A DNA stretch of 64,000 bases from Thermoplasmata archaeon. GTDB taxonomy: Archaea > Thermoplasmatota > Thermoplasmata > Lutacidiplasmatales > UBA184. The translations under genes and the position numbers were made by a program. The stretch spans positions 1 through 64,000 of the forward strand of contig JAGWLG010000009.1 in assembly GCA_028864975.1 (NCBI GenBank), in the 5' to 3' direction. The notes under the pieces were generated by a model, which saw nothing but the letters and a program-made list of their open reading frames with translations, was not told the origin of the DNA and searched no databases. Shown one piece after another: positions 1 to 64,000 of the stretch. How positions within the stretch are numbered: the first letter of the stretch is position 1; the number at the start of each line of letters is the position of its first letter.

Positions 1-2
1 GG

Positions 3-137
3 GAGGTGTACGGGTCCCTCGCTCACCTCGGAGAACGGTTCGGCCGGGTGGCCCCGGAGACCCTGGAGGATGCGAAAACTCTCCTCAGCCGTTCGGTGGC
101 TCCACCGTCAGGGCGCAAGGCTTGCGGTCAACAATAG
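3..137 (+). CDS. 3' end of an unidentified CDS entering from the left edge (EVYGSLAHLGERFGRVAPETLEDAKTLLSRSVAPPSGRKACGQQ*)
   Basis: Manually translated open frame from nt 3 to TAG at 135-137; too short to assign. Confidence 0.35.
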   Translation, partial: EVYGSLAHLGERFGRVAPETLEDAKTLLSRSVAPPSGRKACGQQ

Positions 138-307
138 GTCCAGAGGCCCTCCCCTCCCTCCAAGGCGTGGGCGTTCCAGCGACCCGGGAGGGTCAGCCGC
201 GGAGCATGAACCATCTCCAAGATCATGTGGTCGAACGCCTCCTTCGCCTCTGACGGCAAGCCCCGGACGGAAACGATCGCCTCCGGGCTCACTGTAACCT
301 GAACCAT
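128..307 (-). pseudogene. RelE/ParE-like toxin, apparently C-terminally truncated (59 aa)
   Basis: Manual translation MVQVTVSPEAIVSVRGLPSEAKEAFDHMILEMVHAPRLTLPGRWNAHALEGGEGLWTYC*. The ATG directly follows the upstream antitoxin stop (TGAATG). The H.LEG...LW segment resembles RelE, but the usual R-V-G-x-YR-x-x-Y strand is missing. Confidence 0.45.
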
Positions 308-526
308 TCAGTCCCGCCGAAGTCCCAGGCGAGGCCTCGCTTCGAGGTAGGGGACCGCAGGACGCCTCAGTTCCTCCTCGGCCCAGGCTAAGAATTGCGC
401 TGGGGGTATGGCGTCCATGAACTCCTTGAGCACCTCCGCGTAGGTCTTCCCCCCGACCTTGTAGACCTTCAGTCGGCTGAGAACCGAACTGGGGACCGTG
501 ATCGTCGTCGCCGTGCCGGAATGCAT
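308..526 (-). CDS. Small archaeal antitoxin-like DNA-binding protein (72 aa)
   Basis: MHSGTATTITVPSSVLSRLKVYKVGGKTYAEVLKEFMD matches the TTI.V....+..L...K..G.TY.EV+ pattern of archaeal RHH-type/VapB-like antitoxins; coupled to the downstream toxin-like ORF. Confidence 0.65.
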   Translation of the reverse strand: MHSGTATTITVPSSVLSRLKVYKVGGKTYAEVLKEFMDAIPPAQFLAWAEEELRRPAVPYLEARPRLGLRRD

Positions 527-596
527 CGGGATGACATTGTCGCAATTGCAGATAGCTATTGCCGGGGACGCCCCTGACACTCCACTCTCTCCCCTT

Positions 597-667
597 GGAT
601 CGAACCGCCCCGCGATTCGAATACTCGATGGGCCGGCGCGGATTCGACCGCTTGTGGTGGTGGGGAC
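597..667 (-). repeat. att-like junction A: tRNA-Val 3'-end copy with L1 arm and degenerate R1 inverted repeat
   Basis: tgggccggcgcggattcga at 629 (18/19 identical to the tRNA 3' end), cgcttgtggtggtggggac at 649-667, and GGATCGAACCGC/GCGATTCGAATAC at 597-624. Confidence 0.85.
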
Positions 668-681
668 TGCGAGTCTAGCCT

Positions 682-1032
682 TCAGCGGCGCTTCCGCCCC
701 GGGAACCACTTGTCATACGTAGCGTGGTCCACGATCCGTAAGATGACCACGACTTTTCGTCCGTCAAACCGAACGATAGTGTAGAGGAGACGCCAGAAGC
801 CTGGAAGGTCTTCCACGAAGAGGTTCTCTAGGCCGTAGGCAAGACGGAACGCGGCAGGAACGAATTTCCCCCGGACCACCTCCCCGTGCACGGCATCCCG
901 AAGGAGGATCGGCTTCAGGTCCCGCAAACGCCGAAGGACCGAAGCGGCCTCCGGCCGGGGGTCCTCGAGCAATCGGTCGAAGTCCTTGGCCGCGTCCTCG
1001 TTCAGGCGGACCTCGTCCGCGGGGACACCCAT
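682..1032 (-). CDS. Putative RelE/ParE-like toxin, copy 1 (116 aa)
   Basis: MGVPADEVRLN...LENLFVEDLPGFWRLLYTI...ILRIVDHATYDKWF. The start overlaps the antitoxin stop (TGATG). RelE-like secondary pattern; 99/116 aa identical to 4673-5023. Confidence 0.7.
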   Translation of the reverse strand: MGVPADEVRLNEDAAKDFDRLLEDPRPEAASVLRRLRDLKPILLRDAVHGEVVRGKFVPAAFRLAYGLENLFVEDLPGFWRLLYTIVRFDGRKVVVILRIVDHATYDKWFPGRKRR

Positions 1033-1331
1033 CAGAGCGGCCGCCCAGCGCGGATCGACCGCACGAGGCCCTCGGATGCGTGGGGAACCCACAGAATCCC
1101 CTTGCTTCCTTCCACGATGCACCCTTCGTCTGCCAGGAACCCTAGCACAGCGTTGAGGGTCGGCCGGTTCGTGCTGTGCCCCCACTGGGCAAGTGTCTCG
1201 AGGAGAATGTTGCGGCTCACCGGCTCACCAGCCAGCCGTAGCGCCCCTCGAACGTACTCGATGAGCTCGAGGGTGGGGTTCGCTCCCTTGCGCGCGTGCT
1301 CGAGGCGGGGAGGGTGGGTGGCGATGGCCAT
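1032..1331 (-). CDS. Winged-helix protein, putative antitoxin, copy 1 (99 aa)
   Basis: MAIATHPPRLEH...TLNAVLGFLADEGCIVEGSKGILWV shows a wHTH-like helix/wing. It lies upstream of and is translationally coupled to the toxin; 94/99 aa identical to 5023-5322. Confidence 0.7.
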   Translation of the reverse strand: MAIATHPPRLEHARKGANPTLELIEYVRGALRLAGEPVSRNILLETLAQWGHSTNRPTLNAVLGFLADEGCIVEGSKGILWVPHASEGLVRSIRAGRPL

Positions 1332-1502
1332 CAGTGTATGCATACGTGGAGTCCATATGAACATACAGTCCCCATCAGGTTTTCCTTCCGCACGGGCCTC
1401 ACGGCGACGCTCATCCTCCGCTGCGACCGTCCCCTCTTGCAAACCGCGACTGGCGATCCGGCTCCTGGCTCATCGAGGTCAAAGACCTCGGTTTGGCACA
1501 AA

Positions 1503-1576
1503 GGGACTGGAACCGCGATGGCGGTTCGAATCCACATGGGCCGGGGCGGACCCACCAGCAAACGGGTTTGAGTCCC
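1503..1576 (-). repeat. att-like junction B
   Basis: tgggccggggcgga at 1537 (14 nt identical to the tRNA 3' end), inverted repeat GGACTGGAACCGC-gatg-GCGGTTCGAATCC at 1504-1533, and an inverted T-arm-like gggtttgagtccc at 1564-1576. Confidence 0.85.
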
Positions 1577-1627
1577 CTCAATTCGCCACGATACGACTCT
1601 TGGGGACCCCGCGTAGGACACGAATAG

Positions 1628-2377
1628 ATGTACCAGCGACCTCTACTCGGAGCGATGAACACGACCCTTGCCACGCAAGCCGTGGTGTTCGACCTCTTTC
1701 ACACCTTGGTCACGCCCGAGGCGGTCCACGCCAACGCATACCTGCGAACTTCCCGCATGGCTGCCGCTCTGCGCCTCGACGCTGCCGATTTCGAACGCTG
1801 GTGGGTGGATTCAAAGGACGAACGAAACCGAGCTCGGAGCCCGACAGTCGCCGATCGCATTGCTCAATATTGCACCAGAATAGGTCGCCCGAGGACCGTG
1901 GGAGATGTCGAAGCCGCGCTCTTCGCAGCGGACCGATACCACGACGTTGCCATTCAGTTCCCCCCCTCGGAAGTACTGGGGGCATTGGCCCAACTCCGGA
2001 AGAGAAAGCTCCAAGTTGGGATTCTGAGCAACGCGGATGAACACGAGGTCCGTGCGTGGCCGGACTCCCCGATCGCTCGTCTTGTGGACGCTGCTTCGAT
2101 CTCGGTCGACTCCGGGCTCGTGAAGCCCGAGCCAGCGGCTTATCGAGGGATCCTAGCTGCCCTTGGAGGCGTATCACCCTCTGCTACGATGTACGTCGGG
2201 GACGGCGAGAGCGGCGAACTCGTAGCCGCCAAGCAGCTGGGTTTTCAACCGGTGGTCTTCATGAGAGGATTCGTGACGGGGAACGGGTTTCAGACACCAG
2301 CCAATATCCAGCAACTCTCGACCCAGGCGGACCACACGATAGACCGCATCGATGAGACACTGCAGTATCTGCGGTAG
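1628..2377 (+). CDS. HAD-superfamily hydrolase (cassette cargo)
   Basis: Motifs VVFDLFHTL, LSN, KP and YVGDG; the start may be the ATG at 1655. Confidence 0.85.
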   Translation: MYQRPLLGAMNTTLATQAVVFDLFHTLVTPEAVHANAYLRTSRMAAALRLDAADFERWWVDSKDERNRARSPTVADRIAQYCTRIGRPRTVGDVEAALFAADRYHDVAIQFPPSEVLGALAQLRKRKLQVGILSNADEHEVRAWPDSPIARLVDAASISVDSGLVKPEPAAYRGILAALGGVSPSATMYVGDGESGELVAAKQLGFQPVVFMRGFVTGNGFQTPANIQQLSTQADHTIDRIDETLQYLR

Positions 2378-2395
2378 GGGCCCACGGGATCCCAC

Positions 2396-2443
2396 AATTC
2401 GAAGTGGGCCGGGGCGGATTCGAACGCTTGTGGTGGTGGGGAC
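2396..2443 (-). repeat. att-like junction C
   Basis: tgggccggggcggattcgaac at 2405 (21 nt identical to the tRNA 3' end), cgcttgtggtggtggggac at 2425-2443, and an aattcgaag arm. Confidence 0.9.
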
Positions 2444-2564
2444 CATTGAACGCGGTTCTTTCCACGGTGGAGGTTCACTCGGCCAGGGGTCCTCGTCCCG
2501 CTCTCCCGCCCATGGGCGGGCGAAAGGGCATAGCCCAACAGAGGAATAGAGGGTCTCGTGAGCT

Positions 2565-3548
2565 ATGGCCAGCACCAAGTCTCGAAGGAGTACTTCCTCG
2601 AAGCCGATCTCCAAACCCCCCGAGGAAGGCTGGGCTCTCGCCAGGACCCGACCTCTAAGGGGGCAGGTGGCCGTGGTCGCGGGAGGCACGCGGGGGGCTG
2701 GTCGCGCAATTGCCGTCTCGCTCGGCCTTGCTGGGGCAACGGTCTACGTAACGGGGAGGAGCGTTCGAGGTCACCCCGCGACGCCCGGGCGCCCCGAAAC
2801 CATCGACCAGACCGCAGAGATGATCCGGGCGCTAGGTGGCCGTGCCGTCGCGGTGCGCGTCGACCATACCGAGGAGAGCGAAGTGCGTCGATTCTTCGAA
2901 CAGGTCCGGCGAGAGCAACGGGGGAAACTGGACGTCCTCGTCAACGACATCTGGGGCGGAGAACCGCTGATCGAGTGGGGCAAGGCACCTTGGGAGATGA
3001 CCTGGCGAATGGGTCGCACGCTCATTGAGCGCGCGGTGTTCACGCACATTCTGACGAGCCGCTATGCCGTTCCCCTCATGGTGGCCCGCAAGTCTGGGAC
3101 GATCTTCGAGGTTACCGACGGGGCGCATTTGCAATATCGTGGCAGCTACTTCTACGATTTTGTCAAGTCCTCAGTGATTCGGATGGCCCTCGCGTACCAT
3201 GAGGAATTTGAGGAGGCGGGGCTGCGGAGAATGAGCACGATAGCGGTAACCCCAGGATACCTCCGTTCGGAGTACATGCTCGATCAATTCGGGGTCAGAG
3301 AGGAGAATTGGCGAGACGGAATTCCGCAAGCAGGCCCGGGGTATCGCCACTCCGAGACTCCGTACTACTTGGCGCGGGGCGTGGTGGCGCTTGCCGCGGA
3401 CCCTATGCGAAGAAGGTATTCCGGAAAGGTCGTCGGGAGCTGGACGCTCGGGCACAGGTACGGGTTCACCGATAGGGATGGGACCCAGCCGGACTGGGGG
3501 GCGTACTTCTATCCCAAGTACATGAAAGGCGTCGAGCCCACCTCCTGA
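2565..3548 (+). CDS. Short-chain dehydrogenase/reductase, DHRS1-like (cassette cargo)
   Basis: VAVVAGGTRGAG nucleotide-binding motif, LDVLVND, and the YYDFVK (YxxxK) catalytic motif. Confidence 0.9.
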   Translation: MASTKSRRSTSSKPISKPPEEGWALARTRPLRGQVAVVAGGTRGAGRAIAVSLGLAGATVYVTGRSVRGHPATPGRPETIDQTAEMIRALGGRAVAVRVDHTEESEVRRFFEQVRREQRGKLDVLVNDIWGGEPLIEWGKAPWEMTWRMGRTLIERAVFTHILTSRYAVPLMVARKSGTIFEVTDGAHLQYRGSYFYDFVKSSVIRMALAYHEEFEEAGLRRMSTIAVTPGYLRSEYMLDQFGVREENWRDGIPQAGPGYRHSETPYYLARGVVALAADPMRRRYSGKVVGSWTLGHRYGFTDRDGTQPDWGAYFYPKYMKGVEPTS

Positions 3549-3631
3549 AGGACCCACGCCCAGCATGCTCTCGGGCAGCGGCGGGTGTTCGATTCTCGTG
3601 TTACCGCTCGAGGGCGACCGCCACGACCGAG

Positions 3632-3677
3632 AATTCAAATGGGCCGGGGTGGGTTCACAACGTCCGGCGGTTCGAAT
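3632..3677 (-). repeat. att-like junction D (most degenerate)
   Basis: tgggccggggtgggttc at 3640 (15/17 identical to the tRNA 3' end), an aattcaaa arm like junction C, and cggcggttcgaat at 3665-3677, a 13-nt tRNA T-arm match in inverted orientation. Confidence 0.7.
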
Positions 3678-3746
3678 GCCGCATGGGTACATGGTGCCGC
3701 CTGCTACGCACAAAGTGTATCTTCAGTCCCTGCTGATCGCTGCGCG

Positions 3747-3965
3747 ATGAAGTACGAAGAGTTCCGCGACGCGATCACGATCCATCTTCGCTTGCACCGG
3801 CGGGGCGCCACGTGGGCAGACCTCAAGGAGGGTCTGGGCCTTCCCCAACGGACGGCCTGCCCTACGTGGGTCCGCCGGATGGAGGAGGAGGTCGGCCTCC
3901 GCCGGGAGCACGGACCCGATGGCATGATCTGGCAGATCCGTGCGAAGAAGGGGGGTCGCAGGTGA
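3747..3965 (+). CDS. Small HTH-like hypothetical protein (72 aa)
   Basis: MKYEEFRDAITIHLRLHRRGATWADLKEGLGLPQRTACPTWVRRMEEEVGL shows a helix-turn-helix/wing-like pattern; its stop overlaps the dinB-like GTG. Confidence 0.6.
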   Translation: MKYEEFRDAITIHLRLHRRGATWADLKEGLGLPQRTACPTWVRRMEEEVGLRREHGPDGMIWQIRAKKGGRR

Positions 3966-4474
3966 CCGAACTCGAGGCCATCCGGACTTTCTTTCGGTTC
4001 AACTCCCGCGTTCGCCAAAATTACTTGGACACGATCCTAAAGCTTCCCTCAGACGAGCGCCTGAAGGACCGTGGCGCCTCCTTCCCCTCCCTCCAGGAGG
4101 TGTTTTGCCACGTGCTCGATGGCATCCGCTGGTGGGTAGAGTACGTTCCGCAGGATCGTGCGGCGGACGCGAATCAGCTCCCCGCTCGCGAACTCTCGCC
4201 GGAGCAACTCCGCGCAGAGACGGAGAAGGCCGACCGAATGGCGTTGGACTACGTCACCCATCTGACCGAGGCGGACATGACGAAGGACATGGTCTGTCAC
4301 TTTCCCGGTGATGACGGCCCACAGGAAGCACGCTTCCCGATCAAGGATGTCCTCTGGCATTTGGTCGAGGAGGAACTCCAGCACCGGGGCGAGCTCAATG
4401 CCCTCCTCTGGCAGATAGACGTGGAACCCCCCATCGCGAAAGTGGAGGATTGGAACGCATCGAAGGAGAAGTGA
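3962..4474 (+). CDS. DinB/YfiT family protein (170 aa)
   Basis: His motifs VFCHVL and LWHLVEEELQHRGELNALLWQ, typical of the DinB four-helix bundle. Confidence 0.85.
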   Translation: MTELEAIRTFFRFNSRVRQNYLDTILKLPSDERLKDRGASFPSLQEVFCHVLDGIRWWVEYVPQDRAADANQLPARELSPEQLRAETEKADRMALDYVTHLTEADMTKDMVCHFPGDDGPQEARFPIKDVLWHLVEEELQHRGELNALLWQIDVEPPIAKVEDWNASKEK

Positions 4475-4527
4475 ACGCCAACGGAGGATGCTTTCTAGGA
4501 GTCCTCCTGGTCTCGTCGTCTCGAGAT

Positions 4528-4599
4528 GGACTCGAACCGTCCTACGGTTCGAATCCTCCATGGGCCGGGGCGGATTCGGACGCTTGTGGTGGTGGGGAC
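4528..4599 (-). repeat. att-like junction E (best-preserved full unit)
   Basis: GGACTCGAACCGT-cct-ACGGTTCGAATCC (12/13 paired), tcca, tgggccggggcggattcg (18 nt identical to the tRNA 3' end), and cgcttgtggtggtggggac at 4581-4599. Confidence 0.9.
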
Positions 4600-4672
4600 A
4601 GCCAACCCCTGCCATCCGGTACCGGCATGGCACTCCCAGGCGGGAACGCGGGGCTTGAAGGGCGCGAGGAGG

Positions 4673-5023
4673 TCAGTGACGCTTTCGTCCCGGGAACCAC
4701 TTATCGTAGGTGGCATGGTCCACGATCCGAAGGATAAGCACGACCTTTCGTCCGTCGAATCGAACGATGGTATAGAGGAGGCGCCAGTAGCTTGGAAGGT
4801 CCTCCACGAAGAGGTTCTCCAGGTCGTAGGAAAGGCGGAGCGAGGAGGGGATGAATTTCCCACGTACGACCTCCCCGTGCAATGCATCTCGAAGGAGGAT
4901 CGGTTTCAGGTCCCGCACTCGCCGAAGGACCGATGCGGCCTCCGGCCGCGTATCTTCGACCAAGCGGTCGAAATCCCTAGTCCCATCCTCGTTCAGGCGG
5001 ACCTCGTCCGCAGGAACCCCCAT
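4673..5023 (-). CDS. Putative RelE/ParE-like toxin, copy 2 (116 aa)
   Basis: Paralog of 682-1032 with the same TGATG coupling. Confidence 0.7.
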   Translation of the reverse strand: MGVPADEVRLNEDGTRDFDRLVEDTRPEAASVLRRVRDLKPILLRDALHGEVVRGKFIPSSLRLSYDLENLFVEDLPSYWRLLYTIVRFDGRKVVLILRIVDHATYDKWFPGRKRH

Positions 5024-5322
5024 CAGAGCGACCGCCCCGCACGGATTGACCGCGCGAGGCCTTCCGAAGCCTGGGGGACCCACAGGATTCCCTTGCTCCC
5101 TTCGACGATGCACCCCTCGTCCGCCAGGAAACCCAGTACTGCGTTGAGGGTCGGCCGGTTCGTGCTGTGACCCCAATGGGCGAGTGTTTCGAGGAGAATG
5201 TTCCGGCTCACGGGCTCACCGGCCAGCCGCAGTGCTCCCCGAACGTACTCGATCATCTCGAGGGTGGGATTCGCACCCTTCCGGGCGTGCTCGAGGCGGG
5301 GAGGGTGGGTCGCAATGGCCAT
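5023..5322 (-). CDS. Winged-helix protein, putative antitoxin, copy 2 (99 aa)
   Basis: Paralog of 1032-1331; TATA-like TTTATA about 25 nt upstream on the minus strand (probably leaderless). Confidence 0.7.
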   Translation of the reverse strand: MAIATHPPRLEHARKGANPTLEMIEYVRGALRLAGEPVSRNILLETLAHWGHSTNRPTLNAVLGFLADEGCIVEGSKGILWVPQASEGLARSIRAGRSL

Positions 5323-5437
5323 CAGTGTATGTATGCGTAGAGCCCCTATAAACGTATACCCCCATGGAGGTCGTCTTCCCTAAGGGACCCTAGGCTCCCT
5401 GCACCTCGCGGGAGTTGCCCCTCTCGGTGGGTGTGAC

Positions 5438-5495
5438 GGGACTCGACCCCCCCCGGTTTCGAATCCTCCATGGGCCGGGGCGGATTCGAACCGCC
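5438..5495 (-). repeat. att-like junction F: intact tRNA 3' end followed by the R1 arm
   Basis: On the minus strand the tRNA end CCGGCCCA is followed by TGGAGGATTCGAAACC-G8-TCGAGTCCC, the same arm as at junctions A, B and E. Confidence 0.85.
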
Positions 5496-5543
5496 GATCT
5501 GCGCGTTGTAAGCGCGCCGTCATCACCCCTAGACCACCGGCCC
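5471..5543 (-). tRNA. tRNA-Val (TAC)
   Basis: GGGCCGGTGGTCTAGGGGTGATGACGGCGCGCTTACAACGCGCAGATCGGCGGTTCGAATCCGCCCCGGCCCA folds as a cloverleaf; anticodon loop CTTACAA; no encoded CCA. Confidence 0.97.
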
Positions 5544-5573
5544 GGATACCCGCGGAGGGTCGGTCCGAGTACA

Positions 5574-7442
5574 TCAACCGACCGGCGGAGCCTCGGGGGG
5601 AGATGGCACGGGTGGGGGGGCGGTGCTCCGTGTCCGCTCCTCACCGTGCGCTCGATGTCGGACCTTAACGACGAGACCCCGGGGAAGCCGCCCCATCCAT
5701 GGCCCCGGGACGCGGGCCTCTCCGACACCGAGAACCTCTCCGTTCCGAAGGAGGAGCACCTCGTCTCCCCGACGGAGCGCCGGGTCCCCCCGCTCTACCC
5801 CTGGGGCGAAGAGATCCCCCCGGAGCTCGACACCCCCCCGGACCTCGACCCGGTACCCGTCGGCGGCGCTCACGATCTTGCGAGCCCCCGGCACGGTCAA
5901 GCGCCAGAGCCCGGTCTCCTCCTTCCAGGTCGCGAGGTCCTGGTGGTCCGTGGAGATCAACCGCTGGAACCAGGGCCGTCCCATGAGCCGTACCTCCCCC
6001 TCGAACAGCCGGTCCGCGATGGTCGGCCCGAACTGGACCTGCGCCAGCGCCCGGAGCTCCTCGCGCACCCGCGCGAGCGGGCCCCCGGCCGCGGCGCGTT
6101 CCCTCGACAAGGCCAAGCGCCTCATCTCCGACGACAGGGCGGAGAGCGACGCGGAGGACGTCGTCGCGCTACCCTCGACCGTCCAGGCCACCTTCTCGGG
6201 GGGAAGGAGGTCCTTCAACCAGGCGTACTCCTCGCTTGGTAGGTGGGCGACGACCGCGCGATATCCTCCCGTTCTCAACAGATGCTGGAGCGCATCGCGC
6301 ACCCAGCGCCGCTCATCCTCGTCCCAGGCCCCGGTGACCGGGATGTCGTAGTTCCGGGCCGGGTAGACCGCTTCGAGCTCCCTCGGGACCAGGCCCAGGG
6401 GGGAGGTCACCGATGCCCAGTGGACACCCAGCCCCGGGGGCAGGCCCTCGAGCGAGCGCGCGATGCGCCGGTGGGTGGGCGAAGACGCGTACGGTTTGGT
6501 CTTCGAACAGGGGACCAGCAGGAGGGTCCGTTTGGAAGAGGGGGGACGGTACCGCTCCAGGAACCGTTGTCGGAAGCGTTCGACCTCGGGGCGGCGCAAA
6601 GCCTCCTTGGTCGTGTACGGGCGGACACCGGCCCCGGTCACGGGGGCATGAATCTCCTGGAACGGCGCCCCAAGGGTATCGTAGTAGCGCAGGAGCTCCC
6701 CACGGCAAGGCTCCGGGACCAGACGGGCCTCGACCAGTTCGCGAAGCCGACCTGCACCTGCGAAACGTCGCACCCGAGCAAGCTCGTCGAGGTACTCCTG
6801 TTCCACGGCGGCAGCCCGCTGGAGTAACGGGGGGCGTGCCCGCGCCGTGTCAGCCCCGTCCAGGTCCTCGGCATCCGCCGAGAGCTCTCTCCCTGCACCA
6901 GCGGCGAGAAGGCCCTGGGTCGTGTCCACTAGGTCGATCCCCATGGCGAAGAGCAACGAGAGCCTGCCGGGAGTAGCGACCCGAGGGGCCCAGAGCATGG
7001 GGGCAGGCCCCGCGGCCTCCCTCAGAGCGATCGCTCCTTTGACGAAACCCTCGGTATCGGTGAAAGTGGCACGGGCGTTCATCCAGACGACAAGGTCCCA
7101 CGGCTCCTCCCGAAGTGCCTGGGAGGTGGGTACGGAGAGCGGGGTCCTCACGCCGAGCACCCGAGGGGCCAGGCGCTGACCTGGCCCGGACGTCCCGGAG
7201 ACCTCAGGGACCGCGACCTCGACCGCCAGTTCGAGGACCCTCTCCCCTTGCCTCCACCGGAGGGCTCTCCGCATCGGGCCACCCGACCCTCCCTCCTCGA
7301 GGACCGCAACCCCGGGCTCCAGCGTCCGTTCCGCCGTTCCGCGCGGAGTGGACCTGAGCACGCCCGGAAGCGTGAGCTGCAGCTCGCCTACAGTGCCCTC
7401 CCCCACGAGGGTGGCCCCGTCGAGCCGGGAGCAGGAGCGCAT
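5574..7442 (-). CDS. arcS: Archaeosine synthase subunit alpha (TGT-like domain + DUF5591-type domain + PUA)
   Basis: LLLVPCSKTKPYASSPTH and SVTSPLGLVPRELEAVYPARNYDIPVTG motifs; C-terminal PUA (GDLFAPGV...GDEV). Confidence 0.9.
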   Translation of the reverse strand: MRSCSRLDGATLVGEGTVGELQLTLPGVLRSTPRGTAERTLEPGVAVLEEGGSGGPMRRALRWRQGERVLELAVEVAVPEVSGTSGPGQRLAPRVLGVRTPLSVPTSQALREEPWDLVVWMNARATFTDTEGFVKGAIALREAAGPAPMLWAPRVATPGRLSLLFAMGIDLVDTTQGLLAAGAGRELSADAEDLDGADTARARPPLLQRAAAVEQEYLDELARVRRFAGAGRLRELVEARLVPEPCRGELLRYYDTLGAPFQEIHAPVTGAGVRPYTTKEALRRPEVERFRQRFLERYRPPSSKRTLLLVPCSKTKPYASSPTHRRIARSLEGLPPGLGVHWASVTSPLGLVPRELEAVYPARNYDIPVTGAWDEDERRWVRDALQHLLRTGGYRAVVAHLPSEEYAWLKDLLPPEKVAWTVEGSATTSSASLSALSSEMRRLALSRERAAAGGPLARVREELRALAQVQFGPTIADRLFEGEVRLMGRPWFQRLISTDHQDLATWKEETGLWRLTVPGARKIVSAADGYRVEVRGGVELRGDLFAPGVERGDPALRRGDEVLLLRNGEVLGVGEARVPGPWMGRLPRGLVVKVRHRAHGEERTRSTAPPPVPSPPEAPPVG

Positions 7443-7531
7443 GGGCACCGTGGAGCCCAAGGGAGCTTGAAGCTCGCCCGGGGGCGCCGCGTCCCCCGCG
7501 GCCGTCGGCGGCGGCCGGCTGGACGCCCCGT

Positions 7532-7867
7532 CTAGCTCGACTTCTTGGTGCGGCCCCCGCGTTCCTGCGAGGGGAAGTAGGTCTGCCAGGCGTTGACCAG
7601 CGTCTCACGCCGCTCCGACCCCGCATCCTTCCGTCCCTTGCGGCCGAAGAGGGGGTCGTGGTTGTCTCGAACCACGCGGAGGAAGCTCTCCGGGTTCTGG
7701 CTCGCCAGTTCGAAACCGTAGAGCATGAACTCCCGCAGCAAGCTGGACCGCCCCCTCCACCCGATCCTCCGCCGGACCATCGGGTTGAGCGCTCGCTTCG
7801 CGAGCCTCCATACGTCGGTCGTCGTCTTGTAATCCTTGCCAGATAGGCCAATCATGACCTGCGGCAT
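7532..7867 (-). CDS. Small basic hypothetical protein, possible ribbon-helix-helix
   Basis: 111-aa ORF with a GGGGA RBS-like sequence and an upstream TTAAATA; strand-helix-helix pattern. Confidence 0.6.
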   Translation of the reverse strand: MPQVMIGLSGKDYKTTTDVWRLAKRALNPMVRRRIGWRGRSSLLREFMLYGFELASQNPESFLRVVRDNHDPLFGRKGRKDAGSERRETLVNAWQTYFPSQERGGRTKKSS

Positions 7868-8018
7868 TTCCCCTCGACGCTCCCAACTTAAGGACGGTAT
7901 TTAACTTCCGCTCGAGAGACCATATATCGGGGGGAACGAGATTCCCCGCCCGAGCCGTGCGAATATCTGCAAATCCGCTAGAATCCGAACAATTCCGCAG
8001 ATCTGAGGCCGTTCGCGC

Positions 8019-8900
8019 TCACAGGTAGAACAACACCACTGTGGCGAGGAAGACCCCTCCCATCGCGAAGTGGAGGCGGAAGAGCGGGAGCAGCCGCGGT
8101 CGTTTCGCCCTCAAGCCCAGCACCTCCGCCCCGGCGAGCGCCGCGACCCCCGCGAGCGGGAGCGCTACCCATGGGCTGAGGCCCCAGCTCTCGACCAAGA
8201 ACACTGTGAGCAGGACCGCGGCTCCGGCAAGGAGGCCCCCCACGAGATACGGGGTCCTCTTGGCTCCCAGCGAACGCGGCAGGGAGAAGAGCCCCTGCTC
8301 TTCGTCCGATGCGAGGTCGCCCAAGCTGTGGACCGATTCAAAGGCGGTCCCGAAGAGGACCATCGCCCCGACCGCCGTCCACGCGGCCAGAGGGACCGTG
8401 CCCATCACCGCGAGATACACCCCGGCGGGGAGCAGCGCCTGCACCGCTCCCAGGAGGACCGTGGTGGCCGGAGTGAACCTCTTCGTGTAGGAGTAGCCGA
8501 GCATCAGCGCGACGGCCGGGAGAGCAAGGACCGTCAGCCAGGGGTTGATGAGCAGCGCCGCGAGGAAGAAGACCGCCAGGTTGACCGCGACCACGGCCAC
8601 CGCTGCGCGGACCGAGAGCGTCCCCGTGACCAAGGGCCGGTCGCGGGTCCGCGGGTTCTTCGCATCGAACTCACGGTCCACCACCTGGTTGAACGCGTGG
8701 CCCGCATTGCGGGCTCCGATGAAGGCCAGCAGCACGAGCGTGGCCAGGGTCCACCCGGGGCGACCGTGGGCCGCCACGAGCAGGTAGGCGAGGGCGAAGA
8801 ACAGGTTGAGCCCCAGGTTGGGGACCATGAGGAGGGTCCCCAGGGCACGAAGCGACTCGAACCCCCGACGGGTGGCCGTCGCACCGTCCGTCGGCGCCAT
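8019..8900 (-). CDS. UbiA-family prenyltransferase (MqnP-like)
   Basis: ARNAGHAFNQVVDREFDAKNPRTRDRPL and YSYTKRF; multiple transmembrane segments. Confidence 0.9.
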   Translation of the reverse strand: MAPTDGATATRRGFESLRALGTLLMVPNLGLNLFFALAYLLVAAHGRPGWTLATLVLLAFIGARNAGHAFNQVVDREFDAKNPRTRDRPLVTGTLSVRAAVAVVAVNLAVFFLAALLINPWLTVLALPAVALMLGYSYTKRFTPATTVLLGAVQALLPAGVYLAVMGTVPLAAWTAVGAMVLFGTAFESVHSLGDLASDEEQGLFSLPRSLGAKRTPYLVGGLLAGAAVLLTVFLVESWGLSPWVALPLAGVAALAGAEVLGLRAKRPRLLPLFRLHFAMGGVFLATVVLFYL

Positions 8901-10384
8901 CAGGAGGGCGGGCGGGAAGGGAGAAGCCGGGAGAGCACTGGGTCGCTCTTCAGGAGCTCGTCAACTCGAGCGACGACCGCCGGGTCCATGCGCGCTTCCT
9001 CCGGCCAAGGTCGGGGGTAGCCCTCCTCCTTCCACTTCTTCGTGGCATCGATACCGAGCTTCCCTCCCTGGTTCTCTTCCCGGTTCGAGACGGAGAGCTG
9101 GTCGACCGGGCCGAAGACATGCTCGAGGTCCACCTGAGGGTCGGCCTGGAGCCCCACGCGGTAGAGCACTTCACCGTGGTCGTGGGGGTCCACGTCGTGG
9201 TCGACGACCACGATATAGCGCGTGAACATCATCTGTCCGAGCCCCCAGAGGGCGTGCATCACCTTCCGGGCGTGCTGGGGGTAGCTCTTCCGGATCGCGA
9301 CGATCGCCACGTTGATGAAGATCCCTTCCAGCGGCAGGTCGAGGTCGACGACCTCGGGAAGGACCGCTTGGATCACCGGAAGAAAGAGGCGGGAGACGGA
9401 CTGCCCCAGGATCGCGTCCTCGGTGGGGGGCTTCCCCGTGACCGTGGTGAGGTAGACAGGAGAGCTCCGGTGGGTGACGTGGGTGATGTGGATGACCGGG
9501 AACTCCTCGGGGAGCGAGTAGTAGCCGGTGTGGTCCCCGAAGGGGCCCTCGACATGGCGCTCCTTGGGGTCGGCGTACCCTTCGAGCACGATCTCCGCTT
9601 CGGCGGGCACCTCGAGCGGGACCGTCCTGCAGGGGACCAAGGGTAGGCTCTCTCCTCGAAGGAAGCCGGAGAAGGCAAAGCGGCTGATCCCTTCGGGGAC
9701 CGGTGAGAGCCCGGCGAAGACGGTCGCGGGGTCGGCTCCGATCACGACGGCCACCGGCATCCGTTCGCCCCGGCGCTGGTATCGTCGGAAGTTCTCAGCG
9801 CCAGCGCGGTGGGTCTGCCAGTGGGCCCCGAGCGTCGACGAGGAGTACTTCTGGAGCCGGTAGACCCCGACGGCATTGTCGCCGGTCTCGGGGTTCCGCG
9901 TCACGACCAGGGGGAAGGTGATGGTGGGCCCCCCGTCCTTCGGCCAACATGTCAGGATGGGGAGCTGGTCCAGATCCGGTCGGTCGGTCTCCTCTTCCTG
10001 GCAAGCACCCTTGTTCACGCGCTTGGGCGCGAGAGCGCGAAGCTGCTGGAGCTGCTCCAGCGTGCCCGCCGGGTCGGTGAGGATGGCCCCAAGACCTGCG
10101 GGGGGTCGGAACCGGAGGAGCCGGCGGATGCGCTCGGCCGGTTCGTCCACGGAGGACGCACCCAGGGCCGACGCGATCCTCCGGGGGGAGGCGAGCACGT
10201 TGATCGCGACGGGGATCTTCGAGCCCCCGACGTTCTCGAAGAGGAGGGCCGGCCCGTCGCGACGGAGCGCTCGGAGCGCGATCTCGGTGATCTCGAGCCG
10301 GGAGGCGACCTGGCTACGGACCCTCACAAGGTCGCCCTGGGATTCCAGAGCGCGAAGGAACTCCCCGAGGTTCTTCCAGGCCAT
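8900..10384 (-). CDS. UbiD-family decarboxylase (menaquinone biosynthesis, MqnL-like)
   Basis: EAEIVLEG, EGPFGDHTGYY and GKPPTED motifs; directly upstream of the UbiA gene. Confidence 0.9.
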   Translation of the reverse strand: MAWKNLGEFLRALESQGDLVRVRSQVASRLEITEIALRALRRDGPALLFENVGGSKIPVAINVLASPRRIASALGASSVDEPAERIRRLLRFRPPAGLGAILTDPAGTLEQLQQLRALAPKRVNKGACQEEETDRPDLDQLPILTCWPKDGGPTITFPLVVTRNPETGDNAVGVYRLQKYSSSTLGAHWQTHRAGAENFRRYQRRGERMPVAVVIGADPATVFAGLSPVPEGISRFAFSGFLRGESLPLVPCRTVPLEVPAEAEIVLEGYADPKERHVEGPFGDHTGYYSLPEEFPVIHITHVTHRSSPVYLTTVTGKPPTEDAILGQSVSRLFLPVIQAVLPEVVDLDLPLEGIFINVAIVAIRKSYPQHARKVMHALWGLGQMMFTRYIVVVDHDVDPHDHGEVLYRVGLQADPQVDLEHVFGPVDQLSVSNREENQGGKLGIDATKKWKEEGYPRPWPEEARMDPAVVARVDELLKSDPVLSRLLPSRPPS

Positions 10385-10466
10385 GGCGCCTCCCCCGGAC
10401 CCCGGGTCGGAGCGACGGACGTTCCTCTGGCTATTTGAACCGAGGGGCGTTCACGGGTGAACCCCG

Positions 10467-11180
10467 ATGCAGACCGTCACTCTCGAGATGCCGACGGAGG
10501 CGCTGGTGGCGCTGGGGCTGCTCCCGGAGGGCTTCTTCCGGCAGTTCGAGGAACTGGAGCTCGTCGAGACCCTGGGGCTCGAGCCGAGATGGCGTCTCCA
10601 GGTCCTGCGGCTCCGGTCCCGCGGTCCCCCGAGGTCCTCCCGAGAGCTCTCGGAGCGCCAGAAGGAGCTGCAGAGAACCTACGACCTGGAGCGGCTCGAG
10701 CTCCTCGAGTCGCGCCCACGAAGCCGTGACCAGTTCTTCCTCGTGCGCCAGAGGAACCCGGGCCCTGTCCAGTCCCTGGTCGACCTCGCGGGGGGCGAGG
10801 TCTTCCCGGGCCGCCCCTTCCTTCTTCGGGAGCGGACGACCCTCGCTTCGTTGCGGGGCGACCCCAAGGTGATCCGGCGTCTGCTCGAGCGGCTGAAGGG
10901 TCTGGAGGTCCCCTACCGCCTTCGGCGCGTGCGCGGAGGGGTTGGCCCGGCCGAAGAGGAGCCCGACGCGGTCGCCCTCACCCCGCGGCAGGTCGAGGTC
11001 CTTCGGGAGGCCGCGCGCCGAGGGTTCTATGACGTCCCGAGGAAGACCTCGCTCTCGGAGCTTGCCCGCCGGCTCCACCGCAGCCCGGCGGCCGTGGGGA
11101 AGGTGCTCCGAAGGGCCGAAGGGACCCTGGCGCAGGAGCACCTTCGGCGGGTCGCCCCCGCGGCCACCGAAGCGGACTGA
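10467..11180 (+). CDS. Bat-type (HTH_10) transcriptional regulator
   Basis: C-terminal LTPRQVEVLREAARRGFYDVPRKTSLSELARRL...LRRAE. Confidence 0.85.
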   Translation: MQTVTLEMPTEALVALGLLPEGFFRQFEELELVETLGLEPRWRLQVLRLRSRGPPRSSRELSERQKELQRTYDLERLELLESRPRSRDQFFLVRQRNPGPVQSLVDLAGGEVFPGRPFLLRERTTLASLRGDPKVIRRLLERLKGLEVPYRLRRVRGGVGPAEEEPDAVALTPRQVEVLREAARRGFYDVPRKTSLSELARRLHRSPAAVGKVLRRAEGTLAQEHLRRVAPAATEAD

Positions 11181-11313
11181 CCGTCGTCGGGCCGGTGGTC
11201 GCAAGTGAGATGCCCCTTAGTTCCTCCAGCCCACCATGCCCTCGAGATCCCTAGGAGGAGCCTCCCCCCAACGCCACCGCCGCCGCACTTCCCAGGGAAA
11301 GGGCCGCGGGGCC

Positions 11314-11775
11314 TTGCCCCGTCACACGTTACCGATCGCCACGCACTTCGATGTCGAGATCGAACGGATGCCGGACGCCCCTGCGGCACGGGTCCCCGTG
11401 AAGGCGACGGAGGATTCTGCGTGCTTCGACCTCTACGCCGCCCACGACGCGGAGCTCCTGCCAGGCCAAGTGACCCTGGTCCGTACGGGGCTCAAGATGC
11501 GGGCGCCCCCCGGGACGTTCCTCGAGATCCGACCTCGCAGCGGGCTCTCGACGAAGGGCGTCATCATGGTGAACGCGCCCGGCACCATCGACCGCGACTA
11601 TCCCCAGGAGGTGAAGGTCCCGCTCTCGGTCCTCTTCGGAGGGCCACGGACCCTGCGGGCAGGCGAGCGCGTCGCCCAGATGCGCGTGGTCCCGGAGGCT
11701 CGGACCGGCTTCCGGTGGGGGAGGGTCGAAGCAACGACCGACCGCGAAGGGGGCTTTGGTAGCACCGGCGCCTGA
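11314..11775 (+). CDS. dut: dUTP diphosphatase (trimeric type)
   Basis: Motifs ACFDL, RSGLS, GTIDRDY, GERVAQ and GGFGSTG; start uncertain (the ORF extends to 11236). Confidence 0.92.
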
Positions 11776-11828
11776 CCGGGGAGGTCGCTCACCTTAAGGC
11801 GCGACCTGTTTCGTCCCCGCAGAGGACC

Positions 11829-12323
11829 GTGACCCCCCTTGTGGCCATCCTGATGGGCTCCAAGTCGGACTGGCCAGTCCTCGAGACCGGGGCGAAGGTC
11901 CTGGACACGCTCAAGGTCCCCTACGAGGTGCGTGTCCTCTCCGCCCACCGTGCGCCGGACGCGCTCGCGGACTACGTGAAGGGCGCGGAGAAGCGGGGGA
12001 TCGAAGTGATCATCGCGGCGGCGGGGGGCGCCGCGCACCTCCCCGGGGTCGCTGCCGCCCACACCATCCTCCCTGTTCTCGGGGTCCCCATCGCAACCTC
12101 CTCGTTCCAAGGAATGGACTCGCTCCTGTCGATCGTCCAGATGCCCTCCGGGATCCCGGTGGGCACCGTCGCCGTGGGGAAGGCCGGGCCCGTGAACGCG
12201 GCGCTGCTTGCCGCGGAGATCCTGGGGGGCAAGCACCCGGAGGTCCGGGAAGCCGTGCGGCGTTACCGCGAGAACCTCACGAAGGAGGCCCTCGCTCACC
12301 CGGATCCGAGGGAGGCGGCCTGA
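11829..12323 (+). CDS. purE: N5-carboxyaminoimidazole ribonucleotide mutase
   Basis: [21 protein letters not shown] and [11 protein letters not shown]. Confidence 0.97.
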
Positions 12324-12336
12324 GCCCGCTGGCACC

Positions 12337-13824
12337 ATGACAGCCCAAGACCTCGCGCCCTTCCGGCTCGCCCCGAACGGGAAGAAGCTCGTCACGGTGA
12401 TCCCGGGGGACGGGGTGGGTCCTGAGATCGTGGCGGCGACCCGTCGGGTGCTCGAGGCGGCGAAGGCTCCCATCGAGTGGGAGGAGCGTCGGGCCGGGGC
12501 GGAGGTCTTCAAGGAAGGGCTCGCCTCGGGGGTCCCGACCGACACGATCGAGTCCATCCGAAGGACCCGGGTGGTCCTCAAAGGTCCCCTCGAGACCCCG
12601 GTCGGCTTCGGGGAGAAGAGCGCGAACGTCACGTTGCGCAAGCTCTTCGAGACCTTCGCGAACATCCGTCCCGTGAAGGAGCTCCCCGGGGTCCGTACCC
12701 CGTTCAGTGGTCGCGGCATCGACATGGTGATCGTCCGCGAGAACGTCGAGGACGTCTACGCGGGGATCGAGTACAAGGAAACTCCCGGGGTCGCGCAAGC
12801 CCTCAAGCTCGTGAGCCGCAAGGGGTGCGAGAAGATCGTCCGCTTGGCCTTCGAGCTCGCCCGGGCCGAGGGGCGGAGGAAGGTCCACTGCGCGACCAAG
12901 TCGAACATTCTCAAGCTGACCGAAGGGATGCTGAAGCGCACCTTCGAGGACGTGTCGAAGGAGTACCCCGACATCGAAGCCGCCCACATCATCATCGACA
13001 ACTGCGCCCACCAGCTGGTGAAGGCGCCCGAGCAGTTCGACGTGATCGTCACGACGAACATGAACGGCGACATCATCAGCGACGAGGGAAGCGCTCTGGT
13101 CGGGGGATTGGGGTTCGCGCCCTCCGCCAACCTGGGCAACGACGTCAGCATCTTCGAGGCGGTGCACGGCTCCGCGCCTAAATACGCCGGGAAGAACGTG
13201 ATCAATCCGACGGCCCTCATCCTGACGTCGGTCCTCCTGCTCCGCCATCTCCAGGAGTTCGGGGTGGCCTCGAACGTCGAGAACGCGGTGGTCGCGACGC
13301 TCGCGGGTGGCAAGGTCGCGACGCGCGATGTCGTCGGCGACGCCCTTGCGGCAAGCACCAGCGCCTTCGCGGAGGCGGTGATCTCGAACCTGGGCCGGGC
13401 CCCGCCCACCGGGTGGAAGGTCCGGCAGTATCGGGCACTCCAAATGCCCCATGTCCCCTCCGCGCCGGCCCGCGTCGTGCCCAAGTCCCGCCGGACCCTG
13501 GGGGTGGACGTCTTCGTCGAGAGCTCGACCGATGCGAGGACGCTGGGGACGGAGCTCCAGAAGCTCGTTCAGGGGACCCCCCTCGTGCTCCACGGCATCT
13601 CCAACCGAGGCACCCTGGTCTTCCCTCCCAGCGATGCGATGACGGATGTGGTCGACCACTGGCAGTGCCGCTTCCTCTTGTCCGACGGCCAGAGGGAGGT
13701 GCCCGAGGAGGCGCTGATCACGCTCCTCCAGCGCATCGCCGCCCGCCATCGGTGGGTGGCCACGGAGCGTCTCCAGGAGTTCGAGGGGACCCCGGCCTTC
13801 ACCCGTCCGCAAGGCGAGGACTGA
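12337..13824 (+). CDS. icd: Isocitrate dehydrogenase (NADP), long bacterial type with C-terminal extension
   Basis: IPGDGVGPEI, LKGPLETPVGFGEKSANV, RENVEDVYAGIE and FEAVHGSAP. Confidence 0.9.
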   Translation: MTAQDLAPFRLAPNGKKLVTVIPGDGVGPEIVAATRRVLEAAKAPIEWEERRAGAEVFKEGLASGVPTDTIESIRRTRVVLKGPLETPVGFGEKSANVTLRKLFETFANIRPVKELPGVRTPFSGRGIDMVIVRENVEDVYAGIEYKETPGVAQALKLVSRKGCEKIVRLAFELARAEGRRKVHCATKSNILKLTEGMLKRTFEDVSKEYPDIEAAHIIIDNCAHQLVKAPEQFDVIVTTNMNGDIISDEGSALVGGLGFAPSANLGNDVSIFEAVHGSAPKYAGKNVINPTALILTSVLLLRHLQEFGVASNVENAVVATLAGGKVATRDVVGDALAASTSAFAEAVISNLGRAPPTGWKVRQYRALQMPHVPSAPARVVPKSRRTLGVDVFVESSTDARTLGTELQKLVQGTPLVLHGISNRGTLVFPPSDAMTDVVDHWQCRFLLSDGQREVPEEALITLLQRIAARHRWVATERLQEFEGTPAFTRPQGED

Positions 13825-13842
13825 CGCCCTCCCGGTCGTTCC

Positions 13843-14340
13843 ATGACCGGTGGCGGGGGCTGGGTGCTCCGAGTGGGCCTAGGGCACCATCGGCCCGCCC
13901 CGGGACGGTCCTACCATGGCATGGTCTACCTCTTCCCTCCCGGCTCCACGACCCCCACCCTTGGGCGTACCGAGGTCCCACCCGGCCTGCCGCTCTGGTA
14001 CTTGACCCGGGCAGACCGGACCCTCCAGGACCTACGTCGTCGAGGAGAGCGGCTCCCCCCTGACCGCCGGTACTTGAAGGCCTGGGCCCGGGCGGTCCGG
14101 CCCCTGGAGGTCAACATCGAGGTGAGCGACCTGGGCACGGTCCTTCAGGCCCGTTACCGGATACCCGAGGGGATCTGGCTTCTGGGGCGCTTCGAGCAGG
14201 AGGCGAAGGGCGAGGAGCCGGTACGGGAGGAGCGCCTCTGGTGCGTGCGAGACCCCCCGCCCGCAGGCTTCGAGATGGCCCTGGGGGCCGTCAGGTTCCA
14301 CATGCACGTGGAGCGTCAAGGACAAGAAGAGGAAGCGTGA
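13843..14340 (+). CDS. Hypothetical protein
   Basis: In-operon ORF with plausible codon usage; possible start at 13921. Confidence 0.55.
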   Translation: MTGGGGWVLRVGLGHHRPAPGRSYHGMVYLFPPGSTTPTLGRTEVPPGLPLWYLTRADRTLQDLRRRGERLPPDRRYLKAWARAVRPLEVNIEVSDLGTVLQARYRIPEGIWLLGRFEQEAKGEEPVREERLWCVRDPPPAGFEMALGAVRFHMHVERQGQEEEA

Positions 14341-14359
14341 TGCGTCCTTCCGAGGACCC

Positions 14360-15088
14360 ATGATCCGCCCAGGAGAACCCATCGGCCCCACCACCTACCA
14401 CAAGCCGTACATGGCCGTCATCTTCGATCTGGATGGGACGCTCATCTCTTCCGCGCTGGACTTCCACGCCATGCGAAAGGCCGTGATCGAGCTCGCCCAG
14501 CGCTCGGGGGTGCCACCGGGGGAGCTCCACACGACGGAGTCCGTCCCCCAGCTCATCGAGCACGCGAAGACCAAACTTCACGCCATGACCGGCGCGGACC
14601 ACCTGGGGATGAGGTTCGAGGGTGAGACGAACCGGAAGCTCGATGAGATCGAGATGTCCGCGCTCCCGACGGCGAAGCCCACCCCGGGCGCGAAGGAGGC
14701 CTTGAAGTCCCTCTCCCAGGACGGCTACCGCCTGGGTGTCCTCACCCGCAGCTGCGAGGGGTTCGCCAGGACGGCCCTCCACAACGTGGGCGTCCTGCCG
14801 CTGTTCATGAAGATCCGGACCCGGAACGATTCGGGACCGGCGAAACCCCACCCGGAGAGCCTGCTCCTCCTCCTCAAGGACATGAACGTTACCAAGGACC
14901 GTGCCCTCTACGTCGGGGACGGATCGCAGGACATGGAGTGTGCCCGGGCGGCGGGGGTGGACTTCACCGCGTTGGTCCATCCCGGAGAGAAGGCCCAGGT
15001 GCACGAGGAGGAGCTCCGGCGCCTGGGCTCCTTCCACGTCGTCCACACCTTCGCCGAGCTCCACCGGCAGGTTACGGGGCGGGCGTAG
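14360..15088 (+). CDS. HAD hydrolase, phosphoglycolate phosphatase-like
   Basis: IFDLDGTL, KPHP and YVGD motifs. Confidence 0.9.
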   Translation: MIRPGEPIGPTTYHKPYMAVIFDLDGTLISSALDFHAMRKAVIELAQRSGVPPGELHTTESVPQLIEHAKTKLHAMTGADHLGMRFEGETNRKLDEIEMSALPTAKPTPGAKEALKSLSQDGYRLGVLTRSCEGFARTALHNVGVLPLFMKIRTRNDSGPAKPHPESLLLLLKDMNVTKDRALYVGDGSQDMECARAAGVDFTALVHPGEKAQVHEEELRRLGSFHVVHTFAELHRQVTGRA

Positions 15089-15239
15089 TCCCACCGAGGG
15101 CTCGAGCTGCCGCGGTGCCTATGAGCGCTCCTCCGGGGGCTGGGGGAGTCCGCGAGGGCGGATCCATGCAACTTATCGTGCCCAGAGAAGGCGCTCCTCT
15201 ATCTGTCTCTCCCGTTGCCGATCCTCAGGGCGGGCCACC

Positions 15240-15932
15240 ATGGTCGTTGGGGATGGCGAGGCCGTGGTCCTATGGACCGGAGGCAAGGACTCGGCCCTCG
15301 CGCTCTTCGAGGAAAGGGAGCGCGGAGCCGGCATCCGGGGGCTCGTGACCTTCGCGCCCCCCACCGGCGAGTTCAAGGCCCACGCGCCGAGCCTCATCCG
15401 GGCCCAGGCGGAGTCCCTTCGCCTGCCTCACCGATTCGTCGCGATCTCCCCTCCGTACGGGGAAGCGTACGAACACGCGCTGCGTGAACTTCGCGCGGAC
15501 GGGGTTCGGTTCCTCATCACGGGAGACATCTCCGAGGTCCAAGGGCACGAGGGCTGGCTCGAGGGTCGGGCGAAGGCCGCGGGGCTCGAACTGGTCCGAC
15601 CGCTCTGGGAACGCGGACGGAGGGCCCTCCTCGAACGCATGCTCGAGGTCGGACTGCGCCCGGTCATCACCGCTCTCAGGACCCCTGTCCTGCCCGACGC
15701 GTGGGTCGGGCGGTCCCTCGACCGGGCCGCGGTCGAAGAGCTCGCCGCCCTTCCACCGGACCACACGATAGACCTGTGCGGCGAAGGAGGCGAGTACCAC
15801 ACCATGACGCTCGGGGGACCGGGGTTCCAGCGCCCTCTCTCCCTAGGGAACTGGACCCTCGCGCGAGAGGGTGACCTCCGCTACGCCAGGCTCGAGACAT
15901 CGCCCCGCAGCCTCCACCGATCCCCCGACTGA
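15240..15932 (+). CDS. Diphthamide synthase / ATP-binding PP-loop family protein
   Basis: WTGGKDS, ITGDI, RPLW and DLCGEGGEYHT. Confidence 0.85.
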   Translation: MVVGDGEAVVLWTGGKDSALALFEERERGAGIRGLVTFAPPTGEFKAHAPSLIRAQAESLRLPHRFVAISPPYGEAYEHALRELRADGVRFLITGDISEVQGHEGWLEGRAKAAGLELVRPLWERGRRALLERMLEVGLRPVITALRTPVLPDAWVGRSLDRAAVEELAALPPDHTIDLCGEGGEYHTMTLGGPGFQRPLSLGNWTLAREGDLRYARLETSPRSLHRSPD

Positions 15933-15959
15933 CGCAGGGGACCTCGTCCGGCCGACCGC

Positions 15960-18740
15960 CTAGGAACACCCGCTCGTGGCGCCGCACTGCGTGCAAGCGT
16001 AGCAGGTCCCCGACCGGACCATGATCCCGCCGCACATGTAGCACGAAGGAGCGTCCTCGGTGCGGTCCACCGTCTCGGACGACCCGAAGGAGTCGAGGGT
16101 CTTCGACTTGAAGTCCGCTGCCGCCGTCGTGGCGGGAGGGGCAGGGGCGGCCGCCTCGTCGTGGGTCTCGAGCCCGATCGAGCGCCGCTCCTCCACCGTG
16201 AGGAACTTGCCCGCGAGCCACCGGGCCACGTAGTCCGGTATGCTCAGCGCGAAGCGCACGTCGGGGTTGTTGGTCATCCCCGCAGGCTCGAAGCGCATGC
16301 GCGCGAGCTTGCGCACGAGGTCCTTCAGCGGCACCCCGTGCTGGAGCGCCATGCTCATCGAGATCCCCAGGGCGTCCATGAGCCCGTTGACGGTCGACCC
16401 TTCCTTGGTCACCCGGAAGAAGATCTCCCCGGGCCGGCCGAGCTCCCCTGCCTTCGCGGCCGGGTAGAGCCCGACGGTCACGTAGCCGTCGTGCTCGCCC
16501 ACCTTGAAGTGGTGCGTGATCGCATCCCGGACGTCCGGAAGGCGCTTGCGAGGCATCGCGAGGATCCCCGGAGGGGTCTCCTCCTCCCTCTTCGCCTTCC
16601 CGGTCTCGTAGGGTTGGCTCGCCTTGCACCCATCGCGGTAGACCGAGACGCACTTCGCGCCCATGCGCCACGCCTCGAGGTAGATGCGTTCGATGTCCTC
16701 GACCGTGGCCTGGTTCGGGAGGTTGATGGTCTTGGAGGCGCTCCCGGAGAGGAACGGCTGGACGGCGGTGAGCATCTTGAGGTGCCCCATGGGAGAGATC
16801 GTGCGGGTCCCTGCGCCCGATCCCAGCGCGGTGTCGAAGACCGCAAGGTGCTCGGGTCGAAGGTCCGAGCACCCCTCGATGGTTCCCTTCTCGCCGACGT
16901 AGTTCACGATGCGGGAGACCTGTTCCGGGGTGTAGCCCAGCTCCTTGAGCGCGAGCTGCGCCGTGGAGTTGACCATCTTGAGCGTTCCCCCGCCCACGAG
17001 GTTCTTCAACTTCACGAGCGCGAGCTCCGGCTCGAGTCCCAGCGTGTCGCATCCCATCAGGAGCCCGATCGTGCCGGTGGGGGCGATGACCGAGATCTGG
17101 GAGTTGCGGAAGCCGTAGAGCTCGCCCTCCTCGACACAGGCGTCCCAGGAGCGCTGGGCCTGTGCGACCAACTTCCCGATGCGGCCGGGGAGCTTCGTGA
17201 GCTTGTGGGCCGCTTCCCGATGCTTGCTCATGACCCGGAGCATCGGGGCGCGGTTCTTCTCGAACCCTGCGAAGGGTCCCATCCGTTTCGAGATCTCCGC
17301 GCTCATCCGGTACCCTTCCGCGGAGAGGATCGCGGAGATCGCCCCGGCGAGCGTTCGGGCCTCCTCCGAGTCGTAGGCGAGCCCCCAGCGCATGATGAGC
17401 GAGCCCAGGTTCGCGTAGCCCAGGCCGAGCGGGCGGAAGTCGCGGGAGTTCGCCGCGATGGGTTCGGTGGGGTAGGACGAGGCGTCGACGATGACCTCCA
17501 TCGAGAAGATGAACGTCCGGACGGCCTGGATGAACAGGTCGAGATCGAACTCCCCGTCCTCACGGAGGAACTTCATCAGGTTGAACGAGGCCAGGTTGCA
17601 GGCCGAGTCGTCCAGGAACATGTACTCGGAGCAGGGATTGGAGGCGTTGATCCGAGCCGTGTTCGGGCAGGTGTGCCAGTCGTTGATGACGTCGTCGAAC
17701 TGGACCCCGGGGTCGCCGCACCGCCAGGCGGCCTGGGCCATCTCCCGGAACAGGTCGCGGGCCTTGTAGGTCCGGGCGACCTTGGAGGGGTCGGTCACCC
17801 AGTGGGTGGCCCACACGCCGTCCTTCTCCACCCCCTGCATGAAGGTGTCCGAGAGGCGGACAGAGTGGTTCGCGTTCTGGTAGGAGATGGAGGCGTAGGC
17901 GCTGTCAGGGTCCGTCCCGTCGAAGTTGGCGCTGTAGCCCTCGCGGATCAGGGCCATCGCCTTCTCCTCTTCCTTGACCTTGCACTCGATGAACTCCTGG
18001 ACGTCGGGGTGGTCGACGTTCAGAATGACCATCTTCGCCGCGCGACGCGTCGTCCCGCCGCTCTTGATGACGCCAGCGAACGCGTCGAAGGCGCGCATGA
18101 AGGTGACCGGACCGCTCGCAAGCCCACCGCCCGAGAGGCGTTCCTTCGAGGACCGCAACATCGAGAGGTTGGAGCCGGTGCCGCTCCCGCCCTTGAAGAG
18201 CATCGCCTCGCTCCGGGCGAGGGTCATGATCGAATCCATCGAGTCCGTGGCGGACTGGATGAAGCACGCCGAGCATTGCGGGGGTTCGCGTACCCCCACG
18301 TTGAACCAGACCGGGGAATTGTGCGAGGCCATCTGGTGGATGATGAGCCAGTTCAAGTTGTCCTCGAGGACGGCCGCCTCCTCGGGGGCGTCGAAGTAGC
18401 CCAACTTCAGCCCCGCCTGGGCCATCCAGTGGCCCACGCGGCGCACCATCCCCTCGACGGAGTTCTCGCGCCTCCCCTGGATCATCCGGAAGTACTTGCT
18501 GGCGGCGATGTTGATCGCGGTCTCGCCCCAGGTCTTGGGGGCCTTGATCCCCTTCATCTCGAAGATGAGCTCGCCCGAGGGGCTCTTGATCACGGCATCG
18601 TGGGAGCGCCACTCGAGGTCGTCGAAGGGGCCCCTCCCCTTCGGCAACAGACGGCTGAGCCCGACCGGCTCTCGAAGAGCGCGGGTGCGGGAGGGCTCGG
18701 TAACGTGGGGCAACGCGGCGCGTCGGCGAGTGGTGGCCAT
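15960..18740 (-). CDS. nrdJ: Class II (B12-dependent) ribonucleotide reductase
   Basis: NSPVWFNVG, QCSACFI, SNPCSEY, IAPTGTI and a C-terminal CxxC...GATSGCS. Confidence 0.95.
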   Translation of the reverse strand: MATTRRRAALPHVTEPSRTRALREPVGLSRLLPKGRGPFDDLEWRSHDAVIKSPSGELIFEMKGIKAPKTWGETAINIAASKYFRMIQGRRENSVEGMVRRVGHWMAQAGLKLGYFDAPEEAAVLEDNLNWLIIHQMASHNSPVWFNVGVREPPQCSACFIQSATDSMDSIMTLARSEAMLFKGGSGTGSNLSMLRSSKERLSGGGLASGPVTFMRAFDAFAGVIKSGGTTRRAAKMVILNVDHPDVQEFIECKVKEEEKAMALIREGYSANFDGTDPDSAYASISYQNANHSVRLSDTFMQGVEKDGVWATHWVTDPSKVARTYKARDLFREMAQAAWRCGDPGVQFDDVINDWHTCPNTARINASNPCSEYMFLDDSACNLASFNLMKFLREDGEFDLDLFIQAVRTFIFSMEVIVDASSYPTEPIAANSRDFRPLGLGYANLGSLIMRWGLAYDSEEARTLAGAISAILSAEGYRMSAEISKRMGPFAGFEKNRAPMLRVMSKHREAAHKLTKLPGRIGKLVAQAQRSWDACVEEGELYGFRNSQISVIAPTGTIGLLMGCDTLGLEPELALVKLKNLVGGGTLKMVNSTAQLALKELGYTPEQVSRIVNYVGEKGTIEGCSDLRPEHLAVFDTALGSGAGTRTISPMGHLKMLTAVQPFLSGSASKTINLPNQATVEDIERIYLEAWRMGAKCVSVYRDGCKASQPYETGKAKREEETPPGILAMPRKRLPDVRDAITHHFKVGEHDGYVTVGLYPAAKAGELGRPGEIFFRVTKEGSTVNGLMDALGISMSMALQHGVPLKDLVRKLARMRFEPAGMTNNPDVRFALSIPDYVARWLAGKFLTVEERRSIGLETHDEAAAPAPPATTAAADFKSKTLDSFGSSETVDRTEDAPSCYMCGGIMVRSGTCYACTQCGATSGCS

Positions 18741-19089
18741 GCTTCTACCTCCAGATTCTCGGTGGGACAAACCCAAACTTGGTGAGATAGGGACCCCGCA
18801 AGGCAGGTGACAAATAAAGGGGTCGTACCCGTCGAGCGAGCACGTGCCTTGCGCGGCGCGGCTGCGACGCCGGAAGCGCCGCGAGCGAGGACCGGCCTCG
18901 ATGGTCCTCGTTCCCGGGTCCCCTCAAACCAAGTTGCAGTAACTACTGGGATTCTGGGTGATAAAGGGTGGTACCGTGCTCGTGTCCGGAACAACGCCAC
19001 GGCTTTCCGGTGTAATGCGCGCGTCGCGCGACTCCTCGGAAGGCTCCTGCGGAGGATTCAAGGATGCTCGAACGCGTCCCTTTGAGCGG

Positions 19090-19467
19090 ATGCTAAAGCT
19101 TCCGTCCCGCCGCCTCCTCGCGCTCTCGGTCCTGTTGGTCGTGACCGGTGCCGCGCTCATCCTCCTCGATACTATCGGGACCTTCAACACCCCCCAGACG
19201 GTTCCCGACTACCCTGGACATCCTCTCTACACCGATCCGGTCACCTGGCCAGGGTTCGTCGGGACCGCCCTCGCTGTCGCGGGTCTCGCGATGCTCGCGG
19301 CGGGGTTCGCCGGAACGAGGCCCGCCCGTCGGGGCGCCGAGCCGAAGCCGGTCTCGAGACCCTCGTACCGGCAGAACGAGGCGGACCATGTCCCCGAGGA
19401 GAAGATCGGAGGGCCCGAGGGGGACGGCGGTCCCTCCTCTCGCAAGCAGGACGCCGTCCTTCGGTGA
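19090..19467 (+). CDS. Small membrane protein (two hydrophobic segments)
   Basis: LLALSVLLVVTGAALILL and FVGTALAVAGLAMLAAGF. Confidence 0.55.
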   Translation: MLKLPSRRLLALSVLLVVTGAALILLDTIGTFNTPQTVPDYPGHPLYTDPVTWPGFVGTALAVAGLAMLAAGFAGTRPARRGAEPKPVSRPSYRQNEADHVPEEKIGGPEGDGGPSSRKQDAVLR

Positions 19468-19548
19468 CCGAGTCCCACTTTCTCGAGCAAGAAGATGAGC
19501 TCCCCCGGGGGAAGACCCCCCGGGGGAGCGGCGTTGGGTCGAAGGAGT

Positions 19549-19764
19549 TCAGGCGTTCTTCATCTTGGCGCGAGCCACGTACCCCTTCTTGTCGAGGAAG
19601 TACATGTAGCCGTCCTCGCGCTGGATCTTCTCGGACCCAACCTTCGCCTTGCGGCCGGACTTGTTGAGCTTCGTCGGCGTCTTCCAGATGTAGCCGTCCT
19701 TTCCGAGGTAGTACAGGTAGCCCTTCTCTCGCTTGATCTGCTCTTTGCCGATTCGTTCTGCCAT
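19549..19764 (-). CDS. Small Lys-rich protein with internal duplication (71 aa)
   Basis: GKEQIKREKGYLYYLGKDGYI and GSEKIQREDGYMYFLDKKGYV; strongly biased codons. Confidence 0.85.
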   Translation of the reverse strand: MAERIGKEQIKREKGYLYYLGKDGYIWKTPTKLNKSGRKAKVGSEKIQREDGYMYFLDKKGYVARAKMKNA

Positions 19765-19780
19765 TTGGGTTGCCCCCGTT

Positions 19781-19836
19781 TCGAGGGAGAAAGCCCCGGT
19801 ATATCAATTTCTCCCTCGAGTTCTCGAGGGAGAAAT
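19781..19836. promoter_or_regulatory. Triple TCGAGGGAGAAA motif: perfect 14-bp inverted repeat plus a third copy flanking a TATA-like box
   Basis: atttctccctcgag-tt-ctcgagggagaaat at 19807-19836, tcgagggagaaa at 19781-19792, and TTGATATA between them on the minus strand. Confidence 0.6.
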
Positions 19837-19942
19837 CGCCCTTCGTCAGCGAGAACCGTAGGCCGAGGGGGTGCGGTCTTCCTCGAGAAAACCGAGGAAC
19901 TCCGACGGGAACCGGCCCTCCCGATGTCCGTTCTCGAAGCGC

Positions 19943-21226
19943 TCAGGCGCGAAGTACGTCCTTCCCACCGAGGAACACGGCTTTCGGAGGATACGTACCC
20001 CACCGGTAGGCCAGGTGTTCTGCCCCGGGTAGGTCGAAGACCACGATATCTGCCCATCGTCCGGGGACGAGCTCCCCCGCCGTCCCTCCCATCCCGCTGG
20101 CGTACGCGGCATTCACCGTGGCCGCCACGAGGGCCTCGGAGGGGGTGAGCCGAGCGCTGTGAACGGCGTGGCCCAACACCATCGGCATCGACTCCACCCA
20201 CGAGTTCGGCGAAAGGTCGGTCCCGAGGGCCACGGCCACCCCCGCGTCCACCATCTCTCGTCCTGGCGAGCGAGAGCCCGCGAGCGAGGCCATCGGGGTG
20301 ACCGGCAGCAGCACCGCTACGACGCGGGCCCGTGCGAGGGCCGCGCGCGTCCGAGCGGGGGTTTCAAGGAGATGGTCGGCAGAGACCGCCGAGAGACGCG
20401 CGGCCACTTCCGCTCCCCCGGTCACGGAGAACTCATCGGCGTGGATCTTCGGAAGCATCCCCCGGCTCATTCCGGCGCGCAGCACCTTCTCGCTCTCGGA
20501 GGCGGAGAAGAAACCCTCCTCGCAGAACACGTCGCAGAACATCGCGAGATTCTCGCGTGAGACCGCGGGGATCATCCGGTCGTTGAGGGTGCGAAGGTAG
20601 CCCCGATGGTCGCCTCGGGCCTCAGGGGGGAAGGCGTGACCGCCGAGGAAGGTCGGGATGAGGTTCATCCCTGTGGCGTTGGAGAGTCGCGGGACGAGCC
20701 GCAGGAGCTTGAGCTCCCCCTCGAGGGTCAGGCAGTAGCCGCTCTTGACCTCGGCGGAAGTGGTCCCCCAGTTCCGCATCCGCTCGAGCCGGCTCCGGGC
20801 CTGCTCGAAGAGGGTCCGGGGGGAGGCCTCCCGCGTCTCTCGAACGGTGCGGAAGAGCCCCCCGCCCTTTCGGGCGATCTCGAGATAGCTCTCGCCCCGG
20901 ACCTTCCGTCCGACCTCCCCCTCCCGGCTCCCCGCGAAGAGCACGTGCGTGTGGGCGTCAACGAAGCCGGGAAGCGCGATCCCCCCGGGGAAGGAGCGGC
21001 GCCGCACCCCGTGCGACGGGCGGACGGACCGTCGGAGCTTGCGCTCGGGCCCGACCCAGACGATTCGTCCCCGCTGGCAGGCGATGGCGCCATCCTCGAT
21101 GATCGCGAGCTCTCCCTGAGCGGGTCCGGTTCGAGGGCCGAGCGGCCCGGCCATCGTGGCGACCTCGGAGAAACCGGTGAGCAGAAGATCGGGGCGTGGC
21201 GTGGTGGAGGGCTCCGTCCCGGCCAT
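19943..21226 (-). CDS. hutI: Imidazolonepropionase
   Basis: PGFVDAHTH, GTTSAEVKSGY, DVFCEEG, KIHADE, SADHL and LGTDLSP. Confidence 0.95.
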   Translation of the reverse strand: MAGTEPSTTPRPDLLLTGFSEVATMAGPLGPRTGPAQGELAIIEDGAIACQRGRIVWVGPERKLRRSVRPSHGVRRRSFPGGIALPGFVDAHTHVLFAGSREGEVGRKVRGESYLEIARKGGGLFRTVRETREASPRTLFEQARSRLERMRNWGTTSAEVKSGYCLTLEGELKLLRLVPRLSNATGMNLIPTFLGGHAFPPEARGDHRGYLRTLNDRMIPAVSRENLAMFCDVFCEEGFFSASESEKVLRAGMSRGMLPKIHADEFSVTGGAEVAARLSAVSADHLLETPARTRAALARARVVAVLLPVTPMASLAGSRSPGREMVDAGVAVALGTDLSPNSWVESMPMVLGHAVHSARLTPSEALVAATVNAAYASGMGGTAGELVPGRWADIVVFDLPGAEHLAYRWGTYPPKAVFLGGKDVLRA

Positions 21227-21235
21227 CCCGACGCC

Positions 21236-22141
21236 TCAGCGCTGACGGACGAGCTCCGAGAGGAGATCGCGCGCGGCACGGGCCCCTGCGAAGGAGGCAC
21301 GGGCCTCCTCCTCGAGCGGGGACGGGTCCGGGTACCGCGCCGAGAAGTGCGTCAGGAACAAGGTACCCACCTGGGCCTCGACCGCCACGCCCGCGGCCTG
21401 TCGGGCTGTCGAGTGCCCCCAGTCGTTCATGTCCTTCTCGAGCTCCTTCGCTGCCGTCGACTCGTGGATCAGGATGTCCGCCCCCTTGGCCAGACGGACG
21501 ATGTCCCCCTCGGGCGCACTGTCGCCAGAGTAGACGACGGAGCGACCCGCCCGGGCCGGGCCCATCACCATCTGGGGCGTGACGACGCTCCCATTTGCGA
21601 CGGTCACGTTCTCCCCGGCCTCCAGGCGGGCGAAGTCCCGCCCCCGGATCCCCATCCCGCGGGCCTTCTCCCCGTCGAAACGCCCGCGTTTCATCTTCTC
21701 CTCGACCCGGACGGCGATCGTGGGCACGCTGTGCTTGGCCCGAGCGGTCCGCACCGTGTAGGTGTTGAGGTCGACCTCGTCGCCCGGGGCGAGCTCGTGG
21801 GCGCTCACCTGGAACTTGAGGGTGAAGTGCCCAAGGTTGAGCATCATGTCGACGAACTTCCTCGTCTCCCGAGGGCCGTAGATGTCGAGGGGCTCCGTCC
21901 GGTTGTTGAGGCACATGCTCTGGATGAGCCCTGGCACACCGAGGAAGTGGTCGCCATGGAAGTGGGAAAGGAAGATCCGTCGGACGCGCATGAAGGAGAC
22001 CGGGCTCTGGAAGAACTGCCGTTGGGTCCCTTCCCCACAGTCCAGGAGAACGACCTCCTGCTCCATATCGAGCGCGATGGCGCTCGCGCTGCGTTCTCGG
22101 GTGGGCCAAGAGCCTGCGGTCCCTAGGAAGGTCAGCTGCAC
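21236..22141 (-). CDS. rnz: Ribonuclease Z
   Basis: FLGTAGSWPT, LDCGEGTQ, SHFHGDH, YSGDS, LIHEST and THFSARY. Confidence 0.95.
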   Translation of the reverse strand: MQLTFLGTAGSWPTRERSASAIALDMEQEVVLLDCGEGTQRQFFQSPVSFMRVRRIFLSHFHGDHFLGVPGLIQSMCLNNRTEPLDIYGPRETRKFVDMMLNLGHFTLKFQVSAHELAPGDEVDLNTYTVRTARAKHSVPTIAVRVEEKMKRGRFDGEKARGMGIRGRDFARLEAGENVTVANGSVVTPQMVMGPARAGRSVVYSGDSAPEGDIVRLAKGADILIHESTAAKELEKDMNDWGHSTARQAAGVAVEAQVGTLFLTHFSARYPDPSPLEEEARASFAGARAARDLLSELVRQR

Positions 22142-22255
22142 GGCCGTTCGGTCTCACGTGACTCGATAGATAATGACCGCGGGGCCGTCCCTTCCAGAGT
22201 CGCCGCGCTCAGGAAGGTCTGGCCGCTAGGTCACCAGGGTCGCACCTTCGACAAG

Positions 22256-22552
22256 GTGCTGGTCCTGCTGAGCACGAACCGGATCCGACAGGTCGTGGAC
22301 GAAGGTGAGCGGCCCTTCGGTCGAAAGCCTGGCTTCTTGCAAGAGGCGTTGTGCCTGGCCCTGGGGCCCCGGGGGTTCCTCTATCGACACTTCCCTGACC
22401 TCGGTTGCTCCCCTGAAGAGCATCGGGCGTTCCGCGAAGAGGGTGGCGCGGACTCCTTCCGTGACTCTTACACCGAGCACCTTGCGGACTCCGACCCCTC
22501 CTACCGCGACTGGGTGCGCGGAGCCACCGCGGCTACCTCGGTCTTGCTCTGA
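22256..22552 (+). CDS. Hypothetical protein
   Basis: ORF fills the gap between rnz and the DUF169 gene; start uncertain; no motif recognised. Confidence 0.35.
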   Translation: MLVLLSTNRIRQVVDEGERPFGRKPGFLQEALCLALGPRGFLYRHFPDLGCSPEEHRAFREEGGADSFRDSYTEHLADSDPSYRDWVRGATAATSVLL

Positions 22553-22637
22553 CTCGAGCGACGCACGGCGAAGCTCAGCCGCTTCACCTTGAAAGAAAGG
22601 CTCGAACGTGAGGGGCCGACCGTCGTGAATCTGTGGC

Positions 22638-23369
22638 CTAGATCTTGCCGGGGAGGGCGCCCGAAGCAGCTTCCGCCTTGCGGTGCGCCATCTCCGCCGA
22701 GACCATCTCGTTGGCCGAGCGGAGCTTGTGCACGCCCGCCGCGAAATCCTCGAGGTGACCCCCCCGTACGGCGATCAGGACCTTGTCCTTGCCCACCTCG
22801 GTGTACTGCCGGAACCCTGCGCATCCCAGGCTCATCGCCACCGGGGCCTTCCCCTGGAGCACGATCGGGATCACGGAGCAGGCGGGCCGTCCTGTGACCG
22901 GAACATCGAACGGGTGCGCATGCCCCGGGCTCGCCGCCTCGAGGGCGACCATCGCATTGGCGGGGTTCGGGAAGAGCACGGCCACCGTCGGGGTCTGGAC
23001 GGCTTCGGCGAGGGGCCCGTAGTGAACGAACCGGGGCGCCTTGGCGTGGTGAGGGATTCCCGAGGCCTCGCCCTTGCCCACGTAGTCGATCTTCTCGAAC
23101 ATCCCGATGGTCCCCATCAGGCGCTTCCCTACGTCCCCTTCGGGGGGGATTCCCAGGACGAAGGCCCCGATCTCGCAGCCCTCATGCTCGGAGAGAGGGG
23201 CGAAGAACGACCCTTGGCGGGCTTCGGCCCAAAAGGTGCACGCGGAGGGAGCCCCTCCAAGATGCTCCCTCGCCCCCGCGGGGGCATGCTCAAGGTAGGA
23301 GAGGTGGACCGGTGGGCTGTCGAGCTCGAGGTCGCGAGTCAGTTCCTTCGAGATGCGAGGGAAGTTCAT
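22638..23369 (-). CDS. DUF169 family protein
   Basis: SACTFWAEAR, CEIG, GRPACS and SLGCAGFR Cys pattern. Confidence 0.8.
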   Translation of the reverse strand: MNFPRISKELTRDLELDSPPVHLSYLEHAPAGAREHLGGAPSACTFWAEARQGSFFAPLSEHEGCEIGAFVLGIPPEGDVGKRLMGTIGMFEKIDYVGKGEASGIPHHAKAPRFVHYGPLAEAVQTPTVAVLFPNPANAMVALEAASPGHAHPFDVPVTGRPACSVIPIVLQGKAPVAMSLGCAGFRQYTEVGKDKVLIAVRGGHLEDFAAGVHKLRSANEMVSAEMAHRKAEAASGALPGKI

Positions 23370-23552
23370 GGCCACACCGGTACGGGGCACCATGCGCGGG
23401 CGTCATGAAGGTTTCCAAAAGGAAACTCTTGAGTCGACCAGCAGTTTCAACTCCCGAGAGTGGGGTGGCCCGACCGAGGAGGGAGGATCGTGCGCAAGGG
23501 GCCGCTTCCCCCACGGCGAGGACAGGACTCCCGCCGACGGGAGGTTTCCTGC

Positions 23553-23951
23553 ATGATCCGCGAGGGAGGTCGGGTCCACTGCATCGACCCGGCGAGCGGG
23601 GTCCTGGACCTCCTCGGCAAGCGGTGGGGACTTCCTTTGGTCGTGGTCTTGGGCAACCGCCCCACGAGCCGGTTCCACGAGCTGGAAGCCTCCATCCCGG
23701 GTATCGGGCGCAAGCTCCTCGCTCAACGCCTGAAGGAGCTGGCCGCCGAGGGGATCGCCCTTCGCCGGGTCCATCCTCAGTTCCCGCTGCGGGTGAGCTA
23801 TCGGCTGACGCCACGAGGGAAGGCGTTGCGCTCGGCGCTCCTTCCCCTCCTCGATTGGGCGAGCGCGGGGGAGGGAGAGGGGGAGAGCTCTGCCGCCGGG
23901 CTCAAGCCCCGATCGCCTGGCCCCCGTCGACCCGAAGGACCACTCCGGTGA
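23553..23951 (+). CDS. HxlR-family winged-helix transcriptional regulator
   Basis: LDLLGKRW, RFHELEASIPGI...LAQRLKEL and RVSYRLTPRG. Confidence 0.9.
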   Translation: MIREGGRVHCIDPASGVLDLLGKRWGLPLVVVLGNRPTSRFHELEASIPGIGRKLLAQRLKELAAEGIALRRVHPQFPLRVSYRLTPRGKALRSALLPLLDWASAGEGEGESSAAGLKPRSPGPRRPEGPLR

Positions 23952-24678
23952 TGTGGCCGGCCTCCGGGGAAAGCAGGTAGCGGACCGACCGAGCGATGTC
24001 CTCCGGCTCGCACACCGTCCCCATCGGGCTCTCGGCCTTGCAGGCCTCTTCGAGGGTCTCGCCGTACTGGGCGGTCATCGGCGTGCGGACGAACCCGGGG
24101 GCGATCGCGTTCACCGTGATCCCGAACCGCCCGAGCTCCTTGGCGGCGGTCTGAACGAGGGCGACGACCCCGGCCTTGCTCGCCGCGTAGTTCGCCTGTC
24201 CGAAGCCACCGCGCAATCCGACGATGGAGGCGATGGCCACCATCCGCCCTCCGAGCCCCTTGGGTTCCTTCATCCGCAGCGCCGCCGCGCGCATCGCGTA
24301 GAACGTTCCGGAGAGGTTCACGTCCAGCACCGAGCGCCAGTCGTCGTCGGTGAGCTTCAGCAGGGTCTTGTCGCGGACGATGCCCGCGCACGTGACCACG
24401 CCCCAGGGGGGGCCCAGCTCTTTCGTCGCCCGGTCCACCGCCCGATCGACGGCCGGGGGGTCCGCGACGCTGACCTCCTGAGCGAGCACCTTCGCCCCGT
24501 CTGCTCCTTGTCGAAGATGGGTGAGCGCCGCCGCATCCCTATCGAGGACGGCCACGGCCGCTCCCTCCGACAGGAGGAGCCGTGTCACCGCGAGCCCGAT
24601 CCCGCTCGCCCCGCCGGTGACGATGATGCACCGCCCGGAGGGCAGCGGTTGGGAAGGTGAGGAGGTCGTCGCGGTCAC
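23902..24678 (-). CDS. fabG: 3-oxoacyl-ACP reductase-like SDR
   Basis: TGGASGIG, VNLSG, NYAASKAG and NAIAPGFVRT. Confidence 0.8.
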   Translation of the reverse strand: MTATTSSPSQPLPSGRCIIVTGGASGIGLAVTRLLLSEGAAVAVLDRDAAALTHLRQGADGAKVLAQEVSVADPPAVDRAVDRATKELGPPWGVVTCAGIVRDKTLLKLTDDDWRSVLDVNLSGTFYAMRAAALRMKEPKGLGGRMVAIASIVGLRGGFGQANYAASKAGVVALVQTAAKELGRFGITVNAIAPGFVRTPMTAQYGETLEEACKAESPMGTVCEPEDIARSVRYLLSPEAGHITGVVLRVDGGQAIGA

Positions 24679-25382
24679 CCCCCCGCCGAGGGCTTCGGGG
24701 CTCGGGTCGGCTCCGCGGTCAACTTACGTGAGGCCATCCGCTCCCGAAAGCGGACCGTGAGGAGGCGAATGGCCTCCTGCGGCGACGACGGATTGTTCTT
24801 CGGGTCGTAGACCTTCTCTCCCGCGCGGACGGCAGCCCTGAGGTCGTTCTCGACGGGGGGGAACGGGCACTCGTATCCGGAGGTGTACGCGCAATAGGGA
24901 TTGAACGCCTGGTTGAAGTCGAGCTCGTAGGAAGGTCCCTCCTGCAGCTCGAGGTTGAGGTAGCGCCCAGGTCCGTAGGTCTCCTTCCCGCTCGTCAGGT
25001 CTCGGAACGGGAGGAAGGCCACGTTCCCCGCCTGAGGTCCCGCGTGGAACAGCAAGAGGGCGTGGGACTTTCCTCCGCGTTGGAACGAGAGCTCGCCCAG
25101 CCGTCGCATGGAAGCATGCCCGTCCTGGCTGGTCCGCAGCCAGACCTCTTCCGAGCCAGGCGACTCCCGGAACCGTGCCGAGACCCGCCAGGTCGGGTCG
25201 ATCGGGAAGTACTTCAGCCCCTGGAAGGACAGGCTCGCCTCGGAGAACGGACTTTCCGGTTGGGTCGCCATGAACCGGTCCTTGAGCTCTCTCCCCTTCC
25301 CGACCTCCTGGAGATAGGCCGCGTTGGGGTCCTTGGAGGGCTTCGCACGTCGGGAAGGTGCTTGCGAGTTCCGAGAGGGCAT
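24675..25382 (-). CDS. DUF1684 domain protein
   Basis: PFRDLTSGKETYGPGRYL and LDFNQAFNPYCAY...CP. Confidence 0.9.
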   Translation of the reverse strand: MPSRNSQAPSRRAKPSKDPNAAYLQEVGKGRELKDRFMATQPESPFSEASLSFQGLKYFPIDPTWRVSARFRESPGSEEVWLRTSQDGHASMRRLGELSFQRGGKSHALLLFHAGPQAGNVAFLPFRDLTSGKETYGPGRYLNLELQEGPSYELDFNQAFNPYCAYTSGYECPFPPVENDLRAAVRAGEKVYDPKNNPSSPQEAIRLLTVRFRERMASRKLTAEPTRAPKPSAGG

Positions 25383-25448
25383 GATGAGTTCCTGTTCCCT
25401 CGCATCGGCAAGGGGCCATAAGCCCGCGCCAGGACGGCCATCCTTGTT

Positions 25449-26285
25449 CTACGACGATGGAGGGGGATCCCCTTCCTTCGGGTCCGGGGCGGACGTTTCG
25501 TCGCGCTTCTTCTCCTTCTGCCCCCCCGAGGCGGCCGGGCGATCGAAGATCTGCAGGAAACGAAGCATGTCCTGTTCCAGGACGGACCTCACGTTGGGGT
25601 CGGCCCCGGGTATGGGCCGCTCTGCAGCTCGTGCGGTGGATGCGACAGGCGCGCGTGGCTCCGGTGGCGCAGCGTGAGGGGGGGCCTCGGGACTGCGAAG
25701 CCTTCGGGGGGGAGGAAGGGACGACGGGGAAGGCGCGAGACCGGTCACGGCGATCATGATGTTCGTCCCCGGGAGGCGGATCGCCCGGGTCTGGCCGGAG
25801 GAACTCGTGATGATCGGGACCTTCGGCACGGCCACGACGGGGCCCTGGGGCTCCGTGCCGGCGCCCTCGGGCGCGGGGGTCGGGGGAGAGGGCGCCGGGG
25901 GCGCTGCGGCCGCAGGAGGACGCGCCACAAGTGGCCCCGACTTCCGAACGGTCTTCCCCTCGGCCACGATCTCCTGCACTCGTCGGTAGGCTTTCGAGGC
26001 GAGATCGAACTCCCCCCGGCGATAGAGGATGTCCGCCAGCTCGAGCCAGTGCGAGGTCTCCCAGGGGACGTCACGGACCCGCGCTCTCGCTACGGCGAGA
26101 CCGCTCTGGGCCGGAGGTACCTTGGCCCTAGGAGTTGTGTGCGCGCGGGGGTCGTGGTGACGGCGGGGGTGCGACCCATGACCCCGGTAGAGGGCCCGCC
26201 CCTGGGGGGACGAGGAGGGGCGGAACGCGGGTCGTGTCGCCGATCTGGCCGTCCGCATCGCGGGGCGAGCTCGGCGCGGGGCCAC
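25449..26285 (-). CDS. Hypothetical Pro/Ala-rich protein with one TPR-like repeat
   Basis: WLELADILYRRGEFDLASKAYRRV followed by low-complexity linkers; start uncertain. Confidence 0.55.
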   Translation of the reverse strand: MAPRRARPAMRTARSATRPAFRPSSSPQGRALYRGHGSHPRRHHDPRAHTTPRAKVPPAQSGLAVARARVRDVPWETSHWLELADILYRRGEFDLASKAYRRVQEIVAEGKTVRKSGPLVARPPAAAAPPAPSPPTPAPEGAGTEPQGPVVAVPKVPIITSSSGQTRAIRLPGTNIMIAVTGLAPSPSSLPPPRRLRSPEAPPHAAPPEPRAPVASTARAAERPIPGADPNVRSVLEQDMLRFLQIFDRPAASGGQKEKKRDETSAPDPKEGDPPPSS

Positions 26286-26647
26286 GTCCGTACCACGTCG
26301 GCGGCGCAGATATACGCATGCCTGGACGCGCGCGACCCGCGCAGCGCCCCGAGGGACACTTCCGCAGAGCTGCCTCCTCCCGGCCGACGGGGTCTTGAAA
26401 TACCGGGGGTCCGTGCGAGGGGCCTGAGGACGAGCACATGGCCCCCGATACCGTGTCTGCTGGCTACCATCTCCTTGCGGCCCGGGAATAGGGCCGGTCC
26501 CGCTCTACGACGGTTCCCAACATCGAGGTCCCGGCCCCCTGCGCCGCGGTGGCGTCGTCGTACGTCCTCGATCGAGGTCTCGCGACCTCCCTCTTCTAAG
26601 ACCCCCGGCGCCTCTCGAGGAGCCGCCCCCTCCAGGAGGTACACGTC

Positions 26648-27511
26648 ATGATCCGGATCGCGGTCCCGAACAAGGGGCGTCTGAGGGACCCCACGCTCTC
26701 GCTCCTCGGTCGCGTGGGGCTGAGCCTTCCGACCACGCCGAACGACCGCGGACTCGTCCTGGATGCGGGGGGTGGGCGCTACCGGGTCCTCGCCGTGAAC
26801 GCCCGGGACGTGCCGGAGTACGTGGCGAAGGGCGCCGCGGATTGTGCGATCACGGGCACGGACCTGCTCGCGGAGGCCGGAGGGGGGCTCACCGTCGCGC
26901 TCACGCTCAACTTCGGCAAAGCGCGCCTCGAGCTCGCGGTCCCGGAGGGGTCGGGGGCACGGGACGCGGGGGACCTCCCGTCCGGGACCCGGGTCGCGAC
27001 CTCCTACCCGAACCTGACGAGGGAGTTCTTTCGCGCCCGCCGCCAGGAGGTGGTCCTGGTCCCGGTCTCGGGCGCCGTGGAGGCCGCCCCCGGGATGGGG
27101 ATCGCGGACGCCATCGCGGACCTCGTCGAGACGGGGGCGACGATGCGCAGCAACGCGCTGCGTCCCATCGCGACCCTCTTCAGCAGCAGCGCGGCCGTGG
27201 TCGTCGGCGGCTCCCTCGCCCCGGATGTGCAGGGGGAGGTGGACGAGCTGGTCCTCGCCCTTCAATCCGTGAGCCGCGCGGAGCGTTGCCGCTACCTCAT
27301 GGCCAATGTCCCGAGGGAGGCGCTCTCCGAGCTCTCGGCGCTCCTGCCCGGGGTCAGCGGTCCCACCATCCTGAACCTCCTTGGGCGTGACGACTGGGTC
27401 GCCGTTCACGCGGTCGTCGAGGCGGACGGGGTGAACGGCATCGTCGCGGTGTTGAAGAAACGCGGGGCGACCGGCATCCTGATCTCCCCGCTGGAGAGGA
27501 TGGTCCTGTGA
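26648..27511 (+). CDS. hisG: ATP phosphoribosyltransferase (long form)
   Basis: IAVPNKGRL, ITGTDL, VATSY, GAVEAAP and DLVETG. Confidence 0.95.
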   Translation: MIRIAVPNKGRLRDPTLSLLGRVGLSLPTTPNDRGLVLDAGGGRYRVLAVNARDVPEYVAKGAADCAITGTDLLAEAGGGLTVALTLNFGKARLELAVPEGSGARDAGDLPSGTRVATSYPNLTREFFRARRQEVVLVPVSGAVEAAPGMGIADAIADLVETGATMRSNALRPIATLFSSSAAVVVGGSLAPDVQGEVDELVLALQSVSRAERCRYLMANVPREALSELSALLPGVSGPTILNLLGRDDWVAVHAVVEADGVNGIVAVLKKRGATGILISPLERMVL

Positions 27512-28875
27512 TCGCGGTGCGCCCGCTGGGGCCCGAGGCGCTGCGCTCCGTCGAGCAGGAACGCCGCGACTACCGGACTACGCTCGAAAGCACGCTCGGC
27601 CGCGTACGGCCCGTCCTGGACGCGGTCCGCCGTGAGGGCGACGGGGCGGTGCGGCGGTTCGAGCAGGAGCTCGACCAGTGGGGAGGCCCGCTTCGCGTGA
27701 GCCGAGAGGCGTGGGAGCGAGCGGATGCCCGCACGCCTACCCACGTTCGAAAGGCCCTCTCCACCGCGTTGGAACGGATCCGAGCCTTCCACACGGCCCA
27801 ACACCCTCCCCTGGTCGAGCGCCGCCTCCCTGGGGGGTCGCTCCTCACCTTGAGGTTCCGCCCGCTAGCGAGGGTGGGCACGTATGCCCCCGGGGGCAGG
27901 TTCCCCTACCCCTCCACGGTCCTCATGACCGCGGTCCCTGCCAAGGTCGCGGGGGTCGCCGAGGTCTTCTTGGCGACCCCTCCCCGTAAAGGGGAGACCG
28001 ATGGGCTCGCCCCGGCCATCGCTACGGCCGCCCGCCTCGCGGAGGTGGACCGCATCTACCTGATGGGCGGAGCGGTGGCGGTCGGCGCCTTCGCCTACGG
28101 GACCCCCTCGGTCCCGAGGGTCGACAAGATCGTGGGTCCGGGGAACCGCTACTTCACCGCGGCGAAGCGTGAAGTGGCCGGCGAGGTCGGGATCGACGCG
28201 CTCGCGGGCCCGTCGGAGTCCCTTCTGGTCGTCGACCGGACCGCCCCGTTCGACCTGGTCGTCCGGGAGACGCTCGCCCAGGTCGAGCACGGCGCGGACT
28301 CCCGTGCCCGGGTCGTCGTCTTCGGCGCGAGTCTGGCGGATTCGCTCGCCCGCCGGCTCGAGGCGGAGCTGACGGACCCTGCCACCGCCGAGCAGGTGGA
28401 GGTTTGGGTCGCCCGCGACCTCGCGGAGGCCCGAAGGTTCGCGGAGGCGGTCGCGCCCGAAAGCCTGTTCGTCTGTGTCGAGGACCTGGTCAGCTGGGAG
28501 CGCGACCCACCACCCTGCGGGGCCCTCTTCCTAGGCCCCTGGAGCTCCGTCGCCTTCGGCGATTACGTGACCGGGACGAACCACGTTCTCCCGGTGGAGG
28601 GGAGCGCCAGGTTCGCGAGCTCGCTCACGACCTTCGAGTTCGGGCGCTGGTCCTCCACGCAGAAGCTCACTAAGACCGACGCCGAGGCCCTCGCCGCCCC
28701 GGGGGCGGCCATCGCGGAGGCGGAAGGCCTGAACGCGCACGCCGAGGCCATGCGCGCGCGGACCCGCCCATGGGCGCCGAACCCCGCGATCGCTCCCTCC
28801 CCCCCACCCTCCCCTGCGGCCGGCGCCGCGGTCGGAACGCCCCCTCCCCCCCGTTCCCGGAGGCGGCATGGCTAG
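27508..28875 (+). CDS. hisD: Histidinol dehydrogenase
   Basis: YAPGG, DKIVGPGNRY, IDALAGPSE and GDYVTGTNHVLP. Confidence 0.92.
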   Translation: MIAVRPLGPEALRSVEQERRDYRTTLESTLGRVRPVLDAVRREGDGAVRRFEQELDQWGGPLRVSREAWERADARTPTHVRKALSTALERIRAFHTAQHPPLVERRLPGGSLLTLRFRPLARVGTYAPGGRFPYPSTVLMTAVPAKVAGVAEVFLATPPRKGETDGLAPAIATAARLAEVDRIYLMGGAVAVGAFAYGTPSVPRVDKIVGPGNRYFTAAKREVAGEVGIDALAGPSESLLVVDRTAPFDLVVRETLAQVEHGADSRARVVVFGASLADSLARRLEAELTDPATAEQVEVWVARDLAEARRFAEAVAPESLFVCVEDLVSWERDPPPCGALFLGPWSSVAFGDYVTGTNHVLPVEGSARFASSLTTFEFGRWSSTQKLTKTDAEALAAPGAAIAEAEGLNAHAEAMRARTRPWAPNPAIAPSPPPSPAAGAAVGTPPPPRSRRRHG

Positions 28876-30049
28876 CTCGCGCGCGGGGCCCGCCCGCGGT
28901 CCAACGGCGACCCCTTGGCAGGAGGTAGGGCCCGGGCTTCTCCCCCCCGAGAGCCCGGTCTACTTCGACCGAGACCCGAAGCTGCTCCGACTGGACCAGA
29001 ACACGAACCCGCTCGCCCCCTCGGTCGTGAAGGAAGTTGCGAGGATCGTCGAGCGCGCTCAGCTCCAACGCTACGGGAGCGCCCGTGGTGGCCGCCTGCG
29101 CAAGGCCCTGGCAGAGCGCGCGGGGCTCCCCGAGGACCAGGTGATCGTGGGGAACGGTTCGGACGAGCTCCTCGACACTGTCGCCCGCGCCTATCTCGGC
29201 CCAGGACGAAGGGCCGCGATGTACCGTCCCGGGTACGACCTCCATGCCTTCTTCGCCCTCCGCGAGGGCGCGAGCGTGAGGGAGCTGCTCGTGGAGCCCT
29301 TCTCCACCCTCCCCCCGGGGAGGGAGGGCCCCTTCGTCTTCCCCGACCCGCCGGGGTTCCTGGAGGAGGTCGACGTCCTGTTCCACTCCGCTCCGCACAA
29401 CCCTCTGGGCTCGAGGCTCCCCCGGGAGCAGCTCCACCGGTGGGCGACGGCCCTCGAGGACGGGGTCCTCGTGGTGGACGAGGCCTACGCGGAGTTCTGC
29501 GAGCGAGAACCGACCGGCCCTGGTGAGCTCTGGTCGGCAGGGGCGGAGCACGCGAACGTGTTCTTCACGCGAACCTTCTCGAAGGCCTGGGGACTCGCAG
29601 GTCTGCGCGTGGGGTGGGGGGTCGCCCCTTCCCCGGTCATCGGACGTCTCGAGCGCTTCCGCATCCCGTACACCCTCGACTCCTTCGCAGAAGAGCTCGC
29701 GCTCGCGGCCCTGGAGGACCCCTCGTTCCTGGAAGAGAGCGTGCGAAGGGTGGCGGTGCAGCGCGAGGTCCTCGAGCGAGGGTTGCGCGAGCGCGGGTTC
29801 CGTACCCTTCCTTCCTCCGCCAACTTCCTCTTTTGCTACCCTCCCACGGACGGCCAGAAGCTATGGGAGGGTCTGAGGGATCGCGGGATCCTGGTGCGGC
29901 GCGTCTCGCCGACCCCTTCCTGTCGCCTCCCCCTTCGGGTCACGGTGGGGCTCGCGGAGGACCACGAGCGCCTGTTCGAAGCGCTCGACGAGGTCCTGGA
30001 AGCCGAAGGGACCCCCGTTCCCGCCCCCACGAGGAAGAGGCGACGATGA
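28868..30049 (+). CDS. hisC: Histidinol-phosphate aminotransferase
   Basis: LDQNTNP, GNGSDE, VDEAYAEF and RTFSKAWGLAGLRVG. Confidence 0.93.
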   Translation: MASSRAGPARGPTATPWQEVGPGLLPPESPVYFDRDPKLLRLDQNTNPLAPSVVKEVARIVERAQLQRYGSARGGRLRKALAERAGLPEDQVIVGNGSDELLDTVARAYLGPGRRAAMYRPGYDLHAFFALREGASVRELLVEPFSTLPPGREGPFVFPDPPGFLEEVDVLFHSAPHNPLGSRLPREQLHRWATALEDGVLVVDEAYAEFCEREPTGPGELWSAGAEHANVFFTRTFSKAWGLAGLRVGWGVAPSPVIGRLERFRIPYTLDSFAEELALAALEDPSFLEESVRRVAVQREVLERGLRERGFRTLPSSANFLFCYPPTDGQKLWEGLRDRGILVRRVSPTPSCRLPLRVTVGLAEDHERLFEALDEVLEAEGTPVPAPTRKRRR

Positions 30050-30660
30050 AGGTCACCCTTCTGCGGACCCCCGCGGGGAACTTCGGACGCCTTCGACGGG
30101 GGCTCGAGCGGGAGAGGGCCCGGGTCGACGAGCGGTCCCCTCGTGAGGTCACAGGGAACGAGCGTGCGGTCGTGCTCGCAGGGGTGAGCTCGTTCACCAC
30201 GCTTTCCCGAAGCCTCGCGCCCGCCCGCTCCACGCTCCGGCGGATGGTGGAGGCCGGGGTCCCCCTGATGGGGGTGTGCGCCGGGATGCAGGTCCTCTTC
30301 GGCTCCAGCGAGGAGGGGCCAGGGCGCGGTCTCGACCTCCTCTCGGGCCGAGTGCGTCGGTTGCGGGCACGACGGGTCCCCAACCTCGGCTGGAGCCGCC
30401 TGGCTCGGACCGACGGGGAGGGTCGTCGTCTGATGGAAGGGGTGGCGGAGGGGAGCTACGCGTACTTCGCTCACTCCTACCGTGTCCCTGCGCTCGCCCA
30501 AGGTGCCGCCACGACCACGGAGTACCGCGGGGAGGACTTCCCATCGGCCCTCGAGCACGGGAACCTCTGGGGTCTGCAGTTCCACCCCGAGGTCTCCTCC
30601 TCGACGGGGACGAAGGTCCTGCGGAACTTCATCGCCTACGCCGAAGAGGCATCCCGATGA
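30046..30660 (+). CDS. hisH: Imidazole glycerol phosphate synthase glutaminase subunit
   Basis: GVCAGMQ, YFAHSY and QFHPE. Confidence 0.92.
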   Translation: MKVTLLRTPAGNFGRLRRGLERERARVDERSPREVTGNERAVVLAGVSSFTTLSRSLAPARSTLRRMVEAGVPLMGVCAGMQVLFGSSEEGPGRGLDLLSGRVRRLRARRVPNLGWSRLARTDGEGRRLMEGVAEGSYAYFAHSYRVPALAQGAATTTEYRGEDFPSALEHGNLWGLQFHPEVSSSTGTKVLRNFIAYAEEASR

Positions 30661-31364
30661 TCGTGCTTCCATCGATCGACATCGAGGGCGGACGCGCGGT
30701 GAAGCGGGAGCGCGGGGAGCGTGGCACCGGCCTCACGGACCTCGGGGACCCGCTCGAGCTCGCGCAGCACTGGCAACGCTCCGGGGCCAAGGGGCTTCAC
30801 GTGGCGGACCTGGACGGCGCGGAGGGTTCCGGTCGGAACCGCGAGGTCATCCTACGGCTGATTCGGGCCTCCAAGACCCCCGTCCAAGTGGGGGGAGGGG
30901 TCCGCGAGATCGCGGACCTCGAGGAGCTCCTCCACGCCGGTGCCTGGAGAGCCCTGCTCTCCACACGGGGATGGAGCGATCCGGAGTGGCTGAAGGGAGT
31001 GAGCGCGCGTTTCGGCCCCCGGGTGGGGTTGTCGTTCGATGTGCGCGCGGGGCGGCTCCTGCTCCGAGGGTGGAAAGAGGCGGGTCCGACCGTCGAGGAG
31101 GGACTTCGGATCGCGGGCGAAGCCGGGATCGGCTTCCTGCTCTTCACCGACGTGGCGCGCGAGGGCCGTTCCGGCGGCATCGACCGTACCACGGTACGGG
31201 AGCTCCGCGACCGGTACGACGGCGACCTGTACGTCGCCGGGGGTGTGGCTTCGGTGGAAGAGGTTCGCGCGCTCGCCTCCGCAGGGGTGGACGGGGTGAT
31301 CGTGGGAAGGGCCCTCTACGATGGGAAGGTCCCCCTCTCCGCGCTTCGGGAGGAGTTCTCGTGA
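30657..31364 (+). CDS. hisA: ProFAR isomerase
   Basis: LPSIDIEGG, HVADLDGA, QVGGGVR and VAGGV. Confidence 0.92.
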   Translation: MIVLPSIDIEGGRAVKRERGERGTGLTDLGDPLELAQHWQRSGAKGLHVADLDGAEGSGRNREVILRLIRASKTPVQVGGGVREIADLEELLHAGAWRALLSTRGWSDPEWLKGVSARFGPRVGLSFDVRAGRLLLRGWKEAGPTVEEGLRIAGEAGIGFLLFTDVAREGRSGGIDRTTVRELRDRYDGDLYVAGGVASVEEVRALASAGVDGVIVGRALYDGKVPLSALREEFS

Positions 31365-31993
31365 CCTCCCACGGTCGGACGGGTCCGGCCCCCGGGCGTC
31401 GGACGAACTCGGCGGGGACCTGGTCCGAGGTCCACCTTACCCGTCGAAGCGACGAAACGACGGTCACGCTCGCGCTACGCCCTTCCCACGGCGGACGAGA
31501 GGAGGTCCACGTGGAGCTCCCGGACCCGTTGCTCGCCCACGCCGTCGAGAGTTTCGCCTCGTGGGCGGGGATCGGTCTACGCCTCCAGGCCAAGGGGGAC
31601 GACGTCCATCACGCGACCGAGGACGCGGCGATCGTGCTCGGACGGGCGCTCCAGAAGGCGCTGGGGGACCGTCCGCGGCGCCGCGTCGGGTCGGCGACGG
31701 TCCCGATGGACGACGCTCGGGCGCGGGTCGACGTCGCGCTCGACGTCGGTGGGCGCTCGTACTTCTCCCTCCAGGGCGAGCTGCCCCCCATGGTCGTGCA
31801 CTTCCTCCGCTCCCTGGCGGACGAGGCGCGCTTCACGCTCCATGTGGAGCGCCGCGCGGGATTCGACGAGCACCACGTGGTCGAGGCGACCTTCAAGGCC
31901 TTCGGGCTCGCGTTCCAAGAAGCCTCGCAGCCACTCGACCAAGCGCGCAGTCGGAAGGGCACCGTGGTCTGGGAGGACCGGAGCCCATGGTAG
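31361..31993 (+). CDS. hisB: Imidazoleglycerol-phosphate dehydratase
   Basis: HHATED, PMDD and HHVVEATFKAFG. Confidence 0.92.
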   Translation: MTSHGRTGPAPGRRTNSAGTWSEVHLTRRSDETTVTLALRPSHGGREEVHVELPDPLLAHAVESFASWAGIGLRLQAKGDDVHHATEDAAIVLGRALQKALGDRPRRRVGSATVPMDDARARVDVALDVGGRSYFSLQGELPPMVVHFLRSLADEARFTLHVERRAGFDEHHVVEATFKAFGLAFQEASQPLDQARSRKGTVVWEDRSPW

Positions 31994-32742
31994 CGAAACG
32001 GATCGTTCCCTGCCTGGACCTGACGGACCAGGGGGTCGTGAAGGGGGTCCACTTCCGGCATCTGCGGCAGATGGGCGATCCCTTGGAGCTCGCTCGACGC
32101 TACGAGCGGGAGGGCGCGGACGAAGTGGTGCTGCTGAAGGTCGACGCGTGGCGGGGCCGAGGGCTCTCCCCCAAGCTGCTCGCCCGGACCTCGCGGGAGC
32201 TCAGCATCCCGCTCACCGTCGGAGGAGGTGTGGGGAGCGTGGAGCAGGCCGAAGAGCTCCTCTCCGCCGGCGCCGACCGGGTGTCGTTCAATTCGCTCGC
32301 GCTTGAGCGCCCTCAGGTCCTGACCGAGGCGGCCGACCGGTTCGGACGGCAGGCGGTCGTGCTCGCCATCGACGCCCATCGAGAAGGGAGGGGCCCGGCG
32401 ACGGTCTACGCGCGCGGGGGTACCCTTCGCGAAGGGTGGAGCGCCGCGGCCTGGGCGAAGGAAGGGGAGCGTCGGGGGGCGGGGGAGGTCCTGCTCACGA
32501 GCATCGACCGCGATGGGACCCACCGAGGGTACGACCTACCGTTGCTGCGGGCGGTCCGGCGCTCGGTCCGCATACCGATCATGGCGTCGGGAGGGGCGGC
32601 CGGTCCTCGATCGTTCTTCGACGCGTTCGAGAACGCCGGGGCCGACGCCGCACTCGCCGCGGGGATCTTCCACCGGGGAGAATGCACCGTCGGAGAAGTG
32701 AAGGATTACCTCTCGTCGCGCGGGATCGAGGTCCGACGATGA
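31987..32742 (+). CDS. hisF: Imidazole glycerol phosphate synthase cyclase subunit
   Basis: RIVPCLD, VVKG, LTSIDRDGT and MASGG. Confidence 0.95.
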   Translation: MVAKRIVPCLDLTDQGVVKGVHFRHLRQMGDPLELARRYEREGADEVVLLKVDAWRGRGLSPKLLARTSRELSIPLTVGGGVGSVEQAEELLSAGADRVSFNSLALERPQVLTEAADRFGRQAVVLAIDAHREGRGPATVYARGGTLREGWSAAAWAKEGERRGAGEVLLTSIDRDGTHRGYDLPLLRAVRRSVRIPIMASGGAAGPRSFFDAFENAGADAALAAGIFHRGECTVGEVKDYLSSRGIEVRR

Positions 32743-33431
32743 CCGACCGTGCCCCGAAGATCGAGGGACGCGCCTCCCGTCCCGACTTTCAGGACGGCAC
32801 CTTGCTACCCACCGTGGTCCAGGACGTCCGCGACGGAACGGTTCTGATGGTCGCCTACTCGCGGGCCGACTCCTGGCGAGAGATGCTCAGGACCGGGAAG
32901 CTCACCCTCTTCAGCCGCTCGCGGGCCCGGATCTGGACCAAGGGGGAGTCTTCTGGCAACACCGCGAAGGTCGTCGCAGTGGGCGTGGACTGCGACCGGG
33001 ACGCCCTGCTCGTCAAGGTCCTCCCCCGAGGGCCCATGTGCCACACCGGTACCCGAAGTTGTTTCGGGGAGACGCTGCCCCTCGAGGACCTCCAGGTCGC
33101 CCCCCAGGTGCGGCGGTTGGAGGAGCTCATCAACACCCGACGGCGGAAGGCGAGCCGCGGCTCGTACACCCGAAAACTGCTCCGGGACGAGACGATGCGC
33201 CTCAAGAAGGTCGGGGAGGAAGCGAGCGAGCTTCTGGTCGCTGCCGCCCAGCGGGACCGACGTCAGGTCGTCTGGGAGGCTGCGGACCTGCTCTACCACA
33301 CGACGGTCCTCCTCCGCGCTGCGGGCGTCGGCTGGGACCAAGTGCACGATGAGCTCTCCCGGCGAGCCCGCCCATCCTCGCGGCGTCAACGCGTCCCGCC
33401 CCGTTCGCGGGCAGGAGGTCGGAGAGCGTGA
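32739..33431 (+). CDS. hisIE: Bifunctional phosphoribosyl-AMP cyclohydrolase / phosphoribosyl-ATP pyrophosphatase
   Basis: KGESSGN, DCDRDA, CHTGTRSCF, KKVGEE and EAADLLYH. Confidence 0.95.
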   Translation: MTDRAPKIEGRASRPDFQDGTLLPTVVQDVRDGTVLMVAYSRADSWREMLRTGKLTLFSRSRARIWTKGESSGNTAKVVAVGVDCDRDALLVKVLPRGPMCHTGTRSCFGETLPLEDLQVAPQVRRLEELINTRRRKASRGSYTRKLLRDETMRLKKVGEEASELLVAAAQRDRRQVVWEAADLLYHTTVLLRAAGVGWDQVHDELSRRARPSSRRQRVPPRSRAGGRRA

Positions 33432-34069
33432 CCTCAATGGCGTTCCGACCCCCCGTGGTCCTTCAAGGCCGCTGGGTCGCGCTCGTCCCGCTCTCTCGCG
33501 AGCACCTTCCCCAGCTCATCAAGGCCGGGACCGATCCGCAGATCTGGTCGTACATGCGCTACGGGCCCCGGACCTCGCCGAAGAGCATGGAGGAGCTCGT
33601 CGACCTTCTCTTGCGGCTCCAAGAGAAGGGGACGGACCTCGCTTTCACGACGTTCTACCGCCCTGAGGGGGTCGCCGTCGGGATGACGCGATTCCTCGAC
33701 ATCCGTCGAGAGGACCGGGGCGTGGAGATCGGGGGCACCTGGATCGCCCCTCGGCTCTGGAGGACCCCCGTGAACACCGAATCCAAGTATCTCCTCCTCC
33801 GGCACGCTTTCGAGGTGGAAGGGTGTCTCAGGGTCCAGTTCAAGACCGACCTGCGGAACGTTCGCTCCCAGCGGGCCATCGAGAGACTGGGAGCGGTCAA
33901 GGAGGGGGTCTTCCGCAAGCACATGGCCCTCCCGAACGGCCTCGTCCGGGACTCGGTCTTCTACAGCCTCACCGACGACGACTGGCCCACCGTGAAAGCC
34001 CGTCTTGAGGGGTTCTTGGAAAGGGGATGGACGGAGCGGACCGAGGAGCCCTTGGGCCGCCCCGAGTGA
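33428..34069 (+). CDS. GNAT (RimJ/RimL-type) N-acetyltransferase
   Basis: EIGGTW, NTESKYLLL and RNVRSQRAIERLGA. Confidence 0.9.
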   Translation: MTSMAFRPPVVLQGRWVALVPLSREHLPQLIKAGTDPQIWSYMRYGPRTSPKSMEELVDLLLRLQEKGTDLAFTTFYRPEGVAVGMTRFLDIRREDRGVEIGGTWIAPRLWRTPVNTESKYLLLRHAFEVEGCLRVQFKTDLRNVRSQRAIERLGAVKEGVFRKHMALPNGLVRDSVFYSLTDDDWPTVKARLEGFLERGWTERTEEPLGRPE

Positions 34070-34110
34070 GCTGTCGCGAGGGGCACCTCGGCATCCCCCC
34101 CGGGCGCCAC

Positions 34111-34118
34111 TTATATAC
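34111..34118 (+). promoter_or_regulatory. TATA-box candidate for atpK-E-C
   Basis: TTATATAC about 35-40 nt upstream of the atpK ATG in GC-rich context. Confidence 0.5.
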
Positions 34119-34152
34119 CGACAAGAATAGGCCGCTCGAAGGTCGACACCCT

Positions 34153-34383
34153 ATGGCCGTGGACCCAGGCGCAGCTATGCTCGCCATCGCCGCATCGATC
34201 GCCATCGCGGGAGGACTTATCGGGACGGGCATGGCCCAGTCCGGTATCGGCGCCTCCGGGATGGGTATCATCGCGGAGCGGCCCGAGAAGTTCGGTCAAG
34301 TGCTCGTGTTCTTCGTGATCCCCGAGACGCTATGGATCCTAGGTTTCGTACTAGGGATCCTGCTGCTCCTGCAGATCCTCTGA
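34153..34383 (+). CDS. atpK: A-type ATP synthase proteolipid subunit K/c (single hairpin)
   Basis: Two transmembrane helices, with IPETL containing the conserved carboxylate. Confidence 0.92.
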   Translation: MAVDPGAAMLAIAASIAIAGGLIGTGMAQSGIGASGMGIIAERPEKFGQVLVFFVIPETLWILGFVLGILLLLQIL

Positions 34384-34422
34384 ACCGCTCCGTCCGGAGA
34401 GCGGGAGCGTGAGGCCCAACCG

Positions 34423-34980
34423 ATGACCCTCGACTCGCTCGTCAAGGAGATCGAGACCCGCTCCGCGAAGGAGGTTCGGGAGCTCGAAGCGAAGCTCGAG
34501 GGCGAGCGCCGGGCCATCGAGGAAACCGCCCGCACCGAGTCCGAGCGGATGCGCGCGGAATCGGAGAAGAAGGCCCAGATCGAGGCCGCCCGGGAGAAGG
34601 CGCGGCTCGTCGCCTCGGCCAAGCTGCAAGCGAAGAAGGTCCTCTTCGAGGCCCGTGAGAAGCGGACCGCGGCCGCCCTGGAGGAGGTCCGGCTTCGCCT
34701 CGGGGCCTACGCGAAGGGTCCCGAGTACGGGCCCTTGCTTTCCGGGATGGTCTCGGCCGGCAGCACAGCCCTCGGCGGCGACGTCCGCATCCTCGCCCGA
34801 CCGGAGGACGTGTCGCTCCTCCCGGCCAAGATGCGCGCCCTGGTCGACACCGCGCGACCGCTCCGCGGCATGGGGGGGCTCGTGGTGGAGAAGAAGGACG
34901 GGAGCCGGTCGCTCAACTTCACCTTCGAAGAGCTGCTCCGCCTCCGTGAGGACCGGGTCCGGGAGATCCTCTCCCGCTAG
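34423..34980 (+). CDS. atpE: A-type ATP synthase subunit E
   Basis: Coiled-coil N-terminus, MGGLVVE and NFTFEE; position after atpK. Confidence 0.85.
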   Translation: MTLDSLVKEIETRSAKEVRELEAKLEGERRAIEETARTESERMRAESEKKAQIEAAREKARLVASAKLQAKKVLFEAREKRTAAALEEVRLRLGAYAKGPEYGPLLSGMVSAGSTALGGDVRILARPEDVSLLPAKMRALVDTARPLRGMGGLVVEKKDGSRSLNFTFEELLRLREDRVREILSR

Positions 34981-35010
34981 GGACGCGAAGAAGGGGGGCC
35001 CCCGCGGTCG

Positions 35011-36081
35011 ATGGACACCTACGCCTCCTCCCTGGGACGCATCAAGGCGACCGTCCCCGGGTTCCTTCGGAAAGACCTCTTCAACGCCCTCCTCGCTGCC
35101 CGGGACATCGGCGAAGTGGCGAAGCTCCTCGAGGGGACCTGGTACGGCGGGGAGATCACGCAGGCGATGGGGGCGCTCACGGGGGCCGAGGCGCTCGAGG
35201 TCGCGGTGAACCGTCAGTTCGTAAAGCTCAACCGCTTCGCCTACAACGCCTCTCCCTTCGCGGGGCGTCCCGTGGTGGGGGCGTACCTCCGTCGCTGGGA
35301 CATCGAGAACATCGGCGTCATCCTCTCCGCGAAGGCCTACGGGCGGTTGGTCTCCGAAGGGGAGAGCTTCCTCGTCTCCGACCGCGAGACCCCGGCGGGG
35401 CTCTCCGCCGGACTGCTCTCGATCGACGACCTGAGGGTCCTCTTGTCCCAGTCGTCCGTCGAGGGCGTCGCGAACCAGCTGGTCAAGTTCGGCTACGGGA
35501 CGGTCCTGCTCCAGCAGCTGGATGCGTTCAACACGAACCGCGACATCTTCCCGCTCATCCAGGCGCTGGAGAAGCAGTACTACGAGCAGCTCCTCGCCAT
35601 GGCCCGGTTCTTCCAGGGGGACGAGTGGGTCGTGCGCCAGTATCTCGCCAACGAGCTCGACGTCCGTAACCTGATGACGGTCCTCAAGGCCAAGGACCGG
35701 AAGATCGCCCTCGACGACGTCTCGCCGCTCTTCTTGGACGGGGGCACGTTCACCCAGAAGGCGCTGAGCGACCTCTCCAACCTCGCGAGCGTCCAGGAGA
35801 TCGTCGGGTCGGTCGGCTCGGCCGTGCCGCTCGCCGACGGGGTGCCGAGCTACACGGAGAACGGGAGCTTGACCGGGTTCGAGCTCGCGATGAAGCGGCA
35901 GCAGGCGGAGAAGAACCTGGTCCGGATGCGCCAGTACCCCCTCTCGCTCGCAGGCATCTTCGGGTTCCTCCTCCAGGCCGAGGTCGAGCGATCCGACTTG
36001 AGGAAGATCGTCTACGGAAAGGTCTACGGATGGTCCGGCGACCGGATCTCGAAGGACCTCATCTCGACGAAGCTAGCGTGA
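35011..36081 (+). CDS. atpC: A-type ATP synthase subunit C
   Basis: RWDIENI, ELDVRNL and ERSDLRKIVYGK. Confidence 0.9.
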   Translation: MDTYASSLGRIKATVPGFLRKDLFNALLAARDIGEVAKLLEGTWYGGEITQAMGALTGAEALEVAVNRQFVKLNRFAYNASPFAGRPVVGAYLRRWDIENIGVILSAKAYGRLVSEGESFLVSDRETPAGLSAGLLSIDDLRVLLSQSSVEGVANQLVKFGYGTVLLQQLDAFNTNRDIFPLIQALEKQYYEQLLAMARFFQGDEWVVRQYLANELDVRNLMTVLKAKDRKIALDDVSPLFLDGGTFTQKALSDLSNLASVQEIVGSVGSAVPLADGVPSYTENGSLTGFELAMKRQQAEKNLVRMRQYPLSLAGIFGFLLQAEVERSDLRKIVYGKVYGWSGDRISKDLISTKLA

Positions 36082-36267
36082 GCCGGGCCACGGTAGGTCC
36101 CTCACTTCCTCCGGAGGAAGAGCGCAGGACCGCTCGGAGTTGACCAAGAGCGTACCCTGATGTCTCACAGGGGCGGTGTGGGGGCCCACGTCAGCGCCCC
36201 CTTTGAGCGCTGCAAGGCCAGGTCCGCCGCCTGGAGATGGTAAGTAACCATCTTTGGTGCGACCCTC

Positions 36268-37512
36268 GTGGAACGCCGCCCTCTCATTGTTCTCTCCCTC
36301 TACCAACTGCTCTCGAGCAACCGCGGAGGGTTGTTCACCGTCTACTTCGTGCTCTTCCTGGCCAAGGACAAGGGGTCGTCGATCGCCGAAGGGTTGGTCA
36401 TCCTCTCGGCGGCGTACGTCGGAGCGAGCCTCATCGGACCGCTCGTCGGGAGATGGTCGGACTCCCTAGGTCGCCGCCGTCCGTTCCTCCTCGTGGGGGA
36501 GGTCGGCTCCCTGCCGCTCTTCCTCGCCGTCCCGTTCCTTCCCGGGTTCCTCCTTGCAGGCGCAGCGTTCGTGGCGGCCGAGGTGGTCCTGGCCTTCGGT
36601 TCTCCTGCGGTGAACGCCTTCGTCGCCGACGTGACGGGGGCGAAGGAGCGAGGTTGGGGATACGGGCTCCTCCAGGCGACGGGGGCCGCGGGAGCGATCG
36701 CAGGATTCCTTGTCGCAGGCTACCTCGTCGATCGCTTCGGCTACGTCGTCCTGTTCTACATGGTCGCGGCGGTGATGGTCGGCACCATCTCGATCGTTCT
36801 CTTCTTCGTTCCCGATACGAGAACGGCCCCGAGTGCGTCGCGCCGCCCCTGGCGGGAGCTCAAGGGCGTGGGGATCTTCTCGACCACGGTCTCCATCCGC
36901 GCGCTAGGAGCGGGAGCCGTGGTCACCTTCTATGGCGTGTACGCGGCCACCCTCGGCGCGAGCGCCTTCGAGATCAGCCTCATCGCCATCGCAGGGCTCG
37001 TCGTCACCGCCCTGCTCTCGGTGCCTCTAGGTCGCGTGGTCGATCGCATCGGAGAGGTCCAGGGGATGGTCTGGGGGACGACCATCAGCATCGTGGCCAT
37101 GGTCCTCTACCTCCTCGCTACGCGTTGGGAGGAGCTGGTCCCGGCCCGCGCGACCTACCAGGTCGGGTTTGCGCTGATGAATCCCGCGATGCTCTCGTGG
37201 GTGGCCCGGATCGCCCCGGAGGCGCGACGCGCGGAGTACCTGGGCTTCTTCGCTTTGATCAACTCGACGCTCTGGAGCTTGGGCCCGTTCGTCGGGGGGA
37301 TCGCGTACCAGCTCGCCGGGCCCTTCGGGCTCTTCCTCTTCGCCATCGTCGCCACGGTCATCTCGCTGGTCGCAATCGAGCTGATCTACGTGATCAGGGA
37401 GCGGCGGTGTCGGTCGGACCCTGATGTGCCGAGGAAGGAGAGCGGGCCGTCCAGCGCTGAGAGGCCGTCGGGCGCCGCAGCCCACGACCCTCTCAGGTCG
37501 AGCGGTGGGTGA
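36268..37512 (+). CDS. MFS transporter
   Basis: About 12 hydrophobic segments; GRWSDSLGRRR motif A. Confidence 0.9.
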   Translation: MERRPLIVLSLYQLLSSNRGGLFTVYFVLFLAKDKGSSIAEGLVILSAAYVGASLIGPLVGRWSDSLGRRRPFLLVGEVGSLPLFLAVPFLPGFLLAGAAFVAAEVVLAFGSPAVNAFVADVTGAKERGWGYGLLQATGAAGAIAGFLVAGYLVDRFGYVVLFYMVAAVMVGTISIVLFFVPDTRTAPSASRRPWRELKGVGIFSTTVSIRALGAGAVVTFYGVYAATLGASAFEISLIAIAGLVVTALLSVPLGRVVDRIGEVQGMVWGTTISIVAMVLYLLATRWEELVPARATYQVGFALMNPAMLSWVARIAPEARRAEYLGFFALINSTLWSLGPFVGGIAYQLAGPFGLFLFAIVATVISLVAIELIYVIRERRCRSDPDVPRKESGPSSAERPSGAAAHDPLRSSGG

Positions 37513-38344
37513 AGCCCCCGTTCTTGGGCCAGCTCTTCGAAGAGATGAGCGGAGGGAGCTTCTCGAGCGCCTGGAGCTCCTTCTGCCCGAGCTGCATCAG
37601 ATACATCCCCGAGGGCAGGAGCCGGAGGCTCCTTTCCTCCGGATCGTTCAAGAGCCGGAAGCTGAACCCGTCCACCCCTCCCTTGGCCTCGGTCGTGTAC
37701 CCCGAAACCTCCCAATCCTGGAGCACCTTCGTCAGGAAGGCTTCGAGCGCCCCACCCTTCCCGAGCGTGAAGAACGCTTGGGCGTGGATCCCCTTCCCTC
37801 CCGGAGCCAGGAAGAAGACCGGAGCCGCGGAAAGGGCACGTTCGCGCCCCTGGGTCACCTGGGTATCCGGGCCCTCCCCCACCGTCGGAAGCGCCCGGAC
37901 CTCGAGCGGGCTGCCCGGCGCACCGCGGATCTCCTTCAGCACCGAGTGCACCTTCTCGATCTCACCGTGGACATCGGCCACCGCGACGCCGTGCTGGGCC
38001 ATGTCCCGGCGGATGCTCTCCAGAGCGCCTCGAAGACGGCCGATCTCCGACCGGAGCAGCCGTGCGGTCTCCGTTCCGGGGGACTTGGCGGCCCGGGATC
38101 TGGGGGATTGGGACGATACCGAATCCTCGGCACCCGAGGGAGCACCCGACGAAGGCGGCAGTACCGCGGGCGTGTTCAGAAGTTCCGCGATCTCCCGCTC
38201 GAGGTCCTCTAACCCTGCCGGCGGGTCCTGCGTCCCATCTGACACCTCCGAAGGAAGGTCGCGGGGATCGGGCGACGCTCGGCGGTTCGCCGTGAACCGC
38301 TCGTCGGGCGTACCTGGCTCATCCCCAGGCATACGGAGGTGCAC
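37493..38344 (-). CDS. Hypothetical protein (coiled coil plus C-terminal globular domain)
   Basis: 283-aa ORF; start uncertain. Confidence 0.55.
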   Translation of the reverse strand: MHLRMPGDEPGTPDERFTANRRASPDPRDLPSEVSDGTQDPPAGLEDLEREIAELLNTPAVLPPSSGAPSGAEDSVSSQSPRSRAAKSPGTETARLLRSEIGRLRGALESIRRDMAQHGVAVADVHGEIEKVHSVLKEIRGAPGSPLEVRALPTVGEGPDTQVTQGRERALSAAPVFFLAPGGKGIHAQAFFTLGKGGALEAFLTKVLQDWEVSGYTTEAKGGVDGFSFRLLNDPEERSLRLLPSGMYLMQLGQKELQALEKLPPLISSKSWPKNGGFTHRST

Positions 38345-38364
38345 GTACGCCCTGGTGATAAACG

Positions 38365-40029
38365 TTGGGTCGCAATTCTGGCCAGGAGCTCGTCTACGGA
38401 TTCCGGAGCCTCACCCCTGCGGCCGTCAGACTTTCAAGCTCCGAGAAGATGCCCGGCTTTCCCATGGCCGCTCCGACCGGAGGAACCTCGTGGTCGGTGC
38501 CGGTGCTCCACGGTCCTTCCAGCGTTGATAACCTGCTCACGACCCTGGTCGCATGGGCCCGCCATCGCGGGAGGAACCCTCGCTCTTTCTATCTCAGCCT
38601 GGAGAACGACGGACGAACCCTCATGCTGCGGGGATTCGACCTCCCGCTCCTAAAGGACTTCCTCCGGTACGCCGAGTACAGTTCCGTACCGGCTTTGGAG
38701 TGCGGCCGCCCGACGGAGATCGCGGCGCCCTCTCCCGCATCCGCTTCCCTCCAGGAGGTGGTGGCCCCTGGCCCTCCACCCGCGCCGACGCCGTCGGCAG
38801 CGCCGACCCCCACGCGACCTCCCACGCTCTCGTCCTCGTCGATCCAGATGGTCCTCGGTACCGCACAGCTACTGGCGGACCGTTCCACCGACGTGCATAG
38901 CGCCGAGCACTGGGTGACCTCGATTCTCGCGACCCCGGACCTCAAACCGGAGGAGGTGGGTCTGCTGCTCAGGCTCATGCACGAACCGGAGCCGGAGGCG
39001 CTCCGTCTCGCGCTCGCCGAGAACTCGACCCTGCGCTCGCAGGGCGAGGCCCTCATGAAGGTCCCGTGCGAACAGATCCCCGACACCCTTCAAGCGTGGC
39101 TGGGTACGCCCAACCCTCCTCCTTCGGCTACGCCCGCGACGAACGCTCCTCCGTCTTCCGCACCGCCCTCTCCTCCGGCCGCTGCCGCAGACCCCGGATC
39201 GAAGAAGAAGGTCCGTCGGACAGCGCCCGTCGAGAGCGCTTCGGTCCCCACGCCCCCACCCCAGACCCCTGCACCGCCTCCACGCCCTACGGACAACGAG
39301 GTCCTGCTCCGCGTGCAGATCTTCGCGCGTGGTCTCGAGGCTCGGGCCCAGCACTGGCGCGAGGTCGCCTCCCGCCTCCGGGCAAGCCTGGCGCAAGGTT
39401 TCCCCGGGTTGGTGAGCGTGCTCGAGGGAGCGGTCTTCATCAACGAGGAGGAGCCGCGGGTCTCTTGGGTCGTGCCTCACAACAACTCAGCCGTGGTCAA
39501 GACCATCACCGGCTACGTGCACGAGTCGCACCAGCTCCTCCGGGAGGAGGCGACCCGACGTGCCACGGAGTCCGGGAGCTGGGTGGGGGAAGCGCGGCGC
39601 GAGACCTACGCGGCCCTCGAAACTGCCCGACGGAGCACCCAGCTCGCTCTCCGCCTGGGGGTCGAGCTCCGCTGGGTCGTGCTGCTCTCGACCGACTTCA
39701 ACGATGGCAAGGAGGAGGGGCTGGGTCTGCCCCTGGGAACCCGTCCACCGTGGGAAGGGACGCCTCCTCCCCCGACAGTGCCAACACTAGGATCTCCTTC
39801 CAAGACGACCCTCAAGAAGAAGGTCGTGCCCCTGGGCCCGCCAGCGCTCGCTCGGTTCTCCTCGGACATGGACGCCCCGCTGGAAGCCTGGCTGGAGAAG
39901 GGCGGGATCAAGGTCGGACTGCTGAGCCCCTCTGCCACGGCCGCGAATGTCGCCCCGCCGCCATCAACGGCGGTGCCCAAGGTGCCAACGACCGCAACCG
40001 TCGTGAGACCGGCTGCGCCGACCGCGTAG
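38365..40029 (+). CDS. Hypothetical Pro/Thr-rich multidomain protein
   Basis: 554-aa ORF (likely ATG at 38449 or 38464); globular segments separated by Pro-rich linkers. Confidence 0.6.
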   Translation: MGRNSGQELVYGFRSLTPAAVRLSSSEKMPGFPMAAPTGGTSWSVPVLHGPSSVDNLLTTLVAWARHRGRNPRSFYLSLENDGRTLMLRGFDLPLLKDFLRYAEYSSVPALECGRPTEIAAPSPASASLQEVVAPGPPPAPTPSAAPTPTRPPTLSSSSIQMVLGTAQLLADRSTDVHSAEHWVTSILATPDLKPEEVGLLLRLMHEPEPEALRLALAENSTLRSQGEALMKVPCEQIPDTLQAWLGTPNPPPSATPATNAPPSSAPPSPPAAAADPGSKKKVRRTAPVESASVPTPPPQTPAPPPRPTDNEVLLRVQIFARGLEARAQHWREVASRLRASLAQGFPGLVSVLEGAVFINEEEPRVSWVVPHNNSAVVKTITGYVHESHQLLREEATRRATESGSWVGEARRETYAALETARRSTQLALRLGVELRWVVLLSTDFNDGKEEGLGLPLGTRPPWEGTPPPPTVPTLGSPSKTTLKKKVVPLGPPALARFSSDMDAPLEAWLEKGGIKVGLLSPSATAANVAPPPSTAVPKVPTTATVVRPAAPTA

Positions 40030-40041
40030 GCCGATGTTCCC

Positions 40042-42141
40042 CTAGCTTGGGGGGGTCGGGGTCGGCGGGGGCACGGGTGCGGTCGTCGCCACGGCAGGGT
40101 GCTGAGGCAGTGTGAAGCTCCGCCGACCCCCGAAGGGCTTGAAGGGCTTGCCGTTCCCGGTGTAGAACTTGGAGAAGTACTCCACGTACATCAGCCGGGC
40201 CCCTTGGATCCCGGGCTCGAACACTCCGACGACGATGTTGAACACCGCCCCGACAAGGACCAAGACCACGGCCATCACGGCGTAGCCCACTCCGTGCGTG
40301 ATCATCGCGGTCTGTCCGTTCCCCCCCAGGACCGCGATGGAGTTGATGACGTAGGCCAGGATGACCGAGGCGAGGAGGATCCCCACGAGCCGTGCGTACG
40401 AAAGGACGTGGCTCACGATCGAGGGTAGCTCGATCGCTGCCAGACCCCCCTCGGTCAGGATGATCGTCGGGACCATTGCGACCGTGATGGCGATGAGGAC
40501 GTACTGGAACGGCTGGAAGGCGAGCGCGCTCGGACTGGGGTTGTTCGGCGTGATGAGCCAGGAGCCCGGGTAGGGGTGGTGGATGAGGGATAGCCCGAGG
40601 AGGGTGATCCCCCACGCGATCACGATCCAGGCGACCTTTCCGACGGCGTGCCTCGTCTCGTGGTGGAAGAGCTTGTTGAGCGCCCCGAAAACGAGGCCCA
40701 GCGTCACGGTGGCGAGCCCGATGTAGACGGAAAGGAGGAGGAGCTTCGCAATGTACGTGACCTGGCCGGGGAGGCTCCCCTTCCCGGGCCACAGGGCGAA
40801 GTCGAAGTGGTTCCCCGTGAGCTGCGCCAGAGAGAAGCCGAAGTACGCGTCGAACCCGACTCCCACGAAGATCCCGATGAGGCATCCGGGGACGAGGCAC
40901 TTCGCCAGCTGCTTCATCGCCGGAGCGGGCATGACCATCGTCGTGAACCGCACCAGGAACCCCGGTACAAGCGTCGGACCCGCCTTGGGGTTCCCGATCC
41001 GCCAGATCATCCAGAGGCAGACGGCGAGGATAAACGCCGCGTAACCGGCGTCGCCGATCATCAGCCCGAAGAAGAACGGGAAGACCACGGCGAAGACCAT
41101 CGTCGGGTCGATCTCGTCCGCCATCGGGAGCGAGAAGAAGCGGATGAAGAACTCGAAGACGTTCGTCCCCTTCGGGTTCCGCATCATCGTTGGGGCGTCG
41201 CCGGTCGCGGCGATGTCGTAGAGCTCCGTCCGGCCTCCGGTCACGCGCTCAAGCTCCGCGCGGAGACGAGGAACCTCGGGGGTCGGAACGAACCCCTCCA
41301 GGGCGAAAGCGTTCTTCGCGCCCGCGAGGCGGCCGTGGATGTCCGCCTTGCGGGCCTCCACCTGAAGCTGTTCCTCGATCGGGAGGATGGTGGCGTACCA
41401 TTCGTCCGAGATGCGACGAAGGCGCCCCTTCACCGCCGCGAGCTTCCCCTCGACATCGGCGAGCTCCTTCTCCAGACGCGGGACGAGCTCGCGAGGCGTC
41501 CCCTGGAGGTCAGGGGCGGCTGTGAGCCGCACGGAGTGCTTCTGGGCGAGCCGTCCGAACGCGTCCGCCCGCGCGCGCGGGACGGCGACCACGAAGCGGA
41601 CCTGCTTGGGAAGGGCCTCCTCGACGAACAGGACCTCGTGGGAGAGGGCGGCAACCTCCTCCCGGAAGGGCGCATACCGGTCGGTGGGGGACTCGCCGAG
41701 GTAGGAGAGGAGGCTGCGGGCCGTGAGGAGCGAGAGGTCCTCTGGGAAGAAGGCATACTCCCGGGCCAGCCGCAGATTGTCCTGGAGGACCTTGCGCTCT
41801 GTCAGGAGGCCATCCTCCTCGCGCTTCGCGGCGCGGACCTCCTCGTCGATCGTCATCTTGCTGGCCGCGCGCAGGAGCGCGGGGATGTCGGCGAAGTGCA
41901 CCCGCTTCTCGACGCGAACGGGTGGGAGCGCGGCCACGAGGGCCTTGAACCGCAGCAGCTCCTCGGCGAGCTTGCGGTGTTCCTCTCCGGCCCGCTCCGG
42001 GACCAGATGCGCCAACGCCTCCTTGCTGATCGCCTCGACCTGGACTACGCCCCGGTCGTGCAGGAACGAGAGGATCCGGTCCTCGTCGTCCCTCAGGCCC
42101 ACCAGGGCCACGCGAGACATCGGGGTCGGTCGAAGCGACAT
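40042..42141 (-). CDS. atpI: A-type ATP synthase subunit I/a
   Basis: PTMMRNP, FFGLMIGDAGY, LSYARLVG and RLMYVEYFSKFY. Confidence 0.95.
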   Translation of the reverse strand: MSLRPTPMSRVALVGLRDDEDRILSFLHDRGVVQVEAISKEALAHLVPERAGEEHRKLAEELLRFKALVAALPPVRVEKRVHFADIPALLRAASKMTIDEEVRAAKREEDGLLTERKVLQDNLRLAREYAFFPEDLSLLTARSLLSYLGESPTDRYAPFREEVAALSHEVLFVEEALPKQVRFVVAVPRARADAFGRLAQKHSVRLTAAPDLQGTPRELVPRLEKELADVEGKLAAVKGRLRRISDEWYATILPIEEQLQVEARKADIHGRLAGAKNAFALEGFVPTPEVPRLRAELERVTGGRTELYDIAATGDAPTMMRNPKGTNVFEFFIRFFSLPMADEIDPTMVFAVVFPFFFGLMIGDAGYAAFILAVCLWMIWRIGNPKAGPTLVPGFLVRFTTMVMPAPAMKQLAKCLVPGCLIGIFVGVGFDAYFGFSLAQLTGNHFDFALWPGKGSLPGQVTYIAKLLLLSVYIGLATVTLGLVFGALNKLFHHETRHAVGKVAWIVIAWGITLLGLSLIHHPYPGSWLITPNNPSPSALAFQPFQYVLIAITVAMVPTIILTEGGLAAIELPSIVSHVLSYARLVGILLASVILAYVINSIAVLGGNGQTAMITHGVGYAVMAVVLVLVGAVFNIVVGVFEPGIQGARLMYVEYFSKFYTGNGKPFKPFGGRRSFTLPQHPAVATTAPVPPPTPTPPS

Positions 42142-42166
42142 CTTGGATCCCTCGCGATGGGGTCGA

Positions 42167-42619
42167 TCACCGCGCGGGCACGGCGACAGTGGCCTTGGCG
42201 CCGCTTGCGGGGGCCTTCGCGGGTTCGCTCGTGACACGGGGGGTGTTCGGACGGAGGTCAGCGAAGACCGCCGACAGGATCTCGTCCAGCCGGTCCTCCA
42301 GCTCCCTGGCTCCGAACGAGCCCAAACGTCCGACCTCGACCTTCGCTTCTTCGACGATCTTGCGAGCTTCCACCTCGGCCTGGGCCCGGGCCTCGCGGAG
42401 CCGGGACGAACGGATCTCCTCCGCCACGCGTCGGGCGTCGGCCAAGGCCCGGTCCCGGGCAGCTTGGGCGTACTTGATCTTCGTCTCCCCTCGGGAACGG
42501 GCGTCCTCCAGCCTCTTCTGCCAGGTCGACTCGGTCTCCTTCAGTCGTCGGAGGCTCCCCACGGCGGCGGGGGGGACCGTGGAAGTGGTCGCGTGGCCTT
42601 CCTTCTCCTCAGCGCTCAT
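42167..42619 (-). CDS. atpH: A-type ATP synthase subunit H/G (peripheral stalk)
   Basis: Charged coiled coil LKETE...AQAEVEARKIVEEA directly upstream of atpI. Confidence 0.7.
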   Translation of the reverse strand: MSAEEKEGHATTSTVPPAAVGSLRRLKETESTWQKRLEDARSRGETKIKYAQAARDRALADARRVAEEIRSSRLREARAQAEVEARKIVEEAKVEVGRLGSFGARELEDRLDEILSAVFADLRPNTPRVTSEPAKAPASGAKATVAVPAR

Positions 42620-42645
42620 GCTTCTCGGCTCGCTCCCTCTCTCAT

Positions 42646-42774
42646 CTAGTGGCTCAGTACGTGGACCAGTACCCCGGCGAAGACGCCCAAGAGCCCCATG
42701 CGGACCAGGGAAAAGGCCCGGCGGACCCTCCAGTAGCGCCACGCTCCCTCGTTCGGGAACTCAAGCGGCGACAT
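42646..42774 (-). CDS. Possible 42-aa membrane peptide
   Basis: MSPLEFPNEGAWRYWRVRRAFSLVRMGLLGVFAGVLVHVLSH; overlaps the atpD stop and fills the gap to atpH. Confidence 0.35.
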   Translation of the reverse strand: MSPLEFPNEGAWRYWRVRRAFSLVRMGLLGVFAGVLVHVLSH

Positions 42775-43474
42775 CAGCCACCTCCCGGCGGGGACGGGAC
42801 CGGATCTCGCCCGCGCTCCGCTCTTCGGCCGGCGTCTCCGCGATCTCCTTCGCCTCGCGCTCCATCTTCCGCTTGACGCTCTTGAGCATCGCGAACGAGT
42901 CGCGCTCCATCTCATCGAAGCGGAACTTGATGTAACGGACCGTGTTGTTGAGCCTCGGCAGCACGACGTTCTCGATCGCGTTCGCCCTCCGCTTGGTCTT
43001 GTCGATCTCCTGGAGCAGACGGCGCATGGCGTTCTCCTTCTCGGCGACCGCCAGGACGACCTTGTAGATCTCCTGGTACCGGCGCAAGGACTCGTCCACG
43101 CTCGCCGGGAGATGGAGCAGGGCCTGGGCCTCCTTCGGGGAGTAGACCTCGCCCTGGAGCGAGGGGGTCTTGACCCCCATGACGTTGCGGCTCGCGATCT
43201 TCATCGCGGCCAGGGTCGGCAGCATCATCGAGATGTTCTCGAGGCGGATCGGCCCCTCGAACATCTCGGCCTTCCGGATGGCGTCGTAGCCCTCCTCGAA
43301 GCGCCGCCGCAGGTCGCCCCTGAGCTCGAAGGCCTGTTTCGCGATCGTCCGGAACTCGAGGATGAGGGCGGCGCGCTTGAGCTTGAGGAGCTTCAACCCC
43401 TTCCGTGCGAGGACGATCCTTCGCTTCGTGCGGATCAGCTCGATCCGCGTCGGTCGGATCGTTTCGCCTGGCAT
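42761..43474 (-). CDS. atpD: A-type ATP synthase subunit D
   Basis: PTRIEL, GLKLLKLKR and KTKRRANAIE. Confidence 0.95.
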   Translation of the reverse strand: MPGETIRPTRIELIRTKRRIVLARKGLKLLKLKRAALILEFRTIAKQAFELRGDLRRRFEEGYDAIRKAEMFEGPIRLENISMMLPTLAAMKIASRNVMGVKTPSLQGEVYSPKEAQALLHLPASVDESLRRYQEIYKVVLAVAEKENAMRRLLQEIDKTKRRANAIENVVLPRLNNTVRYIKFRFDEMERDSFAMLKSVKRKMEREAKEIAETPAEERSAGEIRSRPRREVADVAA

Positions 43475-43503
43475 GCCCTTCCCTTCGACGTCCGTCCGTC
43501 GGA

Positions 43504-44916
43504 TCAGGCCACCTTGGCCGGGGCGGGTTTGCGGTACTTCTGGATGTACTCGGGCTTGATCTTCTTGAGCTCGCGCTCGGGCAGCTCGGAGAGGACGTCC
43601 CATCCGATGCTGAGGGTCTCCTCGATGCTCCGGTCCTCGTCGTAGCCCTGGTTGATGAAGCGTTTCTCCAGTTTCTCGGCAACCCGTAGGTAGATGCGTC
43701 CCTCGGGGGTGAGCGCCTCCTCTCCCACGATCTGAGAAAGGGCCCTCTGGTCCTTTCCCTCGGCATAGCTCGAGAAGAGCTGGTCCTTGAGCCCGGCGTG
43801 GTCCTCGCGCGTCTTACCCTTGCCGATGCCCAAGCTCATGAGGCGGGAGAGCGAGAGCGACACGTCGATCGGAGGGTAGACGCCCCGTCGGTGCAGGTCG
43901 CGGCCCATCTCGGTCTGACCCTCGGTGATGTAGCCCGTAAGGTCGGGGATGGGATGCGTGCGGTCATCCGCCGGCATGGTCAGGATGGGGAACTGCGTGA
44001 TCGAGCCCTTTCGGCCCTTCATCCTCCCAGCCCGTTCGTAGATCTGGGCCAGGTCCGTGTACATGTATCCCGGATACCCGCGTCGTCCCGGAACCTCCTC
44101 GCGAGCGGCAGAGATCTCCCGAAGAGCCTCGCAGTAGTTCGTCATGTCGGTGAGGACGACCAGGACGTGCATGTCGCGCTCGTAGGCGAGGAACTCCGCG
44201 GTGGTGAGCGCCATGCGTGGCGTGATCACCCGCTCCATCGCGGGGTCGGAGGAGATGTTCAGGAAAACCACCGTTCGCTCGAGCGCACCCGTGCTCTCGA
44301 ACTCCCGTGTGAAGTAGTTCGCCTCCTCGCTCGTGATCCCCATCGCTCCGAAGACGACGGCGAAGTTCTCCGACGAGTTCAACACCTTCGCTTGCCGGAC
44401 GATCTGGGCGGCGACCTGATTATGGGGCATCCCCGCGCCGGAGAAGATCGGGAGCTTCTGGCCCCGGACGAGGGTGTTCATCCCGTCGATGGCGCTGATC
44501 CCCGTCTGGATGAACTCCGAGGGCTGGTCGCGAGAGTAGGGGTTCATCGCGTTCCCGACGATCTCGAACTTCTCCTTCGACACGATCTTGGGGCCGCCAT
44601 CGCGAGGCTGACCGAGTCCGTCGAAGACGCGCCCGAGCATCTCGTCGGAGCAGGCGAGCCGGGCGACATCGCCGGAGAACTTGACCGTGGTCGCGGTATC
44701 GTTCATCCCCAGGGTCGGTCCGAACACTTGGATGATGGCCAGACCACGTCGGGACTCGAGCACCTGGCCCGTACGGGTGACCCCGTCGGGTAGGGTGATC
44801 TCGACGATCTCCCCGTAGGCGGCGTTCGAGACCCCTTCCACGAAGAGGAGGGGCCCCGCGATACGTTCGATCGTTCGGTAGTCTACGGGCACGGGGGGCA
44901 GTGTGGAAGCGCTCAT
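43504..44916 (-). CDS. atpB: A-type ATP synthase subunit B
   Basis: [21 protein letters not shown] and [14 protein letters not shown]. Confidence 0.97.
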
Positions 44917-46679
44917 GACCCGACCTCCTTGACCAGCTGAGAGAGTTGGGCCGACGCCTCCCGTTCGACCGCCTCGATCGCTGCGAGCCCGCCCTTCTCG
45001 CTCGTGGTCTTCATTCGAGCGATGCTCGTTCGAGCGGGGAGCTGGGCGATCTTCCGGACCGGGACGCCCTTGTTGACCGCTTCCACCTCCTTGCGGCCGA
45101 AGTCGAGGATGGTCTTGAGCATCCGATACTGCTTCGCGATCGACGCGTAGGTATCGATGTCGTCGTAGGCGCTTTGCTGAAGGTAGTCCTCTCGGATCAT
45201 CCGGGCGGTGTCGAGGACCGCCTTCTCCTTCTCTTGGAGGGCGTCCTCCCCTACGAGCTGGACGATCTCCTTCAGGGACGCTTCCTTGTCGAGGATCTCG
45301 AGCGCTTCCTTGCGAAGATCGATCCACTCCTTCGAGACCTTCTCGTTGTACCACGGAGCGAGATCGTCGGTGTAGAGGGAATAGCTCGTCAGCCAGTTGA
45401 TCGCTGGATAGTGTCGGCGGCTGGCGAGGTCGAAATCGAGGGCCCAATAGACCCGCGTGGCGCGCAAGGTGTTCTGGGAGACCGGCTCGCTGGTGTCACC
45501 GCCCGGCGGGCTCACCGCACCGATGACGCTGATCGAACCCTGGCGCTCTGGAGCGCCGATGACCACGACCTGACCGGCCCGCTCATAGAACTCCGCCACC
45601 TTTCGGCCCAGGTAGGCCGGGTAGCCCTCCTCCCCGGGCATCTCCTCAAGACGGCCCGAGATCTCTCGCAGCGCCTCGGCCCACCGTGAGGTGGAGTCGG
45701 CCATCAGCGCCACATCGAACCCCATGTCACGATAGTACTCCGCAAGGGTGATCCCCGTGTAGACGCTCGCCTCACGGGCGGCCACGGGCATGTTGGAAGT
45801 GTTGGCGATCAGGATCGTCCGCTCCATGAGCGGGCGCTTGGTCTTAGGGTCCTCGAGGTGGGGGAACTCGGTCAGCACCTCCGTCATCTCGTTGCCGCGC
45901 TCGCCGCAGCCGACGTAGACGACCACGTCGGCCTCGGCCCACTTCGCGAGCTGTTGCTGAGTGACCGTTTTTCCCGTCCCGAAGGCCCCAGGAATACATG
46001 CAGAGCCACCTTTAGCTAGAGGAAATAGCGTGTCGATGACCCTTTGTCCGGTAACTAGCGGTAATCGAGGAGGCAATTTCTTGGAAACTGGGCGGGGAAC
46101 TCGCACCTGCCATTTGTGGGAGAGACCGAGCGGGACGTTCCCTTTCGGGGTGTCGACCGAACCGATGGTCTGACGGATCGTGTACTTTCCGCTCGCCAGC
46201 TCTTTGATGGTGCCGGCAACGGTCGGAGGGACCAGGATGCGGTGCTGGATCAAGGGGGTCTCTTGCACCGTCCCGAGGACGTCCCCGCCGCGGACCGTCT
46301 CCCCGGGCTTCTTCGTGGCGGTGAACTCCCAGACGGTCTTCTCGTCGAGCGGGGTCGTTACGAACCCGCGCTGGATGAAGTCCCCCCCGGCGGCCTTCAG
46401 GACGTCGAGCGGTCGCTGGACCCCGTCGTAGATGGACTTGAGGAGGCCGGGACCCAGTTCGACCGAGAGGGCCTGTCCGGTGTTCTCCACCTTGTCGCCA
46501 GGTCGGATGCCGGTGGTCTCCTCGTAGACCTGGACCGTCGCGTCCCCCTCGACGAGCCGGATGATCTCCCCCACCAGGCCGAGCTCGCCCACGCGCACCA
46601 CATCGAACATGCGGGCGCCCTGAAGACCTTCGGCGATGACGACGGGGCCGGACACTTTGGTGACCACGGGTTCGGTCAT
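44913..46679 (-). CDS. atpA: A-type ATP synthase subunit A
   Basis: [18 protein letters not shown] and [12 protein letters not shown]. Confidence 0.97.
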
Positions 46680-46689
46680 GGACTTTCCA

Positions 46690-47037
46690 TCAAGGAGACG
46701 CGAGCCGGTCGAGGGAGACCCCGAGCACGCGCTTGGTGAGGGAGGCGACGCTCTCCGGCTCCTCTCCAGCCCCGGGGGTGGGGAGGAAAACGACGAGCGG
46801 GTCGATGGATTGCTCGGCCGCCTTCCGGAGGTTCTCGGGAAGCACGTTCTGGATCTTCCGGCTCGCGAGGATCAGGCTGTGCATCCCGGACTCGAAGACC
46901 TTCTGGAAGTCGCGGGAGGCGGAGCGCTCGTCGGTGATGACCGTGTCTCGGACGCCGATCAAACGGAAGCCGATGACGAGCTCCCGTTCTCCGATCACGG
47001 CGGGGGGCTTGCCGCCCGCGGGCTTCTCGGCTGGCAC
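46690..47037 (-). CDS. atpF: A-type ATP synthase subunit F
   Basis: VIGERELVIGFRLIG and KRVLGVSL. Confidence 0.9.
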   Translation of the reverse strand: MPAEKPAGGKPPAVIGERELVIGFRLIGVRDTVITDERSASRDFQKVFESGMHSLILASRKIQNVLPENLRKAAEQSIDPLVVFLPTPGAGEEPESVASLTKRVLGVSLDRLASP

Positions 47038-47171
47038 GGCGGGGCCCCCGGGCCTCCAGGCTATTTATGCATGGCGCCCTCGATTTACCGATAGCCGGGA
47101 CCGCTGGGCCCGGGGAGCGCGGGGGCTGCTTCAACTAGCGGACCGGGAGAGGAGGATGGACCTCCCCTCCC

Positions 47172-47450
47172 TCACTTGTAGGTCGAGTGGTGGACGTTCC
47201 CTTCGTCGTCCGTGATGTCGATGCACTCGCCTTCGCACTCGAAGAGGCAGGCCTCGCAGACGATGCATTCGGGGCCGTTGACCGCGACGGACTTCTCTCC
47301 TCGGAACCGGAACTTCGCCGCGACCTCGGCGTCGTCCACCATCCCGGGGAACTCCGAGGTCGGTTTGAGCTCGAAGACGTTGACCGGGCAGACATCCCGG
47401 CAGTGGGCGCATCCCGTACACTTTTCGGTCTTGATGTCGACGGTTACCAT
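47172..47450 (-). CDS. 4Fe-4S dicluster ferredoxin
   Basis: CTGCAHCRDVCP and CIVCEACLFEC. Confidence 0.93.
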   Translation of the reverse strand: MVTVDIKTEKCTGCAHCRDVCPVNVFELKPTSEFPGMVDDAEVAAKFRFRGEKSVAVNGPECIVCEACLFECEGECIDITDDEGNVHHSTYK

Positions 47451-47608
47451 CTTGGCCCCCGAGGGAAACCTCCGACCTGACGGACCTATTTAGGCGTTGT
47501 TGGGGAGAAGCCTCGACGGGAACGCTGTTGTAGGGCGGGTGGGACCACCCACCTCGACCACCTCAGCGCGCGTCCTTATGCGGAGGGCTCCCCTCGAAAG
47601 GTTCCAGC

Positions 47609-49252
47609 ATGCCCTCGGACCCGGACCTCTCCTCGGGCGATCCCCCATCCCGCACCGCGACCGCAGGCTCCTCCTCGCTTCGACGCGCGCTCCAACGACT
47701 GAAGACCGGGCGGTTCGAGGAGCAGATGGCCGCCCTCCAGTTCCTGGGGGAGGGGCCCCCGCTCGGAGACCCCGCCCCAATCCTGGAATCGCTCGCATCC
47801 CCTCGCCCGGCGCTTCGGGTCGCCGCGGCGTGGGTGCTCCGTCGTCATGGGGAGCGGCGCGGCGTCCCGCACCTACTCCCGCTCCTCCACGACCCCGACC
47901 CCAACGTACGGGCCGCAGCGGCGGAAGCGCTCGGGGTCATCTGCGATCCTCAGGCGGTCCCCGCGCTCTCGGAGCTCCTCAAGGACCCGGAGCCCGTGGT
48001 CCGCATCCACGCCGCGTGGGCACTCTGGTGTCTCAACCGTCCCCACGCCCAGGATGCCCTCACAGGCCTTCTTCGCGACCCCGACCCTCAAGTGCGGTAT
48101 AGCGCCGTCACCGCGATGGGGCGCTTCCGTGACCCCAGGGCGTATCCCTTGCTGCTGGAGTCCATCCACGACGCCTCCGACCGGGTCCGACGGGATGCCG
48201 TACTGGCCCTCGGTCACTTGGGGGGGCCGCACACGGCCGAAGACGTTCGGCCCTGCTTGGAGGACGAAGCCGACCGGGTCCGGATCGCGGCGGCCGTCGT
48301 CATGGGCAAGCTCCGCGACCGGGTCTGCGTTCCGACCCTGCTGCGAAGGTACGGGGGCGAGGACGGCTGGGTGCGCCCCTCCTACCTCGTCGCCCTGGGC
48401 CGGATCGGAGACCGTCGGTGCGTGCCGCTCCTCGTCGGAGCCCTGGAAGAGCGGACCCCCTGGACCGTCGTGTGCGCCCTTTGGTCGCTGGGGGAGATGC
48501 GAGTCCGCAAGGTCGCGGGACCTGTCCGAGGGCTCCTCGCCTCCCCCCACCGGACGGTGCGGGGCGCCGCGGCCGAAGCGCTTGGGCGCGTCGGGGGGAA
48601 GCAGGACGTCCCGAGGCTGCTCGCGCTTCTCTCAGACAAGGAGCCCTGGGTCCGGCGCGGGGCCTGCGTCGGGTTGGGCCATCTAAGGTCCCCTCGCGTC
48701 GGCCCCGCCTTGCGGGCCCGTCTGAGCGACGCGGACGCCGAGGTGCGCTCTGCCGCGGTGTGGGCTCTGGGGCACGTTCGGGACCCCGGCTCCGTTACCC
48801 GTCTTCTCCACATGCTCGAGGAGAGCACCCCACAGGAGCCCTCTCCCCTCAGTAAGGGGGCCGCGCCCCCCGGATCGCCTGGGGGTTTGCCTCCGATGGA
48901 AGAGGAGGTCGTGGTCGCCGAAGGCGACGGCGCGGTCCGCCTCCTGAGCGACGCACAGAAAACGCTCCTGGATACGCTCCTGGTGAGCCTGGGGAGATAC
49001 GCTCGACACGCCTCTGCCGGAGAACGGGACCGAGTTGTCCGTGCGTTACGGAGCGCACTGCAGGCGCTGCCGGCGCCCGCCCGAGAACAGAGGCTCGTGC
49101 TGCCGCGCATGGACCGGGTCGCGGGGCGGGAGGCCCCGAGCCGAGAGCAGCTCGCCGACGGCACCCTTCCTGAGGACCCGCCTCGGAAGGACCGCGTCCA
49201 CGCGAAGGGACCTCCGCGTGGCCCGGTGCAGAGGTCAGCTCCGTCGAGGTAG
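47609..49252 (+). CDS. HEAT-repeat (PBS lyase-like) protein
   Basis: About 12 tandem repeats of the type LLxDPDPxVRxxAAxALG. Confidence 0.9.
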   Translation: MPSDPDLSSGDPPSRTATAGSSSLRRALQRLKTGRFEEQMAALQFLGEGPPLGDPAPILESLASPRPALRVAAAWVLRRHGERRGVPHLLPLLHDPDPNVRAAAAEALGVICDPQAVPALSELLKDPEPVVRIHAAWALWCLNRPHAQDALTGLLRDPDPQVRYSAVTAMGRFRDPRAYPLLLESIHDASDRVRRDAVLALGHLGGPHTAEDVRPCLEDEADRVRIAAAVVMGKLRDRVCVPTLLRRYGGEDGWVRPSYLVALGRIGDRRCVPLLVGALEERTPWTVVCALWSLGEMRVRKVAGPVRGLLASPHRTVRGAAAEALGRVGGKQDVPRLLALLSDKEPWVRRGACVGLGHLRSPRVGPALRARLSDADAEVRSAAVWALGHVRDPGSVTRLLHMLEESTPQEPSPLSKGAAPPGSPGGLPPMEEEVVVAEGDGAVRLLSDAQKTLLDTLLVSLGRYARHASAGERDRVVRALRSALQALPAPAREQRLVLPRMDRVAGREAPSREQLADGTLPEDPPRKDRVHAKGPPRGPVQRSAPSR

Positions 49253-49260
49253 GCACCCCT

Positions 49261-50208
49261 GTGATCTATCGTGAACTGCGCCGGACCGACGTCCAGCAGA
49301 TCTCGCACGAGATGCAGCTCAACTTCGGCCAGGAGCTCTCCCTCAAGGGGTGGGATCCCGCGCACTTCGAGGAGATCTTTGAACGGTCGTTCGGTTTCCC
49401 TGCGGGGTGGGTCCTGGCCATCCTTCGCGCGGTCCGACGTCCCCCGGTGCACCTCTTCGTCGCCGAGGAAGGCGGGAAGGTCGTAGGAACGACCTTCCTC
49501 TTCCTTCAGCGCACGCACGGGTACATCGGGGCCGTCATGACCGACCCCGGGTTCCGCGGGAAGGGGATTGCTTCCGAACTGCTCTCCCGGGCGGAGCGAG
49601 CGTGCGCTCGTCGAGGGCGCCGATGGGCGGTCCTGGACGTGCTCACCGACAACCACGTCGCGCGACAGCTCTACGTGAAGCGGGGATACCGCCCGCTTCG
49701 GGTCCAACACTGGCTCTCGAAGCCCCTCGCGCAACGGCGCGAGGCCTTCCGCACCGCCGGGCCGGAGATCCGGGCCATGGAAAAGGCGGACCTGGACCAG
49801 CTGCTCGACCTCTACAGCGCCCAACAGCCTCCCGAGGTGCGGGAGATCCTGGCGCCGGAGCGAGGCCTGCTCTCTCCACCAAGGTACCTCCAGTCGTTGA
49901 TGTCGGCCACGTCCGCCGCATGGTGTACGGGCGCCCTCGGGAACCCTTCGGGGTACGCCCGAGCGACCTTCACCACTCCCCGAGAGGCGGGCAACCTCGG
50001 AGCTCCGCTCTTCGCCGACCGGGCGAGCGCGGTGGAGAAGGAGGAGCTCCTGGAGACCGCGTTGGGATGGCTCGCGGCGAGCGGCGCCAGCAGCGTGGTC
50101 TGCGAGGTACCTGCGTACCAGGGCGCGGTCCTCCAGATGCTCCAGGACACCGGGTTCGAGGAACGATGGACCATGGACACGCTCGCGCTCGAGGTCAACG
50201 GCAGGTGA
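49261..50208 (+). CDS. Tandem GNAT acetyltransferase
   Basis: VMTDPGFRGKGIA and NHVARQLYVKRGY; second degenerate GNAT domain. Confidence 0.88.
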   Translation: MIYRELRRTDVQQISHEMQLNFGQELSLKGWDPAHFEEIFERSFGFPAGWVLAILRAVRRPPVHLFVAEEGGKVVGTTFLFLQRTHGYIGAVMTDPGFRGKGIASELLSRAERACARRGRRWAVLDVLTDNHVARQLYVKRGYRPLRVQHWLSKPLAQRREAFRTAGPEIRAMEKADLDQLLDLYSAQQPPEVREILAPERGLLSPPRYLQSLMSATSAAWCTGALGNPSGYARATFTTPREAGNLGAPLFADRASAVEKEELLETALGWLAASGASSVVCEVPAYQGAVLQMLQDTGFEERWTMDTLALEVNGR

Positions 50209-51599
50209 GCGCCCCCGGACCGAGGGGCGCCCCACGGCGTCCCGGGGTTGTGGTCTATCTCTACCCGTGCCGGATCCAGCAGGGCTGGGGCGACATCGCC
50301 GAGATGGCCCAGGCGGCCTGGGCGCTCCACCGAGCGGGGTTCGAGCTGCGGTATCTCGCGCCTCCCGAGGCCATCCACAAGCGTCCCGATCCCCGCATCG
50401 TTCCGTTCGATCCTACCGCGCCGGGTCCGATCCGCTTCCCTCCCGTGCGCCGTTTGTTCGCACCGGCGCGGAGGGGACGGGCCGTGGTGCTCGCCACATG
50501 GTGGGGTCTGAGCGCCCGTAGGTCGGACCTCGAAGGAGGTCCCCTGCCGGGGCCTCTCGAGGATGCGATCACGAGGATCGTTCGGTCGCACGGGGCCCCG
50601 AACGTTCTCCATGTCAGTTTGGAGGAGTTCGGGTCCGACCAGACCTCCCTTTCAGCCCTGGACGAGGGACTTCGTCAGGCAGGTTGGAGCGCGGCACGGC
50701 GGCAAAGGGCGCTGGCGAGCCCCCAGGGTCGGCGTCAGCAGTGCGCTTACCACCGTGCGTTCGCCCTTGCGAGAGCCGCCGAACGTGAGGGAGTAGTGCA
50801 TCTCAGCGCGACCTTCTCGCCCTCGTTGCCCGCGATGCGGGAGTTCCCCTTCCTTCTGCCCGTGGCGCCCTTCGGTCTCGGAGGGACCGCGATCCTCCGT
50901 CCTCGGGTCTGGGACCGAGGCACGTCCGCCGACCTTGCACGCTCCGCGGTCATCTGGTACGCCAGCCCGAAGAGCTCGGTGGGCTTCGCCCCCGCGTTCC
51001 TCTCCGCCCTAAAGGGACGGAGCCCGAAGGTCCTCCTGCAGGTCCGTGCCCCACCGGCGCTGGAGGAGAAACTCCTCGCCCTTCCGCAGGATGACGTGTC
51101 GGTGGAAGTGCTGGAGGAGCTCTCGCCCTCCAGGTGGAGGAGTGCCCTGGACCGGGCGCACCTTCGGGTCGTTTCCGGAAGTCAGTCGCTTGTCGAGGTG
51201 GTTCGGGGGGGCGGACCGTTTCTCTATTTCAACGGGCTCGTGGGCAAGCCCCGCGGCCCGACACGCGCCTTCCGCCGCGAAAAGCTGCTGTCGCTCGTTC
51301 GGGCTCTAGATGGGCTTCCGAGGGCCGGGGCGCTTTCCAGGGACCTCCTGGACTTTGCGGATGGCAGGAACCTGCGTTCCGTCCTCCGAAGAGCGCTTGG
51401 GTCGGAGGCGTGGCGAGAAGCGATGCGAAGGGCCCTCGCTGCCGTGGTCCTCCGCCTCACGGCGATGGATGGGGACCGGACGCTGGTCTCGATCGTTCAA
51501 GAGTTCGCGCGGAGCGGTGAGGCTGCGAACACCTTCGCGAAGCGCGTGCGCGAGCGGCACCGAGCCCGGCTGTTCCGCGTCAACCCCGAAGCACGGTGA
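50205..51599 (+). CDS. Hypothetical protein, possible GT-B-fold glycosyltransferase
   Basis: GTG overlaps the GNAT stop; N-terminal QGWGDI glycine loop and a late SGSQSLVE...PFL segment. Confidence 0.55.
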   Translation: MSAPGPRGAPRRPGVVVYLYPCRIQQGWGDIAEMAQAAWALHRAGFELRYLAPPEAIHKRPDPRIVPFDPTAPGPIRFPPVRRLFAPARRGRAVVLATWWGLSARRSDLEGGPLPGPLEDAITRIVRSHGAPNVLHVSLEEFGSDQTSLSALDEGLRQAGWSAARRQRALASPQGRRQQCAYHRAFALARAAEREGVVHLSATFSPSLPAMREFPFLLPVAPFGLGGTAILRPRVWDRGTSADLARSAVIWYASPKSSVGFAPAFLSALKGRSPKVLLQVRAPPALEEKLLALPQDDVSVEVLEELSPSRWRSALDRAHLRVVSGSQSLVEVVRGGGPFLYFNGLVGKPRGPTRAFRREKLLSLVRALDGLPRAGALSRDLLDFADGRNLRSVLRRALGSEAWREAMRRALAAVVLRLTAMDGDRTLVSIVQEFARSGEAANTFAKRVRERHRARLFRVNPEAR

Positions 51600-51656
51600 C
51601 CTCCACGATTTCAGGGACCCAGGGGGGTTTTCTACCCCACCCCGCTCCACGGCCGC

Positions 51657-52808
51657 ATGCAAGCCAGCGTTCTTCCACCACCGCCTGCGTCCGCCCCCCC
51701 GGCGCCGTCGTCCCTCCCCGCGTCCGAGGCCGCTGTGGCCCGAAAGGTCCTCAAGGAGACCCTGCGGGTGAAGAAGGGTGAGAACGTCGTCATCGAGACC
51801 TGGAACCATACCCTCGATCTCGCCCGAGCTTTCGTGCTCGAGGCCCGGAAGTTGGGCGCACATCCGGTCCTCCTCTTCGAGGACGAGCGGACCTACTGGG
51901 ATAGCGTGGACTCGGCCGACCCCCGGGAGCTCGGCAAGGTCGGGAGCCACGAATGGGCACTCTTGTCGAAGGCCCAGGCCTATGTCTTCCTCTGGGGACC
52001 GGAGGACCGGCCCCGATTCCGACGGCTCGACCCGAAAGTGATGGAGAAGCTTCACGCGTACAACGACGAGTGGTACGCGCGGGCGAAGCGCGCCCGCCTT
52101 CGCGGGGCCCGGATGGAGATCGGTCGCGTCACCGAGGCGAATGCGCAGCAGTTCAACGTCCCTCTCGCCGCCTGGCGCCAGGAGGTCCTGGAGGCGACCA
52201 TGGCCGACACCGCGACGATGGTGCGAGAGGGGAAGCACCTCGCGCAGGTCCTGCAACGGGGCAAGCGGGTCACGATCGATCATCCCAACGGCACACACCT
52301 GGAGCTTCAGCTTCGGGGAAAGCGTCCGGTGGTGGAGGATGGCGTCGTCGGCGCGGAGGACGTTGCCGCAGGACAGAACATGACCAGCGTTCCCGGAGGA
52401 TACGTCGCGGTCGCGCTTGATGAACGCTACGGGGAAGGGACGTTCCGATCGAACCGCACGAGCTTCCTCTCGGGCGGCCGGGCCGAAGGAGGGGAGTGGA
52501 CGATCTCGGGCGGCCGCCTCACTGCGTCGACCTACCGGAGCGGCGGCGAGTTTTTCTCGGCCCCCTTCGAGAAGGCCCCGAAGAAGGGGAGGGACCAACT
52601 GGGGATGCTTTCGATCGGTCTCAACCCCCGGATCTCGAGCTCTCCCCAGATGGAGGACCAGGAGCGCGGCGTGGTCCTGGTCACGTTGGGAAGGAACGAC
52701 AACGTGGGCGGGAGCAACAAGGTCCCGTTCCTGACGTGGCTCGCTCTGGGAGGGGCCAACGTGTCGGTGGACGGCAAGCCCCTGGTCGCGGGTGGGAACA
52801 TCGTCTGA
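51657..52808 (+). CDS. M29-family aminopeptidase
   Basis: LRVKKGENVVI, NGTHLEL, SVPGG and SIGLNP. Confidence 0.8.
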   Translation: MQASVLPPPPASAPPAPSSLPASEAAVARKVLKETLRVKKGENVVIETWNHTLDLARAFVLEARKLGAHPVLLFEDERTYWDSVDSADPRELGKVGSHEWALLSKAQAYVFLWGPEDRPRFRRLDPKVMEKLHAYNDEWYARAKRARLRGARMEIGRVTEANAQQFNVPLAAWRQEVLEATMADTATMVREGKHLAQVLQRGKRVTIDHPNGTHLELQLRGKRPVVEDGVVGAEDVAAGQNMTSVPGGYVAVALDERYGEGTFRSNRTSFLSGGRAEGGEWTISGGRLTASTYRSGGEFFSAPFEKAPKKGRDQLGMLSIGLNPRISSSPQMEDQERGVVLVTLGRNDNVGGSNKVPFLTWLALGGANVSVDGKPLVAGGNIV

Positions 52809-52816
52809 CCCTCACC

Positions 52817-53446
52817 ATGACCGGCCGGTCTGACCCCTCCGCGGTCCGGAAGGTCCGCCCCCACGCGAACTGGAGGGGCTCGTTCGAACGCCCCCTGCCT
52901 CGTAGCTTCTTCGCGCGCCCCACGGCTCGGGTCGCGAGGGACCTGTTGGGATGTTACCTCGCTCGTTCTCCCGAGGATGGTGGCCCGGAGGGGTGGCGGG
53001 TGGGACGCGTGGTGGAGACCGAGGCCTACGTGGCCAACGATCCCGCCAACCACGCCGCGAGAGGGATGACCGAGCGCAACCGGTCGATGTTCCTCGGGCC
53101 GGGGCATGTCTACATCTATCGGATCCACCAGGTCCACTGCGCGAACCTCACGACCGCTCCCGGGCAGGCCGTGCTCCTGCGCGCGGTGGAACCGGTCACC
53201 CCTCTCCCCTCCGCGCCACGGGGGCCCGGACTGCTGTGTCGGGCCTTCGGGCTCGAACGCACCCAGGACGGGGCCGATGCGGTCAGGGGGGAACTTCGGG
53301 TCCTTCCGCGCGACCAGGCCCCTCCCCAGTTCGTCGCGGTCCCCCGGGTGGGCATCCGGCTCGCGTCCGAGCGGCGGTTGCGATTCCTCGTCCCGACCTC
53401 CCCGTGGGTCTCGAAACGGCCATCGCTCCGAAGGAAGGGAGCATGA
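52817..53446 (+). CDS. DNA-3-methyladenine glycosylase (MPG/AAG type)
   Basis: VARDLLG, VETEAY, PGHVYIY, AVLLRA, GPGLLCRA and PRVGI. Confidence 0.9.
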   Translation: MTGRSDPSAVRKVRPHANWRGSFERPLPRSFFARPTARVARDLLGCYLARSPEDGGPEGWRVGRVVETEAYVANDPANHAARGMTERNRSMFLGPGHVYIYRIHQVHCANLTTAPGQAVLLRAVEPVTPLPSAPRGPGLLCRAFGLERTQDGADAVRGELRVLPRDQAPPQFVAVPRVGIRLASERRLRFLVPTSPWVSKRPSLRRKGA

Positions 53447-54267
53447 CCGCGGGCAAGGTCCTCATCGGCTGCTCCGGCTGGGACTACCCTGAATGGGTGG
53501 GGCGCTTCTATCCCGCTCGCGGGCAGGTCGACCGACTTGCGCGCTACTCCCAGGTGTTCCCTGTTGTCGAGGTCGATTCGAGCTTCTACAACATTCCCAC
53601 GGAACGGACCGTGGAAAGATGGGACCACCGCACCCCCCGGGGTTTTCGGTTCGCGGCGAAGTTCCCCCAGGAGATCACCCACCGTCGGCGCCTCGAGGAC
53701 TGCGCGGAGCCCCTGGAAGCCCACTATCGAGCGTTCCACCCGCTCATCCGAAGCGGGAAGGTCGTAGCGTTCCTACTGCAGCTTCCCCCGTCGCTGCCGT
53801 TCGACGAGAGCAAGGTCCGTGGGTTCTACGCGACCCTGCCCACGGACCCCCCCGTGGCGGTCGAGTTCCGCGAGAAAAGCTGGCTCTGCCCCGCCTCCTA
53901 CGACCTCCTGCGGGAATACCACCTTTCGACGACGATCGTGGACGAACCGTTCCTTCCCGCGGACCTCACGCTGACCAACCCCGACCTTGCCTACATGAGA
54001 TGGCATGGGAGGGGAACGACGGTCTGGTACGACTACCGGTACAGCCGTGACGAGCTCAAGGCGTGGGTCCCACGGGTGGAGGAGGTGGCGTCGAAGGCGA
54101 AGCTCTTCTTGGGTTTCTTCAACAACCATTTCCGGGGCGACGCCCCGGCCAACGCGCTCGAGATCGACGAGATGCTGGGGATAGGGCCTCCGCCGTGGAG
54201 CGGCAGGCTTGACCAACCGGCCATCCCCTCGGCGTCCACCGCTCCGGCCTCCACGGACGCTCCCTGA
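53443..54267 (+). CDS. DUF72 family protein
   Basis: IGCSGW, VEVDSSFY, AVEFRE, RWHG and FFNNH. Confidence 0.92.
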   Translation: MTAGKVLIGCSGWDYPEWVGRFYPARGQVDRLARYSQVFPVVEVDSSFYNIPTERTVERWDHRTPRGFRFAAKFPQEITHRRRLEDCAEPLEAHYRAFHPLIRSGKVVAFLLQLPPSLPFDESKVRGFYATLPTDPPVAVEFREKSWLCPASYDLLREYHLSTTIVDEPFLPADLTLTNPDLAYMRWHGRGTTVWYDYRYSRDELKAWVPRVEEVASKAKLFLGFFNNHFRGDAPANALEIDEMLGIGPPPWSGRLDQPAIPSASTAPASTDAP

Positions 54268-54434
54268 AGGTCGTGGACACGCAGGGACGGGCGGCAACGC
54301 CAACCCTGCCCGCAAAGGACTTCGTTCGTCGTCCCCACGGTGCGGTCGCTGCTCCGCCGGGCCAACGATGGGTCCCAGCAGGTCGGATGGGTCCCGGGCC
54401 TTCCGATGCGTGAAACGCCACGCGGAGGACCCGC

Positions 54435-54635
54435 TCAGTGCTTGCGGATGAGGTTCTTCGGGTGGACGTTGCCGCTCTTGGGCTTAGCCCACGCGTATCC
54501 GCGAAGACGGGCGGTGCTCCCGAACCCGCAGCGGGCGCAGGAGCGCTTGCGCACGTGGTAGGAGTGATGGCCGCACCTCCGGCAGCGGATGTGGACGATC
54601 CGTCCACCGCTGCGGGATGGTGTTCCCTTACCCAT
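54435..54635 (-). CDS. rpl37e: 50S ribosomal protein L37e
   Basis: MGKGTPS, HIRCRRCG and CARCGFG. Confidence 0.95.
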   Translation of the reverse strand: MGKGTPSRSGGRIVHIRCRRCGHHSYHVRKRSCARCGFGSTARLRGYAWAKPKSGNVHPKNLIRKH

Positions 54636-54659
54636 CGGACCTCTTCTCCTGGGGCCCCC

Positions 54660-54872
54660 CTAGGGGGCAACGTACAGAACGCTGTCGCCCCTGAAGAGCG
54701 CGGTCCCACAGGGCTTGGTCGTGCCGTTCTCCAGCACCTCGACGGTGTCGTTCAGGACGAGGTTCATGTGCTGGTCGAACCCGTCCAGGACCCCACGGTA
54801 GGTCTTCCCGCCCTTGACCTCGACCAGGACCGACTGGCGGAGGTACTTTTGGAAGACCTCGATGGGCTTCAT
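54660..54872 (-). CDS. Sm/Lsm RNA-binding protein (SmAP1)
   Basis: GVLDGFDQHMNLVL (Sm1) and LFRGDSV (Sm2); conserved adjacency to rpl37e. Confidence 0.95.
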   Translation of the reverse strand: MKPIEVFQKYLRQSVLVEVKGGKTYRGVLDGFDQHMNLVLNDTVEVLENGTTKPCGTALFRGDSVLYVAP

Positions 54873-54909
54873 GGGGGTGCGGGGCACCTGCGGGACCGTT
54901 CTTAACGTT

Positions 54910-55272
54910 TCACGCCGAGGGCGCGGGAAGCCGGACCAGGGGCCGACCACAACGGGGACAGAGCGAGGTACTCTTCTCCTCTCGCCACCCACAGGCGGTG
55001 CACAGCCACTTCCCCGGATAGGCCCTTGGCCTCCTCCACCAGGGGAGGGGCGCTTCGGACGGGAGGGGCGCCCCGGGTCGGACCAGGGCGCGGCTCCAGC
55101 GCCCTTCGTCCCAGAAGAGCACCAGGCCAAGAGCGAGGATCGCCCCCCCAGCGGCAAGGTACCTCCAACCGCTTCCCGCCGCTCCCAGGGTGGTCAGGAG
55201 GGCCCCCAGCAGGACGAGGAGGTTGGCCGCCGGCAAGCGGACCATCTTGCGTAGGACCGGGGACGGTGCCAA
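54910..55272 (-). CDS. Small membrane protein with C-terminal Zn ribbon
   Basis: Two transmembrane segments, then CTACG...CPRCG. Confidence 0.6.
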   Translation of the reverse strand: MAPSPVLRKMVRLPAANLLVLLGALLTTLGAAGSGWRYLAAGGAILALGLVLFWDEGRWSRALVRPGAPLPSEAPLPWWRRPRAYPGKWLCTACGWREEKSTSLCPRCGRPLVRLPAPSA

Positions 55273-55354
55273 GGCGACCTGCTTTCCCCCTCACGGCCAA
55301 GGGGAGGGACGGGAACGTCCGCGTGTAAATAGCCAGGACGAGTGGTCGGTAGCC

Positions 55355-56302
55355 ATGACGAGGTCCCGCGCGCGGAGCGCTTCAGGGAAGGCCCCGGAGA
55401 AGATGGCCGCCTCCCCGAACCCTCGAACGGTCCGCACCCTCCGCTTGGGGCACGGACGCGTCCTTCCGATCGGGGCCAGGACGCTCGTCATGGGCGTTGT
55501 CAACGCCACCCCCGACTCGTTCTTCGATGGCGGACGCTTCGCGACGGTCCCGGCGGCCGTCGACCACGCCCTGAGGTTGGTGTCCGAGGGAGCTGACCTC
55601 GTCGACGTCGGAGGGGAGTCGACCCGCCCAGGGGCGAGGGAGGTCTCTGCCGCCGAGGAGCTCTGTCGGGTCGTTCCCGTCCTCGAGTCCCTTCGAGGAC
55701 GCGTCAAGGTCCCGATCTCCATCGACACCCGAAAGCCCCAGGTCGCAGAAGCGGCGATCCGGGCCGGTGCGGACCTCGTGAACGATGTCGAAGGCCTGGG
55801 ATCTCCAGCGATGCGAGAGGTCGTGCGACGCGAAGGCGTTGCGGCCGTCATCATGCACATGCGGGGTGCTCCAAAGGACATGCAGCAAGATACCCGCTAC
55901 GACGACGTCGTAGGGGAAGTGCGCGACTTCCTCCGGCAGCAAGCCCTCGCCGCCGAACACATGGGGATCCCTCATGACCAGCTCGTTATCGATCCCGGGA
56001 TCGGGTTCGGGAAGTCGGTCGAAGGGAACCTGGAGCTCCTGCGGAGCCTCCCGGAACTGCGATCGTTGGGCTATCCCCTGATGGTCGGCGCATCGAGGAA
56101 GTCGTTCCTAGGGGCACTGCTCGGCGGAGTCCCCACCGAGCAACGCTTGGGGGCTTCCGTCGCCGCGGCCCTCGCCGCCAGCCTCGGAGGGGCCGACATC
56201 GTTCGCGTCCACGACGTGGCCCCGACGGTGGAAGCGCTCAAGGTCGCCGACGCGGTCCGCTCGGGCGCGTCGCGGGGTCGGCCCGTTCCGTCGGACCCCT
56301 AG
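55355..56302 (+). CDS. folP: Dihydropteroate synthase
   Basis: MGVVNATPDSFFDGG, DVGGESTRPG, IDPGIGFGK, GASRKSF and RVHDV. Confidence 0.95.
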   Translation: MTRSRARSASGKAPEKMAASPNPRTVRTLRLGHGRVLPIGARTLVMGVVNATPDSFFDGGRFATVPAAVDHALRLVSEGADLVDVGGESTRPGAREVSAAEELCRVVPVLESLRGRVKVPISIDTRKPQVAEAAIRAGADLVNDVEGLGSPAMREVVRREGVAAVIMHMRGAPKDMQQDTRYDDVVGEVRDFLRQQALAAEHMGIPHDQLVIDPGIGFGKSVEGNLELLRSLPELRSLGYPLMVGASRKSFLGALLGGVPTEQRLGASVAAALAASLGGADIVRVHDVAPTVEALKVADAVRSGASRGRPVPSDP

Positions 56303-56769
56303 GCGCCTCGGGACCGCCGCGCGCGTCGGGCCCTGCGCGGCCCCTCGGGTCTCGGCAGGGCCGCAGCGTCCTCTCGCTCGACAGCGACCTCGGTCAGCTC
56401 GCTGGGCTCCTCAGGGGCAGGCACCGGAGCTTGAGAGGTGCCAGCCTTCCTTTGGACCTCTCCCAGCTCGAGCAACATCGAGTTCGTCGCCTCCTGGAGG
56501 GCGAAGAGGAACGCGCGCTCGGCCTCCTTGACGGAAGCAAGCACCCTCGGGTCCCGGGGGCCCCGACGCAGGCCCTCCTCCGCGGCCTTCCGAAAGGCGG
56601 AGACGGCGTGGAGGCCGGACATGAGCGTCGAGGGGTTCAGAAGGGCCGCGAGGAGGAGCTTCGCATGCCGGTCCAGCTCCCCCTGGATGAACGTCGGCTC
56701 GGGGAGCCACTTTCGGATCTTCTCGCGCGCGGCCGTCGCTTGAGGTTTCGCTTGGGACCTACGAGGCAT
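56299..56769 (-). CDS. Hypothetical helical protein coupled to the ArsA-like gene
   Basis: 156-aa ORF overlapping the ArsA stop; amphipathic helices. Confidence 0.6.
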   Translation of the reverse strand: MPRRSQAKPQATAAREKIRKWLPEPTFIQGELDRHAKLLLAALLNPSTLMSGLHAVSAFRKAAEEGLRRGPRDPRVLASVKEAERAFLFALQEATNSMLLELGEVQRKAGTSQAPVPAPEEPSELTEVAVEREDAAALPRPEGPRRARRARRSRGA

Positions 56770-57949
56770 GTTGGGGGACCTCCTTGGAAGGTAGGAACTC
56801 GATGAGGAGGGACCCCCCCGAGAAGACGGCCTTCCCGAGCTTGGCCCCGATGTACGCGTAGGGCAGGAGCAACGTCCGCCGGTACCATCCCACCTTGACG
56901 TAGAGCGTGTCGCCGCGCGAGGAGACCTCGAGCGCCTCCTCCCCCGCGAACGGGAGCTCGATCTTCACGTACTTCTTCCCCGATCGGGAGAAGAAGCGGA
57001 CCGGCTGGGCCCGCGCGAAGATCCTCGTCGGGTCCTCCGCGTCGAACACGTCCGTGCCGAGGCGGCGAAGCCGCTCCAGGCCCAGGACCTCATGGGGATA
57101 GCGGGGCGAGCGCCGCATCGGGACGCCACCGAAGTACTCCTCGATGAGACCCAGGTTCGCTTTCTGCTCCGCGAGTGCCTGCTCGAAGAACTTCCCGTCC
57201 AGCTGGTCCGAGAAGACCCGGTTCACGACGAGCATCTCGATCGGCAGACCGAAGAGGCAGAGGTAGGTGTAGGCCCGCTGGGTCTCGGTGATGACCATCC
57301 GCTCGGGATTGAGCACGAGACGGACAGAGGTCCGGTCCGGGTCAGAGAGCATGTTGCGCACCCGACGGAAGCGCAGGTAGAGGTCCTCCAGCGATTCGAA
57401 GAACCGGTCCGAGGGCAGCGGGGTGCGCATGAGGCGCCCCACCGTGGGTCGGGCGACCTTCATCATCCTCTTCTCGAGCTTGAAGAACCGGTCGAAGTAC
57501 CACTGGACGGCGTCCGGGAAGGAGAGGAGCCGAAGCGTGTCGGCCGTCGGAGCGGTGTCGACGATGGCGACGTCCCAGGACTTCTCCCTCTCGTACCGCT
57601 CGAGGAGGAGCAGAGCGGCGATGAGCTCCATGCCGGGGATCACCACGACCTCCTTGGCCGTGATCTCCTCGACCCCCTGGGACTGGAGCAGGGCGGTGAG
57701 GTAGTTCGAGATCTCGGCCCAATGGCGTTCCATCTCGGCCAGGACGTCGATCTCCTGTCCCCACAGTCGGTCGGTCACCTTCGTGGGGTCGCGCCCGAGC
57801 GATACCTGGAGCGAGTCCCCGAGCGAGTGCGCGCTATCGGTCGACATGACGAGCGTGCGGTGGCCATGGGCGGCGGAGGCGAGCGCCGTGGCGGCCGCGA
57901 GGCTCGTCTTCCCCACGCCGCCCTTCCCCGTGTAGATGATGGTCCTCAC
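56759..57949 (-). CDS. ArsA/Get3-family ATPase with C-terminal HSP20-like domain
   Basis: GKGGVGKT, STDSAHSL, DTAPT and LNPERMV; C-terminal beta-rich LYVKVGWYRRTLLLP. Confidence 0.88.
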   Translation of the reverse strand: MRTIIYTGKGGVGKTSLAAATALASAAHGHRTLVMSTDSAHSLGDSLQVSLGRDPTKVTDRLWGQEIDVLAEMERHWAEISNYLTALLQSQGVEEITAKEVVVIPGMELIAALLLLERYEREKSWDVAIVDTAPTADTLRLLSFPDAVQWYFDRFFKLEKRMMKVARPTVGRLMRTPLPSDRFFESLEDLYLRFRRVRNMLSDPDRTSVRLVLNPERMVITETQRAYTYLCLFGLPIEMLVVNRVFSDQLDGKFFEQALAEQKANLGLIEEYFGGVPMRRSPRYPHEVLGLERLRRLGTDVFDAEDPTRIFARAQPVRFFSRSGKKYVKIELPFAGEEALEVSSRGDTLYVKVGWYRRTLLLPYAYIGAKLGKAVFSGGSLLIEFLPSKEVPQHAS

Positions 57950-58146
57950 GGCGCCTCCTCGTCTCCTTCGAGCGTATCCGCCTCGTTCCTCGCGTCCTTC
58001 TCCAGAACGAGGGCCCCCTCATAGCCGCAGCGGCGGCAGCGATAACGGGTCCCCCCGAAGAGCAACGGGTCGCGGTCGACCTCTGGCGAGAGACACTTGG
58101 GGCAGAGGAGGATGGACGGTCCTCGGGGCCGTCGGCGGACCGGCAC
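57946..58146 (-). CDS. Small Zn-finger protein
   Basis: CPKC...YRCRRCGYEG; lies between gyrA and the ArsA-like gene. Confidence 0.6.
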   Translation of the reverse strand: MPVRRRPRGPSILLCPKCLSPEVDRDPLLFGGTRYRCRRCGYEGALVLEKDARNEADTLEGDEEAP

Positions 58147-58171
58147 GTTCTTCCCTCCGAGGGTGAAGGGC

Positions 58172-60784
58172 CTACGGCTCCTCGTCCTTCTCCGAAGGGG
58201 GGTTCGGGGGGGAGCCCTCCCCTTCGCTCTCCAGGGCGGGAGGGGGCGGTGAGGGTGGCGGGGGGGCCGAGCCTTCCGCAAGCGTAGTGGCAACCTGCTC
58301 CGGCGCCGACGCTTCCCCGGGGGCGACGAGCCGAACGGCGGCCTTGACCTCATCCCCCTCCTCGATGCGGATGATGATGACGCCGAGGGTGTTGCGCCCC
58401 TGCTCCCGGATCTGGCGGACAGGGCTACGGATCGTGATCCCTTTCTGGGTGGTAACGAGGATCTCGTCCTCTTCACGGACCGGGATGACGGCGACGACCT
58501 CCCCGTTGCGGCCGCCCGTCTTGATGCCGATGACCCCGCTCGCGCCCCGCTTCGTGAGGCGGTACTCCTCCACCGGCGTGCGCTTGCCGAAGCCCGTCGA
58601 GGTGAGGGTCAGGAGCGATGGGAACGTGGGGCTCACCGGGCTCATCCCGACCACCTGGTCCTTCTCGCCCAGGCGGGCCCCGATGACGCCGTAGGTGGCC
58701 CTCCCCATGGGGCGCAGCTCGGTCTCCTTGAACCGGATGACCTGCCCTTCCTTGGTCGCGAGGAGGATCTCGCTATCGCCCTGGGTGAGCGCGACGTCCA
58801 CGAGCTCGTCCCCTTCCTCCAGGAGGATGGCCTGGATCCCGCTCACGCGGATGTTCTGGTAGAGGGTGAGCTCGGTCCGCTTCACGAGCCCCTTCGCCGT
58901 CGCGAAGACGAGGGTCCCGGGCCCCTCGAGCCCCCGGACCGCGAGCTCGGTCTGGATCTTCTCCCCTTGCTGGAGCCGCGGGAGGAGGTTGACGATCGCC
59001 TTCCCCTTGGCATGGCGTCCGAGCTCGGGGAGCTCGTAGGCCTTCAGTCGGTACACGCGGCCCTTGCTGGTGAAGAACAGGACGTCGTCGTGCGTCCGCG
59101 CGGCGAGCGCGCGCGTCACGAAGTCCTCCTCCTTCGTCTCCATCTGGACGAGGCCCTTGCCGCCGCGGCGCTGGCGGCGGTAGGAGTCGAGCGGCAGCCG
59201 CTTGATGTACCCGTCGTTCGAGATCAGCACGACGATGTCCGTGTCGGGGATCAGGTCCTCGAGCGAGTGCTCGGTGAACGCGGAGGTGAGCTGTGTCCTT
59301 CGCGCATCCCCGTACTTCTGTCGGATCTCCTCAAGCTCGTGGTCGACGACCTTGTCCAGGACGTGCGGGCGGGCAAGGATCTCCTCGAGCTCCTTGACGA
59401 GGTTCTTCTTCTCCTCGGACTCCTCCAGGATCGACTCGCGCTCGAGGGCGGTGAGCCGAGCGAGCCGCATGTCGAGGATCGCCTTGGCCTGCTCCTCGGA
59501 GAGGAGGAACTTGCCCATGAGCGAGGCCTGCGCGGTGGGGACATCCTTCGAGCGGCGCAGGAGCTTCACGATCTCATCGATGTGGTCGATGGCCGTGAGG
59601 AACCCCTCGAGGATGTGCAGGCGTTCCTGCGCCTTTCTCAGGTCGTAGGTGCTCCGTCTTCGGACGATCTCGCGACGGTGGTCCAGGTGGAGCTGCAGGA
59701 GCTCCTTCAGCGGGAGGACGCGGGGTCGGCCGTCCACTAGGGCGAGGTTGATGATCCCGAAGGAGACCTGGAGCTTCGTGTGGGTGAAGAGCTGATTGAG
59801 GACGATCTCGCTCTGGGCGTCCCGTCTCAGCTCGAAGACGACGGAGATCCCGTCCTTGTCGCTCTCGTCCCGGAGGTCGGTGATGCCGTCGATCCGCTTG
59901 GACTTCACCAGCTCGGCCGTTTCCTGGAGGAGCTGGGACTTGTTGACCTCGTAGGGGATCTCCGTCACGACGATCTCGTTGCGGTCGTCGCGGACGCGCG
60001 ACTCCGCCCGCGCCCGGATCTGGATGATGCCGCGCCCCGTCGTGTAGGCCTCCTTCAGGCCCTCCGTGGAGACGATCCCACCCGTGGGGAAGTCGGGGGC
60101 GGGGACGAACTTCATGATCTCCTCGAGCGGGAGGTTCGGGTCGGCGAGCAGCGCGCGCAGCGCGTCGACGACCTCGCCCAGGTTGTGGGGGGGCATGTTC
60201 GTCGCCATCCCCACGGCGATGCCGCTCGCCCCGTTCACGAGAAGGTTCGGGAGCTTCGAGGGGAGCATCCGCGGCTCCTTGAGGCTCCCGTCGAAGTTGT
60301 CGGTCCATTCGACCGTCTCCTTCTCGATGTCCTGGAGCATCTCTTCCGCGAGCGCGCCCAGGCGGGCCTCGGTGTACCGCATCGCGGCGGGGGTGTCCCC
60401 ATCGATGGAACCGAAGTTCCCCTGCCCTTCGATGAGCGGGTAGCGGAGCGAGAAAGGCTGGGCCATCCGGACCAGCGCATCGTAGACGCTCATGTCGCCG
60501 TGCGGATGGTACTTCCCCAGCACGTCCCCCACCGTGCGCGCGGACTTGCGGAACGGCTTGTCGTGGGTCGCCCCAGATTCCCACATCGACCACAGGATGC
60601 GCACCTGGACCGGTTTCAGACCGTCGCGGACGTTCGGGAGCGCGCGTCCGACGATGACGCTCATCGCGTAGTCGATGTAGGAGCGGTGCATCTCCCGCTC
60701 CAGGGGTTGCAGCCGGACCCGGCTCCCCTCAGGATGGGCCTCCGCGGGGGGAGGTGGAGGGGGCGACGCCGGGGCTTCCGCCAT
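58172..60784 (-). CDS. gyrA: DNA gyrase subunit A
   Basis: [30 protein letters not shown] and the GyrA box QRRGGKG. Confidence 0.97.
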
Positions 60785-60837
60785 GATGCACCGAGGGTGT
60801 TCCGAGGCTCGCGTCCCGAGGATAAGGGCGTTGCGCC

Positions 60838-62259
60838 TCAACCCGAAGAGGGTACCGCGGTGCTCTCGGCGGAGGGGGGGGCATGGAGCCCTCCGATCTG
60901 ACCTTCCACGATCCTTCCGGCCTCGCGCAGGAAGTCCGCCTCGCGTCCCCGCGGGATGGTCGCCCCGCTCGCGACGGCGTGCCCTCCCCCTTCCCCCCCG
61001 ACGGCGGCCGCAGCCTCGCGGCACGCCCGGTCGAGGTTCAGTCCCTGGCCCGTCAGCCAGAGCGTCCCGCGGGAGGAGACCTTGACCGCCTCCCCCTTCG
61101 GCGCCAGGGCGACGATGGGCCGCAGCGGGTCGGCAAAGTAGGCGAGCGCGAGCCCGGCGATGGTCCCGGCGAGGTCCGGCTTGGGCGCCTCGAACCACTG
61201 GAGGTGTGGCTCCCGGTGGAGCGCGCCCTTCTTCTCGAGGCGCTCGAGCCCTTCCAGGACCTCGCCCCGCCATCGAGCCTCGAGCTCCCGTGCGCGCTGA
61301 TGTGCCCCGGGGTCGCCCAGGGCGAGCGCGATGCCGAGGGAGGGCTCCCCCTCGCGCCCGCAGGCGTTCTGCCATCGGGACAGCTCGTTCGCTTCCCACC
61401 CTCCGTGAGGGAGCACGATCCGCTCCTCGCGCAGCCGTTCGCAGAACTCCGGGCGCGCCCCTTGCGTGAGAAGCTGGGACAGGAGCGCGCTCGCGAGCCG
61501 GCGCCCCTCCTCCTCCCCCAGCGAGCCCACAGGGGCGGTGGGGGGAAGCCCCAACGAGGAGAGCAGCGTGCGTGCCGAGGCGATCCTTCCCGAGATCCCG
61601 ACGAAATAGGGGTCCAGGCTGGACGCGAGCGCCTCCTCGAGCGAAGGACCGACCAGGTTGAGCGAGGACCGGCGGGTGAGCGCTCCCCGGGCCTGAGCCT
61701 CCTCGATCAGCTTGCGGTTCAATCCCTGGAACCCTCCGACGTGCATGCGGTCGGCGATGGCGCCGGAGAGCCCGAAGGCGAGGAGGTCGAAGGCGCCCGG
61801 AAGCAGCTCGCGGGCGAAGAGGTAGGTGAGCATGCTCGCCGAGAGCTCGGTCATGCCGTCGACTCCCCAATGGTGGGGGTTGACGAAGGCGAGCGATCTC
61901 GCGGTCGGGGTCACCCCAGGAGGGACATGGTGGTCGAGCACGATCACCGGGCGGTCGTGCGCGGCGAAGAGGTCGAGGAAGCTCGACCCGGTGTCCACGA
62001 CCAGGAGCGGGCCCCGGGTCGCTCGCAGGACGCGATCGACCCCCGCTTGTTCCACGCCCAGCAAGGGGGAGAGCTGCCAGGAGCGCCCCAGTCGCGACAG
62101 GGTGAGGGCGGCCACGCTCGCCGAGGCGATTCCGTCGCCGTCGTTGTGGTAGAGGACCCGCCAGCGGCCGGGCGAGGAAGCGAAGAGGTCGGCCGCCGCG
62201 CGGAGCTCTCGCGAGGCGTTGGGGTCCGCGACCAGTCCCTCCAGGGACGGACCGCTCAT
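60838..62259 (-). CDS. DHH/DHHA1 phosphoesterase (archaeal RecJ/Cdc45-like)
   Basis: HNDGDGI, VDTG, LDHH and [10 protein letters not shown]; follows rps15. Confidence 0.9.
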
Positions 62260-62711
62260 TGGACCATGAGGGCCGCGGTCTCGCTGCTGTAGCGCCACTC
62301 GGCGGGCAGTCGGCCGCGCTTACGGTAGTAGCGCGAGAGACGGCGGATCTTCGATTCGATGAGGTTCAGTCCCCGTCGGTTGGACAGGTCCTTCGGATGG
62401 TGTTCCAGGTGCTGCTGGAGGTGGACCACCCGCTTGAGCAGCGCCGAAAGGTCCTCGGGCAGCGTGGGCTTCGTTCCCTTCTCCTCAAGGAAGGCGGTCA
62501 GCCGCTTTCCCGTGAGAAGTCGCGTGGAAGGGACCCCGTAAGTGTCGCGCAGCGACAGCCCGATCTGGGACGGGGTCGTGCCGGCCTTCGCGAGCCGCAG
62601 GACCTCTTCCTCGACCTCGTCCTTGTCCAGCGGGACCCACGACGGGAGCGCCACCGGGAAGGGCCTACGGCTAGAGGCCTTGCCGCGATGCGAGGAATGG
62701 AGCCGGCTCAT
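62256..62711 (-). CDS. rps15: 30S ribosomal protein S15 (archaeal S15P/S13e)
   Basis: [21 protein letters not shown] and [12 protein letters not shown]. Confidence 0.97.
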
Positions 62712-62762
62712 GGGGGGGAGCGGCGAACCTGGGTTCGCTATTTAAGGACGAAGGGGGCGAAG

Positions 62763-63170
62763 TCACTTCACCCGTTGGCCCTGGGCCGAGAGCCGTTGGG
62801 AGTCCTCGAGGAACTTCGCGAGGAACAGCTTCCCCTCCCCGTTGATCCGGTAGTGAGGGCCGAAGTCCCGCTGACGCGTCCAGGACCGGACCGTACCTCC
62901 GACGTGGTCGACCATGCGGTTCCGCACCAACAGGCCGACGATGACGGGGACCTTGACCCCCGCCTTCTGGACCGACCAATGCTCGAGGGTCATCGTCGAG
63001 ATCTCGTCCAGCTCGAGCCCCTTCTCGCGCTCGTCGTGGAAGCTCTCCGCTTGGTTGAGCAGTCGTAGGACCTCCACCAGGGCGGCGCGGGTGGGGTCGG
63101 CGGGCTCCCCACGGGGGGGCGTGACCTTCGCCGAGGCGCTTGGGACCGACGGACGCGACGGCGTGGGCAC
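62763..63170 (-). CDS. Hypothetical protein, winged-helix-like
   Basis: ORF between fibrillarin and rps15; ends with YRINGEGKLFL, a wing-like segment. Confidence 0.55.
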   Translation of the reverse strand: MPTPSRPSVPSASAKVTPPRGEPADPTRAALVEVLRLLNQAESFHDEREKGLELDEISTMTLEHWSVQKAGVKVPVIVGLLVRNRMVDHVGGTVRSWTRQRDFGPHYRINGEGKLFLAKFLEDSQRLSAQGQRVK

Positions 63171-63234
63171 GGCGGAAAAAAGGAGCGCGCCCTCATTATC
63201 ATTGTGGGGCCCCCGCTCCCCCCCCGGGAGGCCC

Positions 63235-63897
63235 TCACCCCGGGGCACGAAGCACGAGGGCGAAGTGCCCCCGCGAGAACGGCGCAAGGTCGACCGTCTC
63301 GAGCAAGTCCAACCCTTCCTGCTGGAGGTGGCGGGTCGCATCCTTGAGGACCGCTCGTGGTGGTGCTGTCTGGGTCACGGACCGGGTCTTGAGCATCAGG
63401 AGACCCGTGCCATGCGGCTTGAGCGAAGCGCGGAGGTTCTCGAGGAAGATCTCCACCTGGCCGCGCTGGGAGACGTCCTGGTAGAGGTGGTCGACCTCCC
63501 CGCAGTCGGCCCTGTAGCGCTCGGGGAGCTGGACATCCGCCAGGACCGGCAGGACGTTCTCACGTCGCTGGGAGAGCGCCAGGAGGGCACCGAAGGCGCG
63601 GGGGGACTTCTCGACGACGTGGACCGTTCCTCGGGGGAGGATGTCGGAGAGATGGCTCACCGTCGTCCCATGCCCCCCACCCAGGTAGAGGACCGACCGG
63701 ACCCGCTCGTAGGGCCATTGCCGGCCCCCCTGCGCGACGAAGGCCCCGAGCTTGCTCCGCCAGGGGTCGATCCGCCGGTACTCGACCCCATCCTCGACGA
63801 CAAGGTCCTCACCGTAGACCTTCTCTCCGGGGCGCAGGTTCACGGTGTAGAACCCGGGCCCCCGACGGAAGAGGCCCGGGCGAAGGAGCTCCTGCAT
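63235..63897 (-). CDS. flpA: Fibrillarin-like rRNA/tRNA 2'-O-methyltransferase
   Basis: VYGE, WRSKL, LYLGGGHGTTVSHLSD and YQDVSQ. Confidence 0.93.
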   Translation of the reverse strand: MQELLRPGLFRRGPGFYTVNLRPGEKVYGEDLVVEDGVEYRRIDPWRSKLGAFVAQGGRQWPYERVRSVLYLGGGHGTTVSHLSDILPRGTVHVVEKSPRAFGALLALSQRRENVLPVLADVQLPERYRADCGEVDHLYQDVSQRGQVEIFLENLRASLKPHGTGLLMLKTRSVTQTAPPRAVLKDATRHLQQEGLDLLETVDLAPFSRGHFALVLRAPG

Positions 63898-63920
63898 GCT
63901 GAACGAAGCCTCCCCGGCCC

Positions 63921-63998
63921 TCAGGGCCGGACCGCGACCACCATCTCCACTTCCACGGGGGTGTCCAGAGGCAGGCGAGCGGCGCCGATCGCGGCGCG
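63921..63998 (-). CDS. C-terminus of a RidA/YjgF-family protein (partial, right edge)
   Basis: Manual translation RAAIGAARLPLDTPVEVEMVVAVRP*. Confidence 0.7.
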   Translation of the reverse strand, partial: RAAIGAARLPLDTPVEVEMVVAVRP

Positions 63999-64000
63999 AG

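Follow-up and report, generated by a model that had tools for sequence, protein, structure and literature searches.

What process stacks single genes and gene pairs, one behind another, against the 3' end of a tRNA gene? The question is raised by a 64,000-nt stretch of the genome of an uncultured Thermoplasmata archaeon (the window), in which the 3' end of tRNA-Val(TAC) recurs as direct repeats at 629, 1537, 2405, 3640, 4561, and 5471. A first-pass annotation of this DNA had read the repeats as the junctions of an integron-like capture system whose cassettes are moved by a recombinase supplied in trans. Here, we describe the array and its counterparts in related species and weigh how it may have been assembled.

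A stack of gene-sized units at tRNA-Val(TAC)

A motif search places the repeats where they had first been seen. On the plus strand, the 18-nt motif TGGGCCGGGGCGGATTCG is matched exactly at 2405, 4561, and 5471, with one mismatch at 629, and with three mismatches each at 1537 and 3640. Overall, the window contains 8 matches to this motif (0.35 expected), and none of 100 shuffles reached 8. The spacings of 908, 868, 1235, 921, and 910 bp given in the first-pass annotation are exact, and its count of one gene or gene pair per interval agrees with Pfam and with independent gene calls on the same DNA from another assembly (Table 1). The tRNA gene itself is the sole copy of tRNA-Val(TAC) that was found in the source assembly (G000). 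As in elements that target tRNA genes, the direct repeats correspond to the tRNA 3' end and the intact tRNA lies at one end of the array. Such elements (of the tyrosine-integrase type) encode their own integrase, and these units do not. As had been claimed, the array has no tyrosine or serine recombinase domain: there was no match to PF00589 or PF00239 in this array or in those of five other species (see below), and tblastn with eight integrases from the genus against all of these arrays gave only noise (best E = 0.049), with no sign of a remnant.

Table 1. Features at the left end of the window. A dot means that no strand is assigned.
Position	Strand	Feature	Details or basis
1..135	.	Terminus of a multi-copy IS element	C98 and C108 share the first 139 bp and diverge after GGTCAACAATAGG
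137..148	.	IS target-site duplication GGTCCAGAGGCC	Second copy at C36:3648
128..307	-	RelE-like toxin gene (putative), cut by the IS	59 aa here, 91 aa without the IS; motif reading only
308..526	-	Putative antitoxin of the IS-disrupted cassette, 72 aa	Gene calls
600..667	+	Junction A	Hairpin-type left arm; core 629-646 (17/18); class I right arm GCTTGTGGTGGTGGGGAC
682-1032	-	Cargo: RelE/ParE-fold toxin (predicted), 116 aa	Gene calls, homologue profiles, AlphaFold
1032-1331	-	Cargo: wHTH putative antitoxin, 99 aa	Gene calls
1504..1577	+	Junction B	Left-arm hairpin GGACTGGAACCGC/GCGGTTCGAATCC; core 1537-1550 (14 nt tRNA-identical); class IIa right arm CCCACCAGCAAACGGGTTTGAGTCCCC
1655-2377	+	Cargo: HAD-family hydrolase	Pfam, gene calls
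2405..2443	+	Junction C	Core 18/18; class I right arm
2565-3548	+	Cargo: short-chain dehydrogenase/reductase (SDR), 327 aa	Pfam, gene calls
3640..3690	+	Junction D	Core ~10 nt tRNA-identical; class III right arm TTCACAACGTCCGGCGGTTCGAATGCC
3747-3965	+	Cargo: small HTH-like protein	Pfam, gene calls
3962-4474	+	Cargo: DinB-family protein	Pfam, gene calls
4528..4599	+	Junction E	Left-arm hairpin GGACTCGAACCG-5 nt-CGGTTCGAATCC; core 4561-4578 (18/18); class I right arm
4673-5023/5023-5322	-	Cargo: RelE/ParE-fold toxin (predicted) and wHTH pair	84% nucleotide-identical paralogue of the 682-1331 pair
5439..5470	+	Left arm of the cassette nearest the tRNA; forms the present 3' trailer of the tRNA	Sequence, arm comparison
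5471-5543	-	Intact tRNA-Val(TAC), the anchor (attB side)	Called by both ARAGORN and Rfam
5574..7442	-	Archaeosine synthase ArcS, first conserved core gene	Synteny and G+C shift

The contig, and hence the window, starts at nt 1 because of the terminus of the multi-copy IS element. We can rule out that the array starts inside the window, as it resumes on contig C36 and has at least nine cassettes in total, each of roughly 1 kb. When the IS is removed in silico, the two sides form one rebuilt cassette of about 650 bp, which is colinear with a 661-bp cassette from G002 (73% identity over 583 bp). The toxin-antitoxin-like pair that was first proposed to lie beyond junction A survives in part: a putative antitoxin and a RelE-like gene are present, and the latter is truncated by the IS. 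The RelE-like gene is putatively a toxin from its sequence motifs, because searches of Pfam, NCBIfam, and PDB gave nothing, and the 72-aa antitoxin had no family match.

For the other two predicted toxin genes (682-1032 and 4673-5023), structure prediction confirmed the assignment to the fold of the RelE/ParE superfamily: the AlphaFold model has a pLDDT of 93.2, and every top PDB match is a RelE, ParE, HigB, or YoeB toxin. The ParE_toxin profile is matched by 9 of 48 homologues. The cassettes' orientations along the window are -, -, +, +, +, -; since they point both ways, they have no common promoter. The toxin-antitoxin pairs are preceded by a TATA-like box and by a palindrome. The cargo is compositionally foreign, with a G+C of 0.61-0.635 that climbs at ArcS to the 0.67-0.71 of the core genome, and with a GC3 of 0.67-0.80 versus 0.82-0.95 in the core genome.

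Conserved arms and species-specific arrays

Each junction consists of a core of 12-21 nt that is identical to the tRNA, a left arm, and a right arm that belongs to one of three or four recurring classes (I, IIa, IIb, and III). The left arm is often a hairpin with the T-arm-like 12-mer CGGTTCGAATCC at its end, and we found one compensatory change (A-T to G-C) in G003. The arms are conserved as modules across unrelated cargo and across species. The class I arm lies beside unrelated cargo in G000 (three exact or near-exact copies and two variants), G002 (three copies), G003, L056, and L057; among 401 genomes of the taxonomic class, it was found in this genus alone. Arms of classes IIa, IIb, and III recur in the same way. 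For example, the class III arm of junction D is found again at L056:13560, and junction B is 86% identical over 84 bp to a junction in G002 whose cargo is different to the left and to the right. Decay of the cores does not follow a simple gradient with distance from the tRNA.

All six of the species that we sampled in or near the genus carry an array at tRNA-Val(TAC), and the synteny of UbiD, UbiA, ArcS, and the tRNA is kept in all six. The 25 intervals in these species have a median length of 1095 bp. Comparing the locus among relatives, as the first-pass annotation had suggested, shows that every array is different. G001 and G002 have ArcS genes that are 95.4% identical and right flanks that are 96.8% identical over 6.8 kb, and their arrays have no orthologous tRNA-proximal cassettes in common (cassettes of the same family are only 69-72% identical). 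Identical cassette content and order across related lineages had been named in advance as evidence against capture. The order does turn out to be fixed within a species: 10 assemblies from the species of G002 agree, as do 3 from the strain of G000, and therefore the movement of cassettes must be rare or have stopped. Between species, however, it always differs.

These comparisons also fit the earlier proposal that the newest cassette is next to the tRNA. In L057, the RHH-PIN and NTase cassettes lie directly against the tRNA, but in G002 they are in slots 5 and 6, behind four others. Similarly, the HEPN/MNT cassette family occupies slot 1, 2, or 3 in three species. The arrays turn over between species and grow next to the tRNA. 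Between G000 and L056, one DinB-like cassette is 83% identical (the ArcS genes of this pair are 70% identical), and one HEPN/MNT cassette, with degenerate cores, sits on C46, away from any tRNA.

Comparison with known systems

Functionally, the locus resembles an integron, but it does not belong to that family. As in integrons and CALINs, including the archaeal integrons (Ghaly et al., PMC9668308), the cassettes are gene-sized and lack recombinases, toxin-antitoxin pairs and small enzymes are common among them, the array grows from one fixed end, its content varies among relatives, and a cassette may occur at a secondary site. Unlike in those systems, there is no IntI and no attI by an integrase, and double-strand-type arms with tRNA identity take the place of folded attC sites. 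No match to PF00589 lies in or beside the array, the repeats are straight identity to the tRNA 3' end, and folding six junctions as single-stranded DNA gave unexceptional z-scores (-2.1 to +1.4). Nor are the cassettes co-oriented and mostly promoterless behind a common promoter. What remains of the integron-like reading is the gene-sized, recombinase-free units, the conserved arms, the species-variable arrays, and the fit to growth next to the tRNA. Since the stacks differ among sister species, the locus gathers genes in much the manner of an integron, although it is built from other parts.

In the tandem ssrA-specific islands of Dehalococcoides, copies of the 3' end of a small-RNA gene likewise separate successive insertions at one site; unlike the cassettes here, each of those islands reportedly encodes its own integrase. 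Copies of small-RNA 3' ends also lie between successive insertions of tandem-integrated elements in archaea (PMC8371274), but the elements cited there are whole viruses or plasmids instead of 1-kb gene cassettes. The islands of Prochlorococcus that are built by tycheposons (bioRxiv 10.1101/2020.12.28.424599) are similar in being tRNA-adjacent, in having partial tRNA copies, and in that older elements are pushed inward. However, a tycheposon encodes a tyrosine recombinase and replication genes of its own, and fragmented integrases are found in the islands (bioRxiv 10.1101/2020.12.28.424599), while the units here are single genes with no trace of an integrase.

How the cassettes may have been inserted

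On balance, we lean towards the view that miniature integrative cassettes, none of them autonomous, were inserted in tandem at the 3' end of tRNA-Val(TAC) by a recombinase acting in trans. Each cassette would be one gene or gene pair, in an orientation independent of the array. Its attP-like site would have a core identical to the last 12-21 nt of the tRNA, flanked by a left arm and by a right arm from one of the classes I, IIa, IIb, and III. The circular cassette would be joined to the tRNA end by a site-specific recombinase, which might come from a passing virus or plasmid, from another element in the genome, or, less likely, from the host (XerA). Insertion would regenerate the intact tRNA and shift older cassettes outward, and the internal junctions would therefore resemble attP (left arm, core, and the next cassette's right arm). 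Arrays would also lose cassettes by deletion, and IS elements can insert into them. What we infer here is the passage through a circle, which recombinase acts and of what type, and any present-day activity. A point against this view is that it offers no route by which a 1-kb circle could move from cell to cell.

The search for the trans-acting recombinase that the first-pass annotation had called for did not link any enzyme to the site. No recombinase adjoins tRNA-Val(TAC) in 41 related genomes, and no integrase-bearing element with these arms was found in GTDB (one genome per species), JGI metagenomes, or IMG/VR, which is weak evidence because MAGs are incomplete. The source genome does encode seven tyrosine recombinases, on C73, on C23, and at C6:105.7 kb.

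Alternatively, the units could be what is left of larger, integrase-carrying elements (viruses, plasmids, or islands) that accreted at the site and then lost the integrase and other genes. This is the route by which streptococcal ICEs give rise to CIMEs, which are decayed ICEs or IMEs (ICESt1/ICESt3-type; PMC5704250). As in CIMEs, the left and right arms are kept at every junction, and genes for recombination and transfer are absent. Tandem integration followed by loss of the integrase is documented in archaea (PMC8371274), in bacteria (PMC5704250), and in tycheposon islands. Furthermore, C73 of the source genome holds an array in which integrases accompany cargo, with four of the integrases intact and their gene present in two more partial copies, and there are deletion scars within the array of G001. 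However, CIMEs are usually kilobases to tens of kilobases long, with few per locus and a known autonomous partner (PMC5704250). Here, an archaeal locus has at least nine units, each about 1 kb in length, several conserved arm classes, and no known partner. All of the roughly 25 units in six species have kept both arms, and none contains an integrase fragment. Also, their sizes are tightly grouped near 1 kb, while random decay should give mixed sizes and pseudogenes, as C73 suggests. We consider accretion and decay to be unlikely.

Somewhat less likely still, the site-specific step could be ancient or extinct, with homologous recombination now shuffling the arrays: conserved junctions of 40-85 bp would anchor deletions, duplications, and swaps with DNA from relatives. 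The junctions are 85-100% identical over 39-84 bp, both within and between genomes; the arrays are stable within species; and some cargo families are found with different right arms. Specifically, the right arm of the HEPN/MNT cassette is of class II in three genomes and of class I in G002, and the DinB-like cassette has a class I-like arm in C36 but a class III-like one in L056. But shuffling does not explain how the arms came to lie on unrelated genes or why several arm classes are conserved, and site-specific integration is what proximal insertion with an exactly regenerated tRNA end typifies.

A third possibility, which seems very unlikely, is that the chromosomal XerA recombines the junctions, so that no dedicated integrase is needed. 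Host-encoded recombinases do move pdif modules and IMEX elements, which, like the cassettes, are small and recombinase-less and often carry toxin-antitoxin pairs. XerA is the sole recombinase that is common to the four genomes of the genus that were searched whole (66-75% identical among them), and its best match in PDB is XerA from Thermoplasma acidophilum (5HXY, E = 7e-69). It was the only recombinase found in G001 and G002, although these genomes are just 85-89% complete, and G002, with its seven cassettes, has no other tyrosine recombinase. However, the junctions are anchored on a tRNA gene and do not resemble dif, in which a 6-bp spacer separates two 11-bp inverted arms (PMC2958812). The inverted repeats at junctions are 12 bp, T-arm-like, and 15 bp apart, and junctions of classes II and III lack the symmetry. 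Also, every relative that was searched has a recombinase match of XerA strength, yet in nearly all of the genomes from other genera, we found a single copy of the tRNA-end motif.

Finally, chimeric joins or misbinning might be suspected in a metagenome (k141) assembly with branch points at 1-139 and 7955, but an artefact is refuted by two independent assemblies (GCA_028867515.1 and Logan SRR32006840) with the same order at 99.98-100% identity, and five further species, known from separate studies, have homologous arrays at this tRNA.

A broader, more tentative idea is that Thermoplasmata may have a dedicated system for gene capture, an analogue of the integron that is built from other parts. 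The tRNA 3' end would be its fixed site, and the att arms would be modular, with at least three classes that all contain the T-arm-like GGTTCGAATCC. A recombinase encoded off the locus, perhaps an enzyme of an unrecognised type, or else XerA at a site other than dif, would move 1-kb cassettes in and out of the array and between species.

Gene cassettes at tRNA-Val(TAC)

The last 18 nt of tRNA-Val(TAC) (written on the plus strand, TGGGCCGGGGCGGATTCG) recur in the same orientation as exact copies at 2405 and 4561, with one mismatch at 629, and with three mismatches each at 1537 and 3640. Counting all matches to the tRNA-end motif, the window has eight where 0.35 would be expected, a number not attained in any of 100 shuffles. 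These direct repeats and their spacings bear out the first-pass annotation, as does the content of the intervals: each contains a single gene or a single overlapping pair, both by Pfam and by gene calling done independently on the identical DNA of another assembly. The same cassette order is found, at 99.98–100% identity, in GCA_028867515.1 and in the Logan assembly of SRR32006840, so the array is not an assembly artefact. The array had also been described as lacking an integrase, and a domain search identified no tyrosine or serine recombinase domain in it. When we searched it for integrase remnants, using tblastn with eight integrases of the genus, we found only noise.

Features of the array in the window, and right arms by junction class
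Feature	Position	Strand	Sequence	Basis
Paired cassette genes	682-1032 + 1032-1331			Pfam + independent gene call
HAD hydrolase	1655-2377			Pfam + independent gene call
SDR	2565-3548			Pfam + independent gene call
72-aa HTH-like gene + DinB	3747-4474			Pfam + independent gene call
Paralogue of the 682-1331 pair, 84% identical	4673-5023 + 5023-5322			Pfam + independent gene call
tRNA-Val(TAC), sole tRNA gene in window	5471-5543	minus		ARAGORN + Rfam
Right arm, class I			GGATTCGnaCGCTTGTGGTGGTGGGGAC	
Right arm, class IIa			GGACCCACAAGCAAACnGGTTyGAGTCCCC	
Right arm, class IIb			GGACCCATCC...	
Right arm, class III			TTCACAACGyCCGGCGGTTCGAATrCC	

In the paired cassettes, the 116-aa gene is a member of the RelE/ParE superfamily: 9 of 48 homologues matched ParE_toxin, and the top PDB matches of its AlphaFold model (pLDDT 93.2) are all RelE/ParE/HigB/YoeB toxins. 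NCBIfam and PDB sequence searches gave no match for the small cargo proteins. A third paralogue of this wHTH plus RelE/ParE-fold pair (66–70% nucleotide identity) lies outside recognisable arrays at C124:12893-13541 (C-numbers are contigs of the source genome). It seemed to adjoin the end of a tRNA-Pro, which we rejected, as the call of "tRNA-Pro" is questionable and the match appears to be coincidental.

The array was placed correctly in the window but does not stop there. The window is the beginning of contig C6, and at bases 1-135 it has the terminus of an insertion sequence (IS) that is present in multiple copies and interrupts the assembly at several places. This terminus, which reads ATTGTTGACCGCAAGCCTTG, is also present at C98:1-139, C108:3-141, C36:5258-5397, and C84:14568-14706; C98 and C108 open with the 139 bp of the terminus and then diverge. 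The 5.4-kb contig C36, which begins inside another IS-like gene, has three further junctions in the same orientation (1697, 2445, and 3494) and ends with the same IS terminus, in which a second IS is nested. (This nested IS has inverted ends GAGTTTGGGACAGTACC, a 370-aa transposase-like ORF without a Pfam match, and a 10-bp duplication, ATTGTTGACC.) The 12-bp sequence GGTCCAGAGGCC is present at both C36:3648 and C6:137, and joining the two contigs there restores a cassette of about 650 bp that encodes an antitoxin and a 91-aa protein that is RelE-like as judged from motifs. The restored cassette aligns colinearly (73% over 583 bp) with a cassette of 661 bp in another species of the genus. Together, the C36 junctions and this rejoining imply an array of at least nine cassettes, one of which is split by an IS.

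The assembly graph also branches at 7955/7956, where C23 has 175 bp in common with 7781-7955. Past the branch, C23 encodes an IS66-family transposase, a 764-aa multi-HTH protein, and a 415-aa tyrosine integrase. GCA_028867515.1 takes the C23 path, so this insertion, which lies 2.4 kb to the 5' side of the tRNA, is carried by part of the population. As C23 starts with the IS66-family transposase, it is an IS-rich variant path, and we rejected it as an attI-linked integrase.

Junctions and arrays in related species

At each junction, the stretch identical to the tRNA starts at the tRNA 3' end and is 21 nt long in class I, 14 nt in class II, and about 10–12 nt in class III, which confines any common crossover to the acceptor/T-stem part, TGGGCCGGGG(CG). 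This core is followed on its right by an arm from a small conserved set. On its left, a hairpin, GGACTCGAACCG-n(3-5)-CGGTTCGAATCC, is found at many junctions and stops 4 nt short of the core; in one other species of the genus (G003), the hairpin stem has a compensatory A-T to G-C change. Each arm class contains a copy of the T-arm-like 12-mer GGTTCGAATCC or its complement, a putative protein-binding site. The single-strand folds of the junctions are unexceptional (z-scores of -2.1 to +1.4), with no sign of attC-like folding. We also rejected the possibility that the junctions are tRNA pseudogenes or tRNA-like RNAs, as Rfam at E up to 0.1 identified only the real tRNA.

Among 401 genomes of the class, the class I arm is confined to this genus of uncultured Thermoplasmata, and in the one-genome-per-species GTDB its pattern is found only in contigs of G002 and G003. 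Arrays are present at the same tRNA, beside UbiD-UbiA-ArcS synteny, in the other three species that GTDB places in the genus (G001, with 2 or more cassettes; G002, with 7; and G003, with 2) and in two further species that we reached via ArcS homologues (L056, with 4 or more; and L057, with at least 2–3). Domain searches identified no recombinase domain in the arrays of these five species. Over all six species, the median interval length is 1095 bp (n = 25). The cargo of these other arrays includes HEPN/MNT, RHH-PIN, nucleotidyltransferase, HAD, SnoaL, hemerythrin, CMD+TetR, patatin, AhpC, and a prenyl-cyclase-repeat protein. Cargo is compositionally distinct, with a G+C of 0.61–0.635 (versus 0.67–0.71) and a GC3 of 0.67–0.80 (versus 0.82–0.95).

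The expected turnover of array content is seen between species but not within one. G001 and G002 have ArcS genes that are 95.4% identical and right flanks that are 96.8% identical over 6.8 kb, yet their arrays are different, and cassettes of the same family are just 69–72% identical. There are deletion scars in the G001 array. Within the G002 species, all ten assemblies that encode G002's exact ArcS have the same seven cassettes. Some of their cassette genes are shorter in some strains (a HAD gene of 226 versus 150 aa, and a 115-aa gene versus 51 aa), which suggests relaxed selection on the cargo of this species. The RHH-PIN and 119-aa+NTase cassettes adjoin the tRNA in L057 and lie behind four others in G002; at 66–70% identity between the two species, they are comparable to ArcS (68.7%). 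The pattern is consistent with an ancient block common to both, to which the G002 lineage later added insertions on the tRNA-proximal side.

Other cassettes vary in position. The HEPN/MNT family occupies the first slot in G001, the second in G003, and the third in G002. In the source genome it is at C46:36154-37260 (L042 6154-7260), far from tRNAs and among toxin-antitoxin-like genes, flanked by a degenerate class II core and, on the opposite side, by a class I-like core. It represents a secondary-site insertion or else an array fragment that has been displaced. C36 and L056 share a DinB-like cassette at 83% identity, versus 70% for ArcS, and this comparison of sequences suggests lateral exchange. 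In three genomes of a sister genus, the contig stops no more than a few hundred bases from the tRNA-Val(TAC) 3' end (G005:C8:6, G015:C63:453, and G024:C294:5), which hints at repeats or strain variation at this site there too.

Candidate recombinases and other tRNA islets

A recombinase acting in trans had been proposed, and the source genome does encode seven tyrosine recombinases (a XerA orthologue, one on C23, one at C6:105.7 kb, and four paralogues on C73), but none is tied to the arms. We rejected those on C23, C6:105.7 kb, and C73 as helpers because there is no tRNA-Val-like or arm-like DNA near them. G001 and G002 have only XerA. Serine recombinases are limited to one in the source genome and an incomplete one in G002; G001 and G003 have none, and the genomes have none in common. 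No integrase was found in the tRNA-Val(TAC) contig region of 41 relatives, and GTDB representatives, JGI metagenomes, and IMG/VR yielded no integrase-bearing element with these arms. In JGI metagenomes, the class I arm pattern had no match, and six matches to a looser left-arm-plus-core pattern were all chance, in unrelated DNA. Four IMG/VR contigs contain the 18-nt core (L037-L040). We rejected them as helpers because their flanks lack the arms and the ORFs of the two that we tested, L037 and L038, have no homologue in the source genome; the flanks of L039 and L040 are near-identical.

The XerA orthologue, with T. acidophilum XerA as its top match in the PDB (E 7e-69), is a weak candidate for moving the cassettes. 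The junctions do not resemble dif sites, which are 11-6-11 inverted repeats (PMC2958812), and a recombinase match of XerA strength was found in every relative searched, yet in nearly all genomes of other genera we found a single copy of the tRNA-end motif.

C73 is a tandem integrase-plus-cargo array and an instructive contrast. At C73:5000-14500 (L022), there are four paralogous tyrosine integrases, 60–72% identical, and two partial gene copies, and integrase genes recur every 1.2–2.7 kb with small cargo.

Small integrase-less tRNA islets are common in the source genome. The last ~16 nt of tRNA-Met(CAT) (C20:14772-16455), tRNA-Gln(TTG) (C91:946-2107), and tRNA-Val(GAC) (C101:42036-45397) recur as direct repeats 1.6, 1.1, and 3.3 kb downstream, respectively, and these intervals have no integrase match and none of the arms of the tRNA-Val(TAC) array. 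A left-arm-like hairpin also adjoins a copy of the tRNA-Lys 3' end at C83:17657. The tRNA-Val(TAC) array may be one case of a widespread archaeal phenomenon.

Origin of the array and its meaning

The layout of the array is typical of repeated site-specific integration into the tRNA 3' end, and its internal junctions have the attP form: one unit's left arm, the core, and the next unit's right arm. We lean towards the cassettes themselves being the mobile units, moved in trans, because both arms are found on about 25 units of unrelated cargo, unit sizes cluster at about 1 kb, and no integrase fragment is left. A circular intermediate, the enzyme, and present-day activity would all be part of this scheme. 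If the units were instead decayed larger elements, integrase loss would have accompanied tandem integration, both of which are described in a 2021 review of archaeal tyrosine recombinases (PMC8371274) that does not mention gene-cassette arrays. Given zero integrase traces in the cassette arrays, versus two partial gene copies and four intact genes on C73, we consider decay unlikely. Pure homologous shuffling across the conserved junctions seems quite improbable as the whole explanation. Movement in trans, decay, and shuffling are not mutually exclusive.

Among known systems, CIME-type tandem accretion (PMC5704250) is closest in working principle, and integrons and CALINs, archaeal ones included (PMC9668308), are closest in outcome. 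The label "integron-like" thus holds for outcome but not for membership, as the locus differs from integrons in integrase, attC, and cassette orientation. A full-text literature search gave no account of such arrays in Thermoplasmata.

In practice, such arrays break metagenome assemblies and are overlooked by simple integrase-based island finders. If recombinase-less 1-kb units do move, then the three arm classes and the tRNA end would be a compact natural set of att sites for tracing the responsible recombinase. Archaea would also have a route, parallel to bacterial integrons, for gathering and swapping single accessory genes; the observed cargo includes toxin-antitoxin pairs, small hydrolases, reductases, and DinB, SnoaL, AhpC, and patatin-type proteins. 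The docking site would be a tRNA gene, which would bear on how archaeal pangenomes are built.

What the first reader, a model, noticed from the sequence alone, without database searches (positions are those of the whole stretch)
649..4599. Identical 19-bp arm (cgcttgtggtggtggggac) shared by the ends of three cassettes with different cargo
SEEN: the same 19-mer abuts the tRNA-derived core at 649-667, 2425-2443 and 4581-4599. It replaces the tRNA variable-loop/T-arm sequence at the distal end (relative to the tRNA) of TA cassette 1, the SDR cassette and TA cassette 2. It is perfectly conserved although the two TA cassettes have diverged to about 85% toxin identity and the SDR cassette is unrelated. 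INFERENCE: this is not tRNA sequence, so it is a cassette-family terminal signal, probably an arm-type or accessory binding site. It implies a shared mobilisation machinery rather than independent chance insertions.
Basis: partly seen in the sequence, partly recalled or inferred. Interest (0 to 1): 0.8.

Follow-up and report, generated by a model that had tools for sequence, protein, structure and literature searches.

The report
Conserved end-arm of tRNA-anchored gene cassettes
The repeated 19-base sequence is the outer arm of the junction sites that separate small, integrase-less gene cassettes stacked behind a valine tRNA gene in an uncultured Thermoplasmata archaeon. It marks one cassette subfamily and probably docks a recombination protein that has not been identified.

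Summary
The 19-mer occurs exactly three times in the window and nowhere else in the 3.6-Mb genome. Each copy abuts a copy of the last 20 nt of tRNA-Val(UAC).

It is the element-side arm of "class A" junctions in an array of at least five cassettes. There are probably nine once contig C36 is counted. Cargo includes ParE-like TA pairs, HAD, SDR and DinB.

The same arm sits in the same context in two other species of the genus. Two copies there are 39/39 identical despite flanks of about 75% identity. It was found in no other genus, in no virus collection and in no metagenome record.

Four diverged copies show that only the distal GGTGGGGAC is constrained (1/36 changes). The proximal 10 nt drift (14/40 changes) and the spacing never changes. 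This fits a position-fixed protein-recognition box.

Other cassettes use other arms (classes B and C). Cassette content turns over between genomes whose flanks are 96% identical.

No recombinase lies near any array, no excision joint was seen, and binding is untested. The scan has already noted similar integrase-less tRNA-anchored arrays in other Thermoplasmata.

Verdict: a real feature and a new variant of known att-site and CIME-like architecture. The mechanism is inferred.

The parts
5471..5543 (-). tRNA-Val(UAC) gene, the anchor of the array. Its last 13-14 nt (5471-5484) form the core shared by all junctions.
   Evidence: ARAGORN; Rfam tRNA, 67.5 bits
649..667 (+). 19-mer, class A arm, copy 1. 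It is the tRNA-distal end of TA cassette 1.
2425..2443 (+). 19-mer, class A arm, copy 2. It is the tRNA-distal end of the SDR cassette.
4581..4599 (+). 19-mer, class A arm, copy 3. It is the tRNA-distal end of TA cassette 2.
629..648 (+). Copy of the tRNA 3' end (20 nt, 2 mismatches), junction J1
2405..2424 (+). Copy of the tRNA 3' end (20 nt, exact), junction J3
4561..4580 (+). Copy of the tRNA 3' end (20 nt, 1 mismatch), junction J5
1537..1577 (+). Junction J2: a 14-nt core followed by a 27-nt class B arm. It is the end of the HAD cassette.
   Evidence: The B arm is conserved in G001, G002, G003 and C46.
3640..3690 (+). Junction J4: a degenerate core followed by a class C arm (T-arm followed by its inverted copy). 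It is the end of the DinB cassette.
   Evidence: The same arm class occurs in other genera.
4528..4560 (+). P'1 hairpin arm on the tRNA-proximal side of the DinB cassette: a 12-13 bp palindrome that includes an inverted copy of the T-loop. Equivalent arms lie at 597-628, 1504-1536 and 5439-5470.
682..1331 (-). TA cassette 1 genes: ParE-like toxin at 682-1032 and antitoxin at 1032-1331
1628..2377 (+). HAD-family hydrolase (cargo of a class B cassette)
2565..3548 (+). Short-chain dehydrogenase (cargo of a class A cassette)
3747..4474 (+). A small ORF plus a DinB-family protein (cargo of the class C cassette)
4673..5322 (-). TA cassette 2 genes: toxin at 4673-5023 and antitoxin at 5023-5322
128..532 (-). 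Right part of a further TA-like cassette, cut by an IS at about 138. It is homologous to cassettes in G001 and G002.

Best explanation
The 19-mer is the element-side arm (the 'P' arm in attP terms) of the junction sites of one subfamily, class A, of miniature integrase-less integrative cassettes. These cassettes have been stacked one after another at the 3' end of tRNA-Val(UAC). Each junction has three parts: the tRNA-proximal arm of the older cassette, a 13-14-nt crossover core copied from the tRNA (T-stem 3' strand plus acceptor 3' strand), and the tRNA-distal arm of the younger cassette.

In class A the distal arm consists of the rest of the T-loop (6 nt), a 10-nt spacer of free sequence and fixed length, and the constrained box GGTGGGGAC. 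This box ends 39 nt from the start of the core.

I infer that the box is a position-fixed docking site for a recombinase, or a partner of one, that acts in trans. It would either extend the enzyme's footprint or serve as an arm-type accessory site that tells a cassette junction apart from the bare tRNA gene.

Shown: the anatomy, the conservation pattern, the exclusive tRNA-fragment context and the turnover of cassettes. Inferred: protein binding, the position of the crossover and the identity of the enzyme.
For: Context. The 19-mer has three exact copies and occurs only beside tRNA-Val 3' fragments. Two variant copies lie at junctions on contig C36.

Other species. Two exact copies and one variant sit in the G002 array at tRNA-Val, and one variant sits in G003. 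Core plus arm is 39/39 identical between G000 and G002, whereas the syntenic flank is 71-80% identical. The cargo next to these arms is unrelated.

Constraint. The four variant arms have 14/40 changes in the first 10 nt and 1/36 in the last 9 (Fisher p = 3.6e-4). None of the nine copies has an indel.

Position of the crossover. The 6-nt T-loop remnant and the first base next to the core vary between junctions, while the 13-nt core does not. This places the exchange inside the core and places the arms on the element side.

Mobility. G001 and G002 flanks are 96% identical, but their arrays differ in order and content, and homologous cassettes are only 69-72% identical. A 242-nt metagenome contig carries another class A junction in a different context.

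Literature. For archaeal integrases the shared att stretch alone is not sufficient for recombination, so flanking sequence matters (PMC8371274).
Against: No recombinase gene lies in or beside the arrays of G000, G001, G002 or G003. No excision or circular joint was seen, although only assembled contigs were available.

Within the window, the perfect identity of three copies is only marginally more than drift predicts: about 2.9 changes expected and 0 seen.

The copies are few (nine) and come from one genus, so shared ancestry or conversion between junctions could inflate the apparent conservation. The class assignment of variant arms was made by eye.

GGTGGGGAC is not enriched in the genome as a whole (130 seen, 124.5 expected).
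Confidence: 0.6

Rival explanations
1. The 19-mer is a passive relic. It is simply the flank of the attP of one founder element, copied along with cassettes or homogenised by homologous recombination or conversion between junctions. It has no present function, and the arrays are fossils.
For: No recombinase is nearby. No joints were seen. G001 carries only a truncated remnant. The feature is restricted to one genus. Within-genome identity is only marginally significant.
Against: The variants split sharply into a drifting spacer and an invariant distal box of fixed length. The arm is 39/39 identical across species whose flanks are about 75% identical. Arrays differ between genomes whose flanks are 96% identical.
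Confidence: 0.25
2. The 19-mer is the remnant of a second attachment site. Read on the tRNA strand, it looks like an acceptor 3' strand followed by a discriminator A and CCA. It could therefore be the scar of an earlier stay in another tRNA gene.
For: The reverse complement contains a 7-nt C-rich stretch followed by A and CCA (reading).
Against: No tRNA of this genome ends that way. A T-loop-anchored pattern found no tRNA-like match in 41 genomes (G000 plus 40 relatives). Nothing beyond the 19-mer is shared between copies. Archaeal tRNA genes of this genome do not encode CCA.
Confidence: 0.05
3. The 19-mer is an expression or RNA-level signal, such as a terminator, a processing site or a small RNA attached to the tRNA-like fragment.
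For: It lies 14 nt and 73 nt downstream of the two toxin stop codons.
Against: In the SDR cassette it lies 122 nt upstream of a gene on the other strand, so its fixed relation is to the core and not to the genes. There is no consistent fold (z-scores from -0.2 to -2.4, and the 19-mer is unpaired or pairs differently in each copy). There is no Rfam match other than the tRNA itself, and no oligo-T tract.
Confidence: 0.05

Closest known systems
attL/attR junctions of tRNA-targeting integrative elements (tyrosine-integrase islands, Islander-type; archaeal cases reviewed in PMC8371274)
   Same: Direct copies of the tRNA 3' end bracket inserted DNA. The tRNA gene is regenerated. Element-specific sequence abuts the shared core.
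   Different: The units are 0.65-1.2 kb with one or two genes. None carries an integrase, and none was found nearby. The arms are shared among cassettes with unrelated cargo.
CIMEs and tandem accretion at att sites (ICESt1 family; PMC5704250)
   Same: The elements are att-flanked, lack their own integrase and are stacked in tandem at the 3' end of a tRNA gene.
   Different: CIMEs are decay products of large ICEs or IMEs and move with a helper integrated alongside. Here every unit is uniformly tiny, keeps both arms, and no helper or decayed integrase is visible. The host is an archaeon.
Integron cassette arrays and CALINs, including archaeal integrons (PMC9668308)
   Same: An array of small, swappable cassettes of one or two genes (TA systems, small enzymes) separated by conserved recombination-type sites, often without an integrase nearby.
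   Different: The junction cores are copied from a tRNA 3' end and are not attC sites with GTTRRRY cores. There is no IntI or attI. The cassettes point both ways and carry their own promoters.
Tycheposon islands of Prochlorococcus (bioRxiv 10.1101/2020.12.28.424599)
   Same: tRNA-anchored islands built by repeated integration, with partial tRNAs scattered through them.
   Different: Tycheposons carry integrases and replication modules and are much larger.

Membership tests
tRNA-targeting integrative element junction (attL/attR) | Direct repeats identical to the tRNA 3' end flank the inserted DNA | tested here: met
   There are five fragment copies plus the gene in the window.
tRNA-targeting integrative element junction (attL/attR) | An intact tRNA gene is regenerated at one end | tested here: met
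tRNA-targeting integrative element junction (attL/attR) | A cognate integrase is encoded by the element | tested here: not met
   Pfam scans of cassette ORFs. PF00589 genome scans. A local recombinase HMM run on the arrays and on the tRNA-Val loci fetched from 20 relatives, 14 of them with about 13 kb downstream of the gene.
tRNA-targeting integrative element junction (attL/attR) | The insert is variable or absent in related genomes | tested here: met
CIME / tandem accretion | att-flanked, lacking integration genes, in tandem at one att site | tested here: met
CIME / tandem accretion | Derived by decay from an integrase-bearing element, with a helper that has the cognate integrase | tested here: inconclusive
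   No integrase remnant or helper was found at this tRNA in the four genomes of the genus or in the loci fetched from 20 relatives, 14 of them with about 13 kb downstream of the gene. MAG incompleteness (85-90%) leaves room for one.
Integron / CALIN | attC sites with inverse core sites (RYYYAAC ... GTTRRRY) | tested here: not met
   The junction table shows tRNA-derived cores and no such core sites.
Integron / CALIN | IntI integrase with adjacent attI and promoter | tested here: not met
   No tyrosine recombinase lies beside the array. The neighbour is an ArcS-like gene.
Xer/dif-exploiting elements (IMEX, pdif modules) | The junction resembles the host dif site (about 11-bp inverted arms with a 6-8 bp spacer) | tested here: inconclusive
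   At P'1-type junctions, 12-nt inverted arms flank a 9-nt spacer centred on the acceptor strand. The host dif site could not be identified. XerA-like is the only tyrosine recombinase seen in G001 and G002.

The most novel reading that the evidence does not exclude
The whole junction is about 72 nt long: the P'1 hairpin with its T-loop mimic, the 13-nt tRNA core, and the class A arm ending in the GGGGAC box. It may be a self-contained, attC-like recombination site. A recombinase that is host-encoded (for example XerA-like) or still unrecognised would then shuffle promoter-bearing mini-cassettes at tRNA genes across Thermoplasmata. That would be an archaeal, tRNA-anchored analogue of the integron. 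The 19-mer would be its outer boundary and its subfamily-specific recognition element.
Probability: 0.2. Interest if true: 0.85.

Novelty: new variant of a known kind. Interest (0 to 1): 0.55.

Why it matters
If the arm is a docking site, it offers a concrete handle for finding the missing enzyme: a 9-nt box at fixed spacing from a 13-nt tRNA core. That enzyme would be what moves integrase-less mini-cassettes in Thermoplasmata. This scan keeps meeting the same phenomenon at other tRNA genes, and I found no paper describing it. Such a system would explain how these archaea collect toxin-antitoxin pairs and small enzyme genes without visible mobile-element machinery.

Tried and rejected
1. Single-strand folding of four junctions on both strands. 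The 19-mer has no consistent partner, and only the P'1 hairpin folds reproducibly.

2. Rfam on 1-6000 and on the C46 site. Only the tRNA matched.

3. The second-tRNA-remnant idea. No matching tRNA end was found.

4. Collection scans. In genome contigs only the two congeners are real hits, and the eight bacterial hits are chance matches to the degenerate pattern. The two metagenome-contig hits are chance matches. Three viral contigs patterns gave nothing relevant.

It gave no usable candidate.

6. Laying public runs on the window. Only assembled contigs were available. No joints were seen, and this says nothing about rare excision.

7. Empty-site comparison for the off-site C46 cassette. Its flanks are not syntenic in the relatives.

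8. Hairpin-pattern scan of 401 genomes of the class. There was one unrelated hit.

The contexts of the 47 toxin homologues, including a 91%-identical allele on a 995-nt contig, could not be read.

10. Complex prediction and the structure tools were not used, because there is no candidate protein partner to test.
Full report
OBSERVATION. The 19-mer lies at 649-667, 2425-2443 and 4581-4599 on the + strand. No other site in the window matches with up to three mismatches, and 0.04 matches are expected by chance. In the whole 3.6-Mb, 124-contig assembly (window = contig C6:1-64000) it occurs only at these three places.

Each copy is preceded by a copy of the last 20 nt of tRNA-Val(UAC), read on the opposite strand. 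The gene lies at 5471-5543 on the minus strand. Identity to the tRNA stops at the 5' edge of the T-loop, so the 19-mer stands where the T-stem 5' strand and the variable loop would be.

Sequence beyond each 19-mer is unrelated. TA cassettes 1 and 2 are 84.7% identical in DNA, 86% in the toxin and 95% in the antitoxin. Contigs assembled independently from four public runs (mine drainage and soil, two studies) show the same arrangement.

ANATOMY. The organism is an archaeon: its tRNAs carry introns, and its congeners are titled Thermoplasmata MAGs. Between the tRNA and the contig start there are six junctions.

- J1 (629), J3 (2405) and J5 (4561) carry the 19-mer. I call this class A.
- J2 (1537) shares only 14 nt with the tRNA and then has a different 27-nt arm (class B).
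- J4 (3640) has a third arm, in which the T-arm is followed by its own inverted copy (class C).
- J6 is the gene itself.

The cargo is as follows: a ParE-like TA pair (682-1331), a HAD hydrolase (1628-2377), an SDR (2565-3548), a small ORF plus DinB (3747-4474), and a second TA pair (4673-5322).

On the side of each core facing away from the tRNA body, several junctions carry a hairpin arm (P'1). It includes an inverted copy of the T-loop, so 12-nt inverted arms flank a 9-nt spacer centred on the acceptor strand.

Under the standard attP x attB model, each cassette runs from its distal arm (A, B or C), just after one core, to its P' arm, just before the next core. The youngest cassette lies next to the tRNA.

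The 13-nt core is almost invariant. The T-loop remnant, and the base on the other side of the core, vary from junction to junction. This places strand exchange inside the core and places the arms on the element side. That step is an inference.

MORE COPIES. Contig C36 (5.4 kb) holds three further junctions in the order A-variant, B-like, A-variant. Its last cassette is cut by an IS that has a 10-bp target duplication. The window starts inside an IS end: positions 1-139 have double depth and several alternative continuations. C36 3493-3657 and window 137-560 match adjacent parts of one G002 cassette. C36 is therefore probably the continuation of the array, which would give about nine cassettes in all. 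This is an inference.

IN RELATIVES. A spacing-preserving pattern was searched in 61 genomes. It matched only in the genus.

- G002 has two exact copies of the 19-mer plus core. A core search of its array and the collection scan add one variant copy. All three lie in a seven-junction array at its tRNA-Val.
- G003 has one variant at its tRNA-Val.
- G001 has only a truncated remnant.

The far side of the tRNA (an ArcS-like gene and onward) is syntenic in all four genomes at 71-80% identity (96% between G001 and G002). The array side is not syntenic.

A scan of one genome per prokaryote species found only these two congeners. Its eight bacterial hits are chance matches to the degenerate pattern. 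The metagenome and viral collections gave nothing real. A 242-nt metagenome contig at lower depth carries one more class A junction in a different context.

Neither occurred.

WHAT IS CONSTRAINED. Five copies are identical (three in G000, two in G002). Four are diverged (C36 x2, G003, G002). In the diverged copies, 14 of 40 positions differ in the first 10 nt but only 1 of 36 in the last 9 nt (GGTGGGGAC); Fisher p = 3.6e-4. None of the nine copies has an indel.

One homologous cassette pair (C36 versus G002, 76% identical) shows this directly. Its arms differ at 5 positions, all within the first 8 nt of the 19-mer.

The 9-mer is not enriched genome-wide (130 seen, 124.5 expected). Its meaning therefore lies in its fixed position: it ends 39 nt from the start of the core.

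Three caveats apply. There are few copies. They come from one genus. I assigned the arm classes by eye.

OTHER ARMS. The class B arm is conserved over its 27 nt in all four species and at an off-site cassette on C46. Its last 12-13 nt are the reverse complement of the outer box of the P'1 hairpin. The GGGGAC that ends the 19-mer equals the first six bases of that box, in the same orientation as P'1 (reading).

Class C arms recur behind tRNA-Val in other genera of the family. Six of nine class A cassettes end in a P'1 hairpin, compared with one or two of eight class B cassettes. This suggests a common cassette backbone.

MOBILITY. G001 and G002 have 96%-identical flanks. Their arrays nevertheless differ in order and number, and their homologous cassettes are only 69-72% identical. 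The cassettes were therefore exchanged rather than inherited in place.

The toxin family occurs in 38 of 401 Thermoplasmata genomes. In another family it sits just downstream of an intron-bearing tRNA-Lys(CUU) and is followed by a tRNA-Lys 3' fragment. G000 also has a tRNA-Lys-like 13-nt core followed by a P'1-like hairpin on C83.

Many tRNA-Val contigs of the family end within 2 kb after the gene, as expected for repeat-rich, variable DNA.

THE ENZYME. I did not find it. G000 has seven tyrosine recombinase genes, and none is near the array. G001 and G002 show only an XerA-like one.

None lies in the arrays, or in the DNA fetched downstream of tRNA-Val from 20 relatives (about 13 kb in 14 of them, less in six whose contigs end sooner). 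None lies beside the tRNA-Lys cassettes either. No excision joint was seen, but only assembled contigs could be laid.

The tallies include unpublished genomes (G028, G070, G082). No positive claim rests on them.

ALTERNATIVES. A structural or RNA role is unlikely. The arm keeps its relation to the core and not to gene orientation. It does not fold consistently and has no Rfam match.

A second tRNA scar is unsupported.

A passive relic cannot be excluded. The split between spacer and box, and the cross-species identity, argue against it.

COMPARISON. The arrangement works like attL/attR junctions of tRNA-targeting elements stacked by tandem accretion. CIMEs are the closest named concept (PMC5704250). 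In cassette size and cargo it resembles integron or CALIN arrays (PMC9668308). It fails integron membership because it has no attC cores and no IntI. It fails ordinary island membership because it has no integrase.

Archaeal work shows that the shared att stretch alone is insufficient for recombination (PMC8371274). This fits a functional flanking arm.

Earlier notes of this scan describe similar integrase-less arrays at tRNA-Ala, -Leu, -Arg, -Thr, -Gly, -Glu and -Val in other Thermoplasmata. I treated these as leads only.

VERDICT. The feature is real. The 19-mer is the subfamily-specific distal arm of cassette junctions, and its last nine bases form a position-fixed, probably protein-recognised box. 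The mechanism is inferred and the enzyme is unknown.

Noticed in passing
window 1-139; L004 (C36) 3658-5277: The window begins inside an IS end. It has double read depth and several alternative continuations. A 20-bp terminal sequence is shared, inverted, with C36. On C36 a second IS (a 370-aa, weakly IS5-like transposase) is inserted with a 10-bp target duplication. This probably explains the contig break inside the array.
   Followed up: partly
L037 (G000:C73) 5000-16100: Tandem modules of a tyrosine recombinase gene followed by an archaeal ATPase gene (ATPase_2 + DUF234). There are four full-length recombinase paralogues, further fragments and three such ATPase genes, with conserved upstream repeats. 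No link to the tRNA-Val array was found.
   Followed up: partly
L005 (G000:C46) 8153-9272: A HEPN + MNT cassette with a class B arm and a palindrome-plus-TATA promoter arm sits away from any tRNA, between degenerate core copies. Homologous cassettes lie in the tRNA-Val arrays of G001, G002 and G003. This is a possible secondary-site insertion or a translocation.
   Followed up: partly
G000:C83:17625-17684 (L041): A 13-nt tRNA-Lys-like 3' core followed by a P'1-like hairpin, next to a DinB-family gene and a large ATPase gene. The same kind of arm is therefore used at a second tRNA specificity.
   Followed up: partly
L078 (G270:C101) 9666-10982; L079 (G323:C3) 9096-9672: In another Thermoplasmata family, an intron-bearing tRNA-Lys(CUU) is followed by a small cassette and then a tRNA-Lys 3' fragment. 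In L078 that cassette holds a homologue of the toxin; in L079 the toxin gene lies beyond the fragment. No integrase is nearby.
   Followed up: partly
L096, L086, L101 (tRNA-Val loci of other genera): A G-run/C-run palindrome lies 10-20 nt downstream of tRNA-Val in several genera, even where no second core copy is present. It may be a native trailer hairpin or another cassette arm type.
   Followed up: no
window 5574-7460 (-): The conserved neighbour on the 5' side of the tRNA is an ArcS-like protein (DUF5591 + TGT_C2 + PUA), which is a tRNA-modification enzyme.
   Followed up: no

Follow-up and report, generated by a model that had tools for sequence, protein, structure and literature searches.

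How do small gene cassettes come to be stacked behind a tRNA gene when they bring no integrase with them? The window analyzed here, a stretch of 64,000 nt from a Thermoplasmata archaeon (assembly GCA_028864975.1, contig JAGWLG010000009.1, positions 1 to 64,000), raises this question with a five-cassette stack behind tRNA-Val(TAC), in which each cassette is bounded by a copy of the last 13–15 bases of the tRNA and in which Pfam searches of the cassette ORFs found no integrase gene. The contents of such arrays give no explanation of how they get built. Joints between the cassettes carry an inverted repeat, here termed module H, which an earlier note had interpreted as a recombinase binding site or a structural single-stranded DNA (ssDNA) substrate. 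Our analysis suggests that H is probably part of the attachment site of recombinase-less small cassettes inserted serially at tRNA 3′ ends in a family of uncultured Thermoplasmata archaea. Judged from sequence comparison, it would most likely act as a protein docking site of a recombination system rather than as a folded-DNA structure or a dif mimic. We found no account of such a layout in the literature.

The cassette array behind tRNA-Val(TAC)

The tRNA-Val gene, which adjoins an ArcTGT gene at the head of the array, is itself intact, and six direct copies of its 3′ end mark off the five cassettes. A 21-mer search gave four hits against 0.01 expected. From the tRNA toward lower coordinates, the array comprises the following features:

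5471..5543, minus strand: tRNA-Val(TAC), the anchor on the attL side, whose T-arm is repeat R1 (ARAGORN; Rfam tRNA, 67.5 bits).
5438..5466, no strand: H module of junction F, with R2 and a degenerate R3, 4 nt past the tRNA 3′ end (R2 10/14, R3 10/11; fold z +0.4 / −0.2).
4673..5322, minus strand: cargo of cassette 1, a pair of small ORFs belonging to no Pfam family; positions 682–1340 carry a copy with 84% identity.
4561..4599, minus strand: junction E, a 13-nt copy of the tRNA 3′ end (4561–4573) and a type-1 P arm (4574–4599) (21-mer search, junction catalogue).
4528..4556, no strand: H module of junction E, with 13-nt arms paired at 12/13 positions and a centre of 3 nt (sequence; fold z −4.2 / −4.4).
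3750..4474, plus strand: cargo of cassette 2, a small ORF and a DinB-family protein (Pfam).
3639..3690, minus strand: junction D, a compound joint of a core copy (3639–3652), H in the other arrangement, and a second core remnant (sequence; junction catalogue).
2565..3548, plus strand: cargo of cassette 3, a short-chain dehydrogenase (Pfam).
2405..2443, minus strand: junction C, a core copy and a type-1 P arm without an adjoining H (21-mer search; junction catalogue; folding).
1628..2377, plus strand: cargo of cassette 4, a HAD hydrolase (Pfam).
1537..1577, minus strand: junction B, a core copy (1537–1549) and a type-2 P arm (junction catalogue).
1504..1533, no strand: H module of junction B, whose inner arm matches the reverse-complemented tRNA T-arm at 14/14 positions (sequence; fold z −3.6 / −3.1).
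682..1340, minus strand: cargo of cassette 5, a second copy of the two-ORF unit of cassette 1 (alignment).
629..667, minus strand: junction A, a core copy with one mismatch and a type-1 P arm (21-mer search; junction catalogue).
597..625, no strand: H module of junction A, a weaker copy (sequence; fold z about −2.6).

GC3 amounts to 0.66–0.74 in the cassettes versus 0.82 in the neighboring host gene. The type-2 P arm of junction B is an inverted version of the type-1 arm, and genome G007 has a cassette with the arm types of cassette 4 but different neighbors (Pfam, alignment). Cassette 2 carries H at both ends, at junctions E and D. At junction D, a pseudo T-arm (3653–3662) is followed by a centre, an inverted T-arm (3666–3679), 4 nt, and the degenerate second core remnant, a layout that recurs in genomes G124, G112, and G029 and at metagenome locus L068. 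Within one genus, species differ in both the order and the content of their cassettes.

Anatomy and distribution of module H

Module H combines an inverted and a direct copy of the tRNA T-arm. On the tRNA strand, a joint consists of the P arm, the core (the last 13–15 nt of the tRNA), 4 nt, R2, a centre of 1–4 nt, and R3. R2 corresponds to the 14-nt 5′ part of the T-arm in reverse complement, and R3 resembles the T-arm in direct orientation. A second arrangement places H across the core, where the partial tRNA copy contributes its own T-arm as the direct arm. Some cassettes carry a complete H-core-H site, which forms a dyad of roughly 77 bp. Among 16 joints, R2 matches the T-arm complement at 11 or more of 14 positions in 13 cases and keeps an offset of 4 nt from the core in 14. 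R3 is recognizable in only eight, the inner arm next to the tRNA copy being better conserved than the outer one. The 3 nt between core and R2 differ from joint to joint, while an identity block of 13–15 nt is common to all junction types, which fits the earlier proposal that exchange would take place within the shared tRNA core. About half of all joints carry other, unrelated right arms, and H is therefore not obligatory.

The coordinates and sequences previously given for the repeat at junctions E, B, A, and F are correct. Its description as 11-bp arms with a 6–8 bp spacer holds numerically in this window (the gap of the 11-nt-arm reading is 6–8 nt), but across the wider family this “spacer” forms a palindrome of its own (in most cases GCCGGGC or the complement), which makes the real arms 13–14 nt long around a centre of 1–4 nt. 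Core sites of the dif type have 11-nt inverted arms around a short spacer (6 nt; 6–8 bp). While the 11-nt reading of H resembles Xer/dif sites (PMC2958812), its palindromic centre, effectively 1–4 nt long, does not. Moreover, the candidate dif of the family (CCGTATAA-N6-TTATACGG, G000 contig C32:98375-98396), single-copy and conserved in the family, has unrelated arms. Dif mimicry by H was rejected on this ground, and the suggested dif-like geometry and kinship are not supported.

H arrives with the inserted elements. In 16 of the related genomes sampled, the tRNA-Val trailer has no H, and most relatives have an unrelated trailer, which identifies H as element-borne; two relatives without H have an ordinary hairpin plus a T-run after tRNA-Val instead. 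Absence from unoccupied tRNA-Val loci, together with the fixed offset from the core, bears out the assignment of the repeat to cassette recombination joints. Among the contigs of its own genome, H is confined to this array (contigs C6 and C36) and one other site. H is portable between tRNAs: in other Thermoplasmata MAGs, it is fused to the 3′ end of tRNA-Leu(CAG) and to another acceptor strand, including an H-core-H unit. Sequence, offset, and centre of H are conserved across genera, whereas the flanking non-coding DNA is unalignable. Likewise, the type-1 arm plus core is identical at 39/40 positions between G000 and G007, in contrast to only 67% (DNA) for the neighboring ArcTGT gene. Conservation across genera and fusion to the 3′ ends of different tRNAs likewise support the assignment to recombination joints. 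Of the earlier interpretation, the binding-site part survives as the more probable one.

In public collections, the type-1 arm was found in G007 only, and no viral contig contained the tRNA-Val core or core plus R2. Most pattern hits in metagenomes and genome collections arose by chance in coding DNA or bacterial tRNA clusters. No orthologous pair of empty and occupied sites was alignable at the DNA level, and no circular or empty-site form of the cassettes was seen. An integrase-bearing array on contig C73 is without T-arm modules.

Folding strength and covariation

Copies of H were folded as ssDNA on both strands and compared with 200 dinucleotide shuffles. Junction E forms a stable hairpin (−11.5 / −12.5 kcal/mol), which none of the shuffles equals. 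Junction B also folds well; its arms pair at 11/13 positions, with a C/A mismatch at position 4 plus a G/G at position 6. Of the four junctions for which the repeat had been claimed, it is thus strong at E and B and weak at A, while the copy at F, beside the live tRNA, is the most degenerate of the window and folds within chance. No hairpin forms in the corresponding flanks at C and D, the module of D lying across the core (3653–3679).

The innermost pair is indeed T-A in E and C-G in B and A, and the mismatch at position 4 is as described; each represents, however, essentially one event, and the “compensatory change” between E and B is anecdotal. In the alignment of 16 joints, 77.8% of positions pair compared with 77.1% in shuffles, and a set of 27 modules gives 77.1% against 75.8 ± 1.0%, a value reached by 277 of 2,000 shuffles. 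Position 6, the most variable one, shows eight half-changed pairs versus one compensated pair. The mismatches have no strand bias (18 G.T versus 14 A.C). Consequently, the covariation claim is not upheld, and the structural ssDNA substrate fails on the very point that the note had named as its refutation, a lack of covariation in larger alignments. Changes in one arm are independent of the other and uncompensated, which fits a sequence-based reading of the individual arms better than recognition of a fold.

Candidate mechanisms and the search for an enzyme

We favor a scheme in which a recombinase provided in trans would bind the T-arm copies sequence-specifically as double-stranded DNA. The crossover would fall in the shared acceptor-strand segment, between R2 and the T-arm of the tRNA itself (R1) as an inner inverted pair, with R3 and the outer arm as accessory sites. 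The variable 3 nt between core and R2 would be odd if they lay inside the inner part of a recombinase arm. Against docking stand the lack of a recombinase near the arrays, the dispensability of H, the degeneration of the copy at the live tRNA, and the missing circular or empty form.

No recombinase gene was present in or beside any array or H locus examined, including the Pfam analysis of cassette ORFs, and tblastn comparison of the genome's integrases with more than 60 array, H, and tRNA-Val loci returned nothing relevant. G000 encodes seven tyrosine recombinases, none near the array, G007 (assembly 89% complete) has a XerA-type one only, and in G124 none was detected; serine recombinases are sporadic, and no SSV-type integrase was found. 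Y1 HUH transposases (Y1_Tnp) are absent from the five genomes searched, and Cas1 was not found in three of them (G000, G124, and G029; assemblies 85–90% complete). Large ORFs beside joints at metagenome loci L068 and L074 were considered as recombinases and rejected, as they translate to secreted, Ser/Thr-rich proteins. No helper element combining a matching att site with an integrase turned up in genomes, viral contigs, or metagenome hits, MAGs often missing plasmids and viruses.

Two readings invoke a hairpin. Integron attC sites are recognized as folded ssDNA with conserved mismatches, and H might likewise act as a single-strand hairpin, as in attC or HUH-type element ends, its extruded R2:R3 stem rebuilding the T-arm duplex and the conserved position-4 mismatch marking the strand. 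The stable hairpins at E and B, the T.G / C.A mismatch at position 4 in 14/27 modules, five isolated compensated pairs, and a self-complementary centre that lets the stem reach 13–14 bp speak for this idea. We nevertheless consider it unlikely given the shuffle-level pairing, the half-changed pairs at position 6, the missing strand bias, the frequent loss of the outer arm while the inner one is kept, and the absence of an IntI-like integrase beside any array and of Y1 HUH transposases in the five genomes searched. H indeed resembles integrons and integrase-less attC clusters in that small promiscuous cassettes (toxin-antitoxin-like units, small enzymes) are each closed by an imperfect palindrome and new ones enter at a fixed anchor; yet attC keeps structure with covariation, whereas H keeps sequence without it, IntI is absent, and the anchor is a tRNA gene. 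Dispersal through the genome, as with IS200/IS605 ends and REP elements, is not seen for H, which stays within the array, and Y1_Tnp is lacking in the five genomes searched. At the RNA level, H could instead be a trailer hairpin of the tRNA-Val precursor for 3′ processing or termination, or R3 could sequester R2 from the T-arm. H begins 4 nt past the discriminator base, its fully T-arm-complementary R2 could misfold the precursor unless paired with R3, and the commonest mismatch on the tRNA strand is the G.U-compatible T.G. This role is very improbable, since no T-run follows H, the live-tRNA copy folds no better than chance, most relatives have no H after tRNA-Val (two having the ordinary hairpin plus T-run), other copies of H lie upstream of partial tRNA copies or in joints remote from any tRNA, and G.T is not in excess over A.C.

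The joints could also reflect transposition, the ~15-nt core being a target-site duplication made by a casposase-like or other staggered-cut enzyme at the tRNA-proximal copy, with R2 and, at the opposite cassette end, the T-arm copy as terminal inverted repeats. The R1–R2 distance of 15 nt matches casposon duplications of 14–15 nt, R2 and R1′ at the cassette ends repeat each other in inverted orientation, and casposons use tRNA 3′ ends, form tandems, and mobilize enzyme-less mini-elements in trans (PMC10359463). This, too, we regard as unlikely: Cas1 was not found in the three genomes named above, the last 3 of the 15 nt differ between joints, P arms of type 2 and of further types do not correspond to an inverted R2, and the inverted ends are short (about 8–12 nt) and heterogeneous. 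Finally, H might be functionless today, a palindromic by-product of past joining between T-arm copies, with arrays built and shuffled by homologous recombination between shared joints. Some joints are compound and rearranged, as shown by junction D, by the type-2 arm with its inversion, and by G128 and G007, where a degenerate core comes after H; a 6-nt palindrome within the T-loop makes orientation ambiguous, and no enzyme was found. However, in different genera and at different tRNA targets H retains its sequence, offset, and centre amid unalignable non-coding DNA, and the joint arms are far better conserved than neighboring genes, which renders a mere scar improbable.

The docking-site reading has its closest parallels in elements with tyrosine integrases, whose attachment sites in tRNA genes occupy T-loop and 3′-end sublocations, with archaeal cases reviewed (PMC8371274). 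As there, direct repeats of the tRNA 3′ part flank the inserts, the tRNA is rebuilt by element DNA, and (here putative) inverted binding elements surround a short identical core. In contrast, no integrase lies in or beside the element, the arms are whole T-arm palindromes on one or both sides of the core, and one arm module serves several different tRNAs. In CIMEs with their tandem accretion and in tycheposon islands (bioRxiv 10.1101/2020.12.28.424599), successive insertions similarly push older ones outward, leaving partial tRNA repeats, and integrase-less units lie between att sites; however, cognate integrases are identifiable there in the same genomes or elements and none is linked here, where units of single-gene size have a conserved palindromic arm in common.

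Going further, H-core-H may be the recombination site of an integron-like cassette-capture system built on tRNA genes, in which a recombinase encoded away from the arrays would read T-arm DNA and stack promiscuous single-gene cassettes behind many tRNAs across the Thermoplasmata family. We put this forward tentatively, as a possibility against which the odds still run; the recombinase might be one not yet described, or the housekeeping XerA might use H-core-H as a second site. Integrase-less tRNA cassette arrays are apparently one of the chief ways in which these soil and sediment archaea gain genes, and the portable T-arm palindrome defines both a site for binding and recombination assays and a motif for an enzyme search. 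If the enzyme reads T-arm DNA, this would explain how one system serves many tRNA genes and would provide an archaeal counterpart to integrons, tycheposons, and casposons.

Array layout and the inverted repeat at its joints

The genome (GCA_028864975.1; 3.6 Mb, 67% G+C, 89.6% complete), whose close relatives are catalogued as Thermoplasmata MAGs, carries several predicted tRNA genes of 80-97 nt, the length expected if they bear introns. Both features, together with the ArcTGT gene listed below, mark the DNA as archaeal. Contig C6, which opens with the window, begins within a cassette array on the downstream side of tRNA-Val(TAC), at lower coordinates:

5574-7460: archaeosine tRNA-guanine transglycosylase (ArcTGT) gene
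5471-5543, minus strand: tRNA-Val(TAC)
array cargo: two-ORF unit, two copies (84% identity)
array cargo: DinB-family protein and small ORF
array cargo: short-chain dehydrogenase
array cargo: HAD hydrolase

The last 13-15 nt of the tRNA (the core) recur at 4561, 3640, 2405, 1537, and 629, bounding five units of 0.9-1.2 kb, none of which encodes a recombinase gene. A 21-mer search for copies of the tRNA 3' end gave four matches against 0.01 expected, and third-position G+C is 0.66-0.74 in the cassettes versus 0.82 in the adjacent host gene. The two copies of the two-ORF unit have genes and joint modules in common; their intervening DNA is not alignable.

Three further joints of the same kind lie on contig C36 (5.4 kb; locus L051). 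There, an IS-like insert of ~1.6 kb with terminal inverted repeats (3640-5275) splits a cassette and encodes a 370-aa ORF without Pfam family. Its flanking sequence, in unsplit form, resembles window 118-160 (region 110-160), and the repeat may have caused the assembly break inside the array. At the distal end of C36 (2-904, minus strand), a partial 301-aa ORF, without Pfam match at E<0.01, resembles, on reading of its sequence, an N-terminal fragment of a TnpB/OrfB-type protein.

We label the joints A (farthest) to F (adjoining the live tRNA). The earlier note described a T-arm-mimicking inverted repeat at A, B, E, and F, and its coordinates and sequences are correct. On the tRNA strand, such a joint runs core, 4 nt, inner arm R2, short centre, and outer arm R3, the last three forming module H. 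R2 corresponds, in reverse complement, to the 14 nt at the 5' end of the tRNA's own T-arm (R1), and R3 is a direct T-arm-like copy with the loop TTCGAGT instead of TTCGAAT, which explains the mismatch at position 4 of H. Folded as single-stranded DNA, E and B outperform shuffles by a wide margin (z -4.4 to -3.1) and A by a moderate one (z about -2.6), whereas F, with z about 0, stays at chance; at C and D the equivalent flanks yield no hairpin.

Conservation of the arms

A compensatory change, T-A in E and C-G in B, had also been proposed. In a 16-joint alignment, 77.8% of cells pair versus 77.1% in column shuffles, and double changes occur in three cells, equalled by 104 of 500 shuffles. Among 27 curated modules, Watson-Crick pairing reaches 77.1% versus 75.8 +/- 1.0%, a value attained in 277 of 2000 shuffles. 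The most variable pair comprises 16 C.G, 1 T.A, 4 T.G, and 4 C.A, and thus the two arms vary independently; compensated pairs number about five, all isolated, and the T-A/C-G change belongs among them. Mismatches (G.T 18, A.C 14) favour no strand. By the refuting outcome that the earlier note had set, a lack of covariation in a larger alignment, a structural single-stranded substrate is not supported. Judged from the aligned modules, the arms of H are conserved as sequence.

We compared joint arms across 10 genomes (16 joints). In 13 joints at least 11/14 positions of R2 agree with the T-arm complement, with 14/14 in two (window junction B and genome G128). R2 begins 4 nt beyond the discriminator base in 14 joints, and in the remaining two the distance is 3 nt; R3 is recognisable in only 8/16. 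R1 and R2 therefore form a second inverted pair, better kept than R2/R3. Its 14-nt arms are separated by 15 nt throughout, and the pair has its centre in the acceptor 3' strand. A tighter reading of the pair gives 13-nt arms around a 7-nt core segment, which would match the geometry usual for tyrosine-recombinase core sites.

Known dif sites have the core ATAA-N6-TTAT. Scanning with this core, we found one strong candidate (C32:98375-98396), within the single-copy palindrome CCGTATAA-CTGCTG-TTATACGG (C32:98372-98399), with conserved arms and a variable spacer in nearly all family genomes searched. By consensus and conservation it makes a good XerA dif candidate for the family. Its arms are unrelated to H, and the suggested kinship of H with dif is not supported.

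Portability and turnover of the joints

At tRNA-Val(TAC) loci of the family, R2 directly follows the tRNA in eight genomes, and unrelated trailers do so in sixteen, two of them with an ordinary hairpin and T-run. No T-run follows H in the window. As these loci read, H arrives with the inserts and not with the tRNA. Because of the sixteen unrelated trailers and the missing T-run, a terminator or processing role is dropped as the main explanation.

Within this genome, H is confined to the array plus one other site (C83:17657-17684; 11-nt arms, 6-nt gap, 8/11 complementary), beside which no tRNA 3' copy was seen. In other family members, H has the same inner-arm sequence and a centre that is mostly GCCGGGC or its complement, and it abuts the 3' acceptor strand of two tRNAs, tRNA-Leu(CAG) and one other; its direct arm there is the T-arm of the partial tRNA copy. 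Window junction D (3653-3679) shows this arrangement at tRNA-Val, as do G124, G112, G029, and one metagenome contig. H bounds both ends of some cassettes (window cassette 2, and in G124 and G029), and one tRNA-Leu locus holds H-core-4 nt-H in a single piece; the complete site thus consists of two palindromes arranged as a dyad about the core. By its distribution, H is a portable module.

At other joints the left arm, preceding the core on the tRNA strand, is of type 1 or of its inverted form, type 2, and right arms are unrelated to H at about half of the joints, in a MAG sample partly biased by search patterns. The type-2 arm at 1550-1577 inverts the type-1 arm (2418-2443, 4574-4599) with TCC beside the core in both, a pattern suggestive of a 28-nt segment having undergone site-specific inversion. 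Over the type-1 arm and core, this genome and G007 agree at 39/40 positions, versus 67% DNA identity of their ArcTGT genes. Cassette order and content vary among the four species of the genus, and in two of them a HAD cassette bounded by the same arm types sits beside different neighbours.

Joint-like elements also occur elsewhere. On contig C46 (L052, ~36152), a lone type-2 arm with a degenerate tRNA-Val core, far from any tRNA-Val, is perhaps an ectopic joint or a relic of one; the small genes around it resemble toxin-antitoxin units by sequence. tRNA-Met, two tRNA-Gln genes, and tRNA-Val(GAC) each have a single insert of 1-3 kb (C20:14847-16455, C32:51852-52874, C91:1018-2107, C101:42109-45397), closed off by a repeat of the tRNA's last 14 nt. 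These inserts have other arm sequences and no H, the two tRNA-Gln sites have a conserved right arm in common, and no integrase was detected on these contigs. In G007, G008, and G009 (L038:10184-10225, L039:8520-8562, L057:7135-7179), some cassettes begin, directly past the core, with another kind of element, which combines a TTTATA box and, after it, an AT-rich palindrome centred on TAGGTC...GACCTA, and may be a cargo promoter/operator rather than a recombination arm.

Recombinase search and proposed mechanism

None of the seven tyrosine recombinases of this genome lies near the array; a Xer type is the only one in G007, which has an eight-joint array, and none was detected in G124. The genomes searched lack SSV-type integrases and Y1 transposases, serine recombinases are sporadic, and none of >60 array, H, or tRNA-Val loci contains an integrase homologue. 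A helper element is possible, given that the assemblies searched have 85-90% completeness and that plasmids and viruses are often missing from MAGs.

Most probably, at slightly better than even odds, H and the tRNA T-arm act as sites at which a recombinase provided in trans binds double-stranded DNA. A folded-DNA substrate would draw on the strong folds of E and B and has the shuffle-level pairing against it. An RNA-level trailer hairpin would suit R2 directly after the tRNA and faces the H-less relatives. Transposon-type insertion with a 15-nt duplication, casposon-like, could yield the repeated core; Cas1 is absent from this genome, G124, and G029. A functionless scar shuffled by homologous recombination would allow for the varying cassette order and sits uneasily with the arm conservation. 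The locus failed the defining tests for an integron attC site, a dif site, an IS200/IS605 end, and a terminator; for casposon ends, the Cas1 part of the test was negative in those three genomes. A literature search found no paper on T-arm palindromes as cassette joints.

With a recombinase acting in trans on H and the T-arm, strand exchange would occur within the 13-15 nt identity block common to every joint type. A crossover in the acceptor strand would be compatible with all arm types, whereas one in the T-loop would suit type-1 and H-core joints, not type-2. Insertion of each new cassette at the intact tRNA would displace the older ones outward. As with CIMEs and tycheposons, the array works in the manner of tandem accretion at tRNA att sites, and in outline it also resembles an integron.
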